In this document: piece after piece, positions 1 to 64,000 of the stretch
Layout of the letters: each line of letters opens with the position of its first letter
Position numbering within the stretch: position 1 is the stretch's first letter
Assembly (NCBI GenBank): GCA_040285745.1
Contig: JAUFOR010000008.1
Span: 372,001-436,000, forward strand
Origin: Barthelona sp. PCE
Lineage: Eukaryota
Reading direction: 5' to 3'
DNA length: 64,000 nucleotides
The notes under the pieces: model-generated
Told to the model about the DNA's origin: nothing
What the model saw: the letters and a program-made list of their open reading frames with translations, nothing else
Databases searched by the model: none
Program-made: the position numbers and the translations under genes

Positions 1-1479
1 TCTTCTGCTTCGAGGAGAGACATGTCTCACCTTAACCCTGGGTCTATCCCTAATTGGGGAATTAGCTTTTTTTTTTGGGATTCTCTTACGGTTTCTCTTC
101 CGTGGTTCTTCCTGCTTCGGTGAACCCTCACCTTTGACTGGGGAGTTCATGACAAGATGGTGATGCTCTGCTTCAAGGTTTAAATATCTTTTTCCCATAT
201 GATGTAACTCACGTCTCATTGTTGATGAGTCATTTGGGAGGGGTTGAGATATAAAATCTCGTAGTCTCGCCTCACTTGATGTAAAGTTCTTTCTAGTTAA
301 TTGCTTGACAGGTGGTGTTAATGGGAATGGACTGGGGACTGGTTTCAAAACAAGAGCTTTCTTCGAATTTGCCACGTATGGCTTCACTCTGAAGTCATGG
401 TCCCGAACCGAAGGAGTTTCCAGTAATAAATAGTCAGACGGGGTTCTGTAAGGGGAATCAATGATTTGATCACTCATATTAGGCGTCTTTAAAAACTCTG
501 AGCTCATGTTTGAACGTGGACCACTTTCCTCTTCAATGACTGAAACTTCAATAATCTCCGAAACATCAACCTCATAAGATTCTTGAGGTTTAAATGATTC
601 TTTCTTTGTATCTTTCGCAATATTCGTTGATGGGGTTACAACAGGTGTTACATCATTAATCACATTATCATTCTTTTTCCTTAAGGCGGCAGTTGGTGTT
701 ACAATGGGTGTAACACTATTCTTCTTCACAGGTGTTACAACAGGTGTTACATAAGGTGTAACAATAGGAGTAATCTCTCGATCTTTTTGAAGTAAACGCT
801 GTCTAGGTTTGTAATACTTTGGTGTCCTCTTTGAAGGATCGATGGGGGTTCTTTCCAAAATAGGCGGTGTGTCTACTTCTTCGATTGACACTTCTTTCTT
901 CATTGGACTCACTAAAAGTGGAACATCTTCATCGATGAGCATGCGATCGTACCCAGCTCCGCTAGGCACTTCAAGCTTCACCTTTGTTAATTTATGTGGT
1001 GGTGTTACAGGTATTTCCTTTGATACTTTTTCTGGTATTGTTTTGACAATGTCAGGTTTTTCAGTTTTTGGTTCAACATCAATAATAATCTGTTTAGGCA
1101 CTTCTCCTACCTGCGGTTCATCAGTATCACTTTCTTGTGGAACTTCAAGTACAGCATTATATATGGATGTCGATGTTATGCTCTTTGCCAAATCGTATTC
1201 CACCAGAGATTCATTTATGACACGATCGAATAGCATCCTGATTTCGTCTAACTGCGATACGCGCGTATTCATACGAATGATGTATGTTGTTAAAAAATCT
1301 AAAATTTCGTTTGGAACGTTATAAGTACTCAAAACATTAACAATATCCTTTGTATTGAGAGATTTAACATCATCTGTAAGCCCACTTGTGTAACGTTTCA
1401 TCAGCATCAGCATATCCTTAAGAAACTCGTTCTTTTCCCCAGTGTCATCACTTGGTAATATTGTTTGTGTCGTGTTCAT
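1..1479 (-). CDS. Hypothetical Pro/Thr/Lys-rich protein with VTP repeats; 3' end runs off the window (partial)
   Basis: Manual translation from ATG at 1479 (MNTTQTILPSDD...) appears open to position 1 (...HVSPRSRR). Absent from the ORF track because there is no stop in the window. Confidence 0.8.
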   Translation of the reverse strand, partial: MNTTQTILPSDDTGEKNEFLKDMLMLMKRYTSGLTDDVKSLNTKDIVNVLSTYNVPNEILDFLTTYIIRMNTRVSQLDEIRMLFDRVINESLVEYDLAKSITSTSIYNAVLEVPQESDTDEPQVGEVPKQIIIDVEPKTEKPDIVKTIPEKVSKEIPVTPPHKLTKVKLEVPSGAGYDRMLIDEDVPLLVSPMKKEVSIEEVDTPPILERTPIDPSKRTPKYYKPRQRLLQKDREITPIVTPYVTPVVTPVKKNSVTPIVTPTAALRKKNDNVINDVTPVVTPSTNIAKDTKKESFKPQESYEVDVSEIIEVSVIEEESGPRSNMSSEFLKTPNMSDQIIDSPYRTPSDYLLLETPSVRDHDFRVKPYVANSKKALVLKPVPSPFPLTPPVKQLTRKNFTSSEARLRDFISQPLPNDSSTMRRELHHMGKRYLNLEAEHHHLVMNSPVKGEGSPKQEEPRKRNRKRIPKKKANSPIRDRPRVKVRHVSPRSRR

Positions 1480-1552
1480 TACATTTAATGGTCGTAAACC
1501 GTTTCCAAAAGGGAAATTAGAAAGGGAATAAAAGAAAAAACACATATATTTA

Positions 1553-2407
1553 TTACTCTGTTTGAACGCATGTAATCTCATCTATGAATCCATCCAAAAA
1601 GCGACGAGTGCTGCGTAATGTTGGTTTAACTTTCTTTCGCGTTATTCTCATTTCTTTGTATAAGGTGCTCTCTTTGGCATTGCTATGAAGAAGTTTTAGT
1701 AAACCAATCAAATTACCTTCTAACTTCTCTTCAAGTATTTCAAGATAAACTTTGTTAAAATTCCTTGAAGAAGATTGTGAAAAAAGTACTAATAGATTAA
1801 TGATACGATGCAAATGTGAATCGCCCCCTAATAATTCATATTTTGCCTTCAAGGTGGTGATATCCTGCAAAAGATAACGTAAGATAGCAACAATCATTGA
1901 GTTCTTTAATTGATTTAATTCACTTTCAATATCATCAATGTGAATTGTTACAACATCCGATGAGTCTCGGTCGGCTGACTGGCTTAAGGCCTGGAGCTCT
2001 GTGCTGATATTAGCAATAGAATGTTGTTTAATATCAACAACAAGTCCATATGATGCAATTGTGTTTTTTGTGTTTAGGAAATCTTGGAAGTCGCCTTCTA
2101 ACTTTTCAATGCGCTTCAGCACACTCGGTAGCACGTTCAGCACACGTCTCGCCGTGTGTCTTTGGGACCCTATTGTGAGATTTGTGCCTTGTAGATAATT
2201 ATCGAGCTCAGTCTGGCATAGACCTTCAGCGAATAACGAATAGCTTTTTGACTCAGGACTAAGCTGCTCTCCTGCAAGTTTAACATGAACTCTTTCAGCA
2301 AGATCCATTTCCAACTGTGCAAGCTTCATACGCGACATTTTGAGTGCGTTGATCTTGTACAGTTCCGTTAATTGGCCCCGTATCCATTCGTTGACGTCAA
2401 AAGTCAT
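1553..2407 (-). CDS. Hypothetical helical/coiled-coil protein, 284 aa
   Basis: Long ATG-started ORF filling the space between neighbours; no recognised motif. Confidence 0.75.
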   Translation of the reverse strand: MTFDVNEWIRGQLTELYKINALKMSRMKLAQLEMDLAERVHVKLAGEQLSPESKSYSLFAEGLCQTELDNYLQGTNLTIGSQRHTARRVLNVLPSVLKRIEKLEGDFQDFLNTKNTIASYGLVVDIKQHSIANISTELQALSQSADRDSSDVVTIHIDDIESELNQLKNSMIVAILRYLLQDITTLKAKYELLGGDSHLHRIINLLVLFSQSSSRNFNKVYLEILEEKLEGNLIGLLKLLHSNAKESTLYKEMRITRKKVKPTLRSTRRFLDGFIDEITCVQTE

Positions 2408-2623
2408 CAGTACTTATGTATAAGAGTAAGAAAACACAGAACGGAGAAATATCAACATTTTCAAGCGTATATAGTATTTAACCGTATGCATCAGCTTTGA
2501 CATTCAGTTAAAACAGGTCTTAGGATATACAATTGTGGTGTACTCAACGTGAGTCGTTTAAACATTTATTCCCTTTCACGCTTTGTTGTTCATCTTTATT
2601 CACACATAGTGCAGTTCTAATTG

Positions 2624-5600
2624 ATGAGTGAACACGAATCAACCAACCAGGAAACGCTTAGCGATAAGGAGATGGTAGACGACCACAGTTCTCAGAGCTC
2701 AGAGCCAGTAACAAAAGAAGCGTTCGTGCCCCCATCGCTCCCTATCCTTGATGGGTACGATGAGAGCTTTTTAAATATCAAATCTGTTTTTGGCTTTGAA
2801 GCTGATAGGAGACATACTATTGTACCGCTAAACACACGCTCCGATAAGTTTGCATACATTGCGGGCAACCACGTCGTTCTACACGACATTGTAACAGACC
2901 AGCAGACGCTGTTGAAAGGCAGTGATCTTGGAGGTATAGATGTACTCTGTGTCAGTGATGATTACACATATCTTGCCATAGGTGAGCGCGGTGCATTCCC
3001 CGTCATCCGTGTGTTCAGCCTGGAGACTAAGGAAGAGCTTGCAGTGTTAGAAGGTGGTGCTGAGAAGTGTTATGCTGCTCTGGCATTTAATATAGATTCC
3101 ACTCAAATTGTATCATGTTCAGGTTTCCCCGATTACTCCCTAAACGTGTGGAACTGGAGAGATCAAGAGCTTTTATTAAGAAACCGAGCTTTCTCACAGC
3201 CCATCTATGATCTTTCTTTCAGCAAGGTGACAACCACGAAATTATTCACATGTGGTGCAGGTCACTGGAAGATTTGGTCAAGTGCACGTACATTCACAGG
3301 TCCCAAACTTCAATCAAAGCTCGGAAAGTTTGGCCACATCCCTCTTAGTGATACTGAAGTGTTGCATGAGTTAGACGACGGAAGACTTTTATCAGGAACA
3401 GAGTCCGGGCACCTCATTCTTTGGGACGACGTCAATCCCGCCGTGCTCTTCAGTACTTCAGAGGATACTGCCTGTCATTCAGGTCAGATCAACTGCATTG
3501 TTCGCACCGGAAATTTCATTGTTACTGCAGGAAGTGATCAGTTCATCAAGCTGTGGCATTTGAGTGATATCACCGATGCCCAACCAGAGGACACTATTGA
3601 TTACGAGATGATGCCGGATACAACCATAAATGTTGTTGACCTGCTTAAGAAGCTCAAGGTCGATATGGAGCCTGAGGAAATCAATGTCAGAAACCTTTTT
3701 GTCTTGGAGAAGACATGCGTCATCGCTCTCACATGCGGTCTCGTGATTGGTTGCGATTTCAAGGGAGGAAAGCCTCGTAGATTGTTACACTCCAGCAGCG
3801 GTAAGACTGTGTCTGCAAAAATCAATGATATGACGTTTGTTGCTGACGAAACTGGTAACATTTTCAAGTTCGAAAAGATGCCAGTCATTGAAAAGCATTA
3901 TAAGTTCAGCAAGGGCGTAGTTTGCATGTCGGTGCTTAATGATTTGCTTGTTCTGGGTTTCATAGACGGAAGTATCCGTGTTGTTGACACGAATCTGAAA
4001 ATCACATCACAAACAAGACCTCATCGGGAAGGTATCGAACACCTGTATGTGATCAACGCAGCTGATCTTATCGATTCGCCTGACGTTGTTGTTTCGATTG
4101 ATTCTGATGTTATTTGGATTTCATCATTAACCCAAGACGGTATCATTTCCATTTATGGTTATTATTCACTCGAGGGAATCCAGTCTGTTGTTTTCTATGA
4201 TGGAAAGCTCATGTTCAAGACCGAAGAGGGGGTAATTCGCCTAAAGGATCTGTTCACTGTTGACCCTTTCTCTGAAAACATCAACAATTGTCTAGGTGAC
4301 CGCTCCAGTTTTGTCATTGTGCCAGTGCCCCCGGGTTTGATGCAGACAAACGGTGCCAACCTCATTGTCACAAACGAATCGGATGTTAACATTTTCAACT
4401 CGGAACTCGACTGTGTTCACAGATGTACTGCCCCTGCACTTCCCCGCTCCATGCGTTTCTCGCTATGGGGCAACAAGAAGTCAAACGCGACGGTTTCCTC
4501 TACATATATCACAAACAACGGAGATTACATTGCTGTTGGTCGAGAAGACGGCTTCTTGTTTGTTACCGATTCAGACTGCCAGAACAGGATTGTCGAGAAC
4601 TTGTGCGCAGACCCCGTTGTGGCTATCCATCTGTCCAGTGATCTGATTGTTACGTTTGAAAGCTTTAGTGTTGTGATTCAGCTTCCTTATTTGGAAGCAA
4701 AGAACGTTCAACTTAAGGAGTACATGACAGAGGAGGAGAATCTTTTTGAGCGTAATGTCCTTGATGAGAACGAGCACGATCTGCATCTGCTACGTTTGCA
4801 AAAGGCCAAGGCCATTAAGAAGGAGCGTGTTAAGAGAATAGCTAGTATCCGTAAGCGTTACAGCGATATTGTCCGCAACATGAACGTGGATGGTCTTGTA
4901 CTTGACAGGCACTTTGTCGAGAAGTACGACAGAGAAAGAGCCGAACAGGAGGAAGTCATCCGTAATCAGAATATGTACTATCTTCGTTCACTAGAGGTTG
5001 GTATCAAGAAACTACAGTCATTGAGCCAGCCCAAGAGATGTGGACACATTAAGGGATTCCCTGAGATTGAGTTCCCTTACGGAGATCATATTAAACGATA
5101 TCACGAGATCGATGAGGTACTTAAGAACACCAAGAAGACAGAGGTGAAGGAATCACACAAGGATGAGCGCCGTATGTCGACAGGTTCAACCGCTTCTCGT
5201 CGTTCGCAACGTCGTGGACGTAGGTTCTCAGTGCTTGGTCTATCTGCAGCATCACAATCTATTTTGAACAAAGCAGAGCAGATCAAGGATAGACAGGAGC
5301 GCCGTCAGTTCAGGAAGAAGCAATGGACGAAGTTCTACAAGAAGAAGCCTCAGAACATGGCAACCAAGGAGGATCAGGAGATTCGAGATTTGATTGGAAA
5401 CGCGGCAGATATCTGGCGTCTTAAACAGGGTGGATCTGTAGAGAAATCCGGACCATTTAGATCTTTAGAGGAACCTGTTGTTGTAACACTTGAGGATAAG
5501 GTGAAGTCCTTTATTTTGGGATATAACAACTGTGTCGCATTAACACAGGCCTTTAATATTAAGTTACAAAGATCAAAGCCTGAGCTCGAGGAACTAGATG

Positions 5601-7225
5601 CCTCACTCGCCAAATTGAGCGAAGAGCTGGCTGAACCGGAACCAATAGCATCACCAAAGAAGGACAAGACGAACCTGCTGAGTCTGCGCCGAAGGGAGTT
5701 GATGCATACAGTCGAACAAACAACTCTTGAGAAGGAGTTGGAGGTTATGAATGCTGAGAGAGAGATGGCACTTCAACACGAGAAGCGTGAACAATACTCT
5801 GCCAAGGAAGCACAAAAGCATCAAATAATGGAGTCTCTCTCGTTTGAGGAGATTCAATTGAAGCTGTTTATGCATAAGGAGCGCATAAGATTGCTCAAGA
5901 TACTTCTTGAATTGTTGATTCTCATTGATTTCGATCAGATCGGTTCGGAGTTTAAGCAGCTTATGCTTGACAAGGAGGCTGAGGAGCGTGCAGTGCTGGA
6001 GGAGATTGAAAATCTAAAGGCATCAAAGACCACCCTCACACAATCACTCACAACGTTGAACTTTGCTTTATTCAAAACAAAGTTTGATAAGCTGGTTGGT
6101 AGCGATTCTGTATCATACTATAACCAGTTGCTCAAGATCTTCAACAAGAAAAAACTTAACGACGATGAAGATTTTGATTTACTCGATTTCGATGACGATG
6201 AAGACTTTGATTTCGTTGAAGACATTGCACCTTCGGGTTGTAACAAGCATTTATTCAACGATGTCCTTAAGCTCCGTGACGAGAAGTATGCACTTGAGGA
6301 TATCAAAACATCGAAGTTACAGGCAATCGAGAAGGCCAGTCAGTCCGTTTCAACGCTGGAGAGCAAGTTGAAGATTCTGAGGTTGGATATTACCAAGATT
6401 AAGCGTGATATTTCTCGGTTCGAGACGACAAAGACTGCTGAACTCGGAAAGATTTATTCTTGGAGTTTTACTCGTTTATCCCGTATATTCTGTAATCTTC
6501 TCGCCACGGTGTTCCAATTTGATTACCAGCAAGAGAATGTGGAGCTCATTAGTACATTCTACGGAGAGGGAGAGCATGATGGATTTGTGGACGATAGCAC
6601 CCTACAATATCTTGTGTTTGATGCAAAGGAACTTGAAAAGCTGAACAGTCTGGCCTCAGTCCATCGTGAGAAGAACAAGAGTAAGCTTAATCAGATCGGA
6701 AAGCTAAAGGGGGATTATCGGGATTTGTTAAGTCAGAAACAAGAGAAGGTTGATAAGCTCGAAGAGGAAACTAAGCGATGTGAGGATATTCAGATCTTGC
6801 AGTTTGGTAAGAAGATCGACCTTGAATCCATAGAAAAAACTGTTGCTGATACTACTGTTCTTGATCTTGAGCGTGGTCTGTTGAGTGAAGAGATGACCAG
6901 AGATGAGGTCGCAAGCAGTCTTCAAGCACAAATTGACACGTTTATCAATGGTAATAACGATCGTGTCAGAGAAAATACTCAGTTGTTAGAGTTATACAAG
7001 GATCTTTTAGAACAGCGTGAGAAGCTTGAGAAGGAGATTTCGTCACAGAAGGTTAATGTATCGGTTAAAAAGGACAATTCGAGAAAGAGAGAGTTGGAGA
7101 ATGTTATTCATGAGCAAACGCTTCTAGTTCATGAGCTGCGTTCGGAAATCTACCAACTCACGCACAAGGGCAGTTATGTTATGTCTAATTTGGCTGCAAA
7201 CAATCAGAATATGGACGAGATGTAA
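2624..7225 (+). CDS. CFAP44: Cilia- and flagella-associated protein 44 (WDR52)-like
   Basis: N-terminal WD40 repeats (FPDYSLNVWNW, TCGAGHWKIW, GPKLQSKLGKFG, LLSGTESGHLILW), long coiled-coil C-terminus with acidic patch and LQFGKKIDLE. First ATG at 2624. Confidence 0.85.
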   Translation: MSEHESTNQETLSDKEMVDDHSSQSSEPVTKEAFVPPSLPILDGYDESFLNIKSVFGFEADRRHTIVPLNTRSDKFAYIAGNHVVLHDIVTDQQTLLKGSDLGGIDVLCVSDDYTYLAIGERGAFPVIRVFSLETKEELAVLEGGAEKCYAALAFNIDSTQIVSCSGFPDYSLNVWNWRDQELLLRNRAFSQPIYDLSFSKVTTTKLFTCGAGHWKIWSSARTFTGPKLQSKLGKFGHIPLSDTEVLHELDDGRLLSGTESGHLILWDDVNPAVLFSTSEDTACHSGQINCIVRTGNFIVTAGSDQFIKLWHLSDITDAQPEDTIDYEMMPDTTINVVDLLKKLKVDMEPEEINVRNLFVLEKTCVIALTCGLVIGCDFKGGKPRRLLHSSSGKTVSAKINDMTFVADETGNIFKFEKMPVIEKHYKFSKGVVCMSVLNDLLVLGFIDGSIRVVDTNLKITSQTRPHREGIEHLYVINAADLIDSPDVVVSIDSDVIWISSLTQDGIISIYGYYSLEGIQSVVFYDGKLMFKTEEGVIRLKDLFTVDPFSENINNCLGDRSSFVIVPVPPGLMQTNGANLIVTNESDVNIFNSELDCVHRCTAPALPRSMRFSLWGNKKSNATVSSTYITNNGDYIAVGREDGFLFVTDSDCQNRIVENLCADPVVAIHLSSDLIVTFESFSVVIQLPYLEAKNVQLKEYMTEEENLFERNVLDENEHDLHLLRLQKAKAIKKERVKRIASIRKRYSDIVRNMNVDGLVLDRHFVEKYDRERAEQEEVIRNQNMYYLRSLEVGIKKLQSLSQPKRCGHIKGFPEIEFPYGDHIKRYHEIDEVLKNTKKTEVKESHKDERRMSTGSTASRRSQRRGRRFSVLGLSAASQSILNKAEQIKDRQERRQFRKKQWTKFYKKKPQNMATKEDQEIRDLIGNAADIWRLKQGGSVEKSGPFRSLEEPVVVTLEDKVKSFILGYNNCVALTQAFNIKLQRSKPELEELDASLAKLSEELAEPEPIASPKKDKTNLLSLRRRELMHTVEQTTLEKELEVMNAEREMALQHEKREQYSAKEAQKHQIMESLSFEEIQLKLFMHKERIRLLKILLELLILIDFDQIGSEFKQLMLDKEAEERAVLEEIENLKASKTTLTQSLTTLNFALFKTKFDKLVGSDSVSYYNQLLKIFNKKKLNDDEDFDLLDFDDDEDFDFVEDIAPSGCNKHLFNDVLKLRDEKYALEDIKTSKLQAIEKASQSVSTLESKLKILRLDITKIKRDISRFETTKTAELGKIYSWSFTRLSRIFCNLLATVFQFDYQQENVELISTFYGEGEHDGFVDDSTLQYLVFDAKELEKLNSLASVHREKNKSKLNQIGKLKGDYRDLLSQKQEKVDKLEEETKRCEDIQILQFGKKIDLESIEKTVADTTVLDLERGLLSEEMTRDEVASSLQAQIDTFINGNNDRVRENTQLLELYKDLLEQREKLEKEISSQKVNVSVKKDNSRKRELENVIHEQTLLVHELRSEIYQLTHKGSYVMSNLAANNQNMDEM

Positions 7226-7370
7226 AATATTTGTTTTATTTGTGTTTTACCTTTTAGAATGTGTCGCACTGGCTGTACATGTGAATTATGTGGACAGAAG
7301 TTGATATATACAAGTATAAAGCACTGTTATTTGTAATATTACTCATTCCTTGTTTTTAAACAAATTTACA

Positions 7371-7805
7371 ATGGGCAAGTGGGTTAAGAAGTTGAGCAGA
7401 ACGCACAACAGACACTATTATTTCAATACAGAAACAAAAGACGCTGAATGGGAAAAGCCTGAAGATTATGTTGAGTTTAGAGCTTCCCACATTCTTTTAA
7501 AACATGTTGGTTCCAGAAGACCCATGAATTACAAGCAAGAGAACATCACAAGATCAAAGACGGAGGCTATGGAGCAACTTATGGAACTTAGACAAGTTAT
7601 TTCAAACAGTGAAATTGATTTTGCTACAGCAGCACTTGAATATAGTGATTGTTCTAGCGCAAGAAAGCACGGTGATCTGGGCTTCTTCGGTGAAGGACAG
7701 ATGCAAAAGGCATTTGAAGATGGAGTTAAAGCATTGCGTGTTGGTGAAATGAGTGAAGTTGTAGAGACAGCTAGTGGTTTACACATTATACTTCGCACTG
7801 CATAG
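7371..7805 (+). CDS. PIN1: Peptidyl-prolyl isomerase Pin1 (WW + parvulin)
   Basis: WW domain (WVKKLSRTHNRHYYFN...WEKP) and parvulin motifs RASHILLKH, SDCSSA..GDLGFF..GQMQKAFE, SGLHIILR. Confidence 0.95.
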   Translation: MGKWVKKLSRTHNRHYYFNTETKDAEWEKPEDYVEFRASHILLKHVGSRRPMNYKQENITRSKTEAMEQLMELRQVISNSEIDFATAALEYSDCSSARKHGDLGFFGEGQMQKAFEDGVKALRVGEMSEVVETASGLHIILRTA

Positions 7806-7924
7806 TCTGTTTATTATAGCTGCAAATCAAAAATCTGGAATAAAAACACAAGTCAGTGAGTATGTCAGTGAGAACATCACTAACAAGGATCAACTGTAAA
7901 AAAAATAAAGGAGTGACAGTTATA

Positions 7925-8212
7925 TCACTTCTTCTTGTTAAGATTTGTGTTAGTTGTGCTGGGGAGTTCCTTGGGCTTCATGATCTTTAGGTTCTCACTT
8001 CTAAACGCTCGATTAACCATTTCCTGCTCAATGTTGGCAATCATAGCCTTCTGCAGTTCTGAGCGCAGAGAATTCTGCTTCTTCCTGGCCTTTTGCTTAA
8101 CATTATTTATGTGCTTACCTTTTTTGACCTGTTTCCTAATTTTTCCCTTACTTTTCGCTTTGGGTTTCAAATTTTGCTTTTTTGAACCAAATGCTTTACC
8201 ACCTTGAACCAT
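7925..8212 (-). CDS. Small basic protein, L10K/C19orf53 (DUF2462)-like
   Basis: MVQG start, Lys-rich body and I..NIEQEM..RA...LKI ending resemble the family. Confidence 0.65.
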   Translation of the reverse strand: MVQGGKAFGSKKQNLKPKAKSKGKIRKQVKKGKHINNVKQKARKKQNSLRSELQKAMIANIEQEMVNRAFRSENLKIMKPKELPSTTNTNLNKKK

Positions 8213-8797
8213 TGCTCACCAAAATAAAAACCGTGTTTTGAAAGGGGTTGAAATAATGGAATAAGTTGTTCTATTCAATTTAATAGTATTCTGAATAAAA
8301 TTAAAGTAGGTTCACACCATTTACATGTAATAATCTGTTGATTACTTAACTAAAATCACGATTTTCGCAAAACTGCATAGTTTAATGTGTTTCTGAAACA
8401 TTTTTGCAGATGAAGAACGTCAACATCATAGTAACTGTGGTAAATTTGTACTGATATGGTCGTGATAAAGAGTACTTTACATCTGTACAATCAAAAAAAA
8501 ATTTTAATACCGGATTTACTCCAGTTATACAAGCTATATCGTTCAAAATATGCCCAAAATCTTTATAAACTGTATTAAGGTTTGTGAAACATGAACAAAT
8601 GCAGAACTACAACAAAAAACAATTCTTCTTTGCAATAGCCAAAAACAAACAACGCATTATTGTGAAATGAAGAGTATATACAGACAATGCAACACAAATA
8701 AAAAACCCACGAAATAAGTCAAAAACTCTAACACAATTTTGTAACGCTTTAATAACGCTTTTCACAACGCGAAGTCATTTATAACCATTTTCAAGCA

Positions 8798-10447
8798 ATG
8801 GAGTTGGCGTCCCCTGCAGTGACATCAGCCCATAAGCTGCAAAACAGCTTTCAGAATTTTGCGGATGAATTAAGCACTTTAAAAGCATATTTGATGAATG
8901 AAATTACAGAGAACGAGGACGATTTGTCTTCAGATGAGTTTTTCTCGGGTTCAGAAAGCGATGTTTCATATTTCGAAAGTGAAGTGAATTTACCCACAGA
9001 AACACCAGTTATGGAGATTCGAGAAGATAAAATATACTCAGAATTGTCCGAATTCGAGTCTACAGACATTGATTTGAGCGACAGTGATCTTTTATTAGAG
9101 AGTGGAAGTGAATCAGGGTTTAGCACACAGCTTAGTGATATTTACGAGCTTGAAGCAGCCATTCAATCACCTGCTGAGGAACCTCCACTTCGCCAGACTC
9201 GCCGTGAGGTTCTTCAAGCAGCGCGCCAAAATAGAAACCGTGTGGATGTTCGTGAGCTAAAAGAATTCATTAATCAACAAAAAACGCTGTCACCAATGAC
9301 TAAGCAGCAGAAAGCGTTGTTTTCTCCAGCCCCCAGGCCAAAGGAGGTTAAGGATCCGCAAGAATATACTGCCCCAAAGAGAAAGAAGGTGAGTAAGAAG
9401 AATAGTTTTTTGGAAAGGCAGCGGCGTTTTGTAGAACGAAAGAATAAGAATTTAAACGAGTTGAAGCATCAAATTGAGAAGGAAAAGCCAAAGAATCGTG
9501 GACCTAAAATTAACAGAAAATCGAAGAATATGAAGAGATCAATTGATGATTTGGCTAATTGGCAGAAGACGAAGGAAAAAGAGCTTGATCAACAGAAGAG
9601 TATGGTTGAAAAACAGGAGAGGCGTAGGCATCAACCAGTGATTACACACAAGGCAAAGACGTCTGCAAGAACAAAAGGAACTGTTGTAGATCGTTTATAC
9701 AAGAACACTCAGAAGAAGGAGCAAAAACAAAGGATACCAAAGAAGAAGAAGCCTGTCAAGCGCGTTGACCCTAATGCAATTGATCGTTTATATAAGCAAC
9801 ATGAGAAAACATTGCAAAAACGAGAGAAAATGCGAGTTCTGAAGGAGCAAAGTGAGATTAAGGTTGCTGCAAAGCCTAAAATGGCACCCAAATCACGTGC
9901 TATGAGCAAAAACCACCACCTACACCATGTACCAAAGGATAAACCCAGGTTTTTAAGAAATTCCGAAAAAGAAATGGTGAAGAAGAAGCCTAAGAGACAC
10001 ATTCAAAAGACAGCAGATCGCATGTACAATCAACATGAGGAGAAGGCAAAGCGGATAGCAAAACTAAAGACTTTTTATGAACTAAGCGATATGAAAGATT
10101 GTAGTTTCCAACCAAAATTAGTTGCCTCACAACCAACAACTATTTCCAGTAGAAATGACACATATAGCAATCAAACACTAGATACAGGTAAGGATTCCTT
10201 TATTGCACGCTTCTCCCAACTGAATAACTTAAAAAAATCATTGGAATATCCTCCAGAAGATAGCGAGACTGAGTTTGAAACAGAGTCCGAATTTGTCTTC
10301 GAACAACCGGTAGTAAGCTTTAAATCTAACTTTGAATCATTGAAACAGCAATTGCATCAAGAACCTGTTGAAGATAGTGAAGATATGGAAGCACGTCAGT
10401 ATTTTCATAACGTTGTACAGAAATTACGATCAATGCGTGAGAAGTAA
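8798..10447 (+). CDS. Hypothetical protein: acidic N-terminus, Lys-rich region with DRLY/DRMY repeats; possibly microtubule-associated
   Basis: 549-aa ORF with DRLY x2, DRMY and PKI/QPVI/FQPKL motifs. Confidence 0.75.
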   Translation: MELASPAVTSAHKLQNSFQNFADELSTLKAYLMNEITENEDDLSSDEFFSGSESDVSYFESEVNLPTETPVMEIREDKIYSELSEFESTDIDLSDSDLLLESGSESGFSTQLSDIYELEAAIQSPAEEPPLRQTRREVLQAARQNRNRVDVRELKEFINQQKTLSPMTKQQKALFSPAPRPKEVKDPQEYTAPKRKKVSKKNSFLERQRRFVERKNKNLNELKHQIEKEKPKNRGPKINRKSKNMKRSIDDLANWQKTKEKELDQQKSMVEKQERRRHQPVITHKAKTSARTKGTVVDRLYKNTQKKEQKQRIPKKKKPVKRVDPNAIDRLYKQHEKTLQKREKMRVLKEQSEIKVAAKPKMAPKSRAMSKNHHLHHVPKDKPRFLRNSEKEMVKKKPKRHIQKTADRMYNQHEEKAKRIAKLKTFYELSDMKDCSFQPKLVASQPTTISSRNDTYSNQTLDTGKDSFIARFSQLNNLKKSLEYPPEDSETEFETESEFVFEQPVVSFKSNFESLKQQLHQEPVEDSEDMEARQYFHNVVQKLRSMREK

Positions 10448-10450
10448 ATA

Positions 10451-12229
10451 CTATAGAACAAGCGAAGCTGTGAGATTTACGAGCTCCTTTTCAATCTCAC
10501 TCAAGTTGGGAATAGCGTTGGAGTTCAGTGCAGAACGCATTTTTTCAACATTTTCTTGTTGTTTGGTGTCTAAATTCATCTTTTCGATGATAGAAAGGTC
10601 ACCCAGCAGCCGTGAGATCGTATCTTCTCTACTTTCTAACTTTTGTGTAAGAGCATCAATTTCAGATCTTGACATACCACCGCTACTCTTCACCTTGATC
10701 GACTTGGAGGCACCGCTAAACTTATCCTTGGCAGAAACATGCACAAAACCTGATGCGTCAATGGAAAAAGTAACCTCTATCTGGGCCATCCCCTTTGGCA
10801 TAGCAGGGATATCACATAATTGAAATTCACCCAGCAATGAGTTCTGCCCGGAGAAGACACTTTCTCCCTGCAGCACACGCACAGTTACCTGAGTTTGATT
10901 GTCTTCCACCGTTGTAAATGATTGCGATGAGGTGCACGGTACTTTTGAATTTCTCGCAATAATGGTACCCATGCGGCCGCCCTGGATCTCAATTCCGAGT
11001 GTAAGGGGGGCAACATCAAGCAAAAGAACATCGGAAACCTCACCACTAAGAATACCTGCTTGAATAGCAGCACCTTCAGCAACAACCTCATCAGGGTTGA
11101 CAGCCAGAGATGGCTTCTGGCGGAAGAAGGCCTCGACAGCCTCGCGTACAAGAGGCATGCGCGTTTGTCCACCAACTAACAAAACCTCATCAACTTCTTG
11201 AACTGAAAGTCCAGCATCGCTCATTGTCTGTTTGCAGCATTTCTTGAATGTGTCCACCAACACTGAAGACCGCGCCTCAAACTCGCTACGAGACACCGTA
11301 CATTCGACGTGGCGTGGCTCCCCGTCTACAAAACTAATAAATGGAACAGAGACCACCGCGGATGATGATTGTGAAAGGGAAATCTTTGCAGCCTCACAGG
11401 CTTCTGCCAGCCTTGCGATGGAACTAGGGGACGCTCTAATGGCATCAGCCAAGCTCTTATCGCATCGCTCAAGAACTATATCTGTGATTATTTTTGTGAA
11501 GTCTTCGCCTCCGAGGAATGTGTTTCCATGGGTAGCAACGACCTCATACACGTTGTTCGGGGTCAGACGCAGAAGCGTAACGTCGAATGTACCGCCTCCT
11601 AGATCAAACACCGCAATAATCTGATCAACATCCTTGCTCTTGATACCGTACGCTAATGCGGCTGCGGTGGGTTCGTTCAGTGTGCGGAGAACTTCAAGTC
11701 CCGCGATTTCACCTGCGTTTTTGGTCGCTTGACGTTGGGACTCATCAAAATAACTGGGGCAAGTTATGATTGCCTGCGTGACTTTCTCGTTCATTACTGC
11801 TTCAACACGCTCTTTCAGGTGCTGGAGCACATGGGCTCCAACCTCTACAGGTGACACAACATCGTTATTTGTTCTCTTTAGATGAGCGTCACCATGTTCG
11901 CTTTTGACAACTGAAAACGGTGTCTGAGAATCATAGACTGACACAAGAGGATCCTCAAATCTACGTCCAATAAGTCTTTTGGTGGCGAAGAAGGTATCTT
12001 TAGCATTCTGACTGGCTTGTCTCTGTGCCACTGATCCGACCAGTACTTGATCTCCCTTGAATGCAACGACCGAAGGAGTCGTGCGCGACCCCTCACTATT
12101 CTCAATGATTCTTGCTTTACCATCTTCAAAAACTGAAACGGCGCTGTTGCTTGTACCGAGGTCGACTCCCATAATCAAATCGCGCAGTACGCGCATAACT
12201 AGTTCCCTTTTTTTGAATAAAGTAAGCAT
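10451..12229 (-). CDS. Divergent mitochondrial/DnaK-type Hsp70 (candidate mitochondrion-related-organelle chaperone)
   Basis: GVDLGTSNS, IENSEGSRTTPSVVAF, FFATKRLIGRRFEDP, FDLGGGTFDV, NPDEVVAEGAAIQ, VLLLDVAPL. No EEVD or KDEL tail. Alternative start at 12196. Confidence 0.9.
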   Translation of the reverse strand: MLTLFKKRELVMRVLRDLIMGVDLGTSNSAVSVFEDGKARIIENSEGSRTTPSVVAFKGDQVLVGSVAQRQASQNAKDTFFATKRLIGRRFEDPLVSVYDSQTPFSVVKSEHGDAHLKRTNNDVVSPVEVGAHVLQHLKERVEAVMNEKVTQAIITCPSYFDESQRQATKNAGEIAGLEVLRTLNEPTAAALAYGIKSKDVDQIIAVFDLGGGTFDVTLLRLTPNNVYEVVATHGNTFLGGEDFTKIITDIVLERCDKSLADAIRASPSSIARLAEACEAAKISLSQSSSAVVSVPFISFVDGEPRHVECTVSRSEFEARSSVLVDTFKKCCKQTMSDAGLSVQEVDEVLLVGGQTRMPLVREAVEAFFRQKPSLAVNPDEVVAEGAAIQAGILSGEVSDVLLLDVAPLTLGIEIQGGRMGTIIARNSKVPCTSSQSFTTVEDNQTQVTVRVLQGESVFSGQNSLLGEFQLCDIPAMPKGMAQIEVTFSIDASGFVHVSAKDKFSGASKSIKVKSSGGMSRSEIDALTQKLESREDTISRLLGDLSIIEKMNLDTKQQENVEKMRSALNSNAIPNLSEIEKELVNLTASLVL

Positions 12230-12328
12230 TTAGTAAAAAGAATGAGGAAGATAAAACTAATACACTTTCTCTCTTGTTAAATATGTTCACATTTATATTA
12301 TTTAAGTGGAATGCACAAATAAAAGCGT

Positions 12329-13381
12329 TTATTCATCAAAATTTTCAAGTCCTTCACCGGTTTCAACAACCTGCTCATCAACTTCAGTTTCACTTATTTC
12401 TTCGGCTTCTCCTTCATTAGCTGTTTCCTCTTCATTCTCATCCTCCAAGACAATACCTCTGTTCCTTAACTTCTCCTGTTCTTGTTCAGTTCTCTGTTGA
12501 ATCTTTCTGCTCTTGAGCTCGTCTTCATCCTTGGACTTTTTTTTCAAAAACTCAATCACCTCCTTTAGATCCTTCACAATTGTTTTGCCTTCCAGGAGAC
12601 GCATTTTCACCCTCTGTTTTAACGTTTTCAGCGCATCAGAATCAGGAACATCCTTCATCTTCATATGCACTGTTTTAAGACCTTGTAATACTTCTTTCTC
12701 GTCATTGAACAGCTGTATACTCTCCTTCAACTGTGTTAATGTTGTTGTAAATACTTGCTCTTTCTCTTGCTTTTTTTGAACTCGTTGATCGAAACCCTTA
12801 AACTTATTCTTCTTTCTCTGGGTGTTGAATTGTCTATAGTTGTCTTCCTCCTCAAAATCAGGTTGTTTAAAACTACCCATATATTCTACTGCAAAAGTTT
12901 GTCCTTTAATAATTAGTTTTCCATTTCGAAATGCACATTCAGCGTCTGATTGGTTTGTGAACTCAAGAACCGTGCTTCCATCGTTATTGTCCTTCTTACT
13001 TCCAGTTATTTCTCCATATATAGAGAAATGACGCATTAAAATATGTGCTTTATCAATAACTGGACTGATATCCCTGATAATAAGAAGTTTTCGGGGGTCT
13101 GGGCCCCTTTGGCGCTGTGGTGCTACTCGGTTTAGCCGAATATGCACATTGCCCTCATTGTTTTGAACGCTAAGGTTGTCCTGGTTGCCTTCATGTGAAT
13201 CATAATGGCGTGGCCCATATCTGTGACCTCCCTGTGACCCATGGAACTTACCTTGCTGTCTTTTTGGTTCTTCTTGATACTCTTCAAAATTTGAATTGTT
13301 GTTAGATCGATTTTTTGAAGATCTGTGAGGTTTCCTGTCGCTCGAAGCCCTCTTTCGCTCGTATATCCGAGGTGCGTTCAT
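12329..13381 (-). CDS. RRM + coiled-coil RNA-binding protein (RBM26/27-like RRM)
   Basis: RRM: KLLIIRDI...HFSIYGEI...TVLEFTNQSDAECAF. Start placed at MNAPR (13381); the in-frame ATG at 13432 abuts the next gene. Confidence 0.7.
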   Translation of the reverse strand: MNAPRIYERKRASSDRKPHRSSKNRSNNNSNFEEYQEEPKRQQGKFHGSQGGHRYGPRHYDSHEGNQDNLSVQNNEGNVHIRLNRVAPQRQRGPDPRKLLIIRDISPVIDKAHILMRHFSIYGEITGSKKDNNDGSTVLEFTNQSDAECAFRNGKLIIKGQTFAVEYMGSFKQPDFEEEDNYRQFNTQRKKNKFKGFDQRVQKKQEKEQVFTTTLTQLKESIQLFNDEKEVLQGLKTVHMKMKDVPDSDALKTLKQRVKMRLLEGKTIVKDLKEVIEFLKKKSKDEDELKSRKIQQRTEQEQEKLRNRGIVLEDENEEETANEGEAEEISETEVDEQVVETGEGLENFDE

Positions 13382-13434
13382 TTGAATATGGGAATAAAGG
13401 TGTATTTGCTTAAAGCATTCTTTTCGCTTCATTT

Positions 13435-14568
13435 ATGCGAATAATTTTCTTTACAATAGTGGCCGTTTGCTTGGCAACGGTCATGGCTACAGGGGAATTG
13501 ATTAGTCTGGTACATATAACGAGACACGGTGATCGTTCACCACTGCGTGCTTATGGAAATCCTGGTAAGTCCGCACAATGGAATTGTTCGATGGATTATA
13601 ACTACTACACAACGGATGGTCACGAAGATTACGATCGAGTTTATTCAAAGTTTTGGACTCCGAACGAACAGGTGATTAAGGGTAACTGCTACATGGGTCA
13701 GCTCACCAAGCGCGGTGCTCGTCAACACTACGATCTGGGACGTCAGTTGAGGGAGAAGTATCGTACTTTTCTGCCAGAGAAATGTGTTGAGCCAACTTGT
13801 CATGTTCGTGCTACTTTTATCGAGCGTACGCAGATCTCAGCACGCTTCAACATATTGGGTATGTTCCCTGCAGGTGATGAAGAAGATATCGTTGACATTC
13901 ACGTAGTTGATGAGAAAGCAGATTACATGTACGGGAACATGAACCCTACAGTATGTCCTGCCATTGTCAACTACGTAGATAAGTTCAGAAACTCAGATGA
14001 ATACAAGACAGAGATCGCTAAGATTAATCAGCACAAGGCTTGGTTCCGTGAGAACTTCCCTGGGCACAATGTGGGGGATTGGGGATTGGTGTATGACTGG
14101 TTCCACTGTAGACACTCAAACAATATCGCAGATCCAGTAGAGTTACCTGATGGATTTTTGGAGAAATTGAAAACTTTCACGATCTTTAATTATTATAATT
14201 TTGCTAATCATACACTTAAATTATATATCGGAAATCATGCCAAGGAGGTTGTTTCACTGTTACGCAATATTACAAATGGAAATTTGGAGAGGAAATATAC
14301 TTTTTACAGTGGACATGATGTTACAATTATCCCGTGGATGATTATGTTGGAGATGCCCCGCAACTTCCCTGATTATGCATCACATTTTGAGATTGAACTG
14401 TTTAGAAATGATGATGGATATTATATTCGTGTATACTATAATGACGATGTTGTTCAGCTCAAGGATAGTGACGATAACGGGTTCATCCGGTTTGAGAAGT
14501 TTGAAAACATGCTCAAACCATATTTCCCAGAGAATTGGAGAGATGATTGTCAGTCAATGGTTTTTTAA
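13435..14568 (+). CDS. Secreted/lysosomal histidine acid phosphatase
   Basis: Signal peptide, RHGDRSP catalytic motif, GQLT..G, YSGHD motif. Confidence 0.93.
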   Translation: MRIIFFTIVAVCLATVMATGELISLVHITRHGDRSPLRAYGNPGKSAQWNCSMDYNYYTTDGHEDYDRVYSKFWTPNEQVIKGNCYMGQLTKRGARQHYDLGRQLREKYRTFLPEKCVEPTCHVRATFIERTQISARFNILGMFPAGDEEDIVDIHVVDEKADYMYGNMNPTVCPAIVNYVDKFRNSDEYKTEIAKINQHKAWFRENFPGHNVGDWGLVYDWFHCRHSNNIADPVELPDGFLEKLKTFTIFNYYNFANHTLKLYIGNHAKEVVSLLRNITNGNLERKYTFYSGHDVTIIPWMIMLEMPRNFPDYASHFEIELFRNDDGYYIRVYYNDDVVQLKDSDDNGFIRFEKFENMLKPYFPENWRDDCQSMVF

Positions 14569-14630
14569 AAAAAATAATTTACAGCGTAACGAGTCCACGT
14601 CGTACACGGAGTTAGAAGTAAAGAAAAACG

Positions 14631-14831
14631 TTAGTTCATTCTTTTTTTAAAGAATTTTCTGAATCTTGATCGTTGTTCAATAGTTAGAGACATATTATCT
14701 CTTTGGCACGATGGATTTCTATCATATTCCACAACTGCATGGGCCAGACGAAGCAATTCTGTATTAGGTTCAGTTGATATTATGAGGGGTTTTTTAAATG
14801 GCAGCAGCGAGGGTCTTAAATTCAAATTCAT
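14631..14831 (-). CDS. Possible 66-aa small protein
   Basis: ATG-started ORF in an otherwise empty ~500-bp gap, with a basic C-terminus; no homology recognised. Confidence 0.3.
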   Translation of the reverse strand: MNLNLRPSLLPFKKPLIISTEPNTELLRLAHAVVEYDRNPSCQRDNMSLTIEQRSRFRKFFKKRMN

Positions 14832-15062
14832 GAGTTTTGTTGCTTTGTATAGATTATAATCGAGAAAACAATAGTATTTGAGCTATTTACACAGTTTACA
14901 AAAGAAAGACAACTCTACAAAATTTTCCGTGTTAGCTATTTGTATTTTGCCCAAATCAATGGGTAAAGTGCCTCACATAGTTAAAATTAATGAAAATACG
15001 TAAAAGAGAGTTATTTTCAAATCAAATTTATAAATGGTTTTATTGTAAAGATTAAAATGGGG

Positions 15063-16055
15063 TTACATGGCGGTCAGTGGATATGTAAGCTCTGAATCAG
15101 TGGAGTTTTCTGAAGAGGAGCTAGAAGATGACAAGAAGTCAGAAGGTATAAGAGATGCTTTCCTTGCTTTCCTGAAAAGGCGTTTTCCGCATCTAGGGCA
15201 AAAATTAAAAATCCTTCGTACTTTAAAATCACAGTTTGAACAAGATTGTTTTGCTTTTAAAGCACGAGCAACAGTAAAACCAGTTGGAAGACTGAGAATT
15301 CCAAAACCAACAAGCATAGAAAGAGAAGCAATGGCTTTTGACCATCCATTTTCCGGGGCCAAATCGCCAAACCCAGTTGTTGTGAGCGTTACAATTGCAA
15401 AATAAATAGCAATAGGGAGAGACTCAAGGCTTGGATCAACAGCATACATCATTGCTGCAAACATAATACACACCAAAAACAATGCAAGAACAAATATCAA
15501 AATTTTCCGCCTTGATTCAACAAAAGCTTGTTTGAATTCGTTCGCCTCCTTTGCATATATATCCAGATTAAGTATACGAAATACTCTAAAAAGACGTAAA
15601 GCTCGGATCATAGAAACTGCATGATCATCATAAAACCCTGAAAAATGGATTGTTGCGGGTACTATAGACAAAATGTCAACAATTCCAAAAGCTGAAAATA
15701 TATATTCCTTGCGATTTGGTGATGACCAGATGCGCAAAATGTATTCCACAATGAATATACCCAATAAAATTTCATCAATAATGATGTACACTTCTAACAT
15801 GTGTTCGTATTCTTTAACTGTTTCAAGACAAATCAAAATTACTGAAGTTACAATGAGCAACAATAAAACTATATCAAAAACAAGACCTGTTCTATCGTAT
15901 GTGTGGAAAAGAACATCGTATGTCCATTTCTTCAATGTTTTACGTTGAGGAATAACTTTTTCAGCATCTGGAGAATATTTCTTGAAATCACTTAAACTGC
16001 TTGAACGGAGTGATATTGTTTCTATAACAACAACATCATCATCGTCCGTCGACAT
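15063..16055 (-). CDS. 6-TM voltage-gated K+ channel (prokaryotic ion-transporter type) with C-terminal zinc ribbon
   Basis: S4 segment RALRLFRVFRIL, pore AIYFAIVTLTTTGFGD, tail CSNC...FCPRCG. ATG at 16055. Confidence 0.9.
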   Translation of the reverse strand: MSTDDDDVVVIETISLRSSSLSDFKKYSPDAEKVIPQRKTLKKWTYDVLFHTYDRTGLVFDIVLLLLIVTSVILICLETVKEYEHMLEVYIIIDEILLGIFIVEYILRIWSSPNRKEYIFSAFGIVDILSIVPATIHFSGFYDDHAVSMIRALRLFRVFRILNLDIYAKEANEFKQAFVESRRKILIFVLALFLVCIMFAAMMYAVDPSLESLPIAIYFAIVTLTTTGFGDLAPENGWSKAIASLSMLVGFGILSLPTGFTVARALKAKQSCSNCDFKVRRIFNFCPRCGKRLFRKARKASLIPSDFLSSSSSSSENSTDSELTYPLTAM

Positions 16056-16613
16056 TAACAAGGTGTAATTAAAGCCCAAATAATGCAAAGAGGATGTATA
16101 GTTGATTATGAGTGGTGTTTTACGTATTTTCGATTCCAGTTGCAATTTTGATGGGTAAACCTTATGAGAAGGTCTGTAATGTCAAAGATATGTGAGATAT
16201 TGATTGTCATTGGTTCTATTGCTTTTGTGGCTGTACAGCACCCAGAAAAGTATATATTGGGTTGAAACACAAAAGAACAGTAGCAAAATGTTGATTGTTA
16301 CATATAGAAAGATGGAATACGAGTCAATTGCTTTTATGAGACTCTATTTGATCATTTCAGTGGACTCATGTATCTCAAAATAGGCTCTATTGAACACAAA
16401 TAGTAGCTCTTTGAAAAGAACAAACCGCCTGTTATATTATGTGGCATTTTTTTTGGAAGCGTTTTGTCTATGTTAATTCTGTTGCAACGTAAAATTTGTG
16501 TTTTTACTCTGGAAAAACTGTAAAAAAACAATGTGGCAAGTAATAATTTCAACATAATGATCGTTTTTGTTTTTTTCAAGGTATTCGGGAACATATTTTG
16601 TATAAAGGGGACC

Positions 16614-17243
16614 ATGTCAGCACCTAAATCCGAAACAACAGCACAGGCACCGGCAAGCGGTCAATCTGAAGGAAATCAGATTAATTTGAAGGTGGGGGTA
16701 CTTGGCGCTCTGCACGCAGGTAAAACTAGTTTACTACAACGATACATCAACAATAGATTTGGGGAACAGTACCTAGCTACACTTGGTGTGAATTTTCTTA
16801 CAAAGAGCGTTCAGTTAAAGAATGCAAACGTTACGTTCTATCTTTATGACCTCGGTGGTCAGCAGGAATTCCAAAGCATGCTCCCTATTGTGTGTAACGA
16901 TGCTGCATGTATCATTTTTTGTTTCGACCTTACTAGCAAAGCTTCACTTGTCTCATTGGGTGATTGGTATAAACAAGCCCGCGCACTCAACCAGGTGGCG
17001 GTCCCCATTCTTGTTGGAACGAAGTATGATCTCTTTTCTAGCATGACTGAGGCTGAGCAGCGGTCGATGCTTGAGAGCGCCAGAGCGTATGCCAATGCTA
17101 TGAACGCACCACTGGTGTTCAGTTCTTCCAAGTATGGTATCCACATTAACAATATATTTAAAATTGCGTTATCTAAAATTTTCAAAATTAATTTGAATCT
17201 TGAGCGTATTTCTACATTAGGAGAACCAATTTTGGAATATTGA
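16614..17243 (+). CDS. SPG1: Spg1/Tem1 family small GTPase
   Basis: TLGVNF, DLGGQQEF..MLPIVCNDA, FDLT, WYKQAR.LN..AVPILVGTKYD, and a C-terminal GEPILEY with no prenylation motif. Confidence 0.9.
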   Translation: MSAPKSETTAQAPASGQSEGNQINLKVGVLGALHAGKTSLLQRYINNRFGEQYLATLGVNFLTKSVQLKNANVTFYLYDLGGQQEFQSMLPIVCNDAACIIFCFDLTSKASLVSLGDWYKQARALNQVAVPILVGTKYDLFSSMTEAEQRSMLESARAYANAMNAPLVFSSSKYGIHINNIFKIALSKIFKINLNLERISTLGEPILEY

Positions 17244-17499
17244 ATATAGTTTAGACATTAAATATTCCACCACATTGCTCTTGATCAGTATTATGTACAA
17301 AAAATATTTGAATTGAGTAATAATAAAGTCGCAACAAATATTGTGGAATTTTTTTTCGATAAACACTGCAGAAAGATAGTTTTGTGATGAATTAGGATAT
17401 TAGTTCACCACTAACAAAGTAAAGTGCTGTATTTGTTTTTCAAACTGTTTTAACAGCTTTCCAAAGTTTTTAAGACTAAGAGTGTGATGGGCAACTGAA

Positions 17500-18336
17500 A
17501 TGAGCGAAGAAAACTTTTCAGATATACTAAATACTTTTGGAGAATGCCTTAACGATGTTAAGTTGAATATGGGAACATACAAAGCACAGATTACAGCTTT
17601 GGACGACGAAATAACGTTCGTAAAGGGGAAGATGATGGGAGTTTCGGCGTTCACACCGAGTTTGAGGGGATCCACCGTGCTTCCACAATCTCTCTTTGTT
17701 CCTTCACAGTTGGGATTTGAGGCTGCTTCTCCTAACATAAAGCAACCTGACAGATGCTTTCCAGGCCACGAGAAACGCACAAACACAGCAGTTTCATTAC
17801 TGGATCAGATCCATTCGATGGCAAAGTTGATTCAAGTCAAAATAGATGCAGCAGACTGTGTATCTATACGAAACGGGCTTGAGATGTCCACTAACGTGAC
17901 AATTTCACAGTTAGATGATCAAATAGCACTGAACGTATGTACATTTTCGGAGATCCTTAATTTATATTTACTCTCTCTCTCAAAGTATTGCAAACAAGGG
18001 CGTGTGATAACATCAAAGCGCATGGAAGAGTGGTTGCTGACTGAATCATCAATGAATGTGGAGAAGAGGTTACAAATAGACACATTTCTCTCTTTTTTAA
18101 ATGATGATGAGTCTGTACGTTTATTTATTGCAGTTTTACAGCTTATGCTATCCCTTTTGACACGCTTGAATCAAGCAGATAGGGCAACACATCTCCGCAG
18201 TGAAAATATCAGAAGAGTAACGGATGCATTTGTGTTTAGTCTTTTACCTTCAGGCTTTGCATCTTCTTCGAAGCAAATTTTTGTCTCGCATCACCTAGCG
18301 CAGCTTCTATCAGCTCATCTCTTTCGTTTAAGCTAG
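17500..18336 (+). CDS. Hypothetical protein, possibly a degenerate RhoGAP-like fold
   Basis: SEILNLYLLSL and LMLSLLTRLNQ...LRSENI...FSLL loosely echo RhoGAP helices. The ORF is solid but the family call is weak. Confidence 0.6.
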   Translation: MSEENFSDILNTFGECLNDVKLNMGTYKAQITALDDEITFVKGKMMGVSAFTPSLRGSTVLPQSLFVPSQLGFEAASPNIKQPDRCFPGHEKRTNTAVSLLDQIHSMAKLIQVKIDAADCVSIRNGLEMSTNVTISQLDDQIALNVCTFSEILNLYLLSLSKYCKQGRVITSKRMEEWLLTESSMNVEKRLQIDTFLSFLNDDESVRLFIAVLQLMLSLLTRLNQADRATHLRSENIRRVTDAFVFSLLPSGFASSSKQIFVSHHLAQLLSAHLFRLS

Positions 18337-18860
18337 TTATGTAAAAAATATAGAATCTTTTTTTGTGCAGGTATGCTATTCTTGTTTATGACACTTATTT
18401 GTTTGCTTAGTGGTGCTCATAACGTATTTGAAACCCGTGCATAAGTTACAACAATTATTTTCTATCAAAATAGTTGAAAATGGATATCTTTCCAATTTAG
18501 AGAGTAACACACTTAAAATTACTTTACATTGTCGCTAAAAGGAGCATTGGTACACTCTACAATTTCAACTATAACACAAAACTGAGGTTTTTGTAGTAAA
18601 ATAGTATTCTTTTCAGAATTACCGTATTTTCCTTGGGTCATGCCAGAATTATGTGGAACCATGGGTGTCCAACTGTGGGATAAGTATAATTGAGTAAATA
18701 GGCTTTGTGACCAAGGACAGTTCGTGGTGAGCCTCATAGTAGGACAATAAAATTTTTTGGTTTGTATATGTTAATTCACATTGAACGGCCCATATACCAC
18801 CCGTTAAACAGCAAAACATTACAAAAGAGCCTGTAAAAACTTATTTTCACATTTTCACTC

Positions 18861-19838
18861 ATGAACGAGATTAATACCTATTTACCAGATATTGACGACA
18901 CAACAGATCAATCAGACATGTTATTTGCACCACCCCCATCATCTATAACGGGCATACAGCCGCCCTCAGCTGTACAACCTATGTCACTAAGCAGTAGTGC
19001 AGGCCATCAACCTTCAATGCACGGCCACAACAGCTTCTCAGCCACCCTACCGGCTCAATCCTTTATCCAGCAACGACCAGCTGGCTTCTCTCAACAAATC
19101 ATTAGCGCTTTTCCTCAGGCTAACACACACAACACCATTCTAGTCCACCATGCTCCTAAGGGTATGTCTCCTGGCTTAACTTCTTTTAAGTCATTGAACA
19201 TTGCATCTCCTCAACTTTTTTCTGTTGCTCAACCTAGCCAACAAATGCAGAACCTTGGAGATGATATCCTTTCAGTCAAGATCCTTGCCCGTAACGCTGA
19301 TAACAGCCGTATGGATGTTCTTGTCTATGACGGTGCAACCCCTCGTCAGGCATCACTCATTTTTAATTCTGCCCCTGACACACACATGTACCATTCTCGT
19401 CCAGAGAGAGATTCCCAAGGTCGTCTGAGGATACCGAAGGAAGAACTGGAGAGATTGGTGAGGGACGGTTACACCAACAAGCAAATCGCAAATCAATTCT
19501 CGGTATCGACTAATACCATAAAGAGGAGAATAGCAGAGTTCTTTTCCAAGGACCAAATCGAAACTTTCAGAAAAGAAGGCCGTCATATCAGAAAGTTACG
19601 CTCAACTCCTCTCCCAGCTCAAAAAACCCCAGGTTATGGTCCTGTTTCTGGTATAGAAGCTCCATCCAGCACAGTGCTTAACCTTGGTCCCTCTAGATCT
19701 AACGAAGACTTGACTGCAAAAACGGAGACAACTACTGAAAGTAGGGAAATATCGTTCGGTACCAGAGACCGATCTTTGGATATTCAAGCATCGCAATCGC
19801 TTGATTTCTCCAACCCAATTAACAACCCATTCTTTTAG
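18861..19838 (+). CDS. Putative transcription factor: Q/P/S-rich N-terminus + helix-turn-helix
   Basis: IPKEELERLVRDGYTNKQIANQFSVSTNTIKRRI fits a tri-helical HTH. Confidence 0.75.
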   Translation: MNEINTYLPDIDDTTDQSDMLFAPPPSSITGIQPPSAVQPMSLSSSAGHQPSMHGHNSFSATLPAQSFIQQRPAGFSQQIISAFPQANTHNTILVHHAPKGMSPGLTSFKSLNIASPQLFSVAQPSQQMQNLGDDILSVKILARNADNSRMDVLVYDGATPRQASLIFNSAPDTHMYHSRPERDSQGRLRIPKEELERLVRDGYTNKQIANQFSVSTNTIKRRIAEFFSKDQIETFRKEGRHIRKLRSTPLPAQKTPGYGPVSGIEAPSSTVLNLGPSRSNEDLTAKTETTTESREISFGTRDRSLDIQASQSLDFSNPINNPFF

Positions 19839-19922
19839 CATGTCAATAAACCACATATAGTTATGTAACGTTTGTTTGTATTTTTTCACCCAATTCATTT
19901 TTTTCAGCTTTTTTTGTACGCT

Positions 19923-20840
19923 ATGAGGTTGTTCAGGACAAGCGTGAAGCGTGAATACAGGGCTAGAATGCTTAGTTTTGCATTTATCTACAGAATTTTT
20001 AGTATATTCCTTCTTTTCTTCCTTCCTTTGCTTTTCTCATTGCAAACGAACGAATTCTTCAACAACACGACGACGCGGTTCATTACTCCCGACTATGAAT
20101 TTGCTTCAAAGTATTTTTTCAGTTTCTCGGGTGCATCAACTAGTTTCATTTACACAAATATTCCAGACGTCGAAGCGCACTTTAGCGACAATCAGTTAAG
20201 AACAGGAAGTTTCCAAATCGTACCAGATGGAAATTGCACAAATCTTGCTGTGAATGTACCATTGAAGACAGGAGAGAGCGTCGATTCTATGACAGGTTTG
20301 CTGTTTTTCACCACAAAGATATCCGATAGCGCCAGGATTGAAACAGAGAACGTTGTTTTAATTCAAACTGATGGAAACCCTTCTTTTTCAACTGGTTACA
20401 CACATCTTGATACAATTGGACGTGTATCTATCCATCAACGTGTCGTCCTTCCAGTAAGAAAACTCTTGGAGGAGAAGGAATCATTATTAACAACCACTAT
20501 ATTGGATGATCATGGTGCTAATTTTGTTAAGGAAGTTGTATTCCAGTACATGTCAAAGCGTTCTGTGAACATCAAATACACACCAGTTCTGGACGAGTGG
20601 AGCATGGGGAGCAGCGATAGCATGGATTTGAATGCTAGATTGTTCCACGATGGAGAAACCCTCTATGTTGAGCGGAGTCTTTTTGAGACACTTACCTTTT
20701 CTTTTATCATCTATCTTGCTTATTTCCTTGTTGTTTATTGGTTTGAGCGTAAGATAAGCACATTTGTTTTTTCTAGTGAATTGGTGTATGCAGTGAGTGA
20801 TTTAACAGATTGTAAGTTAACAAAACCTAAAATGAATTAA
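19923..20840 (+). CDS. TMEM231: Ciliary transition-zone protein TMEM231
   Basis: N-terminal LF...VKREYRA + TM ending PLL, large loop, and a second TM in FETL.FSFI.YLAY. Confidence 0.75.
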   Translation: MRLFRTSVKREYRARMLSFAFIYRIFSIFLLFFLPLLFSLQTNEFFNNTTTRFITPDYEFASKYFFSFSGASTSFIYTNIPDVEAHFSDNQLRTGSFQIVPDGNCTNLAVNVPLKTGESVDSMTGLLFFTTKISDSARIETENVVLIQTDGNPSFSTGYTHLDTIGRVSIHQRVVLPVRKLLEEKESLLTTTILDDHGANFVKEVVFQYMSKRSVNIKYTPVLDEWSMGSSDSMDLNARLFHDGETLYVERSLFETLTFSFIIYLAYFLVVYWFERKISTFVFSSELVYAVSDLTDCKLTKPKMN

Positions 20841-20853
20841 ATAATTGGGTTTA

Positions 20854-22566
20854 CTATATCGCTGTAAGGCGGAAAAGAATAAATAGAATGAAACAAAAGT
20901 AAAGAAACAATGTTCCATATGCAATGTTCCATTTGCTCGACGGTTCCATCAGTTTCTCGTTTTTAATTGTGTAACTCTCAATATTTTTCTTCTGGGGGCA
21001 CATTGAACTAACAATCAAAGTCACAACACTGGTGAATACAAAACCAGTCACGTTCCACCATGCCCAGTCCATCTTGAGGAAACTGAAAAAATCTACAAAC
21101 ATAGGTAACAGAGCAATACAGCAGTTCAAAATTGTACCTATTGTAATGCCCCAAATGACACCAGTGGCCTCAACGAACTGGAACAGAATACCAAGCAGGA
21201 AGGGGCTCAAAACGATACCATAAAAAACTGAACCAACTGCGTTAACACCCTCTACAACCGTCTGAGCGGAATGTTGGAATAAAAGCGCGAAGCAACAAAT
21301 AATAATACCCCAAGTTAGTGTACAGAGTCTTGATAGTAAAAGGTTTCGTTTTCCTTTCCTGGCAGATTCATCAGATTCGCCAATTTCGTGATCATTGAGT
21401 TTATCATCAGAAGCGGCATTCAGTGGTTGTGTAATATCGTTATCATTAATTTCTGCTTCTATTTTGGCAGTTTCATCTTGAATACCAAAGAAGTCAGTCA
21501 TAGTACAAGCAGAAACAGCCTGGAGAGCAGCATCAAGACTTGTCAGAGAAGCAGCAACCATACCTGCAAGAATAATTCCACGTTGGCCGGTTGCAATGAA
21601 ATTATTTATGAAAATGGGAACAATACCATCTTGCATATCTGAATTATCAACTAAATCTTTGAATTTTTCATTGGTTACATAGACACCATACATTATAACA
21701 CCCAAAAAGCAATAACCAGCCGTCATAATAAAGCGCACAAAACCATTGATGAAAAGAGATTTTCTTGAATCGCTGGTTGACTTCGATGAAAGCATACGCT
21801 GGGTCTGTGACTGGTCACAAGTGTAATATGAAATATACAGAATGAAACAACCAAAAAGCATTGACCAAAAATGGAATCCATCTGATGTACCGAAACCACT
21901 ACCAAAATCCAAAGCGTGTAGTTTTTCTTTAGGGAACTCCTTAAATGTGCCGCTTAAACCACCAGGTGTCATGCTAACACCATGGACACCGCAAATTACA
22001 ACACCAGCAATAAGAACAATCATCTGGAGAGTATCTGATTTAACTAAGAACGCCATACCGCCAATGAGATCAAGCGTAATGGTGCTGCATCCGAGGATAA
22101 TGATGCTCACAGGGATAGAAAATTCAGTGATAATGGAAATAACTTCTGCAGCCGCATATGTTCCACAGCCAGTAGCGACAGATCTACTTATCAAGAAAAT
22201 CCCTGACATTAGAAGCTTTGCTTTGGCAGAAAAACGAACCTCAATGTAGGAATAAATGCTTGTAACGTTTAGATTTCTAAAAACTGGAATAAGAAGCCAG
22301 CAACCAACTATTACAGATAGTGGTAGTGCCATTTCGTACATTAACCATGCAATAGAGTGTTTCTTAACATATGAAGGAATTCCAAGTATTGAATTAACCG
22401 ATGTCTGCGTCGCTAGTATGCTTATGCTGATAAATAAGAAAGAAATTTTTCTTGAGCCCACGTAATAGTCTGCTGCGTTCTTTTGGCGCCGTCCAACAAT
22501 AAATGCAGCTATTCCCAGGGCAAATAAATACCCAAAAAATATAATTTTGTCAATTAAGTTTAACAT
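20854..22566 (-). CDS. Sodium:solute symporter (SSS/SLC5)
   Basis: DYYVGSR, SILATQTS, SIYSYIEVRF, GGM...V.SDTLQ, DQSQTQRML, AASLTSLD; many TM helices. ATG at 22566. Confidence 0.92.
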   Translation of the reverse strand: MLNLIDKIIFFGYLFALGIAAFIVGRRQKNAADYYVGSRKISFLFISISILATQTSVNSILGIPSYVKKHSIAWLMYEMALPLSVIVGCWLLIPVFRNLNVTSIYSYIEVRFSAKAKLLMSGIFLISRSVATGCGTYAAAEVISIITEFSIPVSIIILGCSTITLDLIGGMAFLVKSDTLQMIVLIAGVVICGVHGVSMTPGGLSGTFKEFPKEKLHALDFGSGFGTSDGFHFWSMLFGCFILYISYYTCDQSQTQRMLSSKSTSDSRKSLFINGFVRFIMTAGYCFLGVIMYGVYVTNEKFKDLVDNSDMQDGIVPIFINNFIATGQRGIILAGMVAASLTSLDAALQAVSACTMTDFFGIQDETAKIEAEINDNDITQPLNAASDDKLNDHEIGESDESARKGKRNLLLSRLCTLTWGIIICCFALLFQHSAQTVVEGVNAVGSVFYGIVLSPFLLGILFQFVEATGVIWGITIGTILNCCIALLPMFVDFFSFLKMDWAWWNVTGFVFTSVVTLIVSSMCPQKKNIESYTIKNEKLMEPSSKWNIAYGTLFLYFCFILFILFRLTAI

Positions 22567-22724
22567 ATGGAACAAAAAAGCTTATTTACGTTATTTTTTA
22601 AATAGTTCCTAAAGTTTATGGTTTACCAGCATTAAATATCGAATTTACCCCATGACAACCATTGGTTAAGGGTTAATCAGGTGCATTTAATTTTTCTCTC
22701 TCATTCATCGTTTAAACTTAAAGA

Positions 22725-23219
22725 ATGTCAAATCCAGAGCAAAAAAAGGCACCAGCACAGCCAGCTATTGTGGATTACGTAGCGCAAGGATCGATTATGA
22801 AGTCGTTAATTGAAGCTGAGGACAAAATCTACAAAGACACACATTTGAGAGAATTTAAACCTTCTAAGCAGCAGACTTCATTTGTATCTCAAAAACCTAC
22901 AAACACATTTCCCAAGTTCCTTACATACGACGATAACCAAGATTTAAAAATCGAGGATCCAGAGTTGTTTGAGAAAACTGCTCCGCAGGAAAAGTTTGAA
23001 GGTCCAGCTACACTCGCTCAGGAGATTGGTTGGTTTAAAGCACAACCTTTAAGCAACAAATTATTTGATTACAAATACAGACAGTCTGATGAGAGTCGTC
23101 ATCATGCTAATCTTTGTAGTTCTGGTTGGAGCAAGCGTTCCAACCTTGCTGCAGAGTTGGCAGCCAAACAGAAGCAGATCAATGCCGGTCAACCTCCCAA
23201 GTCAGCACCTACACGTTAA
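22725..23219 (+). CDS. FAM183/CFAP144-like axonemal protein
   Basis: Signature PQEKF..P.T.AQEIGW. Confidence 0.75.
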   Translation: MSNPEQKKAPAQPAIVDYVAQGSIMKSLIEAEDKIYKDTHLREFKPSKQQTSFVSQKPTNTFPKFLTYDDNQDLKIEDPELFEKTAPQEKFEGPATLAQEIGWFKAQPLSNKLFDYKYRQSDESRHHANLCSSGWSKRSNLAAELAAKQKQINAGQPPKSAPTR

Positions 23220-23597
23220 CCGTGTTGTGTAACATGTACAATGATCATAATACAACAGATACATAGTTTAATAAAGCCAGTTATTTCATAATACACAATG
23301 ATTAAACTTTTGGAAACATAACAGAAATTGTACTTGTGCCTTCACTGATGAACTTGTGTTGTGCCTTTGTTTGTGTTTCTAATGATAAATATCCATATAC
23401 ATCGTTATAAGATGATTTGAACCAAAATATTAATTTCTTTCTCATTCAGATATTCAATTCAGTCAACAACATTTAAAGCATCATGTAAATGCCACCTGCA
23501 TCATACAATATATCAAATACTCAAATATCAAGTGTTTGCTCCTTTTCTTCCTCTTTCTTTGTATTTTGAACTCAAAAGTTCACAAACACACCAAAAA

Positions 23598-24593
23598 ATG
23601 TCCAAGAATGGTAAGCGGCCACAGATATTTGTTCCATTGAACTACCGTTCATCAAAGCCTACATTTACTCACAATCCAGTCTTCCTGGAGAGTTTTGTAT
23701 CAGCCAACTACATTGCAAGTCTTAAGCCCGAGACGCTGGAGACAAGAGAAGAAGTCATTCCAGACATTTTGTTTGATGCTGGACTGAATTTTTCGGCTAT
23801 ACATCCCGCAAGCTTTCAAAAGGATGACAAGATTGATCTCCACGCAGATGACAGCTTCCTTTGTAATCCAGATGAATCTCACGAATTGTCATTGTCATAT
23901 CTCCAATCATTGCAAGATGCTGCTGTTTCAAAGACAACAGAGATGATGGTCCCCGTAGCCTCTTCTGCTCCCACGGCGCTGTCCAGTGCTTTCAAACCAA
24001 TAGTGAACAAGAAGATACTGACATCTTTTGATTTACAGTCTAGATTTATTCAGGATCAATTCAAAACCGTCACAGATGGTTCTTTTGTTCACCCGTTGAA
24101 GCCAGAGCTCGAAGTTGTCAGTGTAGAAGAGGTCAGGTTGCATGATGATTGGAGAAACTTTGAAGGTTTCGAAATTGCTCAGTTGAATCGTAAGCTAGAT
24201 GACTTAACTTTAGTAGCTCCTGTTGATCACATCCCTGTGTTCGATAACGAGCGTTTCGATCACGTCCTGTTGGATGTAGATAAGCATGAGGACGATAAGG
24301 TTGTTATTCATGAAGGTAATTTGAGATATCACGGAAAAGCAACAGTTAAGAAGCATATATTAGATGATCTGAATATGATTCTTCTGAAAAAAGACGGTGT
24401 TTATGAGCTGTTACCTGAGATTCAATCTACAAAATATGAATTCGTCAGAAGTAATCACATAATCACTGCAACTGTTAATCGATTTATTGGTAATCCGGCT
24501 GGAGAACAGGAGGAGATGGTTGCTATCCCTAGCATTGAAGAGCAGGTTAATACAAACGTTCTTCTTGAAGAATCTGATGAAGAGGATGAATAA
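23598..24593 (+). CDS. PAF1: RNA polymerase II-associated factor Paf1 (divergent)
   Basis: LNY.S..P....NP.F, DAGL, LHADD..L and F..V.....HP.KP.L..V.V motifs in Paf1 order; acidic tail. Confidence 0.65.
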   Translation: MSKNGKRPQIFVPLNYRSSKPTFTHNPVFLESFVSANYIASLKPETLETREEVIPDILFDAGLNFSAIHPASFQKDDKIDLHADDSFLCNPDESHELSLSYLQSLQDAAVSKTTEMMVPVASSAPTALSSAFKPIVNKKILTSFDLQSRFIQDQFKTVTDGSFVHPLKPELEVVSVEEVRLHDDWRNFEGFEIAQLNRKLDDLTLVAPVDHIPVFDNERFDHVLLDVDKHEDDKVVIHEGNLRYHGKATVKKHILDDLNMILLKKDGVYELLPEIQSTKYEFVRSNHIITATVNRFIGNPAGEQEEMVAIPSIEEQVNTNVLLEESDEEDE

Positions 24594-24632
24594 TAGTAAT
24601 AAACTACAAACTACTAATGAAGTAAGTGCAAT

Positions 24633-26516
24633 TTATTCGTTATCATCATCGTTGTCCTTCACAGGCGATAGAATAGACATGGCCTTCCTGGCAGGTTCAT
24701 GTTTTCCATCATAGAATACTGAAGGGTCAGCTTCATCATTCTCTTTTTGTCCAAATGAAAAAATTCTGGGATACTGCTCATTTTCAACAAAATTCATATT
24801 TGTTTTTTTTTCCAAATGATCAAACACCATTGTAATTGGCTCAGTGTTCACTTCAGGAGCAACAGTCTTATCTGCAAACTTCTCAAAGCGTTCATCTGGT
24901 GAAAATGGCAAATCTTCTTTTGACATGTTCTGAACATTTTGTGGGGATATCACACTGTCAAGCACCTTTTGAAGATGAGCTTGTGAGTGTTTGGATGGAA
25001 TCGGTGTTAGCTTCTTGTTGTTCGTGGTTACCGTTTGTTCAACCTTGATGGTATCAAAAACAACAGTAGTTCCGTTGCCAGAGACACTAGGAGAGGCCAC
25101 ACCGTGGAAAGTCATCCGCTCACCCCCTTCGTTTGTGGACATAAAGATCCTTCGATCTTTGCGCAGCGAACGTGGCATTTCAGTGATTGGATCACATATT
25201 TCAGTAGCATTACGTTTTCTTGATGATATTTGCTTGTCTTGATTCAAAGCATAGTGTTTGTTGAGTGTGACAAGTTTATCTATCCTTGCTTCAAGAATCT
25301 CAATATTTTCCTTATCCTTTTTCGCAGCCATATCACGATCGTGTAAATCTTGTCTCAATTTAACAATTGTCTTTTGCAGTCCCTCAATTTGGTTATGTAG
25401 ATCGTTGACGATCTCATGATTTACCATTTCCTCAAGTTTGGCTTCAGTTGTACTAATACGTTGTTGCAATGTACGATTTTCGGACATCAATGTTCGCATA
25501 GCACCTTGTATCTGCCTTTCATTCTGTGCGTTCGGTAGCACACGGCTGGGGATACTCTGGATATGTTGAAGACCCTCACTGAGGCTTGAATTACGAATTG
25601 TATTAGCTGTTAATGATAAATTTTCCTCATCACCTCGACCACATCCAAATACATAAAAATCAAGCGTCTGTAGTGTCTTTTGCATCGTTTCAGAGAAAAA
25701 GTGGGTTAATACTGTATCTCTGCAAATAACAGGCTTGGAATTTTGAAAATTCTCTTTCATATTCCGAAGCATCCTGAAAAAAAAGAGTGTATCAGTGTTG
25801 ATCTTGATACCCTCCTCCAGGGATGACCCGCTAGTCTTTGAAACCAAATGACGCTCATTACCTGCAAGATCTAGGAACATTGCGAATTTTTCACCTTCTT
25901 CAAATGTATCAAGAGATGGAAGTTCTTCTTCATCATCCAAGTCTGGGCGTGTTCTAGCCATGATAATGAGATGTGACCGACTAGATTGAGCATTAGCAGC
26001 AGTCTTTGAAGTTCTTCGATGTCGAAGGATTTGATTCAGTAAACCACCAATCATTGTTGTCAATTCCTCATCGTTTACGCCAGGTGGGCGGCGGATTGCC
26101 GTCGTGCTGGGTGTATTGCTAGTCATCTTTGAATGCTTACGGGGTTTTAGCAAATCATGCTTGTTTGTTTTATAAATTTCGATAACACTAAGGTCGATAC
26201 AGACATCATCCTTAAGTAATTCATTGATGAGATATGTTTGCAACACTCCCCCACGGTAAGCATTCTTCTTATGCTTTTCTCCAAGCAGTAAATGTGTTTT
26301 TCCCGAAGATGTTGCACCTACTGCTATAAAGCAGAAACTCTTGTTATCACCCAATGCAGGAGCAATTGTGTCGCTGATTCCAACTGGATCATCAACAAAG
26401 ACCTTGTCAAACCCAAAATCGAGAACATCCTTGGAAGGAATGGAAATGCTGTTGTTTTCAAGCTCTATAAGGTCGCACAAGTCCTCTCTAAACTTGAAAA
26501 AAGTCTTTGTGGTCAT
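24633..26516 (-). CDS. Divergent N-terminal-motor kinesin with coiled coil
   Basis: FGFDKVF, P-loop GATSSGKT, switch I NAQSSRSH, switch II FLDLAGNER, IN, RD..LT. Confidence 0.9.
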   Translation of the reverse strand: MTTKTFFKFREDLCDLIELENNSISIPSKDVLDFGFDKVFVDDPVGISDTIAPALGDNKSFCFIAVGATSSGKTHLLLGEKHKKNAYRGGVLQTYLINELLKDDVCIDLSVIEIYKTNKHDLLKPRKHSKMTSNTPSTTAIRRPPGVNDEELTTMIGGLLNQILRHRRTSKTAANAQSSRSHLIIMARTRPDLDDEEELPSLDTFEEGEKFAMFLDLAGNERHLVSKTSGSSLEEGIKINTDTLFFFRMLRNMKENFQNSKPVICRDTVLTHFFSETMQKTLQTLDFYVFGCGRGDEENLSLTANTIRNSSLSEGLQHIQSIPSRVLPNAQNERQIQGAMRTLMSENRTLQQRISTTEAKLEEMVNHEIVNDLHNQIEGLQKTIVKLRQDLHDRDMAAKKDKENIEILEARIDKLVTLNKHYALNQDKQISSRKRNATEICDPITEMPRSLRKDRRIFMSTNEGGERMTFHGVASPSVSGNGTTVVFDTIKVEQTVTTNNKKLTPIPSKHSQAHLQKVLDSVISPQNVQNMSKEDLPFSPDERFEKFADKTVAPEVNTEPITMVFDHLEKKTNMNFVENEQYPRIFSFGQKENDEADPSVFYDGKHEPARKAMSILSPVKDNDDDNE

Positions 26517-26711
26517 TTAAATAGTGCCACTAAGTAAAGATGAAATGAAAGGATAAAAAAACAAGAATACGTGGATCAAACAGTTTCACACCCAACGATG
26601 GTTGCTCAAAACTATGTAAATCGAGCATCTAGGTGCTAGATAGTCACTGCGCGCGTTGTTTTATCACATTCTATCTTTTTCAACACTTGAAGTTTTGTTT
26701 TCTTCGATTTT

Positions 26712-29700
26712 ATGTCATCGGGACACCAGAAAAAGCTTCGTCAGCGCATATTCAAGGCGAGAAAGCAGGTGTCAAAGGTTTTTGAGGATTTCGTTCAAAA
26801 TAATGACGGTCTCGTCGACAAATCATGCTTTTTAACGGGCGTAAAGACACTAGGCATAGATATCAACGATGCTGAAATTGGAAAACTTATCGATAACGCA
26901 AGCACAGGCGATGAAAATCGTAAACTTGTTGATTATTCACATTTTTTGGATAGTTTACAGGTAAAAGAGGTCGCAAAGCCCAAGAAACCGTCAAGGCTGA
27001 AACCATTCAGACCAGATGATGATTTTGTAGCGGGTAAAGTAAGTTACAAAGATTTACGTGTGGACAGACCTGTATTACAACATAATTTAACCAAGCTCGG
27101 CCTGCCATCTAATGAAATCGCAGACATCATGGGAAAAGTAACCTTTGAAGATGATGGTAAAGTATCTTTAAACGCAACGATGAAGAAGTACTTTGGTTAT
27201 ATTCCTTTAGGAGAAGAGTTTCAGCCCATTAGGTCAGGAGTCTGTGCCAAGGCCCGTCCAAAAGACACAGAGAACCTCTTGAACCCTGAGCCACTTGAAG
27301 TAACAGCACCACCACGTGAAGAACGTGAGACAATTATTGATGTGACAGTAGGTGCTAAACATGAGAAAGGAATCAAGCACGACATCTTTACGAAGTTAGA
27401 GGGTGACTTGGAAGGTATTTCTTCCACTTTTGAATCGGTAACAAGTGCACAAGATCTGAACAGGAAGTTGTCTGATTTAAATATTAATTACAATGAGGCT
27501 GAAGTTGCAGAACTGTTTCAGGCAGGTAGAACACAGAAGGGGTTCAACTCTAAGCGATTTGCCAACAAGATATTCGACATTACTAAACCGAAGAACGTTG
27601 CTCGCGTAAAACCAGTACGTGATTCAAAGTCATTTGTTTCTCATGCATTAGATGTTGAGAAGGACATGGCAAAGGCTGAGGAAGAGCACGTTCCTGTCAA
27701 ACATCCATCAAACCTCATCACAAAAGCAAATCTCATCGAATCACTGAAGGGAAAAATGCGCATGAATAAGAAACAAGAGAAGTATATTGTCAAGAGTTTT
27801 GATAAGTTCATTCAGCAAAGTGGATCAACAAAAGTACCTGTCAATGAGTTTTTAGATTACCTTTCGGCAAAACAAAAGAAGAGATCTGGTACACAGTCTA
27901 AAAACAATGTCATGGATCCTGACGTCATCAAAAAGAATGATATTCGTGCGCGTATTAGTGAGAAGTTCCAGCAAAAAGGTGATTTCAGAAAGGTTTTCAG
28001 GAATATGGATAACGAGCACATTGGAGCATTGTCTGTTGAAAAACTTGAGAAAGGTTTGTATGATATTGGTATGAGGTTGACACCAGATGAATTCCAACAC
28101 ATTTGTTCCATCGTGAACCCAAATAATTCGGGAACAATTGCATATGCTTCACTTTTGCATTATGTACAGCATAGTGGTCGGACATTAGATGGACCGGAGT
28201 TGGCTTCAAAGAGTGTTTATTCCACAGATTCAATTGAAACAAGAAAGATCAATATGATCAAGGACAGTGTTGCCAATCAGTTACGTCGTAAGTGTAGTTC
28301 AGCTACAGAGACGTTTCTGCGTATGTCTCGCGATTATAATGGTTATATTTCTTTCGATGAATTCCTTACAGGCCTCAAGACAATGGGTGTCCACGTCAGC
28401 GAAGACGATAAGATGCTACTCAAGGGCAATATCGGTAAGGAACGTGAAGACCGTATTACAGTCAGTGATCTCAGTTTGTTGTTGAATTCACCGGTAAAGG
28501 GAATCAGAAACCTTACTGATGACAACAGAGACACGATTAAGCTTGATAATGGTAAACGAATTTTGAACACAGCAGTTAGCGAGTCGCATATTATGGATTT
28601 TTTGAACGATTCACCAATCAAGCCTGTCGATTTAAGCAAACAGCACCCTGCTCACTATCATTTGTATGCAACAGCTGAGGAGGCTGATCTCCCTGGAGCA
28701 AGATATGTGGCGAAAAAGGGAATGCGCTCGAAGTTCCGTACAAGAAGCGTACCTCGGTTTGATCATCATATTGATACAGTTAATCCACTTAATATTGATG
28801 AAGGGTATGTTCCGAAGGAGTACCATAAGTTCAGCGCTGAAGAGGGCAAGCACATTAAGAAGGAGTTCTCAAAGCTCAGTCACGGCAATAAGGCATTCCT
28901 ACGTCATCAATTTAAGAAAATTGATAAAGATCGTGATGGGCACATCAGTGGAGCAGAGTTTACAAAGTTGATGGGTGATCTTGGTATCACACCACGTACT
29001 GTTAAGGACAGATATTTGTTCAGCGGAAGGAGACACGAGCGTGTTTCTGCAGCAAAGAAGATTGTAGGTGATGATAAAGTCACGAAAGATGGATATGTAG
29101 ATTACAACCGCTTCGTAGACTCTCTACCCGACACTGTAATTCCCAAAACCCCATCTGTCAGTGAGAAGTTCTTCCCCACAGAGGAGTTGAAGATTCCTGT
29201 TACCCCTCAATTACACATCGAGCAGCCGTGGCGTAGACAGCTTGTTTCAACATGTCCTCTTCCTGGCAACTCACCCTTGGCGAATCGAGTCGTGGATAAT
29301 GAGAAGGTGATAGCCTATATGAAGAAGCGCCGTAACAAGGTGAAAAGACGTTCGCTTTCAACCCAGAGAGATTATAATATAATTGCACCCGAGCCCATTA
29401 TTCAGAAAAAGCGCGCACAGTCAACATGTCAGGTTAAGGAGCTCTTGAGTTCAGACATCCATGTTGACCCAAAGCGCCTTAAACACTCGTTGAGAACGCA
29501 CAATATGAAGGGACAGAAAGCAGATCGTTGTAGGTCAGTACCAAACACCCGTACCCTCCGTAACCCGAAGGATGTAAGCAGAAGTGAGCAGAAATTAGCT
29601 AGAAAGGTTAACAGACAGACGGAGAATAACCCAAGAAGATTGCGAGATCAATTCCAGAAGCGGGACACAGACTCTACGGGATCCCTACCTCTGGATCAGT

Positions 29701-30260
29701 TTGCCCTTGCTATGCACTCTTCAAATGTACATTTGGATAACAAGGAAATGAGCACATTGTATAAGCAGCACCAGAAGGAGGGAAAGGTTGAGTACAATAA
29801 GTTCATTGATACAATGATTGAAACTAATGTTGTGCACCAAAATAAGCAGCCTGTAGTCAAGCGAGCAGAGAACTTGAACTTTACTGATTCTAGGTCTGTG
29901 CTTAACCTTGACAAATATAATAGAGAAGAGGTGAAGTTAGTTGAAAGTAGGAGAAGAATCACACCTAAGATATCAGAGGAGATCAGGAGGCCAGTTAAAC
30001 GCTCGTACAACAACCAGAATACACACGAAAAGATATTTTCGACAAAACATGAGAAGCCGAAGGGTAAAGCTGTTGGTGTATACAATCCTGATTATCAGCG
30101 ATCACAAAGCGTACCAGCACACACCACAAGACAGACTCCACGTAGGAGATACACGAACCAGCAGACTTATAATCCGCTGACCGAATCCAACACCCCAGCT
30201 CCACCATACACACCAATGAGGAGGCAATTCCATCACTCACATAGCCGAATATTTGGATAG
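26712..30260 (+). CDS. Large multi-EF-hand protein (EFCAB6-like architecture)
   Basis: EF-hands such as FKKIDKDRDGHISGAEF, FRNMDNEHIG, SRDYNGYISFDEF and FQKRDTDSTG; basic disordered tail. Confidence 0.85.
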   Translation: MSSGHQKKLRQRIFKARKQVSKVFEDFVQNNDGLVDKSCFLTGVKTLGIDINDAEIGKLIDNASTGDENRKLVDYSHFLDSLQVKEVAKPKKPSRLKPFRPDDDFVAGKVSYKDLRVDRPVLQHNLTKLGLPSNEIADIMGKVTFEDDGKVSLNATMKKYFGYIPLGEEFQPIRSGVCAKARPKDTENLLNPEPLEVTAPPREERETIIDVTVGAKHEKGIKHDIFTKLEGDLEGISSTFESVTSAQDLNRKLSDLNINYNEAEVAELFQAGRTQKGFNSKRFANKIFDITKPKNVARVKPVRDSKSFVSHALDVEKDMAKAEEEHVPVKHPSNLITKANLIESLKGKMRMNKKQEKYIVKSFDKFIQQSGSTKVPVNEFLDYLSAKQKKRSGTQSKNNVMDPDVIKKNDIRARISEKFQQKGDFRKVFRNMDNEHIGALSVEKLEKGLYDIGMRLTPDEFQHICSIVNPNNSGTIAYASLLHYVQHSGRTLDGPELASKSVYSTDSIETRKINMIKDSVANQLRRKCSSATETFLRMSRDYNGYISFDEFLTGLKTMGVHVSEDDKMLLKGNIGKEREDRITVSDLSLLLNSPVKGIRNLTDDNRDTIKLDNGKRILNTAVSESHIMDFLNDSPIKPVDLSKQHPAHYHLYATAEEADLPGARYVAKKGMRSKFRTRSVPRFDHHIDTVNPLNIDEGYVPKEYHKFSAEEGKHIKKEFSKLSHGNKAFLRHQFKKIDKDRDGHISGAEFTKLMGDLGITPRTVKDRYLFSGRRHERVSAAKKIVGDDKVTKDGYVDYNRFVDSLPDTVIPKTPSVSEKFFPTEELKIPVTPQLHIEQPWRRQLVSTCPLPGNSPLANRVVDNEKVIAYMKKRRNKVKRRSLSTQRDYNIIAPEPIIQKKRAQSTCQVKELLSSDIHVDPKRLKHSLRTHNMKGQKADRCRSVPNTRTLRNPKDVSRSEQKLARKVNRQTENNPRRLRDQFQKRDTDSTGSLPLDQFALAMHSSNVHLDNKEMSTLYKQHQKEGKVEYNKFIDTMIETNVVHQNKQPVVKRAENLNFTDSRSVLNLDKYNREEVKLVESRRRITPKISEEIRRPVKRSYNNQNTHEKIFSTKHEKPKGKAVGVYNPDYQRSQSVPAHTTRQTPRRRYTNQQTYNPLTESNTPAPPYTPMRRQFHHSHSRIFG

Positions 30261-30294
30261 AGTAAACATTTACATTTTTCTTCTCTGTTGTTGA

Positions 30295-31767
30295 TTAATA
30301 TTGAATTCCCAACGAAGCCATCATTTCTCTGGCCTGAGCATCATCGTCAGTAGCACCAGGCATCAACTGACGGATCATTCGCTTGGCCTGATTGTTCTTA
30401 GGTGCAATCTTCAAGACATGATCGAGATCACTGTATGCCTTATCGAAATCACGTAATAACACAGCAGTTCTTGCTCTATATATATAAAATGCAACAATTT
30501 TTGGGTTTTTAGCAATTGCAATAGAGAAATGCCAATATGCGCGGGGAAAATCACTCTGATTAAAATATACACAAGCTTGATTAAAATGAGAGATTGCTAA
30601 TCTAACCACTGCATCCCATGCCTTTTGCTCAACGAGCCTTGCCTGATGCTCGAACTCTGGAGTTGTGTGTTTCACAACCTTTGCGATATGTTTCATTTTG
30701 TTGCTCTCAATCTTTAACAACTCAGAGGCTCTTAGGAAATCTTGCGTTGCATCAGGGTAGTATTCGAGAATGCTCAACGTTTCTCCTCTATTAATAAGCA
30801 GATCTGTAGTTTCACAATGTTCTAAACCTCGAGTAAATATCTTCACCGCCTTCAAATGCCTCTTCTTTTCAAAGCATTGAAGTCCATATGAATTACAATG
30901 TACAGCAACATCTTTCCGTATTTCCTGCATGTTCTCCTCGGTCATACCGTTATCCAAGAGATCCTTCAACAATTGCTCAAGCTCAGTAACAGCTTGCTTT
31001 GGGTTGTGGAACAAACGATGGACGTTCGCCCTCTGCTTAATAAGATCAATGCTCAGAGGATCAACCTCGATTGCCTTGTTCAACATCGCCAGTGCCTCAT
31101 CGTAATCTCCTTGAAGAACTTGTAAGTTAGCATAAGATGATAAGTTGTGCGTTTCTGTTTCTAACACTGATAGTAGCTTGAGTGCTGGGGAGTGGTCTGG
31201 GTTCATCTTTAGCGCGTTCATGGAGAGCTGCCGTGCTTCTCCAAACATGGAATTCATTGCTGATATCACTGCGAGTGTTGTCAGACCATCCACATTTGCA
31301 GTTAATACTTCTTTCTTTTGACGTGCAATATCTAGTGCTGCAGATCTACGTCCTTGCAGCAGGCACACTTGAATACATCTTACAACAGACAGACAATGTG
31401 TTGGATCGGTGTTCATGGCTTGTTTAAAATGAGCCATAGCTTCCGTATATCTGCGTTCATTGAGAAATACAAGCCCAAAGTACGTCGAAAGGTCGGCGCT
31501 CACAGCTGATATGTCTTCCCTTTTTGAAAAAAATAAGCAACGGATGTAGTAAAATTGTGCTTCACTAATATCTCCTATTGCAAGATATGCCTGAGATATT
31601 TTTTGTGCTAAGTATGCGTCCTTTGGGGCCAAAACTAGCAAATGCTTGCCCAAAATAATAGCTGATATATAATCTCCGTCATTTAAGAAAAGATCGAGTT
31701 CATCGAATCCTGCTGCTAATCTGGAGTTAATGACCCTTCTACCGTCATTATCACTGAGATCGTTCAT
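30295..31767 (-). CDS. Tetratricopeptide-repeat protein (TTC16-like)
   Basis: Multiple TPRs (A...F..A...DP, LLINRGE, FSIAIAKNP...FYIYRA, L...PKN). Confidence 0.85.
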   Translation of the reverse strand: MNDLSDNDGRRVINSRLAAGFDELDLFLNDGDYISAIILGKHLLVLAPKDAYLAQKISQAYLAIGDISEAQFYYIRCLFFSKREDISAVSADLSTYFGLVFLNERRYTEAMAHFKQAMNTDPTHCLSVVRCIQVCLLQGRRSAALDIARQKKEVLTANVDGLTTLAVISAMNSMFGEARQLSMNALKMNPDHSPALKLLSVLETETHNLSSYANLQVLQGDYDEALAMLNKAIEVDPLSIDLIKQRANVHRLFHNPKQAVTELEQLLKDLLDNGMTEENMQEIRKDVAVHCNSYGLQCFEKKRHLKAVKIFTRGLEHCETTDLLINRGETLSILEYYPDATQDFLRASELLKIESNKMKHIAKVVKHTTPEFEHQARLVEQKAWDAVVRLAISHFNQACVYFNQSDFPRAYWHFSIAIAKNPKIVAFYIYRARTAVLLRDFDKAYSDLDHVLKIAPKNNQAKRMIRQLMPGATDDDAQAREMMASLGIQY

Positions 31768-32081
31768 AAAAATTGCTCCATAAAATGGGGGAAAGGGGAG
31801 AGAAATTGTGTAACCAGTATTAATAACGTTAAATGCTTTCTTTACTTATTGAAATGCACAAACAGGTAAAATTATACCCATGTAAATATAAATTGTAGGC
31901 GCAGGATTACGATATGTTGTTTTTTTAAGTGGTAACATTTTTTGAGCTTTTTGTCATACGCATTAACAGTGTTGGAGTGGATCGATTGTGTATTTTTTGA
32001 AGTAAGTTACCGATTTATTGAACTCATTCGATACGAACTGCTCTCTTTTTTAATATCAAAGGTTCTACTCTTCGTAACAGT

Positions 32082-33827
32082 TTATAATGTCCAATCTTCA
32101 CTTGTAGCGTTCTCATAGTGGCGACTAGTTGCTTTTTGCCTCATTAAAACCCTCTTATCAAAGAAATTCAGCAATGTACTTTTTTCTTCAATCGTTGCAA
32201 CCTTTAACACAAGTGATTCAAGGAAGGAATGATTGCTTGCATTGGTTCTCACTGATAACTTGGTTGTAATAACATCATATATCCACCTAAAAAGTCTATG
32301 AATTGCACCAATGTTGAAACACCCTCTGGTTACATTCAAGGTAGGGTCTACAGGATCCATCAGTACAGGAGCGTTCAAATTAGATAAATTAATGTTAAAC
32401 TGTTGTAAAAGCGAATTCTTAGGTCCAATAATTGCACGATCATTATGCCAAACAATGCAATGTGTTCTAAAATTAAATCTTTTGGAGTAAAAATGCAGTA
32501 ACTGCCAGAAGAACTGTGAAAGCCCAACACTCTCGTCAGTTGACAAATTGGGATATAGCTGCCAACGATTCTGAGCAAATGCAATAATATATAATAAAAG
32601 CCCATAACTACCCAGTCCCCCAGTGTATGCTTCGTTGAGATATCTAGCTGCAAGTGATTGTTTTAATACTAACACAATAGGAAACACATGTGGTAACTCG
32701 TTTAGTACAGTAACTACAAATTTCGTTGCATTGTATCCCCCCATCTGATTGAAACTGATATCGCACAGTAAACCACTTCGATGCTGAAGCTTAACAATTG
32801 GAATTGATGCACTAGAGATAACTTGTACACATTTACCAACATTACTCTTTAGCAATCGTTCTTTAATCATATGTAGTGCAAATAAAGGAATGTCTCCCGA
32901 ATATCTGTTATCAAATTGCATGAAAATATCATGATTAAATTCAATGTTGTATGTTTTCAATACTTCAAAATGTTGATTAAAAAGACCTTGCATAGATAGA
33001 ACTTCATCGTTGAATGCTCTTAGGATTTTCATGAGCACAGGGTCGATAGAAAGAGAAATATCTACATCACCAAGAGGTAGAACTAAATTCGTGGATGATG
33101 AACCATACAATTTCACACTAAGCATTTCTGATAGAATATCTCTCTTTTCCTGGATGGCTGTATTTAAAGTTGACTTCTTTGGCCATTTTCGATCACATAC
33201 AAGTAAAATTTCCAAGAATACATCAGTTAAGCAGTTACCTAATTCGGTTACAATAGCTCTCCTGAGTTTTTTCTCTGCATCTGATGGCTTTAGATAGTTT
33301 CCCAGAGCCAATAATTCTCTTTGTAGGAACTGTGGTGATTGTTTGCGATGTTGTGTAATCATGCTTGATGAAAACCATACTGGGTATATAACACCATTCT
33401 TAACGTTCAATGATTCTTTCGGCAGCATTTCATCATCGCTATCCGAATCTGAAAATATGAGCACTGGTGTAGAAACGCTTGGTGGACGTAAATTTGTAGA
33501 AACTGAAGGTATATCATCAACTGTGTCCCAGTTGATTTCTACCACTGGAGATGCAACCAAATCGTCGTCTTTAGGTGACTTTACCTTCTGAGATTTACGA
33601 ATAGGCTCATCAATTTCGTGTTGGAAAGGATGTTTCTTTCTGCTTCTTTTTTTGAGTAGTTCGTCCCTAGAATCAACAGTAATCTCAATTTTGGATGCCC
33701 AATGACCCTTAGCTTTTGGCTTTCGCACACGAGAAGTGGATTGTTTTTTGGATTTGTTTTTAAAGACCTTAGGGAATAATTTCGAATACCCTCTCTTCAA
33801 ATCTTCCGATACTTTCTTCGGAGGCAT
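32082..33827 (-). CDS. TRF4: Non-canonical poly(A) polymerase, Trf4/TENT4 family
   Basis: YGSSSTNLVLPLGDVD, IPIVKL, CDISFN, LNEAYTGGLGSYGL, MDPVDP..NVTRG. ATG at 33827. Confidence 0.9.
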   Translation of the reverse strand: MPPKKVSEDLKRGYSKLFPKVFKNKSKKQSTSRVRKPKAKGHWASKIEITVDSRDELLKKRSRKKHPFQHEIDEPIRKSQKVKSPKDDDLVASPVVEINWDTVDDIPSVSTNLRPPSVSTPVLIFSDSDSDDEMLPKESLNVKNGVIYPVWFSSSMITQHRKQSPQFLQRELLALGNYLKPSDAEKKLRRAIVTELGNCLTDVFLEILLVCDRKWPKKSTLNTAIQEKRDILSEMLSVKLYGSSSTNLVLPLGDVDISLSIDPVLMKILRAFNDEVLSMQGLFNQHFEVLKTYNIEFNHDIFMQFDNRYSGDIPLFALHMIKERLLKSNVGKCVQVISSASIPIVKLQHRSGLLCDISFNQMGGYNATKFVVTVLNELPHVFPIVLVLKQSLAARYLNEAYTGGLGSYGLLLYIIAFAQNRWQLYPNLSTDESVGLSQFFWQLLHFYSKRFNFRTHCIVWHNDRAIIGPKNSLLQQFNINLSNLNAPVLMDPVDPTLNVTRGCFNIGAIHRLFRWIYDVITTKLSVRTNASNHSFLESLVLKVATIEEKSTLLNFFDKRVLMRQKATSRHYENATSEDWTL

Positions 33828-34001
33828 CGAAAAAAAATTATGAAAGCGCCGTGTAAGGCGAGCAAAATGCAAAATATGCACTTTAATGATTGAAATTCTA
33901 TATATGAAGCAAATAAAATGGCTATATTCCTTTTATATGCCGTCTAAGGGAGTAAAACCGTATTTAAAAAAAAAAATGAGAACCTGCCTTTTATTTGGTT
34001 T

Positions 34002-34580
34002 TTATTGTCTTGTTCTTTGCATCAAAATATATCTCAGCTTATCAATTTCACGACTTTGCTCTAAGCCTAGAAATAGATTTGTCTGTAAAATGGAAACTAT
34101 TGAATATTGCTTTTCACGATCATTATTCTCTTCAGTTGATTCCATTATGTTGCCTGTTAATAGGTGAGTAATCTCAGAGGGATACGAACTGAGATCATCC
34201 TTGCCGATTAATAACTCAGTTCGTTTAACGTTAGCAGATACGCGGTATTTCAACACTGACGAAACTATTTCACTTATCAGCTCGGTTAACAGCATATCTG
34301 ATGGCTCATCAAGGTCCATATGTAACAGTGTGACGACTGAGTCATCAATTCTGTCACAAACTTCACCAATTAGAAACTTATTATTGCCTGTATCATTTAG
34401 AACTGAACAAACATAGCTGTTCACCGCCTGCTGAATCTGATTGTCGGATTCATACGGTTCATATGCCTCAGAGACAATAGATTCATCTAGAATCAGACAA
34501 TTATACAATTCACCGATTGCATGCTTGAGTAGAATCAATAACTCTCCTACTTCCATCTGGTTGGCATCTTCTATCTTCAT
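34002..34580 (-). CDS. Hypothetical protein
   Basis: ORF; start placed at MKIED (34580), with an upstream in-frame ATG at 34691. Confidence 0.65.
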   Translation of the reverse strand: MKIEDANQMEVGELLILLKHAIGELYNCLILDESIVSEAYEPYESDNQIQQAVNSYVCSVLNDTGNNKFLIGEVCDRIDDSVVTLLHMDLDEPSDMLLTELISEIVSSVLKYRVSANVKRTELLIGKDDLSSYPSEITHLLTGNIMESTEENNDREKQYSIVSILQTNLFLGLEQSREIDKLRYILMQRTRQ

Positions 34581-34861
34581 TATTTCGTTAAAAAAGCCTA
34601 AAAAAAATAAGCTGGCCCAAGTAAACAGCTGTAAAATGTAAAGCAGGTTTTCTGAGTTTTTGTTTGTTAAAAAAGATCTGACTAGTTGCATTAAAGGCGA
34701 ATTATGGCATTAATATCTCATAGTAAAGATTTCATTAACCTGCATACTTTTTGGAAGTTGCAAATTTTGGGCATATTTCGTTTAAACGAAACATCAGCTC
34801 CACATAAACCCAAAATATAATATTGAAACATACATAATATTTATTAGTATTGTTTTACACA

Positions 34862-36034
34862 ATGCAACCCTTTTCATTTGATTCGAGCAGCTTGTCGCTG
34901 AACTCGAACTTTAAAACGCTACTGGGGGAGTGTATGGTACAGGAGACTAACGATAAACTTGAAATTGAGCGACATTTGGGCTTTAATTTCTGTGTTCGCA
35001 AGGAATTTTCTATTCCATCGGTTAATAGCAGTGTGACGCACGTATTTTGCACTCCAGATCGTCGGACACTGCATATTTTTGACTCTATTGGATATGTACA
35101 TATTTTTTCCATTCCAGATTTTCCCAATGTTGGATCATCCAAGTCCATCCGGGCGATGTTTGCACTTAACGTGTCGCCAAAGACCGTGACACATTCTACT
35201 TCTTCACGATATACTCTTATTGTGTTTGATGATTCTTCCACCAACTCTTTATTGATTGACAACGTTAAAAAGACCTACATTAGGATGGAGGACAGCGAAC
35301 CACGTGATAAAATACTTGGTGCGTGCTTTGTATTAGATTCAAACAATAGTTCCAATTTTAAAACAATTTCTTCAGGATTTGTACGTGAATATACCGTGTC
35401 ACCCGACTTAAAACTTACTAAAATGTCTGAGGAATCCATACAAATGTTTGATTGTGATGTTTCCTTTTTTTCAAACAAATTTCTGCATTTAACCGGTGAA
35501 TTGAACCGTGCTTTAGACCATCCCAACATAACAAACCACAGCAATGTCGTGTATCACGATGAAAATGAGGAATTTTTGATCACTCGAACCCGAAATCAAA
35601 TTGTGATTGGTGATCAGACATTCAGTGCATTGACAGAAGAAAAACAACCATATATGTATGTTTCCGGGCAGAATTGCGTCTGGGTAGCTCGTGAAATGGG
35701 GTATTCAGTGTTGTTTATGTGGGATGTAACCTTAAAACAATTGTTTAAGGCAGTTATAGGATTTGAAGTGGTAAATTCATTCGCTGTTGTTACTGGAGCA
35801 TTGATTTATGTTGAAAATGGAACGATGATATTGGAAGGTGATCCAAAAATTTCAACACTATTCAGTGATGTTGCAGTTACAAGAATCAAAAAATCATCAA
35901 CCCAAAAAAGAAAGAGAAAAGCTGGTAATAGAAAGAAAAACATTCAGTTGAAACAACAAAGGGTTGATACAGATTTAATATCTCATGCAGCTCAAAGTTT
36001 GATTAAGCTTGCTTCTACAACAATTGATACTTGA
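34862..36034 (+). CDS. Hypothetical beta-rich (propeller-like) protein with basic NLS-like tail
   Basis: 390-aa ORF with WD40-like strands and QKRKRK. Confidence 0.7.
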   Translation: MQPFSFDSSSLSLNSNFKTLLGECMVQETNDKLEIERHLGFNFCVRKEFSIPSVNSSVTHVFCTPDRRTLHIFDSIGYVHIFSIPDFPNVGSSKSIRAMFALNVSPKTVTHSTSSRYTLIVFDDSSTNSLLIDNVKKTYIRMEDSEPRDKILGACFVLDSNNSSNFKTISSGFVREYTVSPDLKLTKMSEESIQMFDCDVSFFSNKFLHLTGELNRALDHPNITNHSNVVYHDENEEFLITRTRNQIVIGDQTFSALTEEKQPYMYVSGQNCVWVAREMGYSVLFMWDVTLKQLFKAVIGFEVVNSFAVVTGALIYVENGTMILEGDPKISTLFSDVAVTRIKKSSTQKRKRKAGNRKKNIQLKQQRVDTDLISHAAQSLIKLASTTIDT

Positions 36035-36070
36035 TATTCATGACAAATTATTTATGTTTACTACATTCAT

Positions 36071-36586
36071 TCACCCCTTCACAGCTCTTTTGAATACCTT
36101 AAAAGCACCCTTGAAACCCAAATCGCTTATGTTATATTCACTGTAGAATGCGTTTAATGAACTTGTTTCTATTAAATCGTTGCATTCCGAGTCTAAAAAC
36201 GTGCCTTCATATATGGCATCATCCACAATACGTTGTAATAAAGGAATATTGGATTGGAAAGGAACATCCTCAGTAGCAAATTCTGGATTGTTTTGAAGAG
36301 CTTCTGTGACTGTTAAAATGACCCTCCTCAGAAACACTGTGTTTTCATTTGACTTTCCGACAGCATAAAAAGTAATATTTTGGAAAGTTAGTGTTGAAGC
36401 CACAAAATCAGAGATTCTTACACAATGCTGCGGCCTAGCAGACCCCTCCGCAGCTTCAATGATAGATTCTATGACAGATTGCTGCTCTGGAATGGGTAAA
36501 TCTCTCAGCACACCCCATGTTCTGCAAAGTAGTAATCCTTTGGAGCACGTGACGAAGAACGCTTCCACCTTAGGCAAATGACTCAT
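36071..36586 (-). CDS. COPZ: Coatomer zeta subunit (longin fold)
   Basis: EQ, FYAVG..NEN...L and VDD.I..G..LDS match the zeta-COP pattern; 171 aa. Confidence 0.7.
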   Translation of the reverse strand: MSHLPKVEAFFVTCSKGLLLCRTWGVLRDLPIPEQQSVIESIIEAAEGSARPQHCVRISDFVASTLTFQNITFYAVGKSNENTVFLRRVILTVTEALQNNPEFATEDVPFQSNIPLLQRIVDDAIYEGTFLDSECNDLIETSSLNAFYSEYNISDLGFKGAFKVFKRAVKG

Positions 36587-36872
36587 TGCAGTTATATGAA
36601 AAGGAAAAAGAACGGTTTTACAGTATGTTCAGAATCTATTTCGATTCTACGACTTTTAATTTCACTCATGGCTCCAAATATTCATTCTCACCCACTCTAT
36701 CGAGTTCAATACTGAAGAACCTAATATTGAAGTAGAAGACAGAAGATAACTATATTTTGGCGTGGTGTGGCAGTAAATATAGTAACCTTTGTAGATACAT
36801 TACACAAATGTCCGAAAAATTAATAAACAAAAATTTTTGAGTTTTTTTTTATTTAAGCACTGTCAGAGCAGA

Positions 36873-37293
36873 TTATTCCTCTTCACGGCCCTTGATCTTG
36901 TTCATGATGATCTGGCGCTCACGAGCGTTGAGGGTAAGTTCGCGACCGTTCTGAGCTCTAAGAGTGGAAAGGAAACGCTTGTTGTAGAGGGAGCGAAGCT
37001 TGGAGCGACCGGTTTTGGGAGCTCTCTTCTCCATTTTGGGTGCATCAGGGCAAGAGTTTCTGACCTTACCAGTATGAGCGAGTGATCCGTGCTGACGAGC
37101 TAGGTGTTAGATCTGTAAACTGCAAAAAAGCATCATCGTTCTCAGAACCGTCCCCAGGTTATAACAGGAAGACAAAAAAAGCAAAGGGAAGAAACTAAAA
37201 AATTTCTTTCTGCTTATCTATGCCTCCAAATAAAATAGACTAAACCCATGCGTTTGTAACCGATTTAGATACTCTTTGATAATACATACCCAT
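36873..37293 (-). CDS. RPS30: 40S ribosomal protein eS30, 2 exons (37293-37290, 37099-36873)
   Basis: Spliced product MARQHGSLAHTGKVRNSCP...KTGRSKLRSLYNKRF. The start codon lies in an exon contributing only ATGG; the frame is restored by removing 37289-37100. Confidence 0.93.
37100..37289 (-). other. Spliceosomal intron in RPS30 (190 nt)
   Basis: GTATGT...ATCTAACACCTAG; phase 1. Confidence 0.9.
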
Positions 37294-37908
37294 TTTCTAA
37301 AAGTTCGATATTAGAAGAAAAAACAAAAGGAAGTGATTTACTGATTCACACTCTTTCCTTCCGTACAACATATGTCGGATAGTGCAAAAGACACTTCAGC
37401 AACATATATTTTCGAGGAAAATATGCTTTGTTGATAGTATTTGTTAGTATGTTTTTTTGCATGGTTTTCTGTTGCTTTTAAGTTGTTTCACTATGTTTAT
37501 ATGGTCATTTTATAGTCCAACATGACGTTGTGACATTGTTTATGTTCGTTAAAAATGTTTATGTTGGATTGTACTTTTCTGTACAATTAAAGGCATTGGT
37601 TGAACTTATTTTTGGGACTTGGGCTTGCTTTTGTATCCAAGTTAAAGGGATTTGGTTATTTCTTTTGGCAATTAGATGATGTAAATAGTATCGCATAAGA
37701 ATGTGATAAATGTGTCTGATTCACCTTGAAAAGTAAGGTAAACCTGTACGCTACATGTCAGTAAACTTGTGCATCAAAATAACATGTTTTAACACCTAAA
37801 TAATGTATATCAATATATTTGCTGGCTGCGTAGTGTTCATCCATCAACAAAGACACGAATCAATCAATAAATTTAGCATTAACAATGTATTTCACTTTAT
37901 ATCCTTTA

Positions 37909-38295
37909 ATGAAAGTTCTAGTTATATTGGCTGTATTCTTGTGCATTGCCGCGTGCCACCAGGACACTTCAAGGTTCTACAAAGGTTCTATCACAGCTTC
38001 AAAAGAAGAGAAATCACACACTTTTGCTGCACCTGTAGAAAACAAGTCCTCTCCACTTGCAATGGGTCTGAGCATGTTTGTCATAACCGCCACCCTCGCT
38101 GCTGTTGTTATCATTGGTAAACAGCACTTCACAATGAACCGTTTTGCCGTGAGACTTGTATTCTTATGTCTCAATATCTTTATCTTTGCTATGATTGTCG
38201 TTTACTGGTTGAAGTGGAACGCCTTCCAAGGTATGGCAGTGACCGTTCCTCTCATGCTTGTTTGGCATTTGTTATCAAAGTTTTTGATTAAATAA
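37909..38295 (+). CDS. Small membrane protein (signal peptide + ~3 TM)
   Basis: Hydrophobic N-terminus MKVLVILAVFLCIAAC followed by further hydrophobic segments. Confidence 0.7.
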   Translation: MKVLVILAVFLCIAACHQDTSRFYKGSITASKEEKSHTFAAPVENKSSPLAMGLSMFVITATLAAVVIIGKQHFTMNRFAVRLVFLCLNIFIFAMIVVYWLKWNAFQGMAVTVPLMLVWHLLSKFLIK

Positions 38296-38342
38296 GATTG
38301 AATTCTGTGTGAAAAACAGTAAAGTGAAACATATATTCTTGT

Positions 38343-41300
38343 TTACAATGATCTTAATGACACATTTTGTTTAGAAATAACTGTTAATGTAAAACTACGC
38401 TCATTTGAAGGTTCGAAAGTAAAGGGTACTATTAAAAAGTTACCTTTTGAAGGAATAATCATGGTATGGCCAATGATTTCACGACGATAAGCTATTTCTG
38501 AACATAAAATTTCATTACGGCTTTCAATTATGCGACCATCATGTGATGCATCCATTATATGAACTGAAAAACCCATCGCAACATGTTTCTTGCCCGTCAA
38601 ACGAGCATCTTCCTGTCTTAGAACAACATATACTTCACCTGGTTCATCAATAGTAAGTGCAAATTGAGGATTATGACGGAAAGTACCATAGTTGCTACAT
38701 CCACCAGCAGATTGTCCTCTCCACTCGGAGTTGATGATAACTTGGTTCCATTCAGAATTAAAAACCATTGTTACATACATATTTCTGAAGTATTTGGTTA
38801 TGTCTTCATATGCTATAAAAAATTCACCATCTTCAACATCCAATGTGTGACCGAGCTTCTTCAACAGTCTAGGGGTCCATCTACGGTCAACATCGGACCA
38901 ATTTCCTGTGTATTCGTAGCCACCAAGAGGGTTACGCAATTTTAACAATTTTGTTTGTCCAATTTCAACCAATGAGAGAACAGCATATGCATGTCTCGAC
39001 TGGATACCATCCTTTGTACTCACATCGCTTGAAAACGAACCAAGTGCAACAAGAAACCCACTCGAAAAATACTCCCGGATTTGTTTCCACATAAGACCCG
39101 TTACAAAGCTCTCGCTAACATCCTTGAAGTGAATGATTTCACCGAAGGAATTAGGTATCATATCTGCCAATGCATGACACACAACGCCCTTCTGAATCCG
39201 GTCAGCGCTGCCATACAACTTAGCATATGCCTTCTCAAGGATGGAGACCCATGGGTTCTCTTCGACAGAACAGCGACTTAGGACTAATTTCCCATCATCA
39301 TCCACGGGAAGTCGATCATCAACTGTTATTTCGTGTTCACCGTTTTTAAACACGACACGGTAGTACCCCTTATCTGGTATAGCGGCTCTGAAGACCTGCT
39401 CGACCAGCTGCGGATTTGTCTTTAATAAAGTGAACGCAGTTATTAAATAGCAAACACCAAGATGTTCGCTTTGGATGGGATCACCCTCTCCAAAACTGAT
39501 CTCTCCAGAAATCTCGTACATGTCACTGAATCGTGCCATTGTACAGTTCACATCCTCGGCTTCAAAGTCATAGACAAAATCATCTTCGAACTTTTCCTCG
39601 CTGTCTCTTACTCTCTGCATCTCTTCCTCCATGTCAAGCAAGGGCAAGGGAGATGGGCTAGCGACTGCGATGTTTGACTTTTTCTGATGAAGCTCATCAA
39701 TCTGATTGAGACATCTGTCCAGCTGCTGACCAACTGTGTTTCTAAGGTTCTTAAACTCACCCATTTGAATTAACTGGATGTTGATCAGTTCGGCTTCAGA
39801 TGGGTCGTCAGGGTTAAGCTTGCTAATTGAAGCTTGTAAATCACTGATCTTCAATTCTAGTTCATTATTTCTTGATATAAAGCCATCACGCTGAGCGGTG
39901 AGTGCATTGAGACCACTGTCTATATTAGACTCCATCTTCCTTACCTCATGCTTATGTACCTCATGGTTGATACTCTGTTCGAACTTACCCTTTATGAACT
40001 CTTCGTTCTGCATTTGATTCTCGAGGTTTTCCAGTTTAGTCTTCAGATCTGACGTTGTGATACTTGTCTGGAGATGCTCAATAATCTTCTGACGCTCCTC
40101 CTGTGACATTCTCTCGATATCATCAATGGTATAACTCTGACCTTCCTCTTCATCCGTCTGCTCACCCATTACTTGATTAACGTAATCTAAAATGATGAGT
40201 GCCTGCTCTTGGATAAGCGAAATACCACTGAAGAAGAGTCTGCTGAACAACACAGCACTGAAATCCAACCTTTGTTTGAATTTTTTGTGTATCGACTCAA
40301 TGATGTACCATCTTTGGAAGTCAACAGTTGTATTGTTCAGATCCTTTTTCTTCTGGATAATAAAATCATCAATGCTGTACACGTCATCAAACACCAAACC
40401 CGTGAGGTCATTACTTTCACTGTCTTCAATCTGTTGCAGTTGCGACTTGGTCTTGTCAATGTTGAGCGCCTTTGATGTAGTGTCTGTCTCCAGGTTGAGC
40501 ATACCCACAGACTTCTCAATGGCAAGATCGATCAATGGCCGGCTAACTACGTCTTCGATTTCATTATATTTAATGGAAAGTAAAAGCTTGAGATGTGTAC
40601 AATAATAAAGAATGAGAGAAAATGCTATGAAGAATGCAGCGCAACTCACCTGGAGTGGTTTCAAAAACACCATCGCAAACATGGACCAAGCAACCACTAG
40701 AACTAAACCACCAAACAAAAATAGGGGGTACTTTGAAATATCAAATACTCGACCAACACGAACATCGAACTCCAATAGAGGTAAGACGGAGTTGTTTGTG
40801 TAGCAGACATGGAATCCGTTGCTGGATAACAAAGGGAACTCTGCTAAACCAACAAGGATTAATAGCAAAACAAAAAGTGTCATTGTAATCGTTGTACCCC
40901 AGAAAATACCCTCACCTTGCATACCGATAATGATCGATAGGATCACAAGACCGACTGAACTGGTGATTGCAAGTGGTCGATTTTTGACTGGAATGTAGTG
41001 ATCATTAACAAAATATATTCTAAGAGTACGCACAAGTAAGAACACTAATAACAGTGATAGACCTGATCCTATTTGGAATAGAGCGTTCTTTCTAACAGAC
41101 ATTGAGCCGATCACAGCACCGATTATACTTAGAACACCAATTACGAGCATCTGGACACCTACAACAGTCTTGATTGCAAACGCCTCGGTGCGCCACAACG
41201 TAAACAGCGTCACAACATACACGATAAAGATGATTCCAGCGGAAACAGTCACCATAGAGTTGACTAAAGCCCATATTAAGAGTGAAATCAGACTTGTGAT

Positions 41301-42944
41301 TGAGCAAGTGATGACAAATGCATCTAGCTTAGTGGAGTACAGTAGGTGAACGACGAATCCACCACCCAAAACAATAGACAGGGGGAGGAAGAGAGGTGTT
41401 GACCAATACAGAACTCCATCAAGACCTACTAGTGCAACTATTACAGAAACCAGCATGATTGAAACAAATGCAATGGTGCAACGGATGAATTGAGTTCTTA
41501 TAAGCCGAATCATAGGATGCTCTGCTTTAAAAGAAAAATTCATGCGTTGAACACATACCAATGTACATCTACCCATAACGATAAGGGGGAAGAATGCAAT
41601 GCATTCGATTATGATCATGTACGAGTGTGTGATGATAAACAATGGAATGGCAATAATAATTGAAATAATTTGGGCAAATATATAGAAATACCAAAAATTC
41701 TTATACTGGCCAGTTTTTTTCTCTAAATTCTCTTTCTTTGTTGGGTGGAAAGAGGGGAAGTAGCGCCAAGTTATGTACCAGAGAACAAGCAAACCGCTGA
41801 GAAGAACACTACCTACTAAAAATTCCCATTGGTTATGAGAAGAATCAATCATTTTGATTTCCGGAGCAGAAATCCAATTAGGTTTGACGATTCCAAGCAC
41901 AACATCACCTAAATAAATGATTGTGAAAAGAATATAAACAATAATTGAATTATTCTGTTTTCCTGAACGTAATAATGAAGTTCTTGCAAAATTAATAATT
42001 GTATCGACTGAATTCTTCTTTTTCAATCGGATGATTTCACCTACAATTCGACTAAGTAAAAATGAAAAACCAAAGAAAAAGATTATACTGTGACCAATGA
42101 AAACATAATTATAAGAACTCATAACAAGCGAAAAACGAATAGCAATAAACATAGCAAACATCATGGCAGGGTTGGAACTGTAAATGTTTGTTGGAAATAA
42201 CATAATACTGATATCAAATAACAGCAACATAACACTAGTAAGAAGTGCAGTGTATTTAGCACCAGATTTATCAATATTATGATGTACAATAGAGTATACA
42301 ACGAGGACAACAACACTGAGGAAGTAATAGAACCATCCATTGGATTCTTTTTGTTTAATTCTTAAATCCTTAATGTCCAGATTATTTTGTAACAATTTTT
42401 TCATTGTTATTTTGGGTAAATCTATTCTTTTTGTAAAGAAAAAGTATAAGAAATATGTGTTAAGACTTAGAAAAACAAAACTTAATGACATATAGGAATA
42501 CTGATCAGCAGTAACTACAATGTAAAAAAAGAATGCATATACAACACATAATGCAATAAAAACTGCAATTTTGCTAATGAAAGTTGTGATGAACTGCTTG
42601 GAAATAGATAGAACAAGCCATAATAATAATATTATTGTTGATATGATCATTGCAAAATGCATAAACAGAAATGCATCTGGTTTAATGTCAGACGCTACAA
42701 TATTTACCAGGAATATCACCAAGAATCCGACTGAAAAAACAATAGATACGAGTTGCAAGAAATACATTAATGCACTCATTTTAAAGAATTTTCTAAACGT
42801 CTTACCCTCAGTAAAACGACCCTTGATCTGCTTTAAAATATTTAAAAAAGGAAACAAGAACAATACTGCAAGAGTCAAATATTTCAATACAAGAGTAGAC
42901 CATTCATCGCGACCGATAAATGTTTCGGTTGTGAGGACTCCCAT
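38343..42944 (-). CDS. Multi-pass membrane calpain (DEK1-like: TM region, linker, CysPc, domain III)
   Basis: About 20 hydrophobic segments, then LGVCY, TVDDRLP, WVSILEKAYAKLYG, HAYAV, LRNP, W.G.SAGGC...NPQF, IVPFTFEP. Confidence 0.92.
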   Translation of the reverse strand: MGVLTTETFIGRDEWSTLVLKYLTLAVLFLFPFLNILKQIKGRFTEGKTFRKFFKMSALMYFLQLVSIVFSVGFLVIFLVNIVASDIKPDAFLFMHFAMIISTIILLLWLVLSISKQFITTFISKIAVFIALCVVYAFFFYIVVTADQYSYMSLSFVFLSLNTYFLYFFFTKRIDLPKITMKKLLQNNLDIKDLRIKQKESNGWFYYFLSVVVLVVYSIVHHNIDKSGAKYTALLTSVMLLLFDISIMLFPTNIYSSNPAMMFAMFIAIRFSLVMSSYNYVFIGHSIIFFFGFSFLLSRIVGEIIRLKKKNSVDTIINFARTSLLRSGKQNNSIIVYILFTIIYLGDVVLGIVKPNWISAPEIKMIDSSHNQWEFLVGSVLLSGLLVLWYITWRYFPSFHPTKKENLEKKTGQYKNFWYFYIFAQIISIIIAIPLFIITHSYMIIIECIAFFPLIVMGRCTLVCVQRMNFSFKAEHPMIRLIRTQFIRCTIAFVSIMLVSVIVALVGLDGVLYWSTPLFLPLSIVLGGGFVVHLLYSTKLDAFVITCSITSLISLLIWALVNSMVTVSAGIIFIVYVVTLFTLWRTEAFAIKTVVGVQMLVIGVLSIIGAVIGSMSVRKNALFQIGSGLSLLLVFLLVRTLRIYFVNDHYIPVKNRPLAITSSVGLVILSIIIGMQGEGIFWGTTITMTLFVLLLILVGLAEFPLLSSNGFHVCYTNNSVLPLLEFDVRVGRVFDISKYPLFLFGGLVLVVAWSMFAMVFLKPLQVSCAAFFIAFSLILYYCTHLKLLLSIKYNEIEDVVSRPLIDLAIEKSVGMLNLETDTTSKALNIDKTKSQLQQIEDSESNDLTGLVFDDVYSIDDFIIQKKKDLNNTTVDFQRWYIIESIHKKFKQRLDFSAVLFSRLFFSGISLIQEQALIILDYVNQVMGEQTDEEEGQSYTIDDIERMSQEERQKIIEHLQTSITTSDLKTKLENLENQMQNEEFIKGKFEQSINHEVHKHEVRKMESNIDSGLNALTAQRDGFISRNNELELKISDLQASISKLNPDDPSEAELINIQLIQMGEFKNLRNTVGQQLDRCLNQIDELHQKKSNIAVASPSPLPLLDMEEEMQRVRDSEEKFEDDFVYDFEAEDVNCTMARFSDMYEISGEISFGEGDPIQSEHLGVCYLITAFTLLKTNPQLVEQVFRAAIPDKGYYRVVFKNGEHEITVDDRLPVDDDGKLVLSRCSVEENPWVSILEKAYAKLYGSADRIQKGVVCHALADMIPNSFGEIIHFKDVSESFVTGLMWKQIREYFSSGFLVALGSFSSDVSTKDGIQSRHAYAVLSLVEIGQTKLLKLRNPLGGYEYTGNWSDVDRRWTPRLLKKLGHTLDVEDGEFFIAYEDITKYFRNMYVTMVFNSEWNQVIINSEWRGQSAGGCSNYGTFRHNPQFALTIDEPGEVYVVLRQEDARLTGKKHVAMGFSVHIMDASHDGRIIESRNEILCSEIAYRREIIGHTMIIPSKGNFLIVPFTFEPSNERSFTLTVISKQNVSLRSL

Positions 42945-43011
42945 TTATGAAATTGACTCAAAAATAAAGTTGAAAGGAAAGTGATAATCAAAAACATCTC
43001 TTTTTTATTAA

Positions 43012-44015
43012 CTAGGCTTTGCTCTCTACTTCATCGGACTTAGTAGGGTTCTCGAAGGCATTCTTTTGTAAATTTCTACTATGTCTAACGTTTCTTAATA
43101 ACTCAGTACACAAACTAACCTTCACTAACGTTTGTTCAATACTGTCCTTAAATGATTCATTGAAATCTTCTGTCAAAATGTGACTGTGTTGTAACAAAAC
43201 ACTTAATAATTCTTGTCCTAATTGACTATCTTCTACACTAGGACCTTCAGATACAAGATCAACCAACATTTCTTTAGCGTAAGTTAAATATTCACGCAAA
43301 GAAGAAATATCAGAACGAATCAGATCAATGGCACTCAGACGATCTGTAGATTTTGGTAACGAATCAACGTCATTATCTTCATAGTTCTTCATAATAGAAA
43401 TTGCCAATGCTTGAGAAGCAGGAATATGACGACGTAAATCGATAGGAATCCACTGAAGATCCTGAGAATAATCATGCTGATCAGCGTTCTTAAGTTTTTC
43501 ATACAAATCATAGGTAATTGAATGTGCAATAATGGGAATATCAAGTGTCTCAAGCGTTGTGTCAAGATGAACGTGAACAAGGACTTTTAAAGGACCTACA
43601 ATGTCACGGAATGCGTTGGCAAGGCCACCAACAATCTTGCTATCAAATGAACCAGTTGTATAAAAACCTAAAACTGAAAGATTAGTATGCATAATCAAAT
43701 CCATGGCGGTTGAAACGGACTTGGAGAATTGGATCTAAATGTTAGTGTAACTTTTTGTTGGGAGTTAAAACGGATGAATTCAAATATCATTGCGAATTAA
43801 CTCAAAATGCATACGTTGCTCTCAGTATCGTCAGACGAACTAAAAACACAGGCATAGCTGGAAACAACAGTGATGGCGTTGTTTATAGCAGCATTACCAA
43901 CCAAGATGCCGCAAACGAGTGGAGAATCGACTTGTCGAACCTTAAAATGATCAAGAATGTGAAAAATTGGTGTAGCTTCGATAGAGATGTACGGAACTAA
44001 GGGATTCTGTAGCAT
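43012..44015 (-). CDS. EIF3F: Translation initiation factor eIF3 subunit F (MPN-), 2 exons (44015-43815, 43734-43012)
   Basis: IFHILDHF..R....V.G.LVG, VLGFYTTG, HVHLDT, D..LG..L...EDF. Removing the intron joins two ORF-track fragments in frame. PSMD7/CSN6 is a less likely alternative. Confidence 0.75.
43735..43814 (-). other. Spliceosomal intron in eIF3f (80 nt)
   Basis: GTATGC...ACTAACATTTAG; phase 0. Confidence 0.9.
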
Positions 44016-44419
44016 TGTCAAAGTGTGAAAGTGCGAAAAGGAGTAAAAAATGCTTTTGCAATGGTTTAGAACAGTACAGAATTGCTGTACGCTATTGTGT
44101 CGCAGATACAGTGTGGAACGTTGTCTTAAATATTTGCTAAATTCAGTTTGTTGAAGCATTTTTGATTTCAGAAATTTACTACTGTTTGTTACAACAGTTT
44201 GGAATTATACCGGGGTAAGATGCCACAATACATGAATTAATCGTTTATAAAACGTCATTCTGTTGGACAGGTAAACACACCAAGTGTGGTGAAAATCTAG
44301 TGTTTTTATGTAGACTAGGGGTCACAACTTTCACATAATACCCAATTTATAAGTGAAATACGCTTCATAACGATTTTGGATGCTGTATTCTATTTCTCAC
44401 ATCCTTTCAATCATCCTTT

Positions 44420-46015
44420 ATGATAACCACGCTTAGAAGTTTGCTCGATGCACATTTAACGCGAGCGGCTTCATCAATCCAAACAGCTATTGACGAAACT
44501 CATCGACAGATAGATAGTATTCGTCATCAAAAGCAAAGGGACATTCAAGAGCTGAACGTTTATTTAGCCAAGCTTTCGCGTAGTATCGAAAAAGGCTCTG
44601 AGTTACCTATAGCCCCATCCTCCTTAACAATCCCCAAACCAGCGCCATTAAAGCCTATCACATTTTCCCCAAGGGAGGACACAGAGAGATTGCGCCCTTT
44701 GCGTAGAAAAACTAGAACTAGCCTTCGAGATTCAATGTTTGAAGATGTGGATGATGATGATACCGATTCTGAAGAATCAAGTGAGGAACTGAGTGACCCA
44801 GAAGAAGAAAACATCAGCATTTCACCCCCTAAAAGAACGAACGGAGGTATTTCCATGGATTTCTTGAGGGAACAAATTGATGAAGATGAAGATGTGTTAA
44901 GCGAACCAGAAGATTCCCGTTTAGCTGAAGGCTTGGTGGAACTAGAAGTGAGAGTCAATGAGAGAGATGATTTAACAGCTATTGATAACACAGACTGGCA
45001 TCCTAAAGCTGATCAACGAGTTTCTTTCATTTTAACAACAGAACAACAGGATATGCTGTCAATAATAGAAAAGAAGAAGAAGAAGGATGTAGAACGTATG
45101 AAACGTGAGAAAGAAAAAGAAGATTTAATGATGGAATTCGCTTTGTATGGTGGTGATGCCAAAAAAAAAAGAGAATTATTAGCTAAACTAGATGCTCTTG
45201 AAACAGAAGGTACTACAGTTGTTGAAGAAGCCTTTGAAGAAGCTATAGAAGAAGCTGAAGAAACTGAAAAGGTTGAAATATCTACTGAAGAAGAAGACAT
45301 GATTAGCAAAATTATGGAAATGCATTTAGAATTAAGTGATGTGATAGATCATTTCTCTGCATTAGATTTAACTGATGAATTGCAACAAGCAACAGAGATT
45401 AAAAAATCGCATAAGAATTCACGTTGGTTGTTTGGATCAAGTTTGAATCACAGTTTAAAGGATACAGAAATGTTAGTACTCAGTTTAGCACAATCTATTT
45501 TTGTTCATAATGAATTTAATGATCGTATTCTCGCTAATGTTTACTACAATCTGACTGATGATATAAATATACCACCTTTCCCACATAGTAATTGGGAAAG
45601 TATAGGTTTTCAAGGTGATGATCCCGCCACTGATTTTCGTGGTGTTGGTATTTTTGGTCTGTTACAATTATTCTTTTTTTCCAATTGCAGTAATGCCAAA
45701 AAATGTTTAGAAATTTCAAAAGAAAGAATTATTCCTTTTACTTTGGTTAATTTTAACATAACTAGTTTATTACTCAATTGTTTACGTTCTGCAGACCTAT
45801 ATAAATTAATTAATACACAATATAGGTCGTCAGGTAACCCAGGTATCATCATATCAGTGTTAAATGATCTACATTTAGGTTGTTGGTTATATCTTTTAGA
45901 AAAAGGTGATCAGTTCAGCTTTACGGCATTTTCTGAATTAAAGAATGAGATCATTGAACATTTAAAGAGTAATCCGGAACGAATTTTTAATTTGGCTCAA
46001 GAATTTGAGCAGTAA
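44420..46015 (+). CDS. ELMO-domain (ELMOD) Arf/Arl GAP
   Basis: WESIGFQGDDPATDFRGVG.FGLLQL, PF....NIT; acidic N-terminal half. Confidence 0.9.
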   Translation: MITTLRSLLDAHLTRAASSIQTAIDETHRQIDSIRHQKQRDIQELNVYLAKLSRSIEKGSELPIAPSSLTIPKPAPLKPITFSPREDTERLRPLRRKTRTSLRDSMFEDVDDDDTDSEESSEELSDPEEENISISPPKRTNGGISMDFLREQIDEDEDVLSEPEDSRLAEGLVELEVRVNERDDLTAIDNTDWHPKADQRVSFILTTEQQDMLSIIEKKKKKDVERMKREKEKEDLMMEFALYGGDAKKKRELLAKLDALETEGTTVVEEAFEEAIEEAEETEKVEISTEEEDMISKIMEMHLELSDVIDHFSALDLTDELQQATEIKKSHKNSRWLFGSSLNHSLKDTEMLVLSLAQSIFVHNEFNDRILANVYYNLTDDINIPPFPHSNWESIGFQGDDPATDFRGVGIFGLLQLFFFSNCSNAKKCLEISKERIIPFTLVNFNITSLLLNCLRSADLYKLINTQYRSSGNPGIIISVLNDLHLGCWLYLLEKGDQFSFTAFSELKNEIIEHLKSNPERIFNLAQEFEQ

Positions 46016-46054
46016 ATGTGCTTTGTTTTTTTTTTCCTACTTTCTTAATTTTTT

Positions 46055-48289
46055 ATGGTTCTTTTACATCCTCCGCCACGTAAATTTCCGTCATGGAAGA
46101 TTGTAACACAGTGTGATGGTTTAAAAGAACGTTTTGAAAACTGTATTGAAAATTTCATTCAGGAGTTGAAGATTGAAGAGCCATCTTTCGCTTACACTGT
46201 TGCAGATTTTCACGCCATGTGGGTTTACTTGGTAGAAGCAAGCGATTATTATCTTGGTCGTTTTGGACATTTTCGTCATCTTACAAAGAAGATACCGTTT
46301 GAATACTTCATAGATTTCGACAAGGGTGATGGGATAATATGCCGACACATTCTAGGAAGTTTCTTAGACTTTATTGAAGAGAGAAAACTAGATTTGAGTG
46401 AACTTTCTGAAATGATTAAACAGAAACCTAACATTACCAATAGTGATCAAAGGATGCTTGCAGCAAATGAGAATTTCACTCAACATCTCATTCGGCGGTT
46501 CAATCTTCCTATTGGAAGTGATTATGTGGAAGCTTCGTATCAAATTGGTTTAGCAAGCAGTTTAGCTCCATACGAACCAATTGATATTGTTGAATTCCCT
46601 GAAGAAGAGGTTCCTGCATTCATCGAGTGGTCGCGTGATTTGTATCAAAGTTTGAAACAACAAAAATATATTGCAACATACAAAATTTTCATTGAAGAAG
46701 ATGTTTTGCCCATTCACAAGGCTCTTATTCAACAGGCATGTCACTCAATGCAAGTTCCTATTGTCACCGATCGCCGTGAGGCAACGCATATTCTTCTTAG
46801 TGATACTCTAACTAGTTGTGGTGAGTGGAACGAGGTTGATTTTTACAGTGTTGAGTTCTCAAAGTTCAGAAGTGAACAAGAGCTACGAGTAAGCTGGTGG
46901 TATTACCCCGATAGTTACGATGTGTTCCTTCCACAGTTTTTTTTCGTAAGGCAGACTATTAATGGTAAGCAGTACAAGATGTTGGATTTGAAGAAGTTGC
47001 GTAAGAGCAATTATGATGTTCTCCGTGAGGCAAAGAAGGGAAGGAGACCAAAAGATAGAGTTTTGCGTGATAAGAACAACGTTCGTCGTACAAAAAGATC
47101 AGTAACTAACGTTCGTTGTCGTTGGATACTTGACTGGTTTTACTTTAACGAGGAGGTATCCTGTTTTGACTATGAAGAAATCCTACCTGAACTCAAAACA
47201 TCGCATCTAAAGCAGGAAAAGAAGCAAAGACAAGACGCCCGTTATGAAGAAATGGTTCCCGTCTTGGAACAGCCAGTACATTCTACACCAGGTGTTGGTA
47301 TCCCAGTACCGCACAAGATGGGGCTGGTTTCCTACGTCCCTAATGTCGTTTTGTCGGAAGACAGCTTAATCAAGACTTTAGTTGACGTTAAGGTCAACCC
47401 ACATTTGAATGCTGCGAAACAGGTATCACAGATCGAATATGTAACACCAGAAATTGCTTCTTGGTTTAACCCAGATAGTGTGAGTGAGGTTGAGATTAAG
47501 ACATTAGGTATTAAGGGTGCTGTAGAATATAACCGATATCGCAAAGTGCGTAACTTTTGTGTATCAGCGTACAGAATGAACCCAAGTATCTACTTCTCAG
47601 TTACAGCTGCACGTAGAGCATTGAGTGTTGATGTTAACTACATTTACAAAGTCCACTGCTTCTTAGAGCGTTGGGGTTTGATTAATTACAGTGGTGGACG
47701 TCAATTACCCAATCCACAACAACGTGTACCTAAATTGGTTGTTACTGACAATGAGTTGAACAGACAGCAACGTACATTAATGCGTTACACTTCAGAGAAG
47801 GTAAAATTAGTTCAAGAGTATTTTGAAAAAAATGTGCATGAAGATCATTCTACTCTTACTGAATCAGACTGGAAAGCTATTGCTCAGGAATTGGATATGG
47901 TGGTAACTGATTTGAAAGTAATTTTCTGTGGTAGCTTTACGAATGCCAATCATGAACCTAAGTTACCTGAAGATTCAACTAAGATGGAACAAGCTGATAT
48001 CAGTCGAGATGTTTCTGAAGTTTCGAAAGAAATTGATGAGGAGATTCGTGATGCTGTGTATTCCACAATTCATCAAGAAGTTCAATTATTAAATGATAAA
48101 ATTCAGACTTTTTCTGATCGCTCCAATCAGATGGAGAAGTATTTTAATCAATTGAGAATGTATGAGAATAGACTGATGGATAAAGCCATTGAATTACGTA
48201 AGCGTGAATTAGTAATTGAAGAACTTGAATCAAAGTATGCGAAAGAAGAGGAACAAAACGATTCTGAAATGATGATGATTGATGAGTAA
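46055..48289 (+). CDS. SMARCC: SWI/SNF subunit SMARCC/SWI3
   Basis: SWIRM domain (SWF...V.E.E, Y...RNF....YRMNP..Y.SVTAARR, VHCFLERWGLINY), N-terminal WYYPDSYD and RWILD...FNE, C-terminal leucine zipper. Confidence 0.88.
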   Translation: MVLLHPPPRKFPSWKIVTQCDGLKERFENCIENFIQELKIEEPSFAYTVADFHAMWVYLVEASDYYLGRFGHFRHLTKKIPFEYFIDFDKGDGIICRHILGSFLDFIEERKLDLSELSEMIKQKPNITNSDQRMLAANENFTQHLIRRFNLPIGSDYVEASYQIGLASSLAPYEPIDIVEFPEEEVPAFIEWSRDLYQSLKQQKYIATYKIFIEEDVLPIHKALIQQACHSMQVPIVTDRREATHILLSDTLTSCGEWNEVDFYSVEFSKFRSEQELRVSWWYYPDSYDVFLPQFFFVRQTINGKQYKMLDLKKLRKSNYDVLREAKKGRRPKDRVLRDKNNVRRTKRSVTNVRCRWILDWFYFNEEVSCFDYEEILPELKTSHLKQEKKQRQDARYEEMVPVLEQPVHSTPGVGIPVPHKMGLVSYVPNVVLSEDSLIKTLVDVKVNPHLNAAKQVSQIEYVTPEIASWFNPDSVSEVEIKTLGIKGAVEYNRYRKVRNFCVSAYRMNPSIYFSVTAARRALSVDVNYIYKVHCFLERWGLINYSGGRQLPNPQQRVPKLVVTDNELNRQQRTLMRYTSEKVKLVQEYFEKNVHEDHSTLTESDWKAIAQELDMVVTDLKVIFCGSFTNANHEPKLPEDSTKMEQADISRDVSEVSKEIDEEIRDAVYSTIHQEVQLLNDKIQTFSDRSNQMEKYFNQLRMYENRLMDKAIELRKRELVIEELESKYAKEEEQNDSEMMMIDE

Positions 48290-48320
48290 AGACAATTAGA
48301 TTTATTTGTAAATACACTAG

Positions 48321-49529
48321 TTAGTATTCAGGGTAACTGCTGGAATATCCAATGGAACCTTCCATTGTACTGTGGAAGTCAAATGTAAGCTTCTTAGGAT
48401 CTTCCCAAGGGAATTCATTACGACCAAAATGACCGAAACAACTGGTAGGTGTGAAAATAGGACGTTGTAAACCGAGATCACGAATAATACAACCGGGGCG
48501 AAGATCAAAGTTATCGGCTACAATTTGTGTGAGGAGCTCATCATCAAAGCGACCAGTACCATAACTGTCAACGAAAACACTTAAAGGTTGAGCTAAACCA
48601 ATAGCATAAGAGATTTGAACCATGATACGTGTGCATAATTGAGCATGAACCAAAGACTTGGCGATCCAACGGGCAGCATAAGCAGCAGAACGATCGACCT
48701 TTGTGGCATCCTTTCCTGAAAAAGCACCACCACCATGGGCTCCCCAACCACCGTATGTGTCAACAATGATCTTACGGCCGGTGAGACCAGCGTCAGCGGC
48801 GGGACCACCAAGGGTGAAACGACCACTTGGGTTAATGTGATAGATTGTCTCCTCATCAAACATATCGCGAGGAAGAACAGAGGTGATGTGAGGCATAAGT
48901 GCTTCACGAATTTCTTCGTTTGTAACATTATCCTTGTGTTGTGTACTGACAAGAACGGTGTGAACTCGGATGGGAATGGGGTTAGAGTTCTCATAGAGAT
49001 ACTCAACTGTGACCTGAGACTTACAGTCAGGTAATAACCACTCGACTTCACCTGATTCTCTCAAGTCAGCAAGAAGCTTCACAATCTTTTGGGAAAGAAC
49101 ATATGAGAGAGGGAGTAGTTCCTCAGTTTCGTTGCAAGCGTAACCAAACATGAGACCCTGATCACCAGCACCAAATGTTTCAGCGTTCTTAGCAACGTGA
49201 ACAGCGTTGGCAATCTCTTGAGATTGTTGTTCGATGTAGACATCAACTGCACATGTGTCACAGTTAAGGCCGGACTCATCACTGATAAATCCACACTCAC
49301 GGGCGGCTTGACGAGCGACAGCCTCGAAATCAACTTTGCTATCAGTAGATATCTCACCCAAAAGGATGATTCTGTTGCCCTTGGTAGCTGTCTCGCATGC
49401 AACGCGAGAATTGGGATCGTCTTTTAAGCAAGCATCGAGAACAGCATCGCTTACTCGATCACACATCTTGTCAGGATGACCGAGACCCACAGCTTCAGAA
49501 GTAAACAAAAATGATCTGACGGAAGGCAT
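48321..49529 (-). CDS. MAT: S-adenosylmethionine synthetase
   Basis: FTSE, GHPDK, GAGDQG, GLTGRKIIVDTYGG, GGGAFSGKD..KVDRSAAY. ATG at 49529. Confidence 0.97.
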   Translation of the reverse strand: MPSVRSFLFTSEAVGLGHPDKMCDRVSDAVLDACLKDDPNSRVACETATKGNRIILLGEISTDSKVDFEAVARQAARECGFISDESGLNCDTCAVDVYIEQQSQEIANAVHVAKNAETFGAGDQGLMFGYACNETEELLPLSYVLSQKIVKLLADLRESGEVEWLLPDCKSQVTVEYLYENSNPIPIRVHTVLVSTQHKDNVTNEEIREALMPHITSVLPRDMFDEETIYHINPSGRFTLGGPAADAGLTGRKIIVDTYGGWGAHGGGAFSGKDATKVDRSAAYAARWIAKSLVHAQLCTRIMVQISYAIGLAQPLSVFVDSYGTGRFDDELLTQIVADNFDLRPGCIIRDLGLQRPIFTPTSCFGHFGRNEFPWEDPKKLTFDFHSTMEGSIGYSSSYPEY

Positions 49530-49833
49530 TTTTTGACACGTAAAGTGTTGAAAAGGTGAAAAAAGTTCAAAAAAGAAAGATACTGACTTTTTCATATACC
49601 TCTTTGAAAAAAGTAGTCAGAAAGCACAGAACCCGGAGCTCTGAGTGGATAGAATCTTTTGTACATACATTTTTGGTTGAAATATTTTTTCAAAGATTTG
49701 AAGCAGTTTTGTCACAAAATAACAGTTAAAGTACTTATAAAAGTACGAAAACAGCCTGGGAGATGAGGTTATAGATTTTTTCGCTAAAGTTTCACTTTTT
49801 TTATGGAATTTGAAGATAAAACAAGGAACAATT

Positions 49834-50694
49834 ATGGGAACACAGTCTTTTAAGCGCAATTCACTCCTTCATTTAAGAAGATTGTTAAGCATTTTATGCA
49901 AATCACCTGTATTTTTATTCTTCATCACTTTATTAATTGGGCAAGGTACATATCTGATTGCTATGATTGAAGATTCTCGCATTGTCACAAACAAACCGGT
50001 CGAAATCTTTTCAAAAGGCTATACCTTTCTTGTAGTTTTAGTTGTTATTATCTGTTTCTTTGGGCAGATAATTCCCTTGTTGTTTTCAACACACGAGCTC
50101 TTTTATCTCACCCAGCAAGACAGGATACCATGGTTTGCACTTACTATTTTAATGTGTATCTATATTGCATTTGGTTTACGTTTGTGGTTTGTTAAGAGCA
50201 TCCCTCCGTTCGGAACCGTCGAGTCCAAGCGATTCATGGTGACATGTGTTATATATGGATCAATTTTGTTATTTGTATTTCTTTACACCTGCATGTTTGT
50301 GTGGTTTGATAATGATAAAGAAAGTATATTTGTGCGCTGTTACACAATTTTCCTTGGATTGCTATTTATTTTAGCAATATTTTTCATTGTTAAAACATGG
50401 AAACACCAACAAAGATTGCAACGAATTGCTCAAGTACGAAATAATTCAGCACGTCGTTCAAGGAAGAGTACATATCAACCAGGTGTCATCACATCTGACA
50501 TATTAGAAAACGGTGGACTTCCTCAAGTACAAAATCCCCTTCATCAACAAGTAGATATGACTTCTAAATTTAAGAATGCACGTATTTTAGATACGGAGGA
50601 GTACGAGGAGAAACAGAGACAGCAGGTAATTGATAGACAGAATGCTGTTATAGATTCAATTGTTAAGAACCATATAACCCGAAAGGAATACTGA
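49834..50694 (+). CDS. Hypothetical 5-TM membrane protein
   Basis: Five hydrophobic segments and a charged tail; first ATG at 49834. Confidence 0.7.
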   Translation: MGTQSFKRNSLLHLRRLLSILCKSPVFLFFITLLIGQGTYLIAMIEDSRIVTNKPVEIFSKGYTFLVVLVVIICFFGQIIPLLFSTHELFYLTQQDRIPWFALTILMCIYIAFGLRLWFVKSIPPFGTVESKRFMVTCVIYGSILLFVFLYTCMFVWFDNDKESIFVRCYTIFLGLLFILAIFFIVKTWKHQQRLQRIAQVRNNSARRSRKSTYQPGVITSDILENGGLPQVQNPLHQQVDMTSKFKNARILDTEEYEEKQRQQVIDRQNAVIDSIVKNHITRKEY

Positions 50695-50697
50695 TCA

Positions 50698-51264
50698 TCA
50701 TCGTCCAGAAAAATGTTCATCTCTGTATTTAGCATATATAGAATGTTCACCAAATATTTTTGGTACTTTTATACTTTCAGTTGTTGGAACTTCTTCTTTT
50801 TCAGTTTGATCTGAGTATTGTTCTATCAATTTTCCAATTTTTAGCAATTCTTCAAGATTCTTTCGCTCTAGTTCAGCTCTATCTTGTAGAATTTCAATAG
50901 CTTCCTTTTTTTGTTCATCTTGCTGTTTTGGAATGATTTTTTGTTGTACTGCAACACAGTTTAGATCTGCAATATAATCAGAAGTTTCAACATCAGTTCG
51001 GACCGAAAAATATTGCAAACAACGTGGGCATTTCATTACAAACCGAAAAGAGCTTAATCCCATATAAGCATTCTGTATCTTTTCTTTTTTTGCATATAAT
51101 CGTGTACCCCTTCGAATAAATTCATCACAATTCAAACATTTAACAGTGATCGGGACATCAATCCTGGTTGAAATATTAGATTTCTTAGATTTTGTTTTTC
51201 TTTTCAATCGTGCATATTCAAATCCCTTCGGCAGATATTTTGATGCACCCTTTCGCTCACTCAT
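50698..51264 (-). CDS. YJU2: Splicing factor YJU2/CCDC94
   Basis: MSERK...KY.P..F, C..C.EFI..G....AKKE, Y.G...FRF..KCP.C, TD....DY. Confidence 0.9.
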   Translation of the reverse strand: MSERKGASKYLPKGFEYARLKRKTKSKKSNISTRIDVPITVKCLNCDEFIRRGTRLYAKKEKIQNAYMGLSSFRFVMKCPRCLQYFSVRTDVETSDYIADLNCVAVQQKIIPKQQDEQKKEAIEILQDRAELERKNLEELLKIGKLIEQYSDQTEKEEVPTTESIKVPKIFGEHSIYAKYRDEHFSGR

Positions 51265-51456
51265 AATGGTTTAAAACTCTGAAAAAGTTAATAAAGTCCC
51301 AAACGATGTTTTGTCATTTTTAACCTTTCTCAGACAAACAATTTCATTCACGAGTGAGAACTGTTGCATAATAGCCATTTCCTTTGAGTTATATATTGTT
51401 TTGTTATAGTTTTTTTTGTTACTTTTTTTTTCTGGTTTGTTGCAAGCATTTGATTG

Positions 51457-52104
51457 ATGTATAAAATATTTAAAGTTGTTGAAAATTATTTGAGACTTTT
51501 TCCTGCTGGAAATGAGGAGAAGATGTATCTATATCGGAAAAAAATGTATTTTCGATTTTTTATACTTCATGTTACATTTGTTGTTTTTAGTTTGTTGAGT
51601 TCCATCACGTTGGGCATCGAGAACACAAGTTTCACAAGTCTAATTAGTGTTATAGTATGCTGCACTATTTCAACTTTTTTTTTCTTATTTGTATTACCTC
51701 TTGCATTTTATTTCCCTCCTTCTGATGTCAAATATGCACGAAAAGCAATGAAGAGGCGGCATATAAACATGGTTCATCTCACAGTGTGTTCAATTCTTTT
51801 AAGTTGTGTTGTACGCAATTTTATTAATTTTTATGACAGTTGGTATGCTTTAGAAGATGTTTTACCATCATCAGTGAAGATTATAGTTACAGTTATTAGT
51901 GTGATTGATATAGCATTTAGTATACACTTTGTTAAAGACATATATTACTTACTTTCATCGGTTTTATTTATAGTGAGTAATGTTTATGATACATTCAGTT
52001 TAAATCAAACAAAAAGTAATTTTGAAACTGTTTTATTTGAAGTTGAAGAAGAAGAAATAGACACACCTGATCGTTATGGAACTTTACATTCACCAAGTAT
52101 TTAA
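51457..52104 (+). CDS. Hypothetical multi-pass membrane protein
   Basis: Several hydrophobic segments; start uncertain. Confidence 0.65.
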   Translation: MYKIFKVVENYLRLFPAGNEEKMYLYRKKMYFRFFILHVTFVVFSLLSSITLGIENTSFTSLISVIVCCTISTFFFLFVLPLAFYFPPSDVKYARKAMKRRHINMVHLTVCSILLSCVVRNFINFYDSWYALEDVLPSSVKIIVTVISVIDIAFSIHFVKDIYYLLSSVLFIVSNVYDTFSLNQTKSNFETVLFEVEEEEIDTPDRYGTLHSPSI

Positions 52105-52119
52105 TAATTCAAATTTCTT

Positions 52120-52827
52120 CTATAAACGAACTTCCATCTTTTCTGTAACAACTGTTGTAACTTTGTTAGGAACACGTTGTAAAAGGTTACAAAAATCTTC
52201 ATAGCATACTTTACCAACATTTTGTGTATCAGCTAGTTCAATTGTCTTATCAACCATCTGCTGAAGCTCAATATCTCCTAAATTGTTGCCAACCATCATC
52301 TTTAGAACCTGGAAAAGTTCTCCGTTTGAAATATACCCATCATTGTCGACATCATATACAGAAAAACAGAAACGTAACTTATCTTCTGGATCAGCTCTTG
52401 GTGAGAAGATTGAGAACACTCTAACGAACTCTTCAAAGTCAACTGATTCATCATGGTTCTTATCTAATAGACTCAATAACCTTTGTCTTAATGGATTCAT
52501 AGAGAAATCTAAATATTAGCATGTAAACATGGTGACCATTGTATCATCACATATTTGGGCCCTTTTTATCATTTAACTGTGTAAATACTTCAAAAAATTA
52601 TGAATGAAAAACAACCAATGAAAAAAATAACTACAATGTGATGTATATGCCCAAAAAATCATACTTGGGATCTGGAGGAACTCATCACCGGTCAGCCCAC
52701 CGCTGGCGTCCTTATCAAGAACAGAGAAACTGTTCCAAAGCTTTTCAATTTCTTCAGCACTGAGTTCAGATTCAGCTTGCAGCTGAGAGATTTCGTCGTT
52801 CGTTAATACACTTGCTTCGGCGCCCAT
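52120..52827 (-). CDS. CNB1: Calcineurin regulatory subunit B, 2 exons (52827-52665, 52508-52120)
   Basis: MG myristoylation start, four EF-hands, GYISNGELFQVLKMMVGNNL. The spliced junction reads QIPNFSMNPL. Confidence 0.95.
52509..52664 (-). other. Spliceosomal intron in calcineurin B (156 nt)
   Basis: GTATGA...GCTAATATTTAG; phase 1. Confidence 0.9.
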
Positions 52828-53266
52828 TTATAAAAATGATGAAGATAGAGGGAATATAAAAGGAAAACAACACATGATATTAGAGTGCAGCTCCAATTCA
52901 GCTTGCAACAGCTTATCTATATATTGTCCCATGTGCAACTACTCATTTCGATCTTTGAGCTGTTTTCGTTGATTTTTCTTTTTGACAATATTTCAATTGA
53001 AGATGTGATTGTCCATTTTGAACATTTGAACTGCATATTTGTTGTCACTAAACCTTTTAAAGAGCCTTGTTAAAGAATCAAGCCGGCGTAGTCTATTGCT
53101 TTATCATATACCACTTTTATGGCCTTCAACTACACGTAAAGGCAGTAACTGTAATTTTATCCAACTTAACCTTATTAAAAAGGGAACGTCAAGATATACA
53201 ATGAAGTTGTGGTGTATCCGATTACTGTGCCCTTTTCAAACACTTTATTTAACGTAGCAAAGGTAC

Positions 53267-56200
53267 ATGCAAGCTGCTGTTCCGCAATTGGAGTACAATC
53301 CTTTGAAAACAGTTATTGATGAAGTGCACCCTTCATCCAACGTAACTGCTGCGTGTTCCGGGGTTTTCTTTGACTCAGTAGACAGCTCACACGTCCTTCT
53401 AGCAATGGGAGATATTCTTGTCCTCTATGAGGTGCGTTCCACCTCACCTCAATTTACTCTTATGCATGAGTTTCGATTAAACGAACCCTGTTACTATCTT
53501 TCCACACTTCGCCTCCCATCTTCCGAGGTAGACTGTTTTGTTGTGGGTTATGATAATATGCGTATGGTTTTACTTTGTATTGATAAGTCTTTTAACCTCC
53601 ACACAATTTCTACACATGATTTTCGATTCCACACCCTAACAGGCGTCCCCCACAACCCAGACGCTCTTGATCGTACCATATATTATGCAGATAGTCTCAA
53701 TGAGTCACGTTGTTTCGGTTGTGTACGTGGTAGGTCAGAAATTTCTGTTGTTCCTTTAACAACAATGCCCATGTTTGCAGACATTGAAGTAGGTAACGGA
53801 AAGAGTTACGGTAAACATGGTGTCCGTGAAGAACTAGAGTCATTTTCTGTCGATTTAGAGCAATATGGTGTTCATAATATAAGAGATATACTTATTCTTG
53901 ATTCATTTCATGATGTGACATTCGCTGTTCTCTTTGAGGTAGATCCTTCTTGGGAAGGTCGTGCTTCAGTTCGTAAAGACACTTGTAGTGTTTTGATTTT
54001 TTCTGTTGACATTGTTCGAAAATCAGCAATGATCTTTGATGGTACTGGTGTTGATAATATTAAATTACCTTCCAGTGCCCAAGATTTAGTATTTTTACCC
54101 GGTCGTCCTTGTTGTCTTGTTCGCACAGCTGAGTCAGTTGTTGCAGTTGAAGCCATGGGTAGCAAGAGTTATGTTCCCGAGTTTAAAGTGTATGAGTATA
54201 AGTTGCCACGTGATAATGATGCGTTGCATCCAATTCCATTTGGTTATGAGGAGCTTCATCCCATTTCTACACTGGCCAATGGTGTTTTACATTCAATGTC
54301 CGGTAACCATGTGCTTCTCATCACTCCAAGTGGTGTTAGTACTTTAACGTATTCACTTTCTCAGACTATTGCTTTGGAGAATATTTTACAATTTGAGGAT
54401 GCTGATGATGTTAAGAATCTTTATAATATTGTTGTACCAGTTGAGAAATACCCCAACATGTTCTTTATGTGGTCACCATGCGGTATCGGTAAACTGTACA
54501 GCCTTGCCTTAGATACAACTGAGATGATTACTGAAGATGTGACAGTCAATGAAACAGATGGAATGGTTGCCGTTGATGATTTGGAGATTGGTAACGAGAT
54601 TTTCGGCGAGGGTTGGGATAGTACACGAGTTTCTTCATTAAATATGGAGACTAGTGTTCTAAGTTCAAACCCTGATAAAGTTATTATTCGATGTGTTTCA
54701 ACACTTAATAGCATTGGTATGTCATTTAAGTTTGATGTCATGCCTAATCTTGAGTTTAGAAATGATTCTATCAAATCTATGCTCACTATTTCTTCAGCTA
54801 ACTCAGAAAATATGGTTTTTGGTAATATTCGTGGAAAAGTTGCCATTTCGCATCATACCTTAAAACTTCAAAAGCTAAACGAACTGAGATACCCTCGTTG
54901 TACATCATGCTTTGTTTCTAAGAATAATTTTGCAGTTTTTAGTCAGTTAAATTCTCGGTATTTCTATATCGTTCAACAATTCGAAGAATTCAGCCGTGCA
55001 CACTCAGATATCATGCCGGTTGAACCTACAATTGGTCTTGAAGATTTTGACCATGAAGGTGAGACACTGACGTGTATTGTCACCACTCGTCAAATTATTG
55101 TTGTCAGTTTTGCTGCAAACACACCTGAACGTGTTATGGAGTTTGATTTTAACGATGAAATCTCAAGTGTTGATATGTCAGTCAATGATTGTGGTTGTGT
55201 ACTTGTGAAAAAGAGAGGTTTCAATGATTTCACATTGTTACGGTTATCCCTTGATGGCTGTGAAGTTTTACACGAGCTTCATGCTGATCAGGCATGTCTT
55301 TGTCACGATAGTAATAATGTTGGTGAACCTTTGCTTTTTACACTCAGTGGAGGTGTTTTTAATGTTATTGCATCGGACAGTATGATTTGCACAGGCTTCT
55401 CAAGCTCTGCAGGTCTCTCATGTATTGATTTCGTTGACTCCTCAGAGGAGCTGCCAGATCAGGAAGAGAAAATTGTTGTCAGTGCAATGACTTGCAGCAC
55501 TCAGGGATCAGTCGTGTACATATGTATTGGCTTCACGCAGGTTTGCGAGGACAAAACTACTGTTCTTGTATATCGTTTCCATCCCAAACTGAAGAAAATG
55601 TTGAGAGTCGAGTTACCATGTCTTTCTCGATACTTCACAACTTCAGATGTAACTGCTGTTCGTGTGATTAACTCATCAACAGGAGACGCATACTTCAACA
55701 TTGGAATCGGTAATCTACGTTATCTGATTAGTTTGGATACTCATTACATTACTGCTGCAAGGTTAGGTGTTGAACCACGTGTTTCAGGTGCTGTCTCCAG
55801 TCGTGGAGAGCTCCTGAGACCTTGCTCTTTAGCTTTCTTCTCTAATTTGGACGTTGAAAGAGGTATTGTTACAATTACAAGCGCAGGATTAGCTTTCTGG
55901 CAAATCCCTGACAGTGTTTCTCTTAACACTCTTCCCTGTGCAGCCCCACCTCATCAAGCTTTGATTGTTGACGGTCACCCTATTGATGTATCGTATTGGC
56001 CTGACTGTAAGTGTTTTGCACTGGCTATTCGTAAGCGAATTAAGAGCGGACAGAGAACAGTTGTTCGCGCACCAGACGAACATCTACTCACTCGTATGAC
56101 ACATCTACCTATGACGCCGACGAACATGAACGTTCCAACTCCAGATATTAACGATTGGTACGACTACGTACATTTGATTGATGCCTTCAATTTCACATTG

Positions 56201-57301
56201 CAAGATTCATTTTCAATGATGGAGGATGCTGAAAAGGTGAGTAGGGCAGATGATCCATCAGGTTTCTGTGTATTACCAGAGTTGATTACAAGTCTGAAGG
56301 TTATTAATATGAGAATTACAATTGGTGAGAAGCGCCGATCAATATCAACCAGGAATTTTGATTTACCTTTTCAGACCAAGCAGTGTCTGGTAGTTGGTAC
56401 AACTTATTCACCTGGTGAAGACAGTCAATGTCGTGGTCGAGCATTTATTTTCCAAGTTCGTTCACCTTCTGAAATGGAAGCTGTTGATGGTTGTTTCATT
56501 AAATTATCTAAACCTAGAGTTAATCTTGAGCGTTATGGTCCAGTTAGAATTGTTAGTGAGTGTGATAGTTATCTGTTATATGCTACATCCACACATATCA
56601 CATCTTACTCATTGATGTCTGAGCTTGACAACATTAAACCAGCTGGGTATGAGTTCAATCGTAATTTCATCAGTGATATTGCTGTAGCAGATCGTTTGGT
56701 TGCAGTTGGTGATCTTCGTGCAGGAGTATCTGTCAGGGCATATAACAAGAAGCGTAGAAACTTTTGGAGGCTTGGTACAGTTGAAATGGGTGAAATATGT
56801 GGTGGTGTATCTACTGTCGCATTTCAGATTGGTTTTAATGGTGAAATAGTACTTGTTGTGACAGACCACATTGGAAACATTCACTATTTAACCACTGACT
56901 GGAGCAAACAAGGTAGCATAGTTAAGTGGGCGAAGCCTTACAACTTACATTCTGGTCATCGTTTCCTTCACACAGTTCAAGTACCACTTGCCCTATCCCA
57001 GCGTGCATCGGAGTTCATTTATCCCGTTTTAATGGCCACTTCATCAGGATCAATCATCTCAAGCAGATTTTTAACTGAAGAGCAAATGAGTGCAATGAAC
57101 AGTTGTCCAGAGACGGTTGTCGCTGGTCTGAGCAGTGCTTTTGAGAATGCACACACTATTGTTGGAACGAATACAGTTGAGGAGAGTCCGTTCCATTTGC
57201 GTCAGTTAACATCAGCTATTAATGAAAGACCTGTGGCACATCTACCTGGTCCAATTGTTGACATTTACAATGAGTTAACAGTAGTAAACGAGTTCTTTTA
57301 A
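53267..57301 (+). CDS. CPSF1: Cleavage and polyadenylation specificity factor 160 kDa subunit
   Basis: HP.S.V, L.TISTHDF, NIRD...L..F...T..VLFE...SW.GR...RKDT, VGT....GED..CRGR; 1344 aa. Confidence 0.85.
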   Translation: MQAAVPQLEYNPLKTVIDEVHPSSNVTAACSGVFFDSVDSSHVLLAMGDILVLYEVRSTSPQFTLMHEFRLNEPCYYLSTLRLPSSEVDCFVVGYDNMRMVLLCIDKSFNLHTISTHDFRFHTLTGVPHNPDALDRTIYYADSLNESRCFGCVRGRSEISVVPLTTMPMFADIEVGNGKSYGKHGVREELESFSVDLEQYGVHNIRDILILDSFHDVTFAVLFEVDPSWEGRASVRKDTCSVLIFSVDIVRKSAMIFDGTGVDNIKLPSSAQDLVFLPGRPCCLVRTAESVVAVEAMGSKSYVPEFKVYEYKLPRDNDALHPIPFGYEELHPISTLANGVLHSMSGNHVLLITPSGVSTLTYSLSQTIALENILQFEDADDVKNLYNIVVPVEKYPNMFFMWSPCGIGKLYSLALDTTEMITEDVTVNETDGMVAVDDLEIGNEIFGEGWDSTRVSSLNMETSVLSSNPDKVIIRCVSTLNSIGMSFKFDVMPNLEFRNDSIKSMLTISSANSENMVFGNIRGKVAISHHTLKLQKLNELRYPRCTSCFVSKNNFAVFSQLNSRYFYIVQQFEEFSRAHSDIMPVEPTIGLEDFDHEGETLTCIVTTRQIIVVSFAANTPERVMEFDFNDEISSVDMSVNDCGCVLVKKRGFNDFTLLRLSLDGCEVLHELHADQACLCHDSNNVGEPLLFTLSGGVFNVIASDSMICTGFSSSAGLSCIDFVDSSEELPDQEEKIVVSAMTCSTQGSVVYICIGFTQVCEDKTTVLVYRFHPKLKKMLRVELPCLSRYFTTSDVTAVRVINSSTGDAYFNIGIGNLRYLISLDTHYITAARLGVEPRVSGAVSSRGELLRPCSLAFFSNLDVERGIVTITSAGLAFWQIPDSVSLNTLPCAAPPHQALIVDGHPIDVSYWPDCKCFALAIRKRIKSGQRTVVRAPDEHLLTRMTHLPMTPTNMNVPTPDINDWYDYVHLIDAFNFTLQDSFSMMEDAEKVSRADDPSGFCVLPELITSLKVINMRITIGEKRRSISTRNFDLPFQTKQCLVVGTTYSPGEDSQCRGRAFIFQVRSPSEMEAVDGCFIKLSKPRVNLERYGPVRIVSECDSYLLYATSTHITSYSLMSELDNIKPAGYEFNRNFISDIAVADRLVAVGDLRAGVSVRAYNKKRRNFWRLGTVEMGEICGGVSTVAFQIGFNGEIVLVVTDHIGNIHYLTTDWSKQGSIVKWAKPYNLHSGHRFLHTVQVPLALSQRASEFIYPVLMATSSGSIISSRFLTEEQMSAMNSCPETVVAGLSSAFENAHTIVGTNTVEESPFHLRQLTSAINERPVAHLPGPIVDIYNELTVVNEFF

Positions 57302-57333
57302 CAATTTTTTTCCACCTTTGATGAGGATTGAAT

Positions 57334-58326
57334 CTATTGAGCCTCTTCAAGGGCACGGTATACAATTTCATCAAGTGATTCATGCTCAGAAGAAATCCAT
57401 GCCTGAAGTTCATACTTAATTTGACTTTGTTTCATACTGTAAAGTACTTCTTGTATTTCATCACAATCACAGACATCCTCACGAGCCAATAAGTTATCCA
57501 CCAGTCTTATATCACGTTCGGTGAAGTGCCGCCAATTAAGTGTTGCAGGTGTATCAAGTTGGAGCCATTTAAGTGTTTGTATACTATAGTCGTGATAGTA
57601 TGTTCTAGAACTGGGATTGTATTTGTATGAGAGGAAAATTTGAACACCATCAGGGTCACAATCCATCAAGCCAAACGCAGGTATGCCTAATGTTCGTTGC
57701 AAATTACAACAAAAACTTCTTGTGCTTAGGTCAGGGTATCCACAAGCCGTGACAAGTAAGAAATCATTCTTAATTCTAGTTTTGTTCAAAGCATGAAAAG
57801 TTGCTTGGTTTTCAATAATGATCATTGCTTTTGCTTTGTTTATGACATTACGCATACCAGATGGATTTAAAGGAACAGAGCGCGGTTCCCCACTGTAACT
57901 ATCTCCGTCAATGTGGATTGGTCCAGCTACAAAACCCTTAGGCGCGTTAAAAATGTTCAGTTGTGAGCGACATGTTTGTAAGTAGTTGGAGACCATTTGG
58001 ATTGCTTTGTCACTGCATTTTTGAGTACCATACAGAGACACATGTGTGTAGTATAACTCACGCTTTGTCATGTATCTTTCTTCTTCAAGTAGGTTGTAAA
58101 CTATTGCGAGAGTGTGCACGAATACGATCCATTTTCGGTTCTCAGATGCGGTTTTACCTGGAGTTATGGTGCTTTTTCTAATATTATCGATATCTGGGAT
58201 CCATCTGTTATGTCTAAAAATTGGTTTTTGACTTATAATAGGTATACTCAGAATAACTGTCTCTTCCATATGTATGCAATCCGCTATCGATTCAAGAGTG
58301 AGTTTAAGATGAGTTGCAGGATCCAT
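57334..58326 (-). CDS. SPO11: Meiotic recombination protein Spo11 (TopoVIA family)
   Basis: TKRELYY (catalytic Tyr), R..LNI....KG.VAG, IIE...TF, T..GYPD..TR, DCDPDG, KYELQA. Confidence 0.93.
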   Translation of the reverse strand: MDPATHLKLTLESIADCIHMEETVILSIPIISQKPIFRHNRWIPDIDNIRKSTITPGKTASENRKWIVFVHTLAIVYNLLEEERYMTKRELYYTHVSLYGTQKCSDKAIQMVSNYLQTCRSQLNIFNAPKGFVAGPIHIDGDSYSGEPRSVPLNPSGMRNVINKAKAMIIIENQATFHALNKTRIKNDFLLVTACGYPDLSTRSFCCNLQRTLGIPAFGLMDCDPDGVQIFLSYKYNPSSRTYYHDYSIQTLKWLQLDTPATLNWRHFTERDIRLVDNLLAREDVCDCDEIQEVLYSMKQSQIKYELQAWISSEHESLDEIVYRALEEAQ

Positions 58327-58525
58327 AGTATGCAAATGTGTAAAATAGTGAAAGCAGGTTTTTACTGAAAGGTATTTGTTTGATAATTATCTTTAAACAG
58401 CTTTAAATTGTAGATTTGGGAGTATATAAGTGATCGTGTAATTGAATCGATCCTTAAACCATAGATTTCTTAATTACTCTGTTTTCTCAATTACATCCCA
58501 TTTTATATTGCACACAGGGTTAATT

Positions 58526-60511
58526 ATGCGGGTATTCATGATATTATTGGTACTTTTCGTGCTGTCAGGGTGTTTCGAATGGAACAATCATCGTCTACTG
58601 CACCATATCTCTGATCCCACTTTAAAAGAGAAGATTCACTTGTACGTATTCACATCAGCACCAAAACGCTGGGGAGATGAGGAAATAACAATGATTAATG
58701 ATGCTTTTCTGAACTTTCATGAGCGTTTGAGGTGCAAATCATCAGATATTGGTGTTAAGTCATTTGTAGAGGTGGATAAACGGGAGGAGAACATATTCCA
58801 TGATTGCCATATAAATGTGGAATCAGAATTTATATTTAAAAATGATATACATGATTGGGAAGAAGTGGGTGCTTACAGCAGTATTATAGATTATATTGAG
58901 GGGTCGGTGGAAAACTGTCTTACGTCAGTTCCAACTACATCTGTTGATATTTCCACATGTTTAGTTGATCCTTTTCCAGTAATTTCAGCTATTAATGAGA
59001 TACGAATTCCCTTAGATCAACCAACAGTGATAATATTGGATGTAGACAATAAGTATTCATCAAGATATTCATATAATATTAATGGCGTACCAATGTCGTA
59101 CTTTCCTTTTGATCACCACCCATTTGTTTTCATTGATATCGGTAGTTACCAACCTTTAATATATGATAGGAGACATAGAGGTGTGAGTGTTGCAGAATTA
59201 TTCGAGAAGAAAGACTACTTGTCGAAGTCAATTCAATTATTGTCAGATTCTGTTGATCTTTTAGGTACCCATCGTTTCCATTGCTTTGATGAAAGTAGAC
59301 GGGTCAACGTTGTCCCAATATATATAGAGCGTGGTGTTCATGTGAATATTGACTACGTAGCTGAACAAGTCTTACCTCTGGTTGCAGATGATGGCTTGTT
59401 ATACTTGGTTATTGTTGAACATGATATGAGTGTAGTTCGCGAGCTTCTAAGCCTGTCAAAGACTGTACATATGCATCCATATCCAGATTTTGGTGTTGTT
59501 GAGAGCACAATGTCTTTTTCTTATGATGAAGATGTTTTGTTGAAGAGCTTAAGTGACTTAAAGCAAAACCAGATGAAAGATGAATGGCTAATATACAACG
59601 AAGGAGGCTTGTTAGTTGGAAATCATATGGTTTCTCATGTTTCTCACTCCGATTTCTTCAATATACAGACAACCTCAATTACTCCAATATTTTTAGTTGA
59701 TGAGAAGCACTTCGAACACCCTGTTCTCTTTAAATCTCATATGCCTTTCGCTTCAAATGGAGAAGTGGGTGTTATTTTAAATTTTGATGCACCAAGATTT
59801 GCATTACCTTTTTCCAGTAATTTAAAGTATCATTTTTATCGTAATAATAACATCAGTGATTTCACCGTGAATGTTATCCAAGACATGATGGGTGGATCTT
59901 CACCGAATATTGATAAACAATCAAAAAGCTTTATGTTTGATATTAAACCTGGCTTTGTTGCACATTCTGCAAAGAGAAATCAATTAATAGGTGTATTTAC
60001 CAAACATGTTGCTGAAGTTAAAGACAATTTAGCCAAACTGTTGGAATTACTTCAATCAAAGGTTAGTGTTTTTGAAACAGATATGAAAGGGTTCAAGAAA
60101 TATTTGCATTTTGCTCATCATTCTGTAACAAAGATTATAGAGGAGGCGATTGATTTAGAAGGATTTTCTGCATTATTCGATTCATTTACACTTAATATTG
60201 ACAAACAAACACATGCTGAATATGATAAAAGTATTGAAGATCTAAGAAAACTTAATGAACAATTGCAAGTGAGCATAGACACAATTGGTGATTCGACAGA
60301 ATGTTGTATTGCTAAGGGTTCGTTAAATAGATCATACAGTGTTACTTCCACAGTTATTTTTATTCTCCTTATATGCATAATTCTATTTTGCCTTGCTGCT
60401 GAACTTGTGTTTAGACAGCATAAGCTGGCTGGTCGTCCTACATATAATATGTGGGCACCAAGTAAGACATATACCAGAATCGTACGATACACTGCTTCCA
60501 AATTCGTTTAG
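58526..60511 (+). CDS. Hypothetical type-I membrane protein (signal peptide, C-terminal TM)
   Basis: Hydrophobic N-terminus, ~600-aa ectodomain, TM segment and basic tail. Confidence 0.75.
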   Translation: MRVFMILLVLFVLSGCFEWNNHRLLHHISDPTLKEKIHLYVFTSAPKRWGDEEITMINDAFLNFHERLRCKSSDIGVKSFVEVDKREENIFHDCHINVESEFIFKNDIHDWEEVGAYSSIIDYIEGSVENCLTSVPTTSVDISTCLVDPFPVISAINEIRIPLDQPTVIILDVDNKYSSRYSYNINGVPMSYFPFDHHPFVFIDIGSYQPLIYDRRHRGVSVAELFEKKDYLSKSIQLLSDSVDLLGTHRFHCFDESRRVNVVPIYIERGVHVNIDYVAEQVLPLVADDGLLYLVIVEHDMSVVRELLSLSKTVHMHPYPDFGVVESTMSFSYDEDVLLKSLSDLKQNQMKDEWLIYNEGGLLVGNHMVSHVSHSDFFNIQTTSITPIFLVDEKHFEHPVLFKSHMPFASNGEVGVILNFDAPRFALPFSSNLKYHFYRNNNISDFTVNVIQDMMGGSSPNIDKQSKSFMFDIKPGFVAHSAKRNQLIGVFTKHVAEVKDNLAKLLELLQSKVSVFETDMKGFKKYLHFAHHSVTKIIEEAIDLEGFSALFDSFTLNIDKQTHAEYDKSIEDLRKLNEQLQVSIDTIGDSTECCIAKGSLNRSYSVTSTVIFILLICIILFCLAAELVFRQHKLAGRPTYNMWAPSKTYTRIVRYTASKFV

Positions 60512-61464
60512 TCATCAACGCAATAGATTGGGGCACCACGTGGAAGGCCGTTGTCAACCCATACAATACGATCATCATCGAAAAGATCTTCTCGCTTGAT
60601 AGCCTCAGCTATTTGCTCACTATCATGTCTTGCCGAAACATGTGATAAAAAAATTCGTTTTGCATTTAATGTCGGAATAATTTCTGCCAGTTTAGAAAAC
60701 TGAACATGTCCATAACGTTCAGCATTTCCTCCCAATGAGTCAGTCAAGAAAGTACATTCAGTAATTACATTTTCTGCCTCTTTGGCAACATCCAAATTGA
60801 AAATTTCAGTTGTTGTATCACCTGTGTAAAACCACCTTGTGTATTTTGTGACATCATTAATCTCCACTCCATCCATTTTTAATTCAGCTATTTCACGTGA
60901 TTCTAATCCTTTGAACTCATCTTTAAGTTTCCTACGCTCTTCATAGACAGCGAATGAGAAAGCTGGAATATTATTTGGATTTTCAACATGGAAAGCCTCA
61001 AAAACCTCGACGAATATCCCCTTCTTCATTCTAATAACATCACCTATCTCAATGGGAACGAATGTGTGGTGAGTTAGCTCCATACCATCCAAATCTTCAT
61101 AAAGAGCAAGGATAGCTTCCATTTTCTCAATAAAAATGGGATGGGCATAGATCTTAATGGGCCTCTTAGTCATTGTTGCTAAACCAACAACCGATGGGAT
61201 GGCTGAATAATGATCCAAGTGCGCATGTGAAATGAAAATATTGCTGACCTTGTTGTACTGCTTCATAAGCATTCCACAGTCGAACTGCAATCGGAGTTCT
61301 GGGATAATGTATGCAGATGCATGTCCTGAACATCCATAGCCCCTTAAACTAGTTCCTTTTCCAAATTTAAAACCCTGATTTTGCCTGCGTCGATTTTTTT
61401 CATGTGAATTTGATCTTTTGTAGTGGAATGGTCGAGAATTCTGATAGTTTTTAGTGGTTTGCAT
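60508..61464 (-). CDS. Short-form tRNase Z, TM-type
   Basis: FDCG, SHAHLDH, KLKDEFKGL..REI..LK..GVEI flexible arm, YTGDT, ITECTFL, GH, HVSARH. Confidence 0.9.
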   Translation of the reverse strand: MQTTKNYQNSRPFHYKRSNSHEKNRRRQNQGFKFGKGTSLRGYGCSGHASAYIIPELRLQFDCGMLMKQYNKVSNIFISHAHLDHYSAIPSVVGLATMTKRPIKIYAHPIFIEKMEAILALYEDLDGMELTHHTFVPIEIGDVIRMKKGIFVEVFEAFHVENPNNIPAFSFAVYEERRKLKDEFKGLESREIAELKMDGVEINDVTKYTRWFYTGDTTTEIFNLDVAKEAENVITECTFLTDSLGGNAERYGHVQFSKLAEIIPTLNAKRIFLSHVSARHDSEQIAEAIKREDLFDDDRIVWVDNGLPRGAPIYCVDD

Positions 61465-61490
61465 TGGTTGGTAATGGTGAAATAGTTATA

Positions 61491-61589
61491 AGCAGGGTGA
61501 GTCTTTGGCAGTACCTTTAGTTCATACTGAGCCCTTGGCGGGACCCAAAGTCAGGTCAACACTGACATTGTGATTTGGTGCTGCTAAGG
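61491..61589 (+). ncRNA. Candidate structured RNA element (identity unknown)
   Basis: GC-rich island with a 13-bp stem (61503-15/61577-89) whose three non-Watson-Crick pairs are all G-U on +, enclosing three hairpins. Confidence 0.4.
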
Positions 61590-61648
61590 TGATAATCATT
61601 TTCTATCCTTTTTCTTGTTCTTTTTTTGTTCTTTTTATATTACTAAGC

Positions 61649-63454
61649 ATGGATATTTCTTCAGCGAACGGGGTTCAGAAGTTTATTGAAGGTGTAAAAG
61701 CCCATATGAGGGAGAACTGTCTGGATTACTACATATTAAAATCAGGAGATTGCCATTTATCAGAATATGCAGCTCCATCCCTTAACGTGATCCAGTTTAT
61801 GACAGGCTTTACAGGGTCACTTGCTTTTGTTGTGATTAGCATTCACCATGACAAGCCTTTCATTCTTGTTGATGGTCGTTATCATGTTCAAGTTGAGCAA
61901 GAGGTCAATTCAGACATGTTCAGCATTGTTAAATTGAAGAAACCTTTCAGTGTTGAACTTAATTACATATGGAAAGATCATACAGGAAGTATTATTATCT
62001 GTCTTGAAGAATTATGTTTTAGTGAAAGTTTTGTCAATGTTTTGGAGCACTGTTCGACGCCCAAACTTAGGTTAAACATCACAGCTGTCAGTTATTACTC
62101 TTGGCTTGCAGTGTTCGAGAAACCAATTCTTAATAAGGATATTTGCATTTTTGAGAGTCAGGTTGTTTCCACGGATGAGCACCTGTCAGATTTAATGGAT
62201 AAGGTGCCAACTGGAACAGTTTTATTGACAGATTTGACAGAGATTGCTTATGTACTTAATTTACGTGGTTCTACTATTCCATTTATCCCTGTTTTTTATG
62301 CTTACCTGATTATAGACATCACAAACAAGGAAATGATTCTCTTTGTTGATAGTGAAACTGAAATTCATGTTGATAGTAGTTTGTTTAAGGTTAATATTCG
62401 TAGTTATTCGGAATTCGATGAAGAGTTTTGTCAAAATGTCAGCAGACCTCTCATTGGAATGACACCTTTACCTCTTAACATAGCTTCAAAGATTAAATTT
62501 GATGCTAAAACTTCATCTGTTATTGCTCGAGATCAAGCAAGGAAATCAGTTAAGGAAGTAGAAAACATACAGGTCGCATGTATTATGGACTCTCTCAACA
62601 TCGTTAGACTCATCAAGTGGATGAACGAGACCCCCTCAATTTCTGAGGTTACGATTTCAAAAAAAATGGAAGAATTTAGGAACCAACAACACTGTTACAA
62701 AGGTCCATCATTTGAGACGATTGTTGGTTGTGATGCAAATGGAGCAATCATTCATTATCGTCCCACGGTTGAGACACAACTACCTGTTGTCGATGGGAGT
62801 ATTGTACTGCTTGATACAGGTGCACATTACCCATTCGGAACAACAGATACATCGCGCACATTTTGTGTTGGAGAAAAAGTTGATGAGAGTGTTAAATTTG
62901 CTTATACAAGTGTCTTAAAGGGTGTTATAGGAATGACCACACAGCAATTTCCAAAGGATACTTCACTGAAACAACTCGGAGCATTTTCGCGTTCAATTTT
63001 GTGGAACTATGGTTTAGATTTCAGACATGGTGTTTCACATGGTGTGGGGCTATATAACACAGTCCATGAACCTCTTGATGAAGTTAATGACCGTACACGG
63101 TATGGTGGACCAAGATTAGCGGAAGGTAATGTATTAACTATTGAGCCCGGTTATTATCAGAGTGATCCTTCAGTACGGTCCTTTGGAATCAGATTAGAGA
63201 ACATTGTCACTGTAGTCAAGGCTGATGAACACAAGACTGAGGGTTTAATTTTTCAGCAGGAGTTTTTAAAGTTCAAAACTCTTACCTTCGTTCCATATGA
63301 TCATAAGTTGATTGATTTTGAAAGACTGACAACACCTGAGATGCAATGGTTGAAGGATTATAATGAAATGTGTGTTGAAAAGCTCAGAACAGTCTCGAAT
63401 GACGAAAGTTTGTTTCATTTTTTGGAATCCTACGTTCAAATGCCTGAATTTTAA
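61649..63454 (+). CDS. Xaa-Pro aminopeptidase (aminopeptidase P, M24B)
   Basis: D.H.SEY, TGFTGS, DGRY..Q, LNLRG, SFETI, IIHY, DTGAHY..GTTD..RT, HG..HGVG, HE, IEPGYY, GIRLEN. Confidence 0.95.
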   Translation: MDISSANGVQKFIEGVKAHMRENCLDYYILKSGDCHLSEYAAPSLNVIQFMTGFTGSLAFVVISIHHDKPFILVDGRYHVQVEQEVNSDMFSIVKLKKPFSVELNYIWKDHTGSIIICLEELCFSESFVNVLEHCSTPKLRLNITAVSYYSWLAVFEKPILNKDICIFESQVVSTDEHLSDLMDKVPTGTVLLTDLTEIAYVLNLRGSTIPFIPVFYAYLIIDITNKEMILFVDSETEIHVDSSLFKVNIRSYSEFDEEFCQNVSRPLIGMTPLPLNIASKIKFDAKTSSVIARDQARKSVKEVENIQVACIMDSLNIVRLIKWMNETPSISEVTISKKMEEFRNQQHCYKGPSFETIVGCDANGAIIHYRPTVETQLPVVDGSIVLLDTGAHYPFGTTDTSRTFCVGEKVDESVKFAYTSVLKGVIGMTTQQFPKDTSLKQLGAFSRSILWNYGLDFRHGVSHGVGLYNTVHEPLDEVNDRTRYGGPRLAEGNVLTIEPGYYQSDPSVRSFGIRLENIVTVVKADEHKTEGLIFQQEFLKFKTLTFVPYDHKLIDFERLTTPEMQWLKDYNEMCVEKLRTVSNDESLFHFLESYVQMPEF

Positions 63455-63505
63455 TTTTATGAATTAATAAAAACTGATCTGATAATATCAATTAATTAGT
63501 ACTAT

Positions 63506-63997
63506 TTACAATAAATCAATTTTTAGTTGCTCAAAATTATGAAAAGAGTTATCCTTATCTTGTTCTTTGTTTTTAATAGATGAAATAAGTGCCTGTATGA
63601 AAACGTATGTTGAAGGTACACATGTTGCTGCAAAAGTTACGAAAGAAAAGTTATTCCAAACTTCAATCATCAGATTAGCCAGAATAAGCACAACTAAAAC
63701 TCTTGTAATAAGAGCATTCAGCTTATAGAAGGGTTTAGCGAATGCAATATACGTCATTAATGCGATTAAAAATATTAAATTTGGTACATTATCATGACAA
63801 ATATAACTAACAAAAACATAAAAGCTTCTACCAATCAATATTACAAACAAGAATTTGCGATAGTCGAACTCAGAAACGTTAATCTCTCTTATTTGAAGAT
63901 AACACCACACAAACATCAATAATAATGGAATTAAAAATGCTGCATAATATAGTTCATACCCTTCATCATATGTTAATGAATGCCATTTTCTTTCCAT
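63506..63997 (-). CDS. Hypothetical membrane protein (may extend beyond the window)
   Basis: Hydrophobic 163-aa ORF whose frame is still open at the window edge. Confidence 0.6.
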   Translation of the reverse strand: MERKWHSLTYDEGYELYYAAFLIPLLLMFVWCYLQIREINVSEFDYRKFLFVILIGRSFYVFVSYICHDNVPNLIFLIALMTYIAFAKPFYKLNALITRVLVVLILANLMIEVWNNFSFVTFAATCVPSTYVFIQALISSIKNKEQDKDNSFHNFEQLKIDLL

Positions 63998-64000
63998 TAA

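Follow-up and report, generated by a model that had tools for sequence, protein, structure and literature searches.

Internal pairing that shortens long introns is already in print for Giardia lamblia, Spironucleus (S. vortens and S. salmonicida) and Trichomonas vaginalis, for which the single-stranded remainder predicted in the long introns is 35-45, 40-42 and 25-44 nt, respectively, and such stems have also been proposed there as a step towards trans-spliced split introns (PMC6679479). The main text of that report contains none of the word stems shuffl, random, covari or compensatory. In yeast, zipper stems have support from in vivo probing and are enriched relative to shuffled controls in many yeasts (PMC12350175). 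Furthermore, intron signals in the style of Giardia and Trichomonas have been reported as convergent in intron-poor eukaryotes (PMC2483917) and, for that reason, a taxon should not be read from an intron motif.

Here we describe three introns from a 64-kb window, the whole stretch of DNA that was analysed. They lie in a gene for an MPN-domain protein, a gene for the ribosomal protein eS30 (RPS30) and a gene for calcineurin B (CnB). As in the published introns of more than 50 nt, in which a stem-loop is predicted between the splice signals and roughly 25-45 nt are left (PMC6679479), a stem-loop between the signals, which are kept single-stranded, is predicted in all three: in the MFE of the MPN intron, in the MEA structure of the eS30 intron (pair probability 0.25-0.50) and as a helix, here called helix A, in the CnB intron (up to 0.96). 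As structure-shortened introns and a possible route from them to trans-splicing have both been published, these introns would add further examples. A literature search found no genome paper that describes them.

Three predicted introns and their host genes

The original prediction named introns of 80, 156 and 190 nt, and their lengths and coordinates, together with the positions of the stem arms quoted for them, were found in the sequence as given. The introns and exons are as follows.

43735 to 43814, minus strand: intron of the MPN-domain gene (originally called eIF3f), 80 nt, phase 0, GTATGC ... ACTAACATTTAG
43815 to 44159, minus strand: MPN gene exon 1, starting at the ATG at 44159 or at the in-frame ATG at 44015
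43012 to 43734, minus strand: MPN gene exon 2 including the stop codon, from domain and homology matches
52509 to 52664, minus strand: intron of the calcineurin B gene, 156 nt, phase 1, GTATGA ... GCTAATATTTAG
52665 to 52827, minus strand: CnB exon 1, from an EF-hand match
52120 to 52508, minus strand: CnB exon 2 including the stop codon, from EF-hand and calcineurin B matches
37100 to 37289, minus strand: intron of the eS30 gene, 190 nt, phase 1, GTATGT ... TCTAACACCTAG
37290 to 37293, minus strand: eS30 exon 1 (ATGG), with a frame continuous with exon 2
36873 to 37099, minus strand: eS30 exon 2 including the stop codon, from homology to eS30 chains

All three introns begin with GTATG (GTATGC, GTATGA and GTATGT) and end with CTAAY-N4-AG, in which exactly 6 nt, the last three of them TAG, come after CTAAC, CTAAC and CTAAT; the branch A is the eighth nucleotide from the 3' end, and CUAAY is fused to the 3' splice site. 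The spacing of 6 nt after CTAAC is also that of the Giardia consensus VCTRACACRCAG, one more nucleotide being typical of Spironucleus introns, but the 3' end is YTAG/TTAG here and CAG in Giardia, and at 80-190 nt these introns differ from those of S. vortens, which measure 40-67 nt (PMC6679479). Similarly, a strong branch consensus near the 3' splice site, in a setting of few introns, is shared with the convergent ACTAAC-type 3' structures, although the work on these concerns signals rather than internal stems (PMC2483917).

Removal of the intron restores a conserved reading frame in the eS30 and calcineurin B genes. The translation of eS30 exon 2 is an eS30 protein whose match to solved eS30 chains has an E value of 9e-11, and reading the intron by eye shows that nearer AGs give early stops. 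EF-hand matches flank the CnB junction on both sides, and for exon 2 the matches to calcineurin B chains have E values of 1e-36 and better. The unspliced MPN frame runs into a stop at 43797; after splicing, the N-terminal half of the JAB domain in exon 1 (positions 6-61 of 117 in the Pfam model) is joined to the MPN C-terminal region in exon 2. This continuation of conserved domains across each junction supports the view that the three predicted introns are real. MPN exon 2 resembles CSN6/MPN/eIF3h clusters and has a weak MitMem_reg match (E 0.013, 15.8 bits, below the Pfam cut-off of 26.6); the domain matches and this likeness uphold an MPN/MitMem_reg protein, but not eIF3f specifically.

Seven candidates in the window carry the strict motif, and only the three introns interrupt a gene. 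Relaxing the motif and testing the reading frame of each candidate gave no further convincing intron in the window, the other candidates lying inside long open frames, and a motif scan with the same test found no short introns in the 64 kb. As in the split introns of Giardia, complementarity between the 5' and 3' parts of the intron would draw the splice signals together (PMC6679479). However, all three introns here are continuous and in cis, with 7-10 bp of pairing and with contiguous exons that lie on one strand, 80-190 nt apart, and the window showed no gene split into pieces. On the sequence, all three are best described as ordinary cis-spliced GT-AG introns of what appears to be an intron-poor, gene-dense protist with the standard genetic code; their signals, among them an extended 5' splice site GUAUGN, resemble those of Giardia and Trichomonas.

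Predicted stems in the three introns

The stem arms and competing helices, all on the minus strand, are listed with their positions in the intron.

43797 to 43803, minus strand: MPN stem, 5' arm GAGTTAA, intron positions 12-18, in the constrained MFE, centroid and MEA structures
43762 to 43768, minus strand: MPN stem, 3' arm TTAACTC, intron positions 47-53, pair probability 0.97-1.0
37268 to 37277, minus strand: eS30 stem, 5' arm AAAGAGTATC, intron positions 13-22, in the MEA structure
37125 to 37134, minus strand: eS30 stem, 3' arm GATGCTTTTT, intron positions 156-165, pair probability 0.25-0.50
52649 to 52655, minus strand: CnB helix A, 5' arm TTTGGGC, intron positions 10-16, pair probability 0.26-0.96, in the MFE
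52554 to 52560, minus strand: CnB helix A, 3' arm GCCCAAA, intron positions 105-111, in the MFE
52632 to 52638, minus strand: CnB helix C, 5' arm CATTGTA, intron positions 27-33, crossing helix A, pair probability about 0
52537 to 52543, minus strand: CnB helix C, 3' arm TACAATG, intron positions 122-128, origin of the 28-nt flank in the original prediction
52527 to 52554, minus strand: CnB local 3' hairpin, intron positions 111-138, competing with helix C, about -6 kcal/mol

In the MPN intron, GAGTTAA and TTAACTC form the core of the constrained MFE and leave 11+27 = 38 nt, exactly as proposed. The stem is robust, being present in the constrained MFE, centroid and MEA structures with a pair probability of 0.97-1.0, and it is the only helix of at least 7 bp in the intron. 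The fold energy (z = -3.08) is matched by 1.0% of 300 shuffles (3/300).

The 10-bp stem of the eS30 intron, which includes two G-U pairs, would leave 12+25 = 37 nt, and to this extent the original prediction holds. Local hairpins compete with it: the pair probability is 0.25-0.50, and it is found in the MEA structure but is absent from the MFE, which consists of four hairpins with 31 exterior nt. Forcing the stem costs 0.9 kcal/mol (-36.7 vs -37.6). A stem of at least 10 bp leaving at most 45 nt arose in 0.5% of 1000 shuffles of this intron, and the energy of the whole intron is ordinary (z = -0.87 constrained, -1.64 unconstrained).

The structures might be real and yet have another role, for example in splicing feedback by the encoded ribosomal protein, as in several yeast ribosomal protein genes, as a small RNA carried in the intron or as a transcriptional element in a 5'-proximal intron. 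The eS30 gene codes for a ribosomal protein and has its intron directly behind the start codon, the MFE of this intron contains a strong internal hairpin at intron positions of about 75-111, and regulatory structures have been reported in yeast ribosomal protein introns (PMC12311795, PMC13232506). However, the eS30 intron matched no Rfam family at E up to 5, C/D snoRNA-like matches in the CnB intron were below threshold (best 19.6 bits vs a gathering score of 60), and the MPN and CnB genes are not ribosomal protein genes. A search of the whole window at Rfam gathering scores gave no match, and no tRNA was found in it. We therefore regard such a role as very unlikely.

For the CnB intron, the original prediction reached 9+28 = 37 nt from the outermost complementary blocks, but these flanks belong to two different helices that cross each other, the 9 nt to helix A and the 28 nt to helix C. 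Helix A (10-16:105-111) alone leaves 9+45 = 54 nt and has a probability of up to 0.96; helix C (27-33:122-128) alone leaves 26+28 = 54 nt and has a probability of about 0. The local 3' hairpin that competes with helix C brings the fold energy to -23.5 kcal/mol, vs -17.5 without it, and the constrained MFE, with two helices, leaves 28 nt. The stable helix A starts at the same 5' distance as the stems of the other two introns, with 45 nt on its 3' side, or 18 nt when the second hairpin is formed. A pseudoknot of helices A and C, considered as a rescue of the 9+28 figure, was rejected as unfavourable, at -15.4 plus -5.1 = -20.5 kcal/mol before penalty vs -23.5 for the nested fold, a deficit of at least 3 kcal/mol that assumes no pseudoknot penalty and comes from nested-only models, which cannot properly score a pseudoknot. 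The energy of this intron is ordinary (z = -0.50 constrained, -0.01 unconstrained). Thus, in comparison with the published structured introns (PMC6679479), one of the three introns here is without a fit.

Residual length and helix register against shuffled controls

The controls were shuffled intron interiors, folded like the real introns. By MFE, shuffles of the 80-, 156- and 190-nt introns leave on average 37.7, 34.5 and 31.5 nt. The ensemble means are 34.4, 27.9 and 34.8 nt for the real introns and 35.6, 32.2 and 31.3 nt for their shuffles, each with a standard deviation of about 5. By either measure, the residual single-stranded length is separable from shuffles in none of the three introns. 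Because the residual lengths of the real introns do not differ from those of shuffles, the convergence on about 37 nt is no more than expected by chance, and folding down to this length is uninformative by itself, the average remainder in shuffles being 31-38 nt. The shared value of 37-38 nt arose in part from choosing stems by eye and does not establish a ruler.

The register of the closing helix behaves differently. As a geometry statistic we used the probability that a single helix closes the intron and leaves flanks of 9-13 nt on the 5' side and 23-29 nt on the 3' side. For the MPN intron this is 0.655, against a shuffle mean of 0.032, and for the eS30 intron 0.399, against 0.012, each value being reached by 3/300 shuffles; the CnB intron has 0.025, and 9.7% of its shuffles score as high. 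These values refer to three introns, with stems and a geometry window that were picked after inspection of the data. At 20 C, the ensemble residual means drop to 29.3, 26.4 and 32.9 nt (80, 156 and 190 nt) and the geometry probabilities to 0.204 (MPN), 0.003 (CnB) and 0.025 (eS30), although the MPN and eS30 values still exceed those of 98-99% of 200 shuffles. In total, the introns go beyond shuffles in energy in one case of three, in closing-helix geometry in two and in residual length in none. The original prediction is confirmed in part: the outer stems of the MPN and eS30 introns are rarer than chance, but the CnB geometry and the residual lengths are not.

These numbers bear directly on the possibility that AU-rich introns such as these form the stems by chance, without selection, and that the shared residual length is automatic and reflects no ruler. 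The ends of large RNAs are generally close together. The residual lengths, indistinguishable from those of shuffles by MFE and ensemble, are what chance would give, and a single stem of at least 7 bp that leaves 35-45 nt is already present in 15-18% of 1000 shuffles (4-7% for 36-39 nt). Furthermore, for two of the introns the energy of the whole fold is unremarkable, and the stems were chosen by eye with a geometry window set afterwards. Against chance stand the energy of the MPN fold, equalled by only 1.0% of 300 shuffles, the outer 10-bp stem of eS30, equalled by only 0.5% of 1000, and the single flank geometry that these two introns share, at 3/300 shuffles each. On balance, chance pairing seems to us rather doubtful as the explanation of all of this, while deserving to be taken seriously.

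The strong form of the original prediction was that a spliceosome measures a constant length, about 37 nt, that all long introns are tuned to it and that they are a stepping stone to trans-splicing. The MPN and eS30 introns do leave 38 and 37 nt once their outer stems form, and related claims have been made for relatives with uniform short introns (PMC6679479). However, the CnB intron leaves 28 or 54 nt and not 37, the window holds no short intron that would define a native length, and the residual figure shifts with temperature and model. Pairing of 7-10 bp is also far below what is deemed necessary for fragmentation to be tolerated (PMC6679479), and because stems of this length are far too short to hold separate transcripts together, the idea of a precursor to trans-splicing stays speculation. 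We consider this strong form distinctly improbable.

A possible closing helix and the lineage of its host

The reading towards which we lean, if only slightly, is that these are ordinary introns, two of which have zipper-like stems that bring the branch point closer to the 5' splice site. A closing helix in the MPN and eS30 introns could pull the splice signals together. The predicted helix starts 11-12 nt past the 5' end, finishes 25-27 nt short of the 3' end and would seal off nearly the whole interior of introns of 80 (MPN) and 190 nt (eS30). It could then act as a zipper stem, cutting the path that links the 5' splice site with the branch point to about 30 nt, and the flanks left single-stranded would be where the splicing machinery binds. 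What the sequence shows is the introns, their signals and stems with their predicted stability relative to shuffles; formation of these stems in vivo and a contribution to splicing are inferred.

As in the zipper stems of Saccharomyces cerevisiae, which start at least 10 nt past the 5' splice site, the stems start after 11 and 12 nt. The yeast definition also has at least 20 nt between stem and branch point and a linker of 42-85 nt, whereas the gap from stem to branch A is 19 nt (MPN) and 17 nt (eS30) and the total linker 30 and 29 nt, respectively; both linkers are tighter than the yeast model permits (PMC12350175).

If the stems are functional, a further, apparently isolated lineage would join those that use intron folding in place of a complex spliceosome, and the 80- and 190-nt introns would offer two compact cases for mutational tests. 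The more useful outcome is methodological. The published yardstick, single-stranded distance after folding, fails here to tell introns from shuffles, which a closing-helix statistic specific to the register can do. Controls of that register-specific kind are needed wherever structure-compensated introns are claimed, both in this organism and in its relatives. A more daring view is that an isolated lineage keeps a fixed helix register (11-12 / 25-27 nt), with the footprint of a minimal spliceosome, about 37 nt, as a hard geometric rule. We think this unlikely; were it true, and the lineage neither diplomonad nor parabasalid, the rule would be either of independent origin or very old.

What, then, can be said of the lineage? 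Hexamitinae read TAA and TAG as glutamine. Genes in the window end at TAA or TAG and, read in the standard code, lie close together, which argues against a place in the Spironucleus/Hexamita group. The diplomonad label of the original prediction is tentative, and a lineage on the Giardia side, or another, would be compatible with this code. S. vortens is described as having a single stop codon (PMC6679479). The best named relatives of MetK are from Blastocystis (62-63%), mtHsp70 is at most about 53% identical to any match, and a 1344-aa protein with a CPSF_A domain matched only itself; a collection of 5.8 billion sequences held no close relatives of these three proteins. When eS30 was compared with solved structures, no lineage stood out as nearest. 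MPN exon 2 was also used to scan metagenomes for relatives that could reveal covariation; this returned a single locus (L001), which has a spurious 48-residue match at 40%, leaves exon 1 unmatched (tblastn) and was set aside as not orthologous. A search for look-alike windows found none. Among the other genes of the window are two reading frames of 1533 aa each (2624-7225 and 38343-42944), which are mutually unrelated.

The three introns, their signals and their genes

Three introns lie on the minus strand:

43814..43735, minus: intron of 80 nt in an MPN-family gene, GTATGC...ACTAACATTTAG
52664..52509, minus: intron of 156 nt in the calcineurin B (CnB) gene, GTATGA...GCTAATATTTAG
37289..37100, minus: intron of 190 nt in the eS30 gene, GTATGT...TCTAACACCTAG; the preceding exon 1 is ATGG only

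Their signals are identical in style, and the coordinates, lengths and stem arms quoted in the original prediction all agree with the printed sequence. When the whole window was scanned, just three of seven strict-motif candidates interrupted a gene, and a relaxed motif scan combined with a reading-frame test of the window gave no additional introns. Most likely, these three are cis-spliced introns of an ordinary kind, and their signals follow the Giardia/Trichomonas style. Perfect intron-like ends are also found on a 38-nt stretch of the plus strand (54717-54754; GTATGT...CCTAATCTTGAG), which sits within an uninterrupted frame of 1344 aa (53267-57301); because its excision would shift that frame, we took it as a chance match.

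The translation of eS30 exon 2 is the eS30 protein, matching solved eS30 chains at E 9e-11. In the CnB gene, EF-hands are present on both exons, and calcineurin B chains are hit by exon 2 with E values of 1e-36 or lower. The third gene, earlier named eIF3f, belongs to the MPN family, but the narrower identity is not established, because exon 1 covers profile positions 6-61 of 117 of a JAB/MPN domain, its N-terminal half, exon 2 has a weak MitMem_reg match and resembles CSN6, MPN or eIF3h clusters, and the gene has no match to solved-structure sequences below E 0.36.

In all three introns, the CTAAY branch sequence is also preceded, at a distance of 0-3 nt, by the word GTTTACA, which reads GTTACA in the MPN intron:

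37111-37120, minus: word in the eS30 intron
52521-52530, minus: word in the CnB intron
43746-43752, minus: word in the MPN intron

The word may extend the 3' signal, by analogy with the 'AAC[T/C]3-4R' motif that is reported to precede branch points in Spironucleus (PMC6679479), or may be a product of chance, given three sequences and variable spacing.

Stems within the introns

Each intron was folded with its first 7 and last 12 nt kept single-stranded. In the MPN intron, the stem originally proposed is exactly what the MFE, centroid and MEA structures show, with pair probabilities of 0.97-1.0 and 38 nt left. The eS30 stem exists and leaves 37 nt when forced, at a cost of 0.9 kcal/mol; however, this long-range stem appears in the MEA structure only, with pair probabilities of 0.25-0.50, and is absent from the MFE, which consists of four hairpins with 31 exterior nt.

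The 9+28 nt proposed for the CnB intron proved to be a composite of the 5' arm of one helix (A, intron positions 10-16:105-111) and the 3' arm of another that crosses it (C, 27-33:122-128); either helix singly leaves 54 nt. Helix A reaches a probability of up to 0.96 and helix C of ~0, and the MFE joins helix A to a local 3' hairpin, leaving 28 nt. With no pseudoknot penalty added, the crossing A+C arrangement comes to ~-20.5 kcal/mol; the nested fold comes to -23.5. Two 24-nt segments of this intron (52537-52560 and 52632-52655, minus) have three perfectly complementary blocks of 7-8 nt in common; these follow one order in both segments, with no inversion, and are mutually exclusive or crossing. 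At least three perfect stems of at least 7 bp occur in 5.7% of 1000 CnB shuffles.

Chance level and possible role of the stems

Folding values for the MPN, CnB and eS30 introns, in that order; the whole-intron energy z is against 300 dinucleotide shuffles of each intron interior, and residual length is the exterior nt left after folding
Whole-intron energy z: -3.08; -0.50; -0.87
Unconstrained energy z, as given by the folding tool: -1.96; -0.01; -1.64
Exterior nt of shuffled MFE folds: 37.7; 34.5; 31.5
Ensemble-mean residual, shuffles (nt; sd ~5 each): 35.6; 32.2; 31.3
Ensemble-mean residual, real introns (nt): 34.4; 27.9; 34.8
Residual length at 20 C (nt): 29.3; 26.4; 32.9
Single uninterrupted stem of at least 7 bp leaving 36-39 nt (1000 shuffles): 7.4%; 4.4%; 6.1%
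Geometry probability: 0.655; 0.025; 0.399
Shuffles matching or exceeding it (nominal): 3/300; 9.7%; 3/300
Geometry probability at 20 C: 0.204; 0.003; 0.025

Since shuffled introns leave similar lengths, a residual of ~37 nt is an ordinary outcome for sequences of such length and composition, and the 37-38 nt figure depends on the model, because the values shift at 20 C. A single uninterrupted stem of at least 7 bp leaving 35-45 nt is found in 15-18% of 1000 shuffles. Of the original observation, the stems hold in two of the three introns and the common number does not. More specific stem statistics pick out these two, MPN and eS30. A stem of at least 10 bp leaving at most 45 nt is found in 0.5% of 1000 eS30 shuffles. 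The geometry statistic is the Boltzmann-weighted share of folds in which one helix closes the intron and leaves 9-13 nt on the 5' side and 23-29 nt on the 3' side; as this window was set around the MPN values with the eS30 values already known, its shuffle figures are nominal.

The outer helix of the MPN and eS30 introns plausibly works as a zipper stem, a helix that in yeast introns shortens the distance between splice signals, and its flanks of 11-12 and 25-27 nt would probably be occupied by the splicing machinery. The stem lies 19 nt (MPN) or 17 nt (eS30) from the branch A, with a total linker of ~30 nt in both. Yeast zipper stems, which are enriched relative to shuffles, are alike in proposed working, although the MPN and eS30 stems miss the yeast spacing criteria (PMC12350175). 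Shortening by structure is a known hypothesis and a plausible one for two introns. Single-stranded remainders have been given as 35-45 nt for long Giardia introns, 40-42 nt for S. vortens, 41-43 nt for S. salmonicida and 25-44 nt (median 37) for T. vaginalis (PMC6679479); the words shuffl, random, covari and compensatory are absent from the main text of that paper. It already proposed a cis-to-trans fragmentation route, for which it regards the short Spironucleus stems as too short (PMC6679479). The idea of structure-shortened introns was restated for Trichomonas in 2025 (PMC12316389), and structure was argued to matter for Giardia splicing in 2023 (PMC10711314).

The organism and other genes

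The window is gene-dense (~45 frames in 64 kb), has a G+C content of ~38% and reads sensibly under the standard code only. This argues against the Spironucleus/Hexamita group, because S. vortens uses one stop codon (PMC6679479). The label 'diplomonad' is unverified, given the standard code and a signal style reported to be convergent among intron-poor eukaryotes (PMC2483917). Searches with MetK, mtHsp70 and the 1344-aa protein found no close relative: identity was at most 63% for MetK (best named matches, Blastocystis) and at most ~53% for mtHsp70 in the homologue search. The 1344-aa protein (53267-57301, plus) has a CPSF_A region (SF3b130/DDB1/CPSF160 class), and its sole match among 6740 candidates of the protein collection was itself; taken with the distant best matches of MetK and mtHsp70, this suggests that no close relative of the lineage has been sequenced. 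Other genes encoded here include:

19923-20840, plus: TMEM231, a ciliary transition-zone protein
30295-31767, minus: TPR protein with weak TTC21-type matches
10451-12229, minus: mitochondrial-type Hsp70
50698-51264, minus: splicing factor Yju2

TMEM231 and the TTC21-type protein suggest, from gene content, a flagellate. In a 1533-aa frame (38343-42944, minus), unrelated to the frame of equal length at 2624-7225, the N-terminal two-thirds are long and very hydrophobic, and the C-terminal part appears calpain-like by eye.

Follow-up and report, generated by a model that had tools for sequence, protein, structure and literature searches.

Introns of Barthelona sp. PCE with a near-fixed distance between the presumed branch point and the 3' splice site

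To what extent can the 3' end of a spliceosomal intron be reduced to a single short element, in which branch point and acceptor stand at a set distance from each other? The question is raised by a 64-kb stretch of DNA from Barthelona sp. PCE (C8:372001-436000 of the genome; hereafter the window), in which a sequence-only reading had noticed just three introns, each with 7 nt after the presumed branch adenosine, and had proposed a minimal, metamonad-type splicing code. Barthelona is a small-genome, anaerobic protist.

The three introns of the window

The introns described in RPS30, eIF3f and calcineurin B (CnB) were confirmed in position (Table 1); they interrupt conserved genes, and the spliced products of two of them equal public models. 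In all three, the coordinates agree with a spacing of exactly 7 nt between the presumed branch A and the end of the intron. At the CnB locus, alignment of homologues left an exact 52-codon gap in five of five queries, and the spliced product (183 aa) is identical to the public model P0001. Similarly, the spliced product of the MPN-domain gene (307 aa) is identical to P0121. Both models are source-named Barthelona sp. PCE, and it should be noted that they are predicted gene models, agreement with which is not independent proof. A PDB sequence search with the MPN gene yielded no name, and the label eIF3f is likely only, because the nearest predicted structures are eIF3f-like (TM 0.55) but the nearest feature match is a proteasome subunit. 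In RPS30, the Pfam profile Ribosomal_S30 (PF04758) matches exon 2 in register with the profile start, and in unspliced DNA the exon 2 frame is closed by a stop a short way upstream. A second ATG-G, followed by GTTTAG, offers an alternative donor; with it, the intron would be shortened to 146 nt and the acceptor, which is itself clear, would stay as it is.

Table 1. Exons, introns and fused branch/acceptor elements of the three intron-bearing genes, in window positions
Feature	Position	Strand	Basis or remark
RPS30 exon 1 (ATG + one base)	37290..37293	-	ORF/splice reading; donor choice not unique
RPS30 intron, 190 nt, GTATGT..CTAACACCTAG, phase 1 after ATG-G	37100..37289	-	
RPS30 fused branch/acceptor element, presumed branch A at 37107	37100..37110	-	motif match
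RPS30 exon 2	36873..37099	-	Pfam PF04758, E 6e-15
MPN-domain gene exon 1, 67 codons	43815..44015	-	eIF3f-like; Rpn8/CSN6 as alternatives
MPN/eIF3f-like gene intron, 80 nt, GTATGC..CTAACATTTAG, phase 0 after codon 67	43735..43814	-	spliced product = P0121
MPN gene fused branch/acceptor element, presumed branch A at 43742	43735..43745	-	motif match
MPN-domain gene exon 2, 240 codons + stop	43012..43734	-	public model P0121
Calcineurin B exon 1	52665..52827	-	homologues; model P0001
Calcineurin B intron, 156 nt, GTATGA..CTAATATTTAG, phase 1 in codon 55, contains in-frame stop	52509..52664	-	homologue gap; = P0001
Calcineurin B fused branch/acceptor element, presumed branch A at 52516	52509..52519	-	motif match
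Calcineurin B exon 2	52120..52508	-	profile match + public model

The motif CTAAYNNYTAG itself is not above chance, with three matches in the window against 1.54 expected and at least three in 23 of 100 shuffles. With the bare count at chance level, the case for the introns rests on context: each of the three matches terminates a non-coding gap within a conserved gene, and removal of GT-AG introns restores a conserved reading frame, in the window as well as elsewhere in the genome. On this evidence from reading frames and homology, we regard the three introns as confirmed. The junctions are placed by ORFs and homology, and the presumed branch A by its position. The scarcity of introns, put at three in about 40 genes, was also borne out; the window holds 38 ORFs of at least 100 aa, a scan of it with a widened motif found no fourth credible coding-region intron, and three introns per 38 ORFs is typical of the wider sample described below.

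Spacing and consensus in the wider genome

Two sets of introns were compiled, the first comprising 21 introns kept from 39 candidates in 664 kb (the window plus 600 kb of neighbouring DNA, with 356 ORFs of at least 100 aa) by coding gain and a sensible product, and the second, of 42, adding 21 from targeted loci and being biased to GTATG and CTAAY. Both sets were selected with the 7-nt pattern, which favours the possibility that a motif-based search merely makes the spacing look fixed, and that a sizeable class of introns with other spacing exists. Against this stand three approaches that start from no assumed spacing, each of which peaks at 7 nt. In the first, a motif-blind scan of the 664 kb, every GT..AG pair was scored by coding gain alone. 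Twelve loci had a gain above 16, and 11 of their 12 acceptors read YTNAYNNYTAG with A at -8; the twelfth, a 38-nt 'intron' at C8:557115, was rejected as a 1-nt frameshift. The scan is informative for these top 12 loci only, lower ranks being mostly noise (22 of 99 rows flagged), and it missed a real alpha-tubulin intron and is blind to UTR introns, so that introns with other spacing, if a minority, could have escaped it.

The second approach was a histogram of branch distances. With GTATR donors and a gain of at least 4, 22 YTNAY acceptors lie at 7 nt, compared to 2-10 at each of 22 other distances, a peak that is lost in the background with looser thresholds or any donor. The same distance stood out in non-coding DNA, where CTNAY..YYTAG with an upstream donor had 16 occurrences at 7 nt and between 0 and 2 at any of 13 other distances. 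Loosening the end to YAG raised the count at 7 nt to 30 but also produced 38 matches at 9 nt, the sole rival peak; 33 of these 38 derive from one 420-bp tandem array, and a 9-nt class was rejected. Across the whole genome, patterns with 7-nt spacing exceeded their reversed-pattern controls (29 vs 9, and 54 vs 23 for a second pattern). When the spacing was left free, 319 matches were obtained, below the 412 of the control; this speaks for an artefact of selection, although the lack of an excess is explained by the dominance of background.

The third approach asked of CTAAY candidates at any spacing whether removal of the intron joins ORFs, and covered the first 100 of the 319 matches, gathered into 92 loci with 111 candidate rows; 8 further loci were taken from the 7-nt pattern. 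Among the matches listed, 14 of 27 candidates at 7 nt were supported, compared to 5 of 84 at other distances. Three of these five are alternative readings of loci already solved at 7 nt, and another (L048, 16 nt), which passed the ORF filter, was rejected as doubtful because of its implausible protein product, leaving, among the matches listed, one credible exception. This is the intron of a TBL1-like gene (L076, C2:1362476-1362518), which ends in CTAACATTTTAG with 8 nt and whose exon 2 begins at TBL1X residue 21 after a 20-codon exon 1; its 8 nt are either real variation in the spacing or the product of an assembly error within the run of T. A further 8 of the 27 candidates at 7 nt, again among the matches listed, look real by hand. 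The hand-accepted candidates include EF-1alpha twice, a gene that we take to be RPL22-like, an ORF-joining case, an intron that splits the ATG, and 5' UTR introns. Also rejected were L040 and L041, a repeat close to contig ends, and L067 and L082, which have 7 nt and a purine-containing tail ending in CAG and are located inside ORFs.

The spacing rule thus extends outside the window by all three approaches; it is not absolute, given the single credible intron with 8 nt. We consider it very improbable that selection created the pattern, even with the 8-nt case on that side, and conclude that a fused branch/acceptor architecture with near-fixed 7-nt spacing very probably holds across the genome samples tested.

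The consensus of these introns is GTWT(G)...YTNAYNYYTAG, with a 3' element of 11 nt. Among the 21 introns, the branch motif is CTAAC in eight, CTAAT in five, CTTAC and CTCAC in two each, and TTCAC, CTCAT, CTTAT and CTGAC in one each, CTAAY being absent in 8 of 21; the donors are GTATG (14), GTTTGT (3), GTATTT (2), GTATAA (1) and GTATAT (1), i.e. other than GTATG in 7 of 21. CTAAY and GTATG are consequently not obligatory, as the first description of the code would have had it, and with such variants the genome scan proposed there, for GTATG...CTAAYNNNYAG, would miss many introns. The variants are placed by homology: the centrin intron (GTATAT, CTCAC) separates an exon 1 that ends at centrin-2 residue 54 from an exon 2 that starts at residue 55, and the exons on either side of the CFAP97 intron (GTATAA, CTTAC) cover profile positions 1-34 and then 36-99. 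Tails in the 42-intron set are ATTTAG (17), TTTTAG (7) and GTTTAG (6) most often, with a TAG end in 41 of 42. At -5, which the search patterns left free, all of 41 introns have a pyrimidine, and C and A predominate at -7 and -6 (27/41 and 23/41). A pyrimidine at -4 was demanded by two search patterns; the top loci of the motif-blind scan nonetheless end in YYTAG. Three pyrimidines sit inside the element, before the AG, and the reported lack of a separate polypyrimidine tract stood up, the pyrimidine share of 41 introns being 0.50 at -26..-12, 0.56 in mid-intron and 0.50 in non-coding DNA.

Most introns are found either in 5' UTRs or no more than 250 coding bases into the gene. In the contiguous set, intron lengths range from 38 to 190 nt and first exons from 3 to 235 nt, and the second exons of gamma-tubulin, RPS16, Arf and Not3 begin a few profile positions in, as short first exons predict. 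The intron positions in gamma-tubulin, RPS16, centrin and TBL1 are presumably ancient. Two later additions, the alpha-tubulin intron and one 5' UTR intron, bring the 664 kb to 23 credible introns, a low density of about 0.065 per ORF (356 ORFs of at least 100 aa) that we extrapolate to a genome total of about 350. Because most introns stand near gene starts or in 5' UTRs, the 11-nt rule should be of use both for finding introns and for checking gene starts.

Spliceosome components and a possible mechanism

The genome contains a U2 snRNA (L001:1501-1673; 51.7 bits, Rfam cut-off 46) with the standard GTAGTA, to which the branch motif is complementary. A clear orthologue of U2AF65 is also present (E 5e-21 to human U2AF65), and its loss was rejected as the cause of the absent pyrimidine tract. 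Genome searches gave no match for Slu7 and Prp18, which are weak negatives in so divergent a genome, even with the Yju2 control found, and none for U1. For U6, the only Rfam match is unconvincing (E 0.25), one sequence pattern had 0 matches, and a pattern predicted from the U2 sequence had 8, all in long open frames and none of them U6 by Rfam. U1 and U6 must exist in some form, though not found. U12-type introns are marked by an RTATCCTT donor and a TCCTTAAC branch, and the donor and branch tallies do not fit these; we think it probable that the introns are ordinary major-class (U2-type) spliceosomal introns, and predict their excision as such. The designation of the code as minimal overstates its reduction, as about 350 introns (extrapolated, vs 3 to 65 in parasites), the GUAGUA of U2 and U2AF65 have all been kept.

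We propose that in this intron-poor barthelonid the 3' end of the intron has shrunk to the single element Y-T-N-A-Y-N-Y-Y-T-A-G. The 5'-GUAG of U2 would pair with YUN(A)Y and bulge the A at -8, the base after the branch A being Y because the G of U2 can pair with C or U. The three pyrimidines before the AG may be what is left of a pyrimidine tract, still serving the retained U2AF65, and if YYTAG is read by U2AF beside the branch, branch and acceptor would probably be recognised in one step. After branching, the AG, 7 nt away, could dock without looping out, and the spacing would serve as a ruler that offsets the loose branch sequence. The fused state most likely would have arisen alongside intron loss in the Barthelona lineage.

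The looseness of the branch motif (YTNAY), next to a tail (YYTAG) that is at least as conserved, could also mean that the fixed element is an extended acceptor consensus for U2AF, like TTTCAG in C. elegans, and that true branching occurs farther upstream; the retention of U2AF65 and the assignment of the branch A by position alone would agree with this. However, the T, A and Y at positions -10, -8 and -7 are as expected from pairing with U2 GUAG, no further conserved A or motif was found at -30..-12 of the introns, and many introns are just 37-48 nt long. We give upstream branching a decidedly slim chance, and favour as quite probable the reading of the element by U2 and U2AF.

Whether the spacing is tied to the second-step factors is a separate matter. 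In yeast, Slu7 is described as dispensable when branch and AG are less than 9 nt apart, and seven ordered nucleotides are reported in the P complex (bioRxiv 10.1101/212811). C. merolae is without Slu7 and Prp18 and yet has long spacings that are not fixed (PMC10158995); together with the shorter spacing in Yarrowia, this argues against a simple coupling to Slu7 and Prp18, and the Yarrowia spacing further implies that 7 nt is not a geometric minimum. A link between the fixed spacing and the absence of Slu7 and Prp18 appears to us doubtful. The same caution applies to a more comprehensive scenario, which we offer tentatively and think rather unlikely as a whole, in which Slu7 and Prp18 have been lost from Barthelona while U2AF65 and about 350 introns remain, and nothing but the distance to a loose branch point determines which acceptor is used. 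On this view, the geometry of the spliceosome (P complex) would have led several lineages independently, namely Giardia, Trichomonas, Entamoeba invadens and Barthelona, to the same branch A at -8, and the arrangement, occurring here in a free-living organism, would be no by-product of parasitism.

Comparison with other lineages

Trichomonas, Giardia and Yarrowia are known to combine a fixed branch-to-AG distance with the lack of a pyrimidine tract, a combination that has been interpreted as convergent (PMC2483917), and Barthelona has the features of the class of Irimia and Roy (2008), with an anchored branch (one 8-nt exception), no pyrimidine tract and a low intron density. Its fused 3' end is a known kind of splicing signal, here in a further lineage. 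Like Giardia and Trichomonas vaginalis, Barthelona combines a GTATG-type donor with a branch fused to the acceptor at 7 nt, no pyrimidine tract and few introns (PMC2483917, PMC6679479, PMC10711314), and the shared 7-nt spacing that had been stated for these parasites agrees with PMC2483917, where it appears as the 4 nt ACAC between TACTAAC and AG. In T. vaginalis, shifting the branch position abolishes splicing (as cited in PMC6679479). The systems differ in the tail, which is pyrimidine-rich and ends in TAG in Barthelona but reads ACACAG/RCAG in the parasites, in the branch motif (loose YTNAY compared to CTRAC/ACTAAC), and in intron number, with several hundred extrapolated for Barthelona and 8-65 in the parasites. 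Membership in their sequence type (CTRACACACAG) was rejected, no ACAC or ACRC standing between branch motif and AG in the tails of 42 introns. The predicted Barthelona system hence works like that of Giardia and Trichomonas and belongs to the same architectural class, not to their sequence type.

Other partial likenesses are found within the metamonads and beyond. Fused 3' ends occur in Spironucleus with one base more (PMC6679479, PMC10711314), and S. vortens (RCTAACAARHTAG) resembles Barthelona in a fused element ending in TAG, short 5'-proximal introns, and introns in start codons and 5' UTRs (PMC6679479). It differs in its usual 8 nt, which is the spacing of Barthelona's single exception, in a GTAAGTY donor, and in having, upstream, an AAC(Y)3-4R motif of which Barthelona shows no evident counterpart. 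In Entamoeba invadens, 81% of 904 introns branch at -8 and another 17% one base farther (bioRxiv 10.1101/2022.06.08.495308); the species shares with Barthelona this position and the GTTTGT donor, used by 3 of 21 Barthelona introns, but is an unrelated amoebozoan parasite in which GTTTGT is the rule and the branch is AYTRAY. Yarrowia lipolytica and other yeasts likewise have an anchored branch point, no pyrimidine tract and few introns, but a strict TACTAAC and a spacing of 2 nt in Yarrowia (on the scale of PMC2483917) and 3 to 8 in others, as given there.

Barthelonids are free-living metamonads, sister to Fornicata (PMC11316075), and the description of the code as metamonad-type is to that extent correct; inheritance is unproven. 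The 7-nt element could have been present in the ancestor of parabasalids, barthelonids and fornicates, only the tail letters having drifted from ACACAG to AYYTAG, and the spacing and GTATG donor common to Trichomonas, Giardia and Barthelona, the C and A that prevail at -7 and -6 in Barthelona too, and the sister relationship to Fornicata would fit such a descent. Yet introns of the oxymonad Streblomastix are described without such a motif (PMC1501061), Spironucleus vortens has 8 nt, and the intron-rich Kipferlia, with 124,912 introns (PMC5874029), is placed between Barthelona and Giardia. Moreover, a branch at -8 also evolved in Entamoeba invadens, fixed spacing arose separately in several yeasts, and Irimia and Roy favour convergence (PMC2483917). 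We regard common inheritance as possible but unlikely. Among other metamonads, Monocercomonoides is reported to have 31,693 introns (PMC6759080).

A literature search, with subscription journals mostly uncovered, found no description of fixed-spacing intron ends for barthelonids, and in the text of PMC11316075 'intron' occurs once, in the methods. Barthelona adds a free-living lineage, between parabasalids and diplomonads, to the few eukaryotes with a fixed branch-to-acceptor distance, and the presence of the trait in a free-living organism with hundreds of introns suggests that it is not tied to parasitism or to a handful of introns. With numbers of this order, it becomes possible to examine whether the spacing descends from an ancestor or evolved repeatedly, and whether it accompanies loss of Slu7 and Prp18; Barthelona constitutes a comparatively intron-rich data point on the convergence among lineages. 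Apart from its free-living habit, Barthelona may also differ from Giardia and Trichomonas in that its long introns appear to fold just weakly: among 11 introns of 77-190 nt, z ranged from -3.5 to +1.0, with 3 of 11 at or below -2.5, and the three window introns gave -1.5, -1.9 and -0.2.

Introns at and before start codons

One predicted intron lies within a start codon (see table), and further introns of the same type, with 7 nt following the presumed branch A, are predicted in five 5' UTRs (stretches L085, L068, L099 and L060, and contig C8 near 601969), three of them no more than 2 nt from the ATG. Upstream sequence similar to that of beta-tubulin was found again at C2:147028 and C2:815045. 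Upstream of the branch, G was slightly over-represented among the 41 introns at positions -17 (16/41) and -15 (14/41), counted from the intron 3' end, versus about 6 at adjacent positions, an excess that may reflect either chance or extended pairing with U2.

Splicing components and intronless genes

The U2 snRNA gene has two tRNA genes nearby, and the U6-pairing part of the RNA presumably carries one additional base and changed letters; a genome search with a pattern predicted from the U2 sequence found no matching U6. Instead of a long RS region, the U2AF65 orthologue has an N-terminus that is short and basic, and it carries a W-containing motif resembling the U2AF35-binding motif. The table lists three genes of the window that are without introns, among them an Hsp70 that may be of mitochondrial type.

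Features discussed in this part
Feature	Location	Strand	Remark
U2 snRNA gene	L001:1501-1673 = G000:C1:606049-606221		
Predicted 36-nt intron	L020, at G000:C1:796791-796826	minus	start codon interrupted, A/TG
U2AF65 orthologue	L163:1180-2301	minus	
Yju2 (splicing factor)	window 50698-51264	minus	no introns
Spo11/TopoVIA protein	window 57334-58326	minus	no introns
Hsp70	window 10451-12229	minus	no introns
Tandem array	L110:2213-9084 = G000:C8, about 244.2-251.1 kb		420-bp unit, 16.4 copies

Intron mimics and a tRNA-Ala array

Two candidates from the CTAAY scan, L040 and L041, were rejected as intron look-alikes: both are a short repeated unit beginning GTATGTACTGTTCC, the same at the two sites, which lie near the end of contig C1 and the start of C2. 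A candidate from the motif-blind scan (C8 near 557100, minus strand) proved instead to be a frameshift of one base. It lies in a very long repeat gene rich in cysteine, and an assembly slip in a run of C is its probable cause.

The units of the tandem array on C8 are 98% alike, and every one contains a tRNA-Ala(AGC) copy truncated in the T-arm; an intact tRNA-Ala adjoins these copies and has upstream sequence in common with them. Judged by its sequence, the array is a tRNA-derived satellite.
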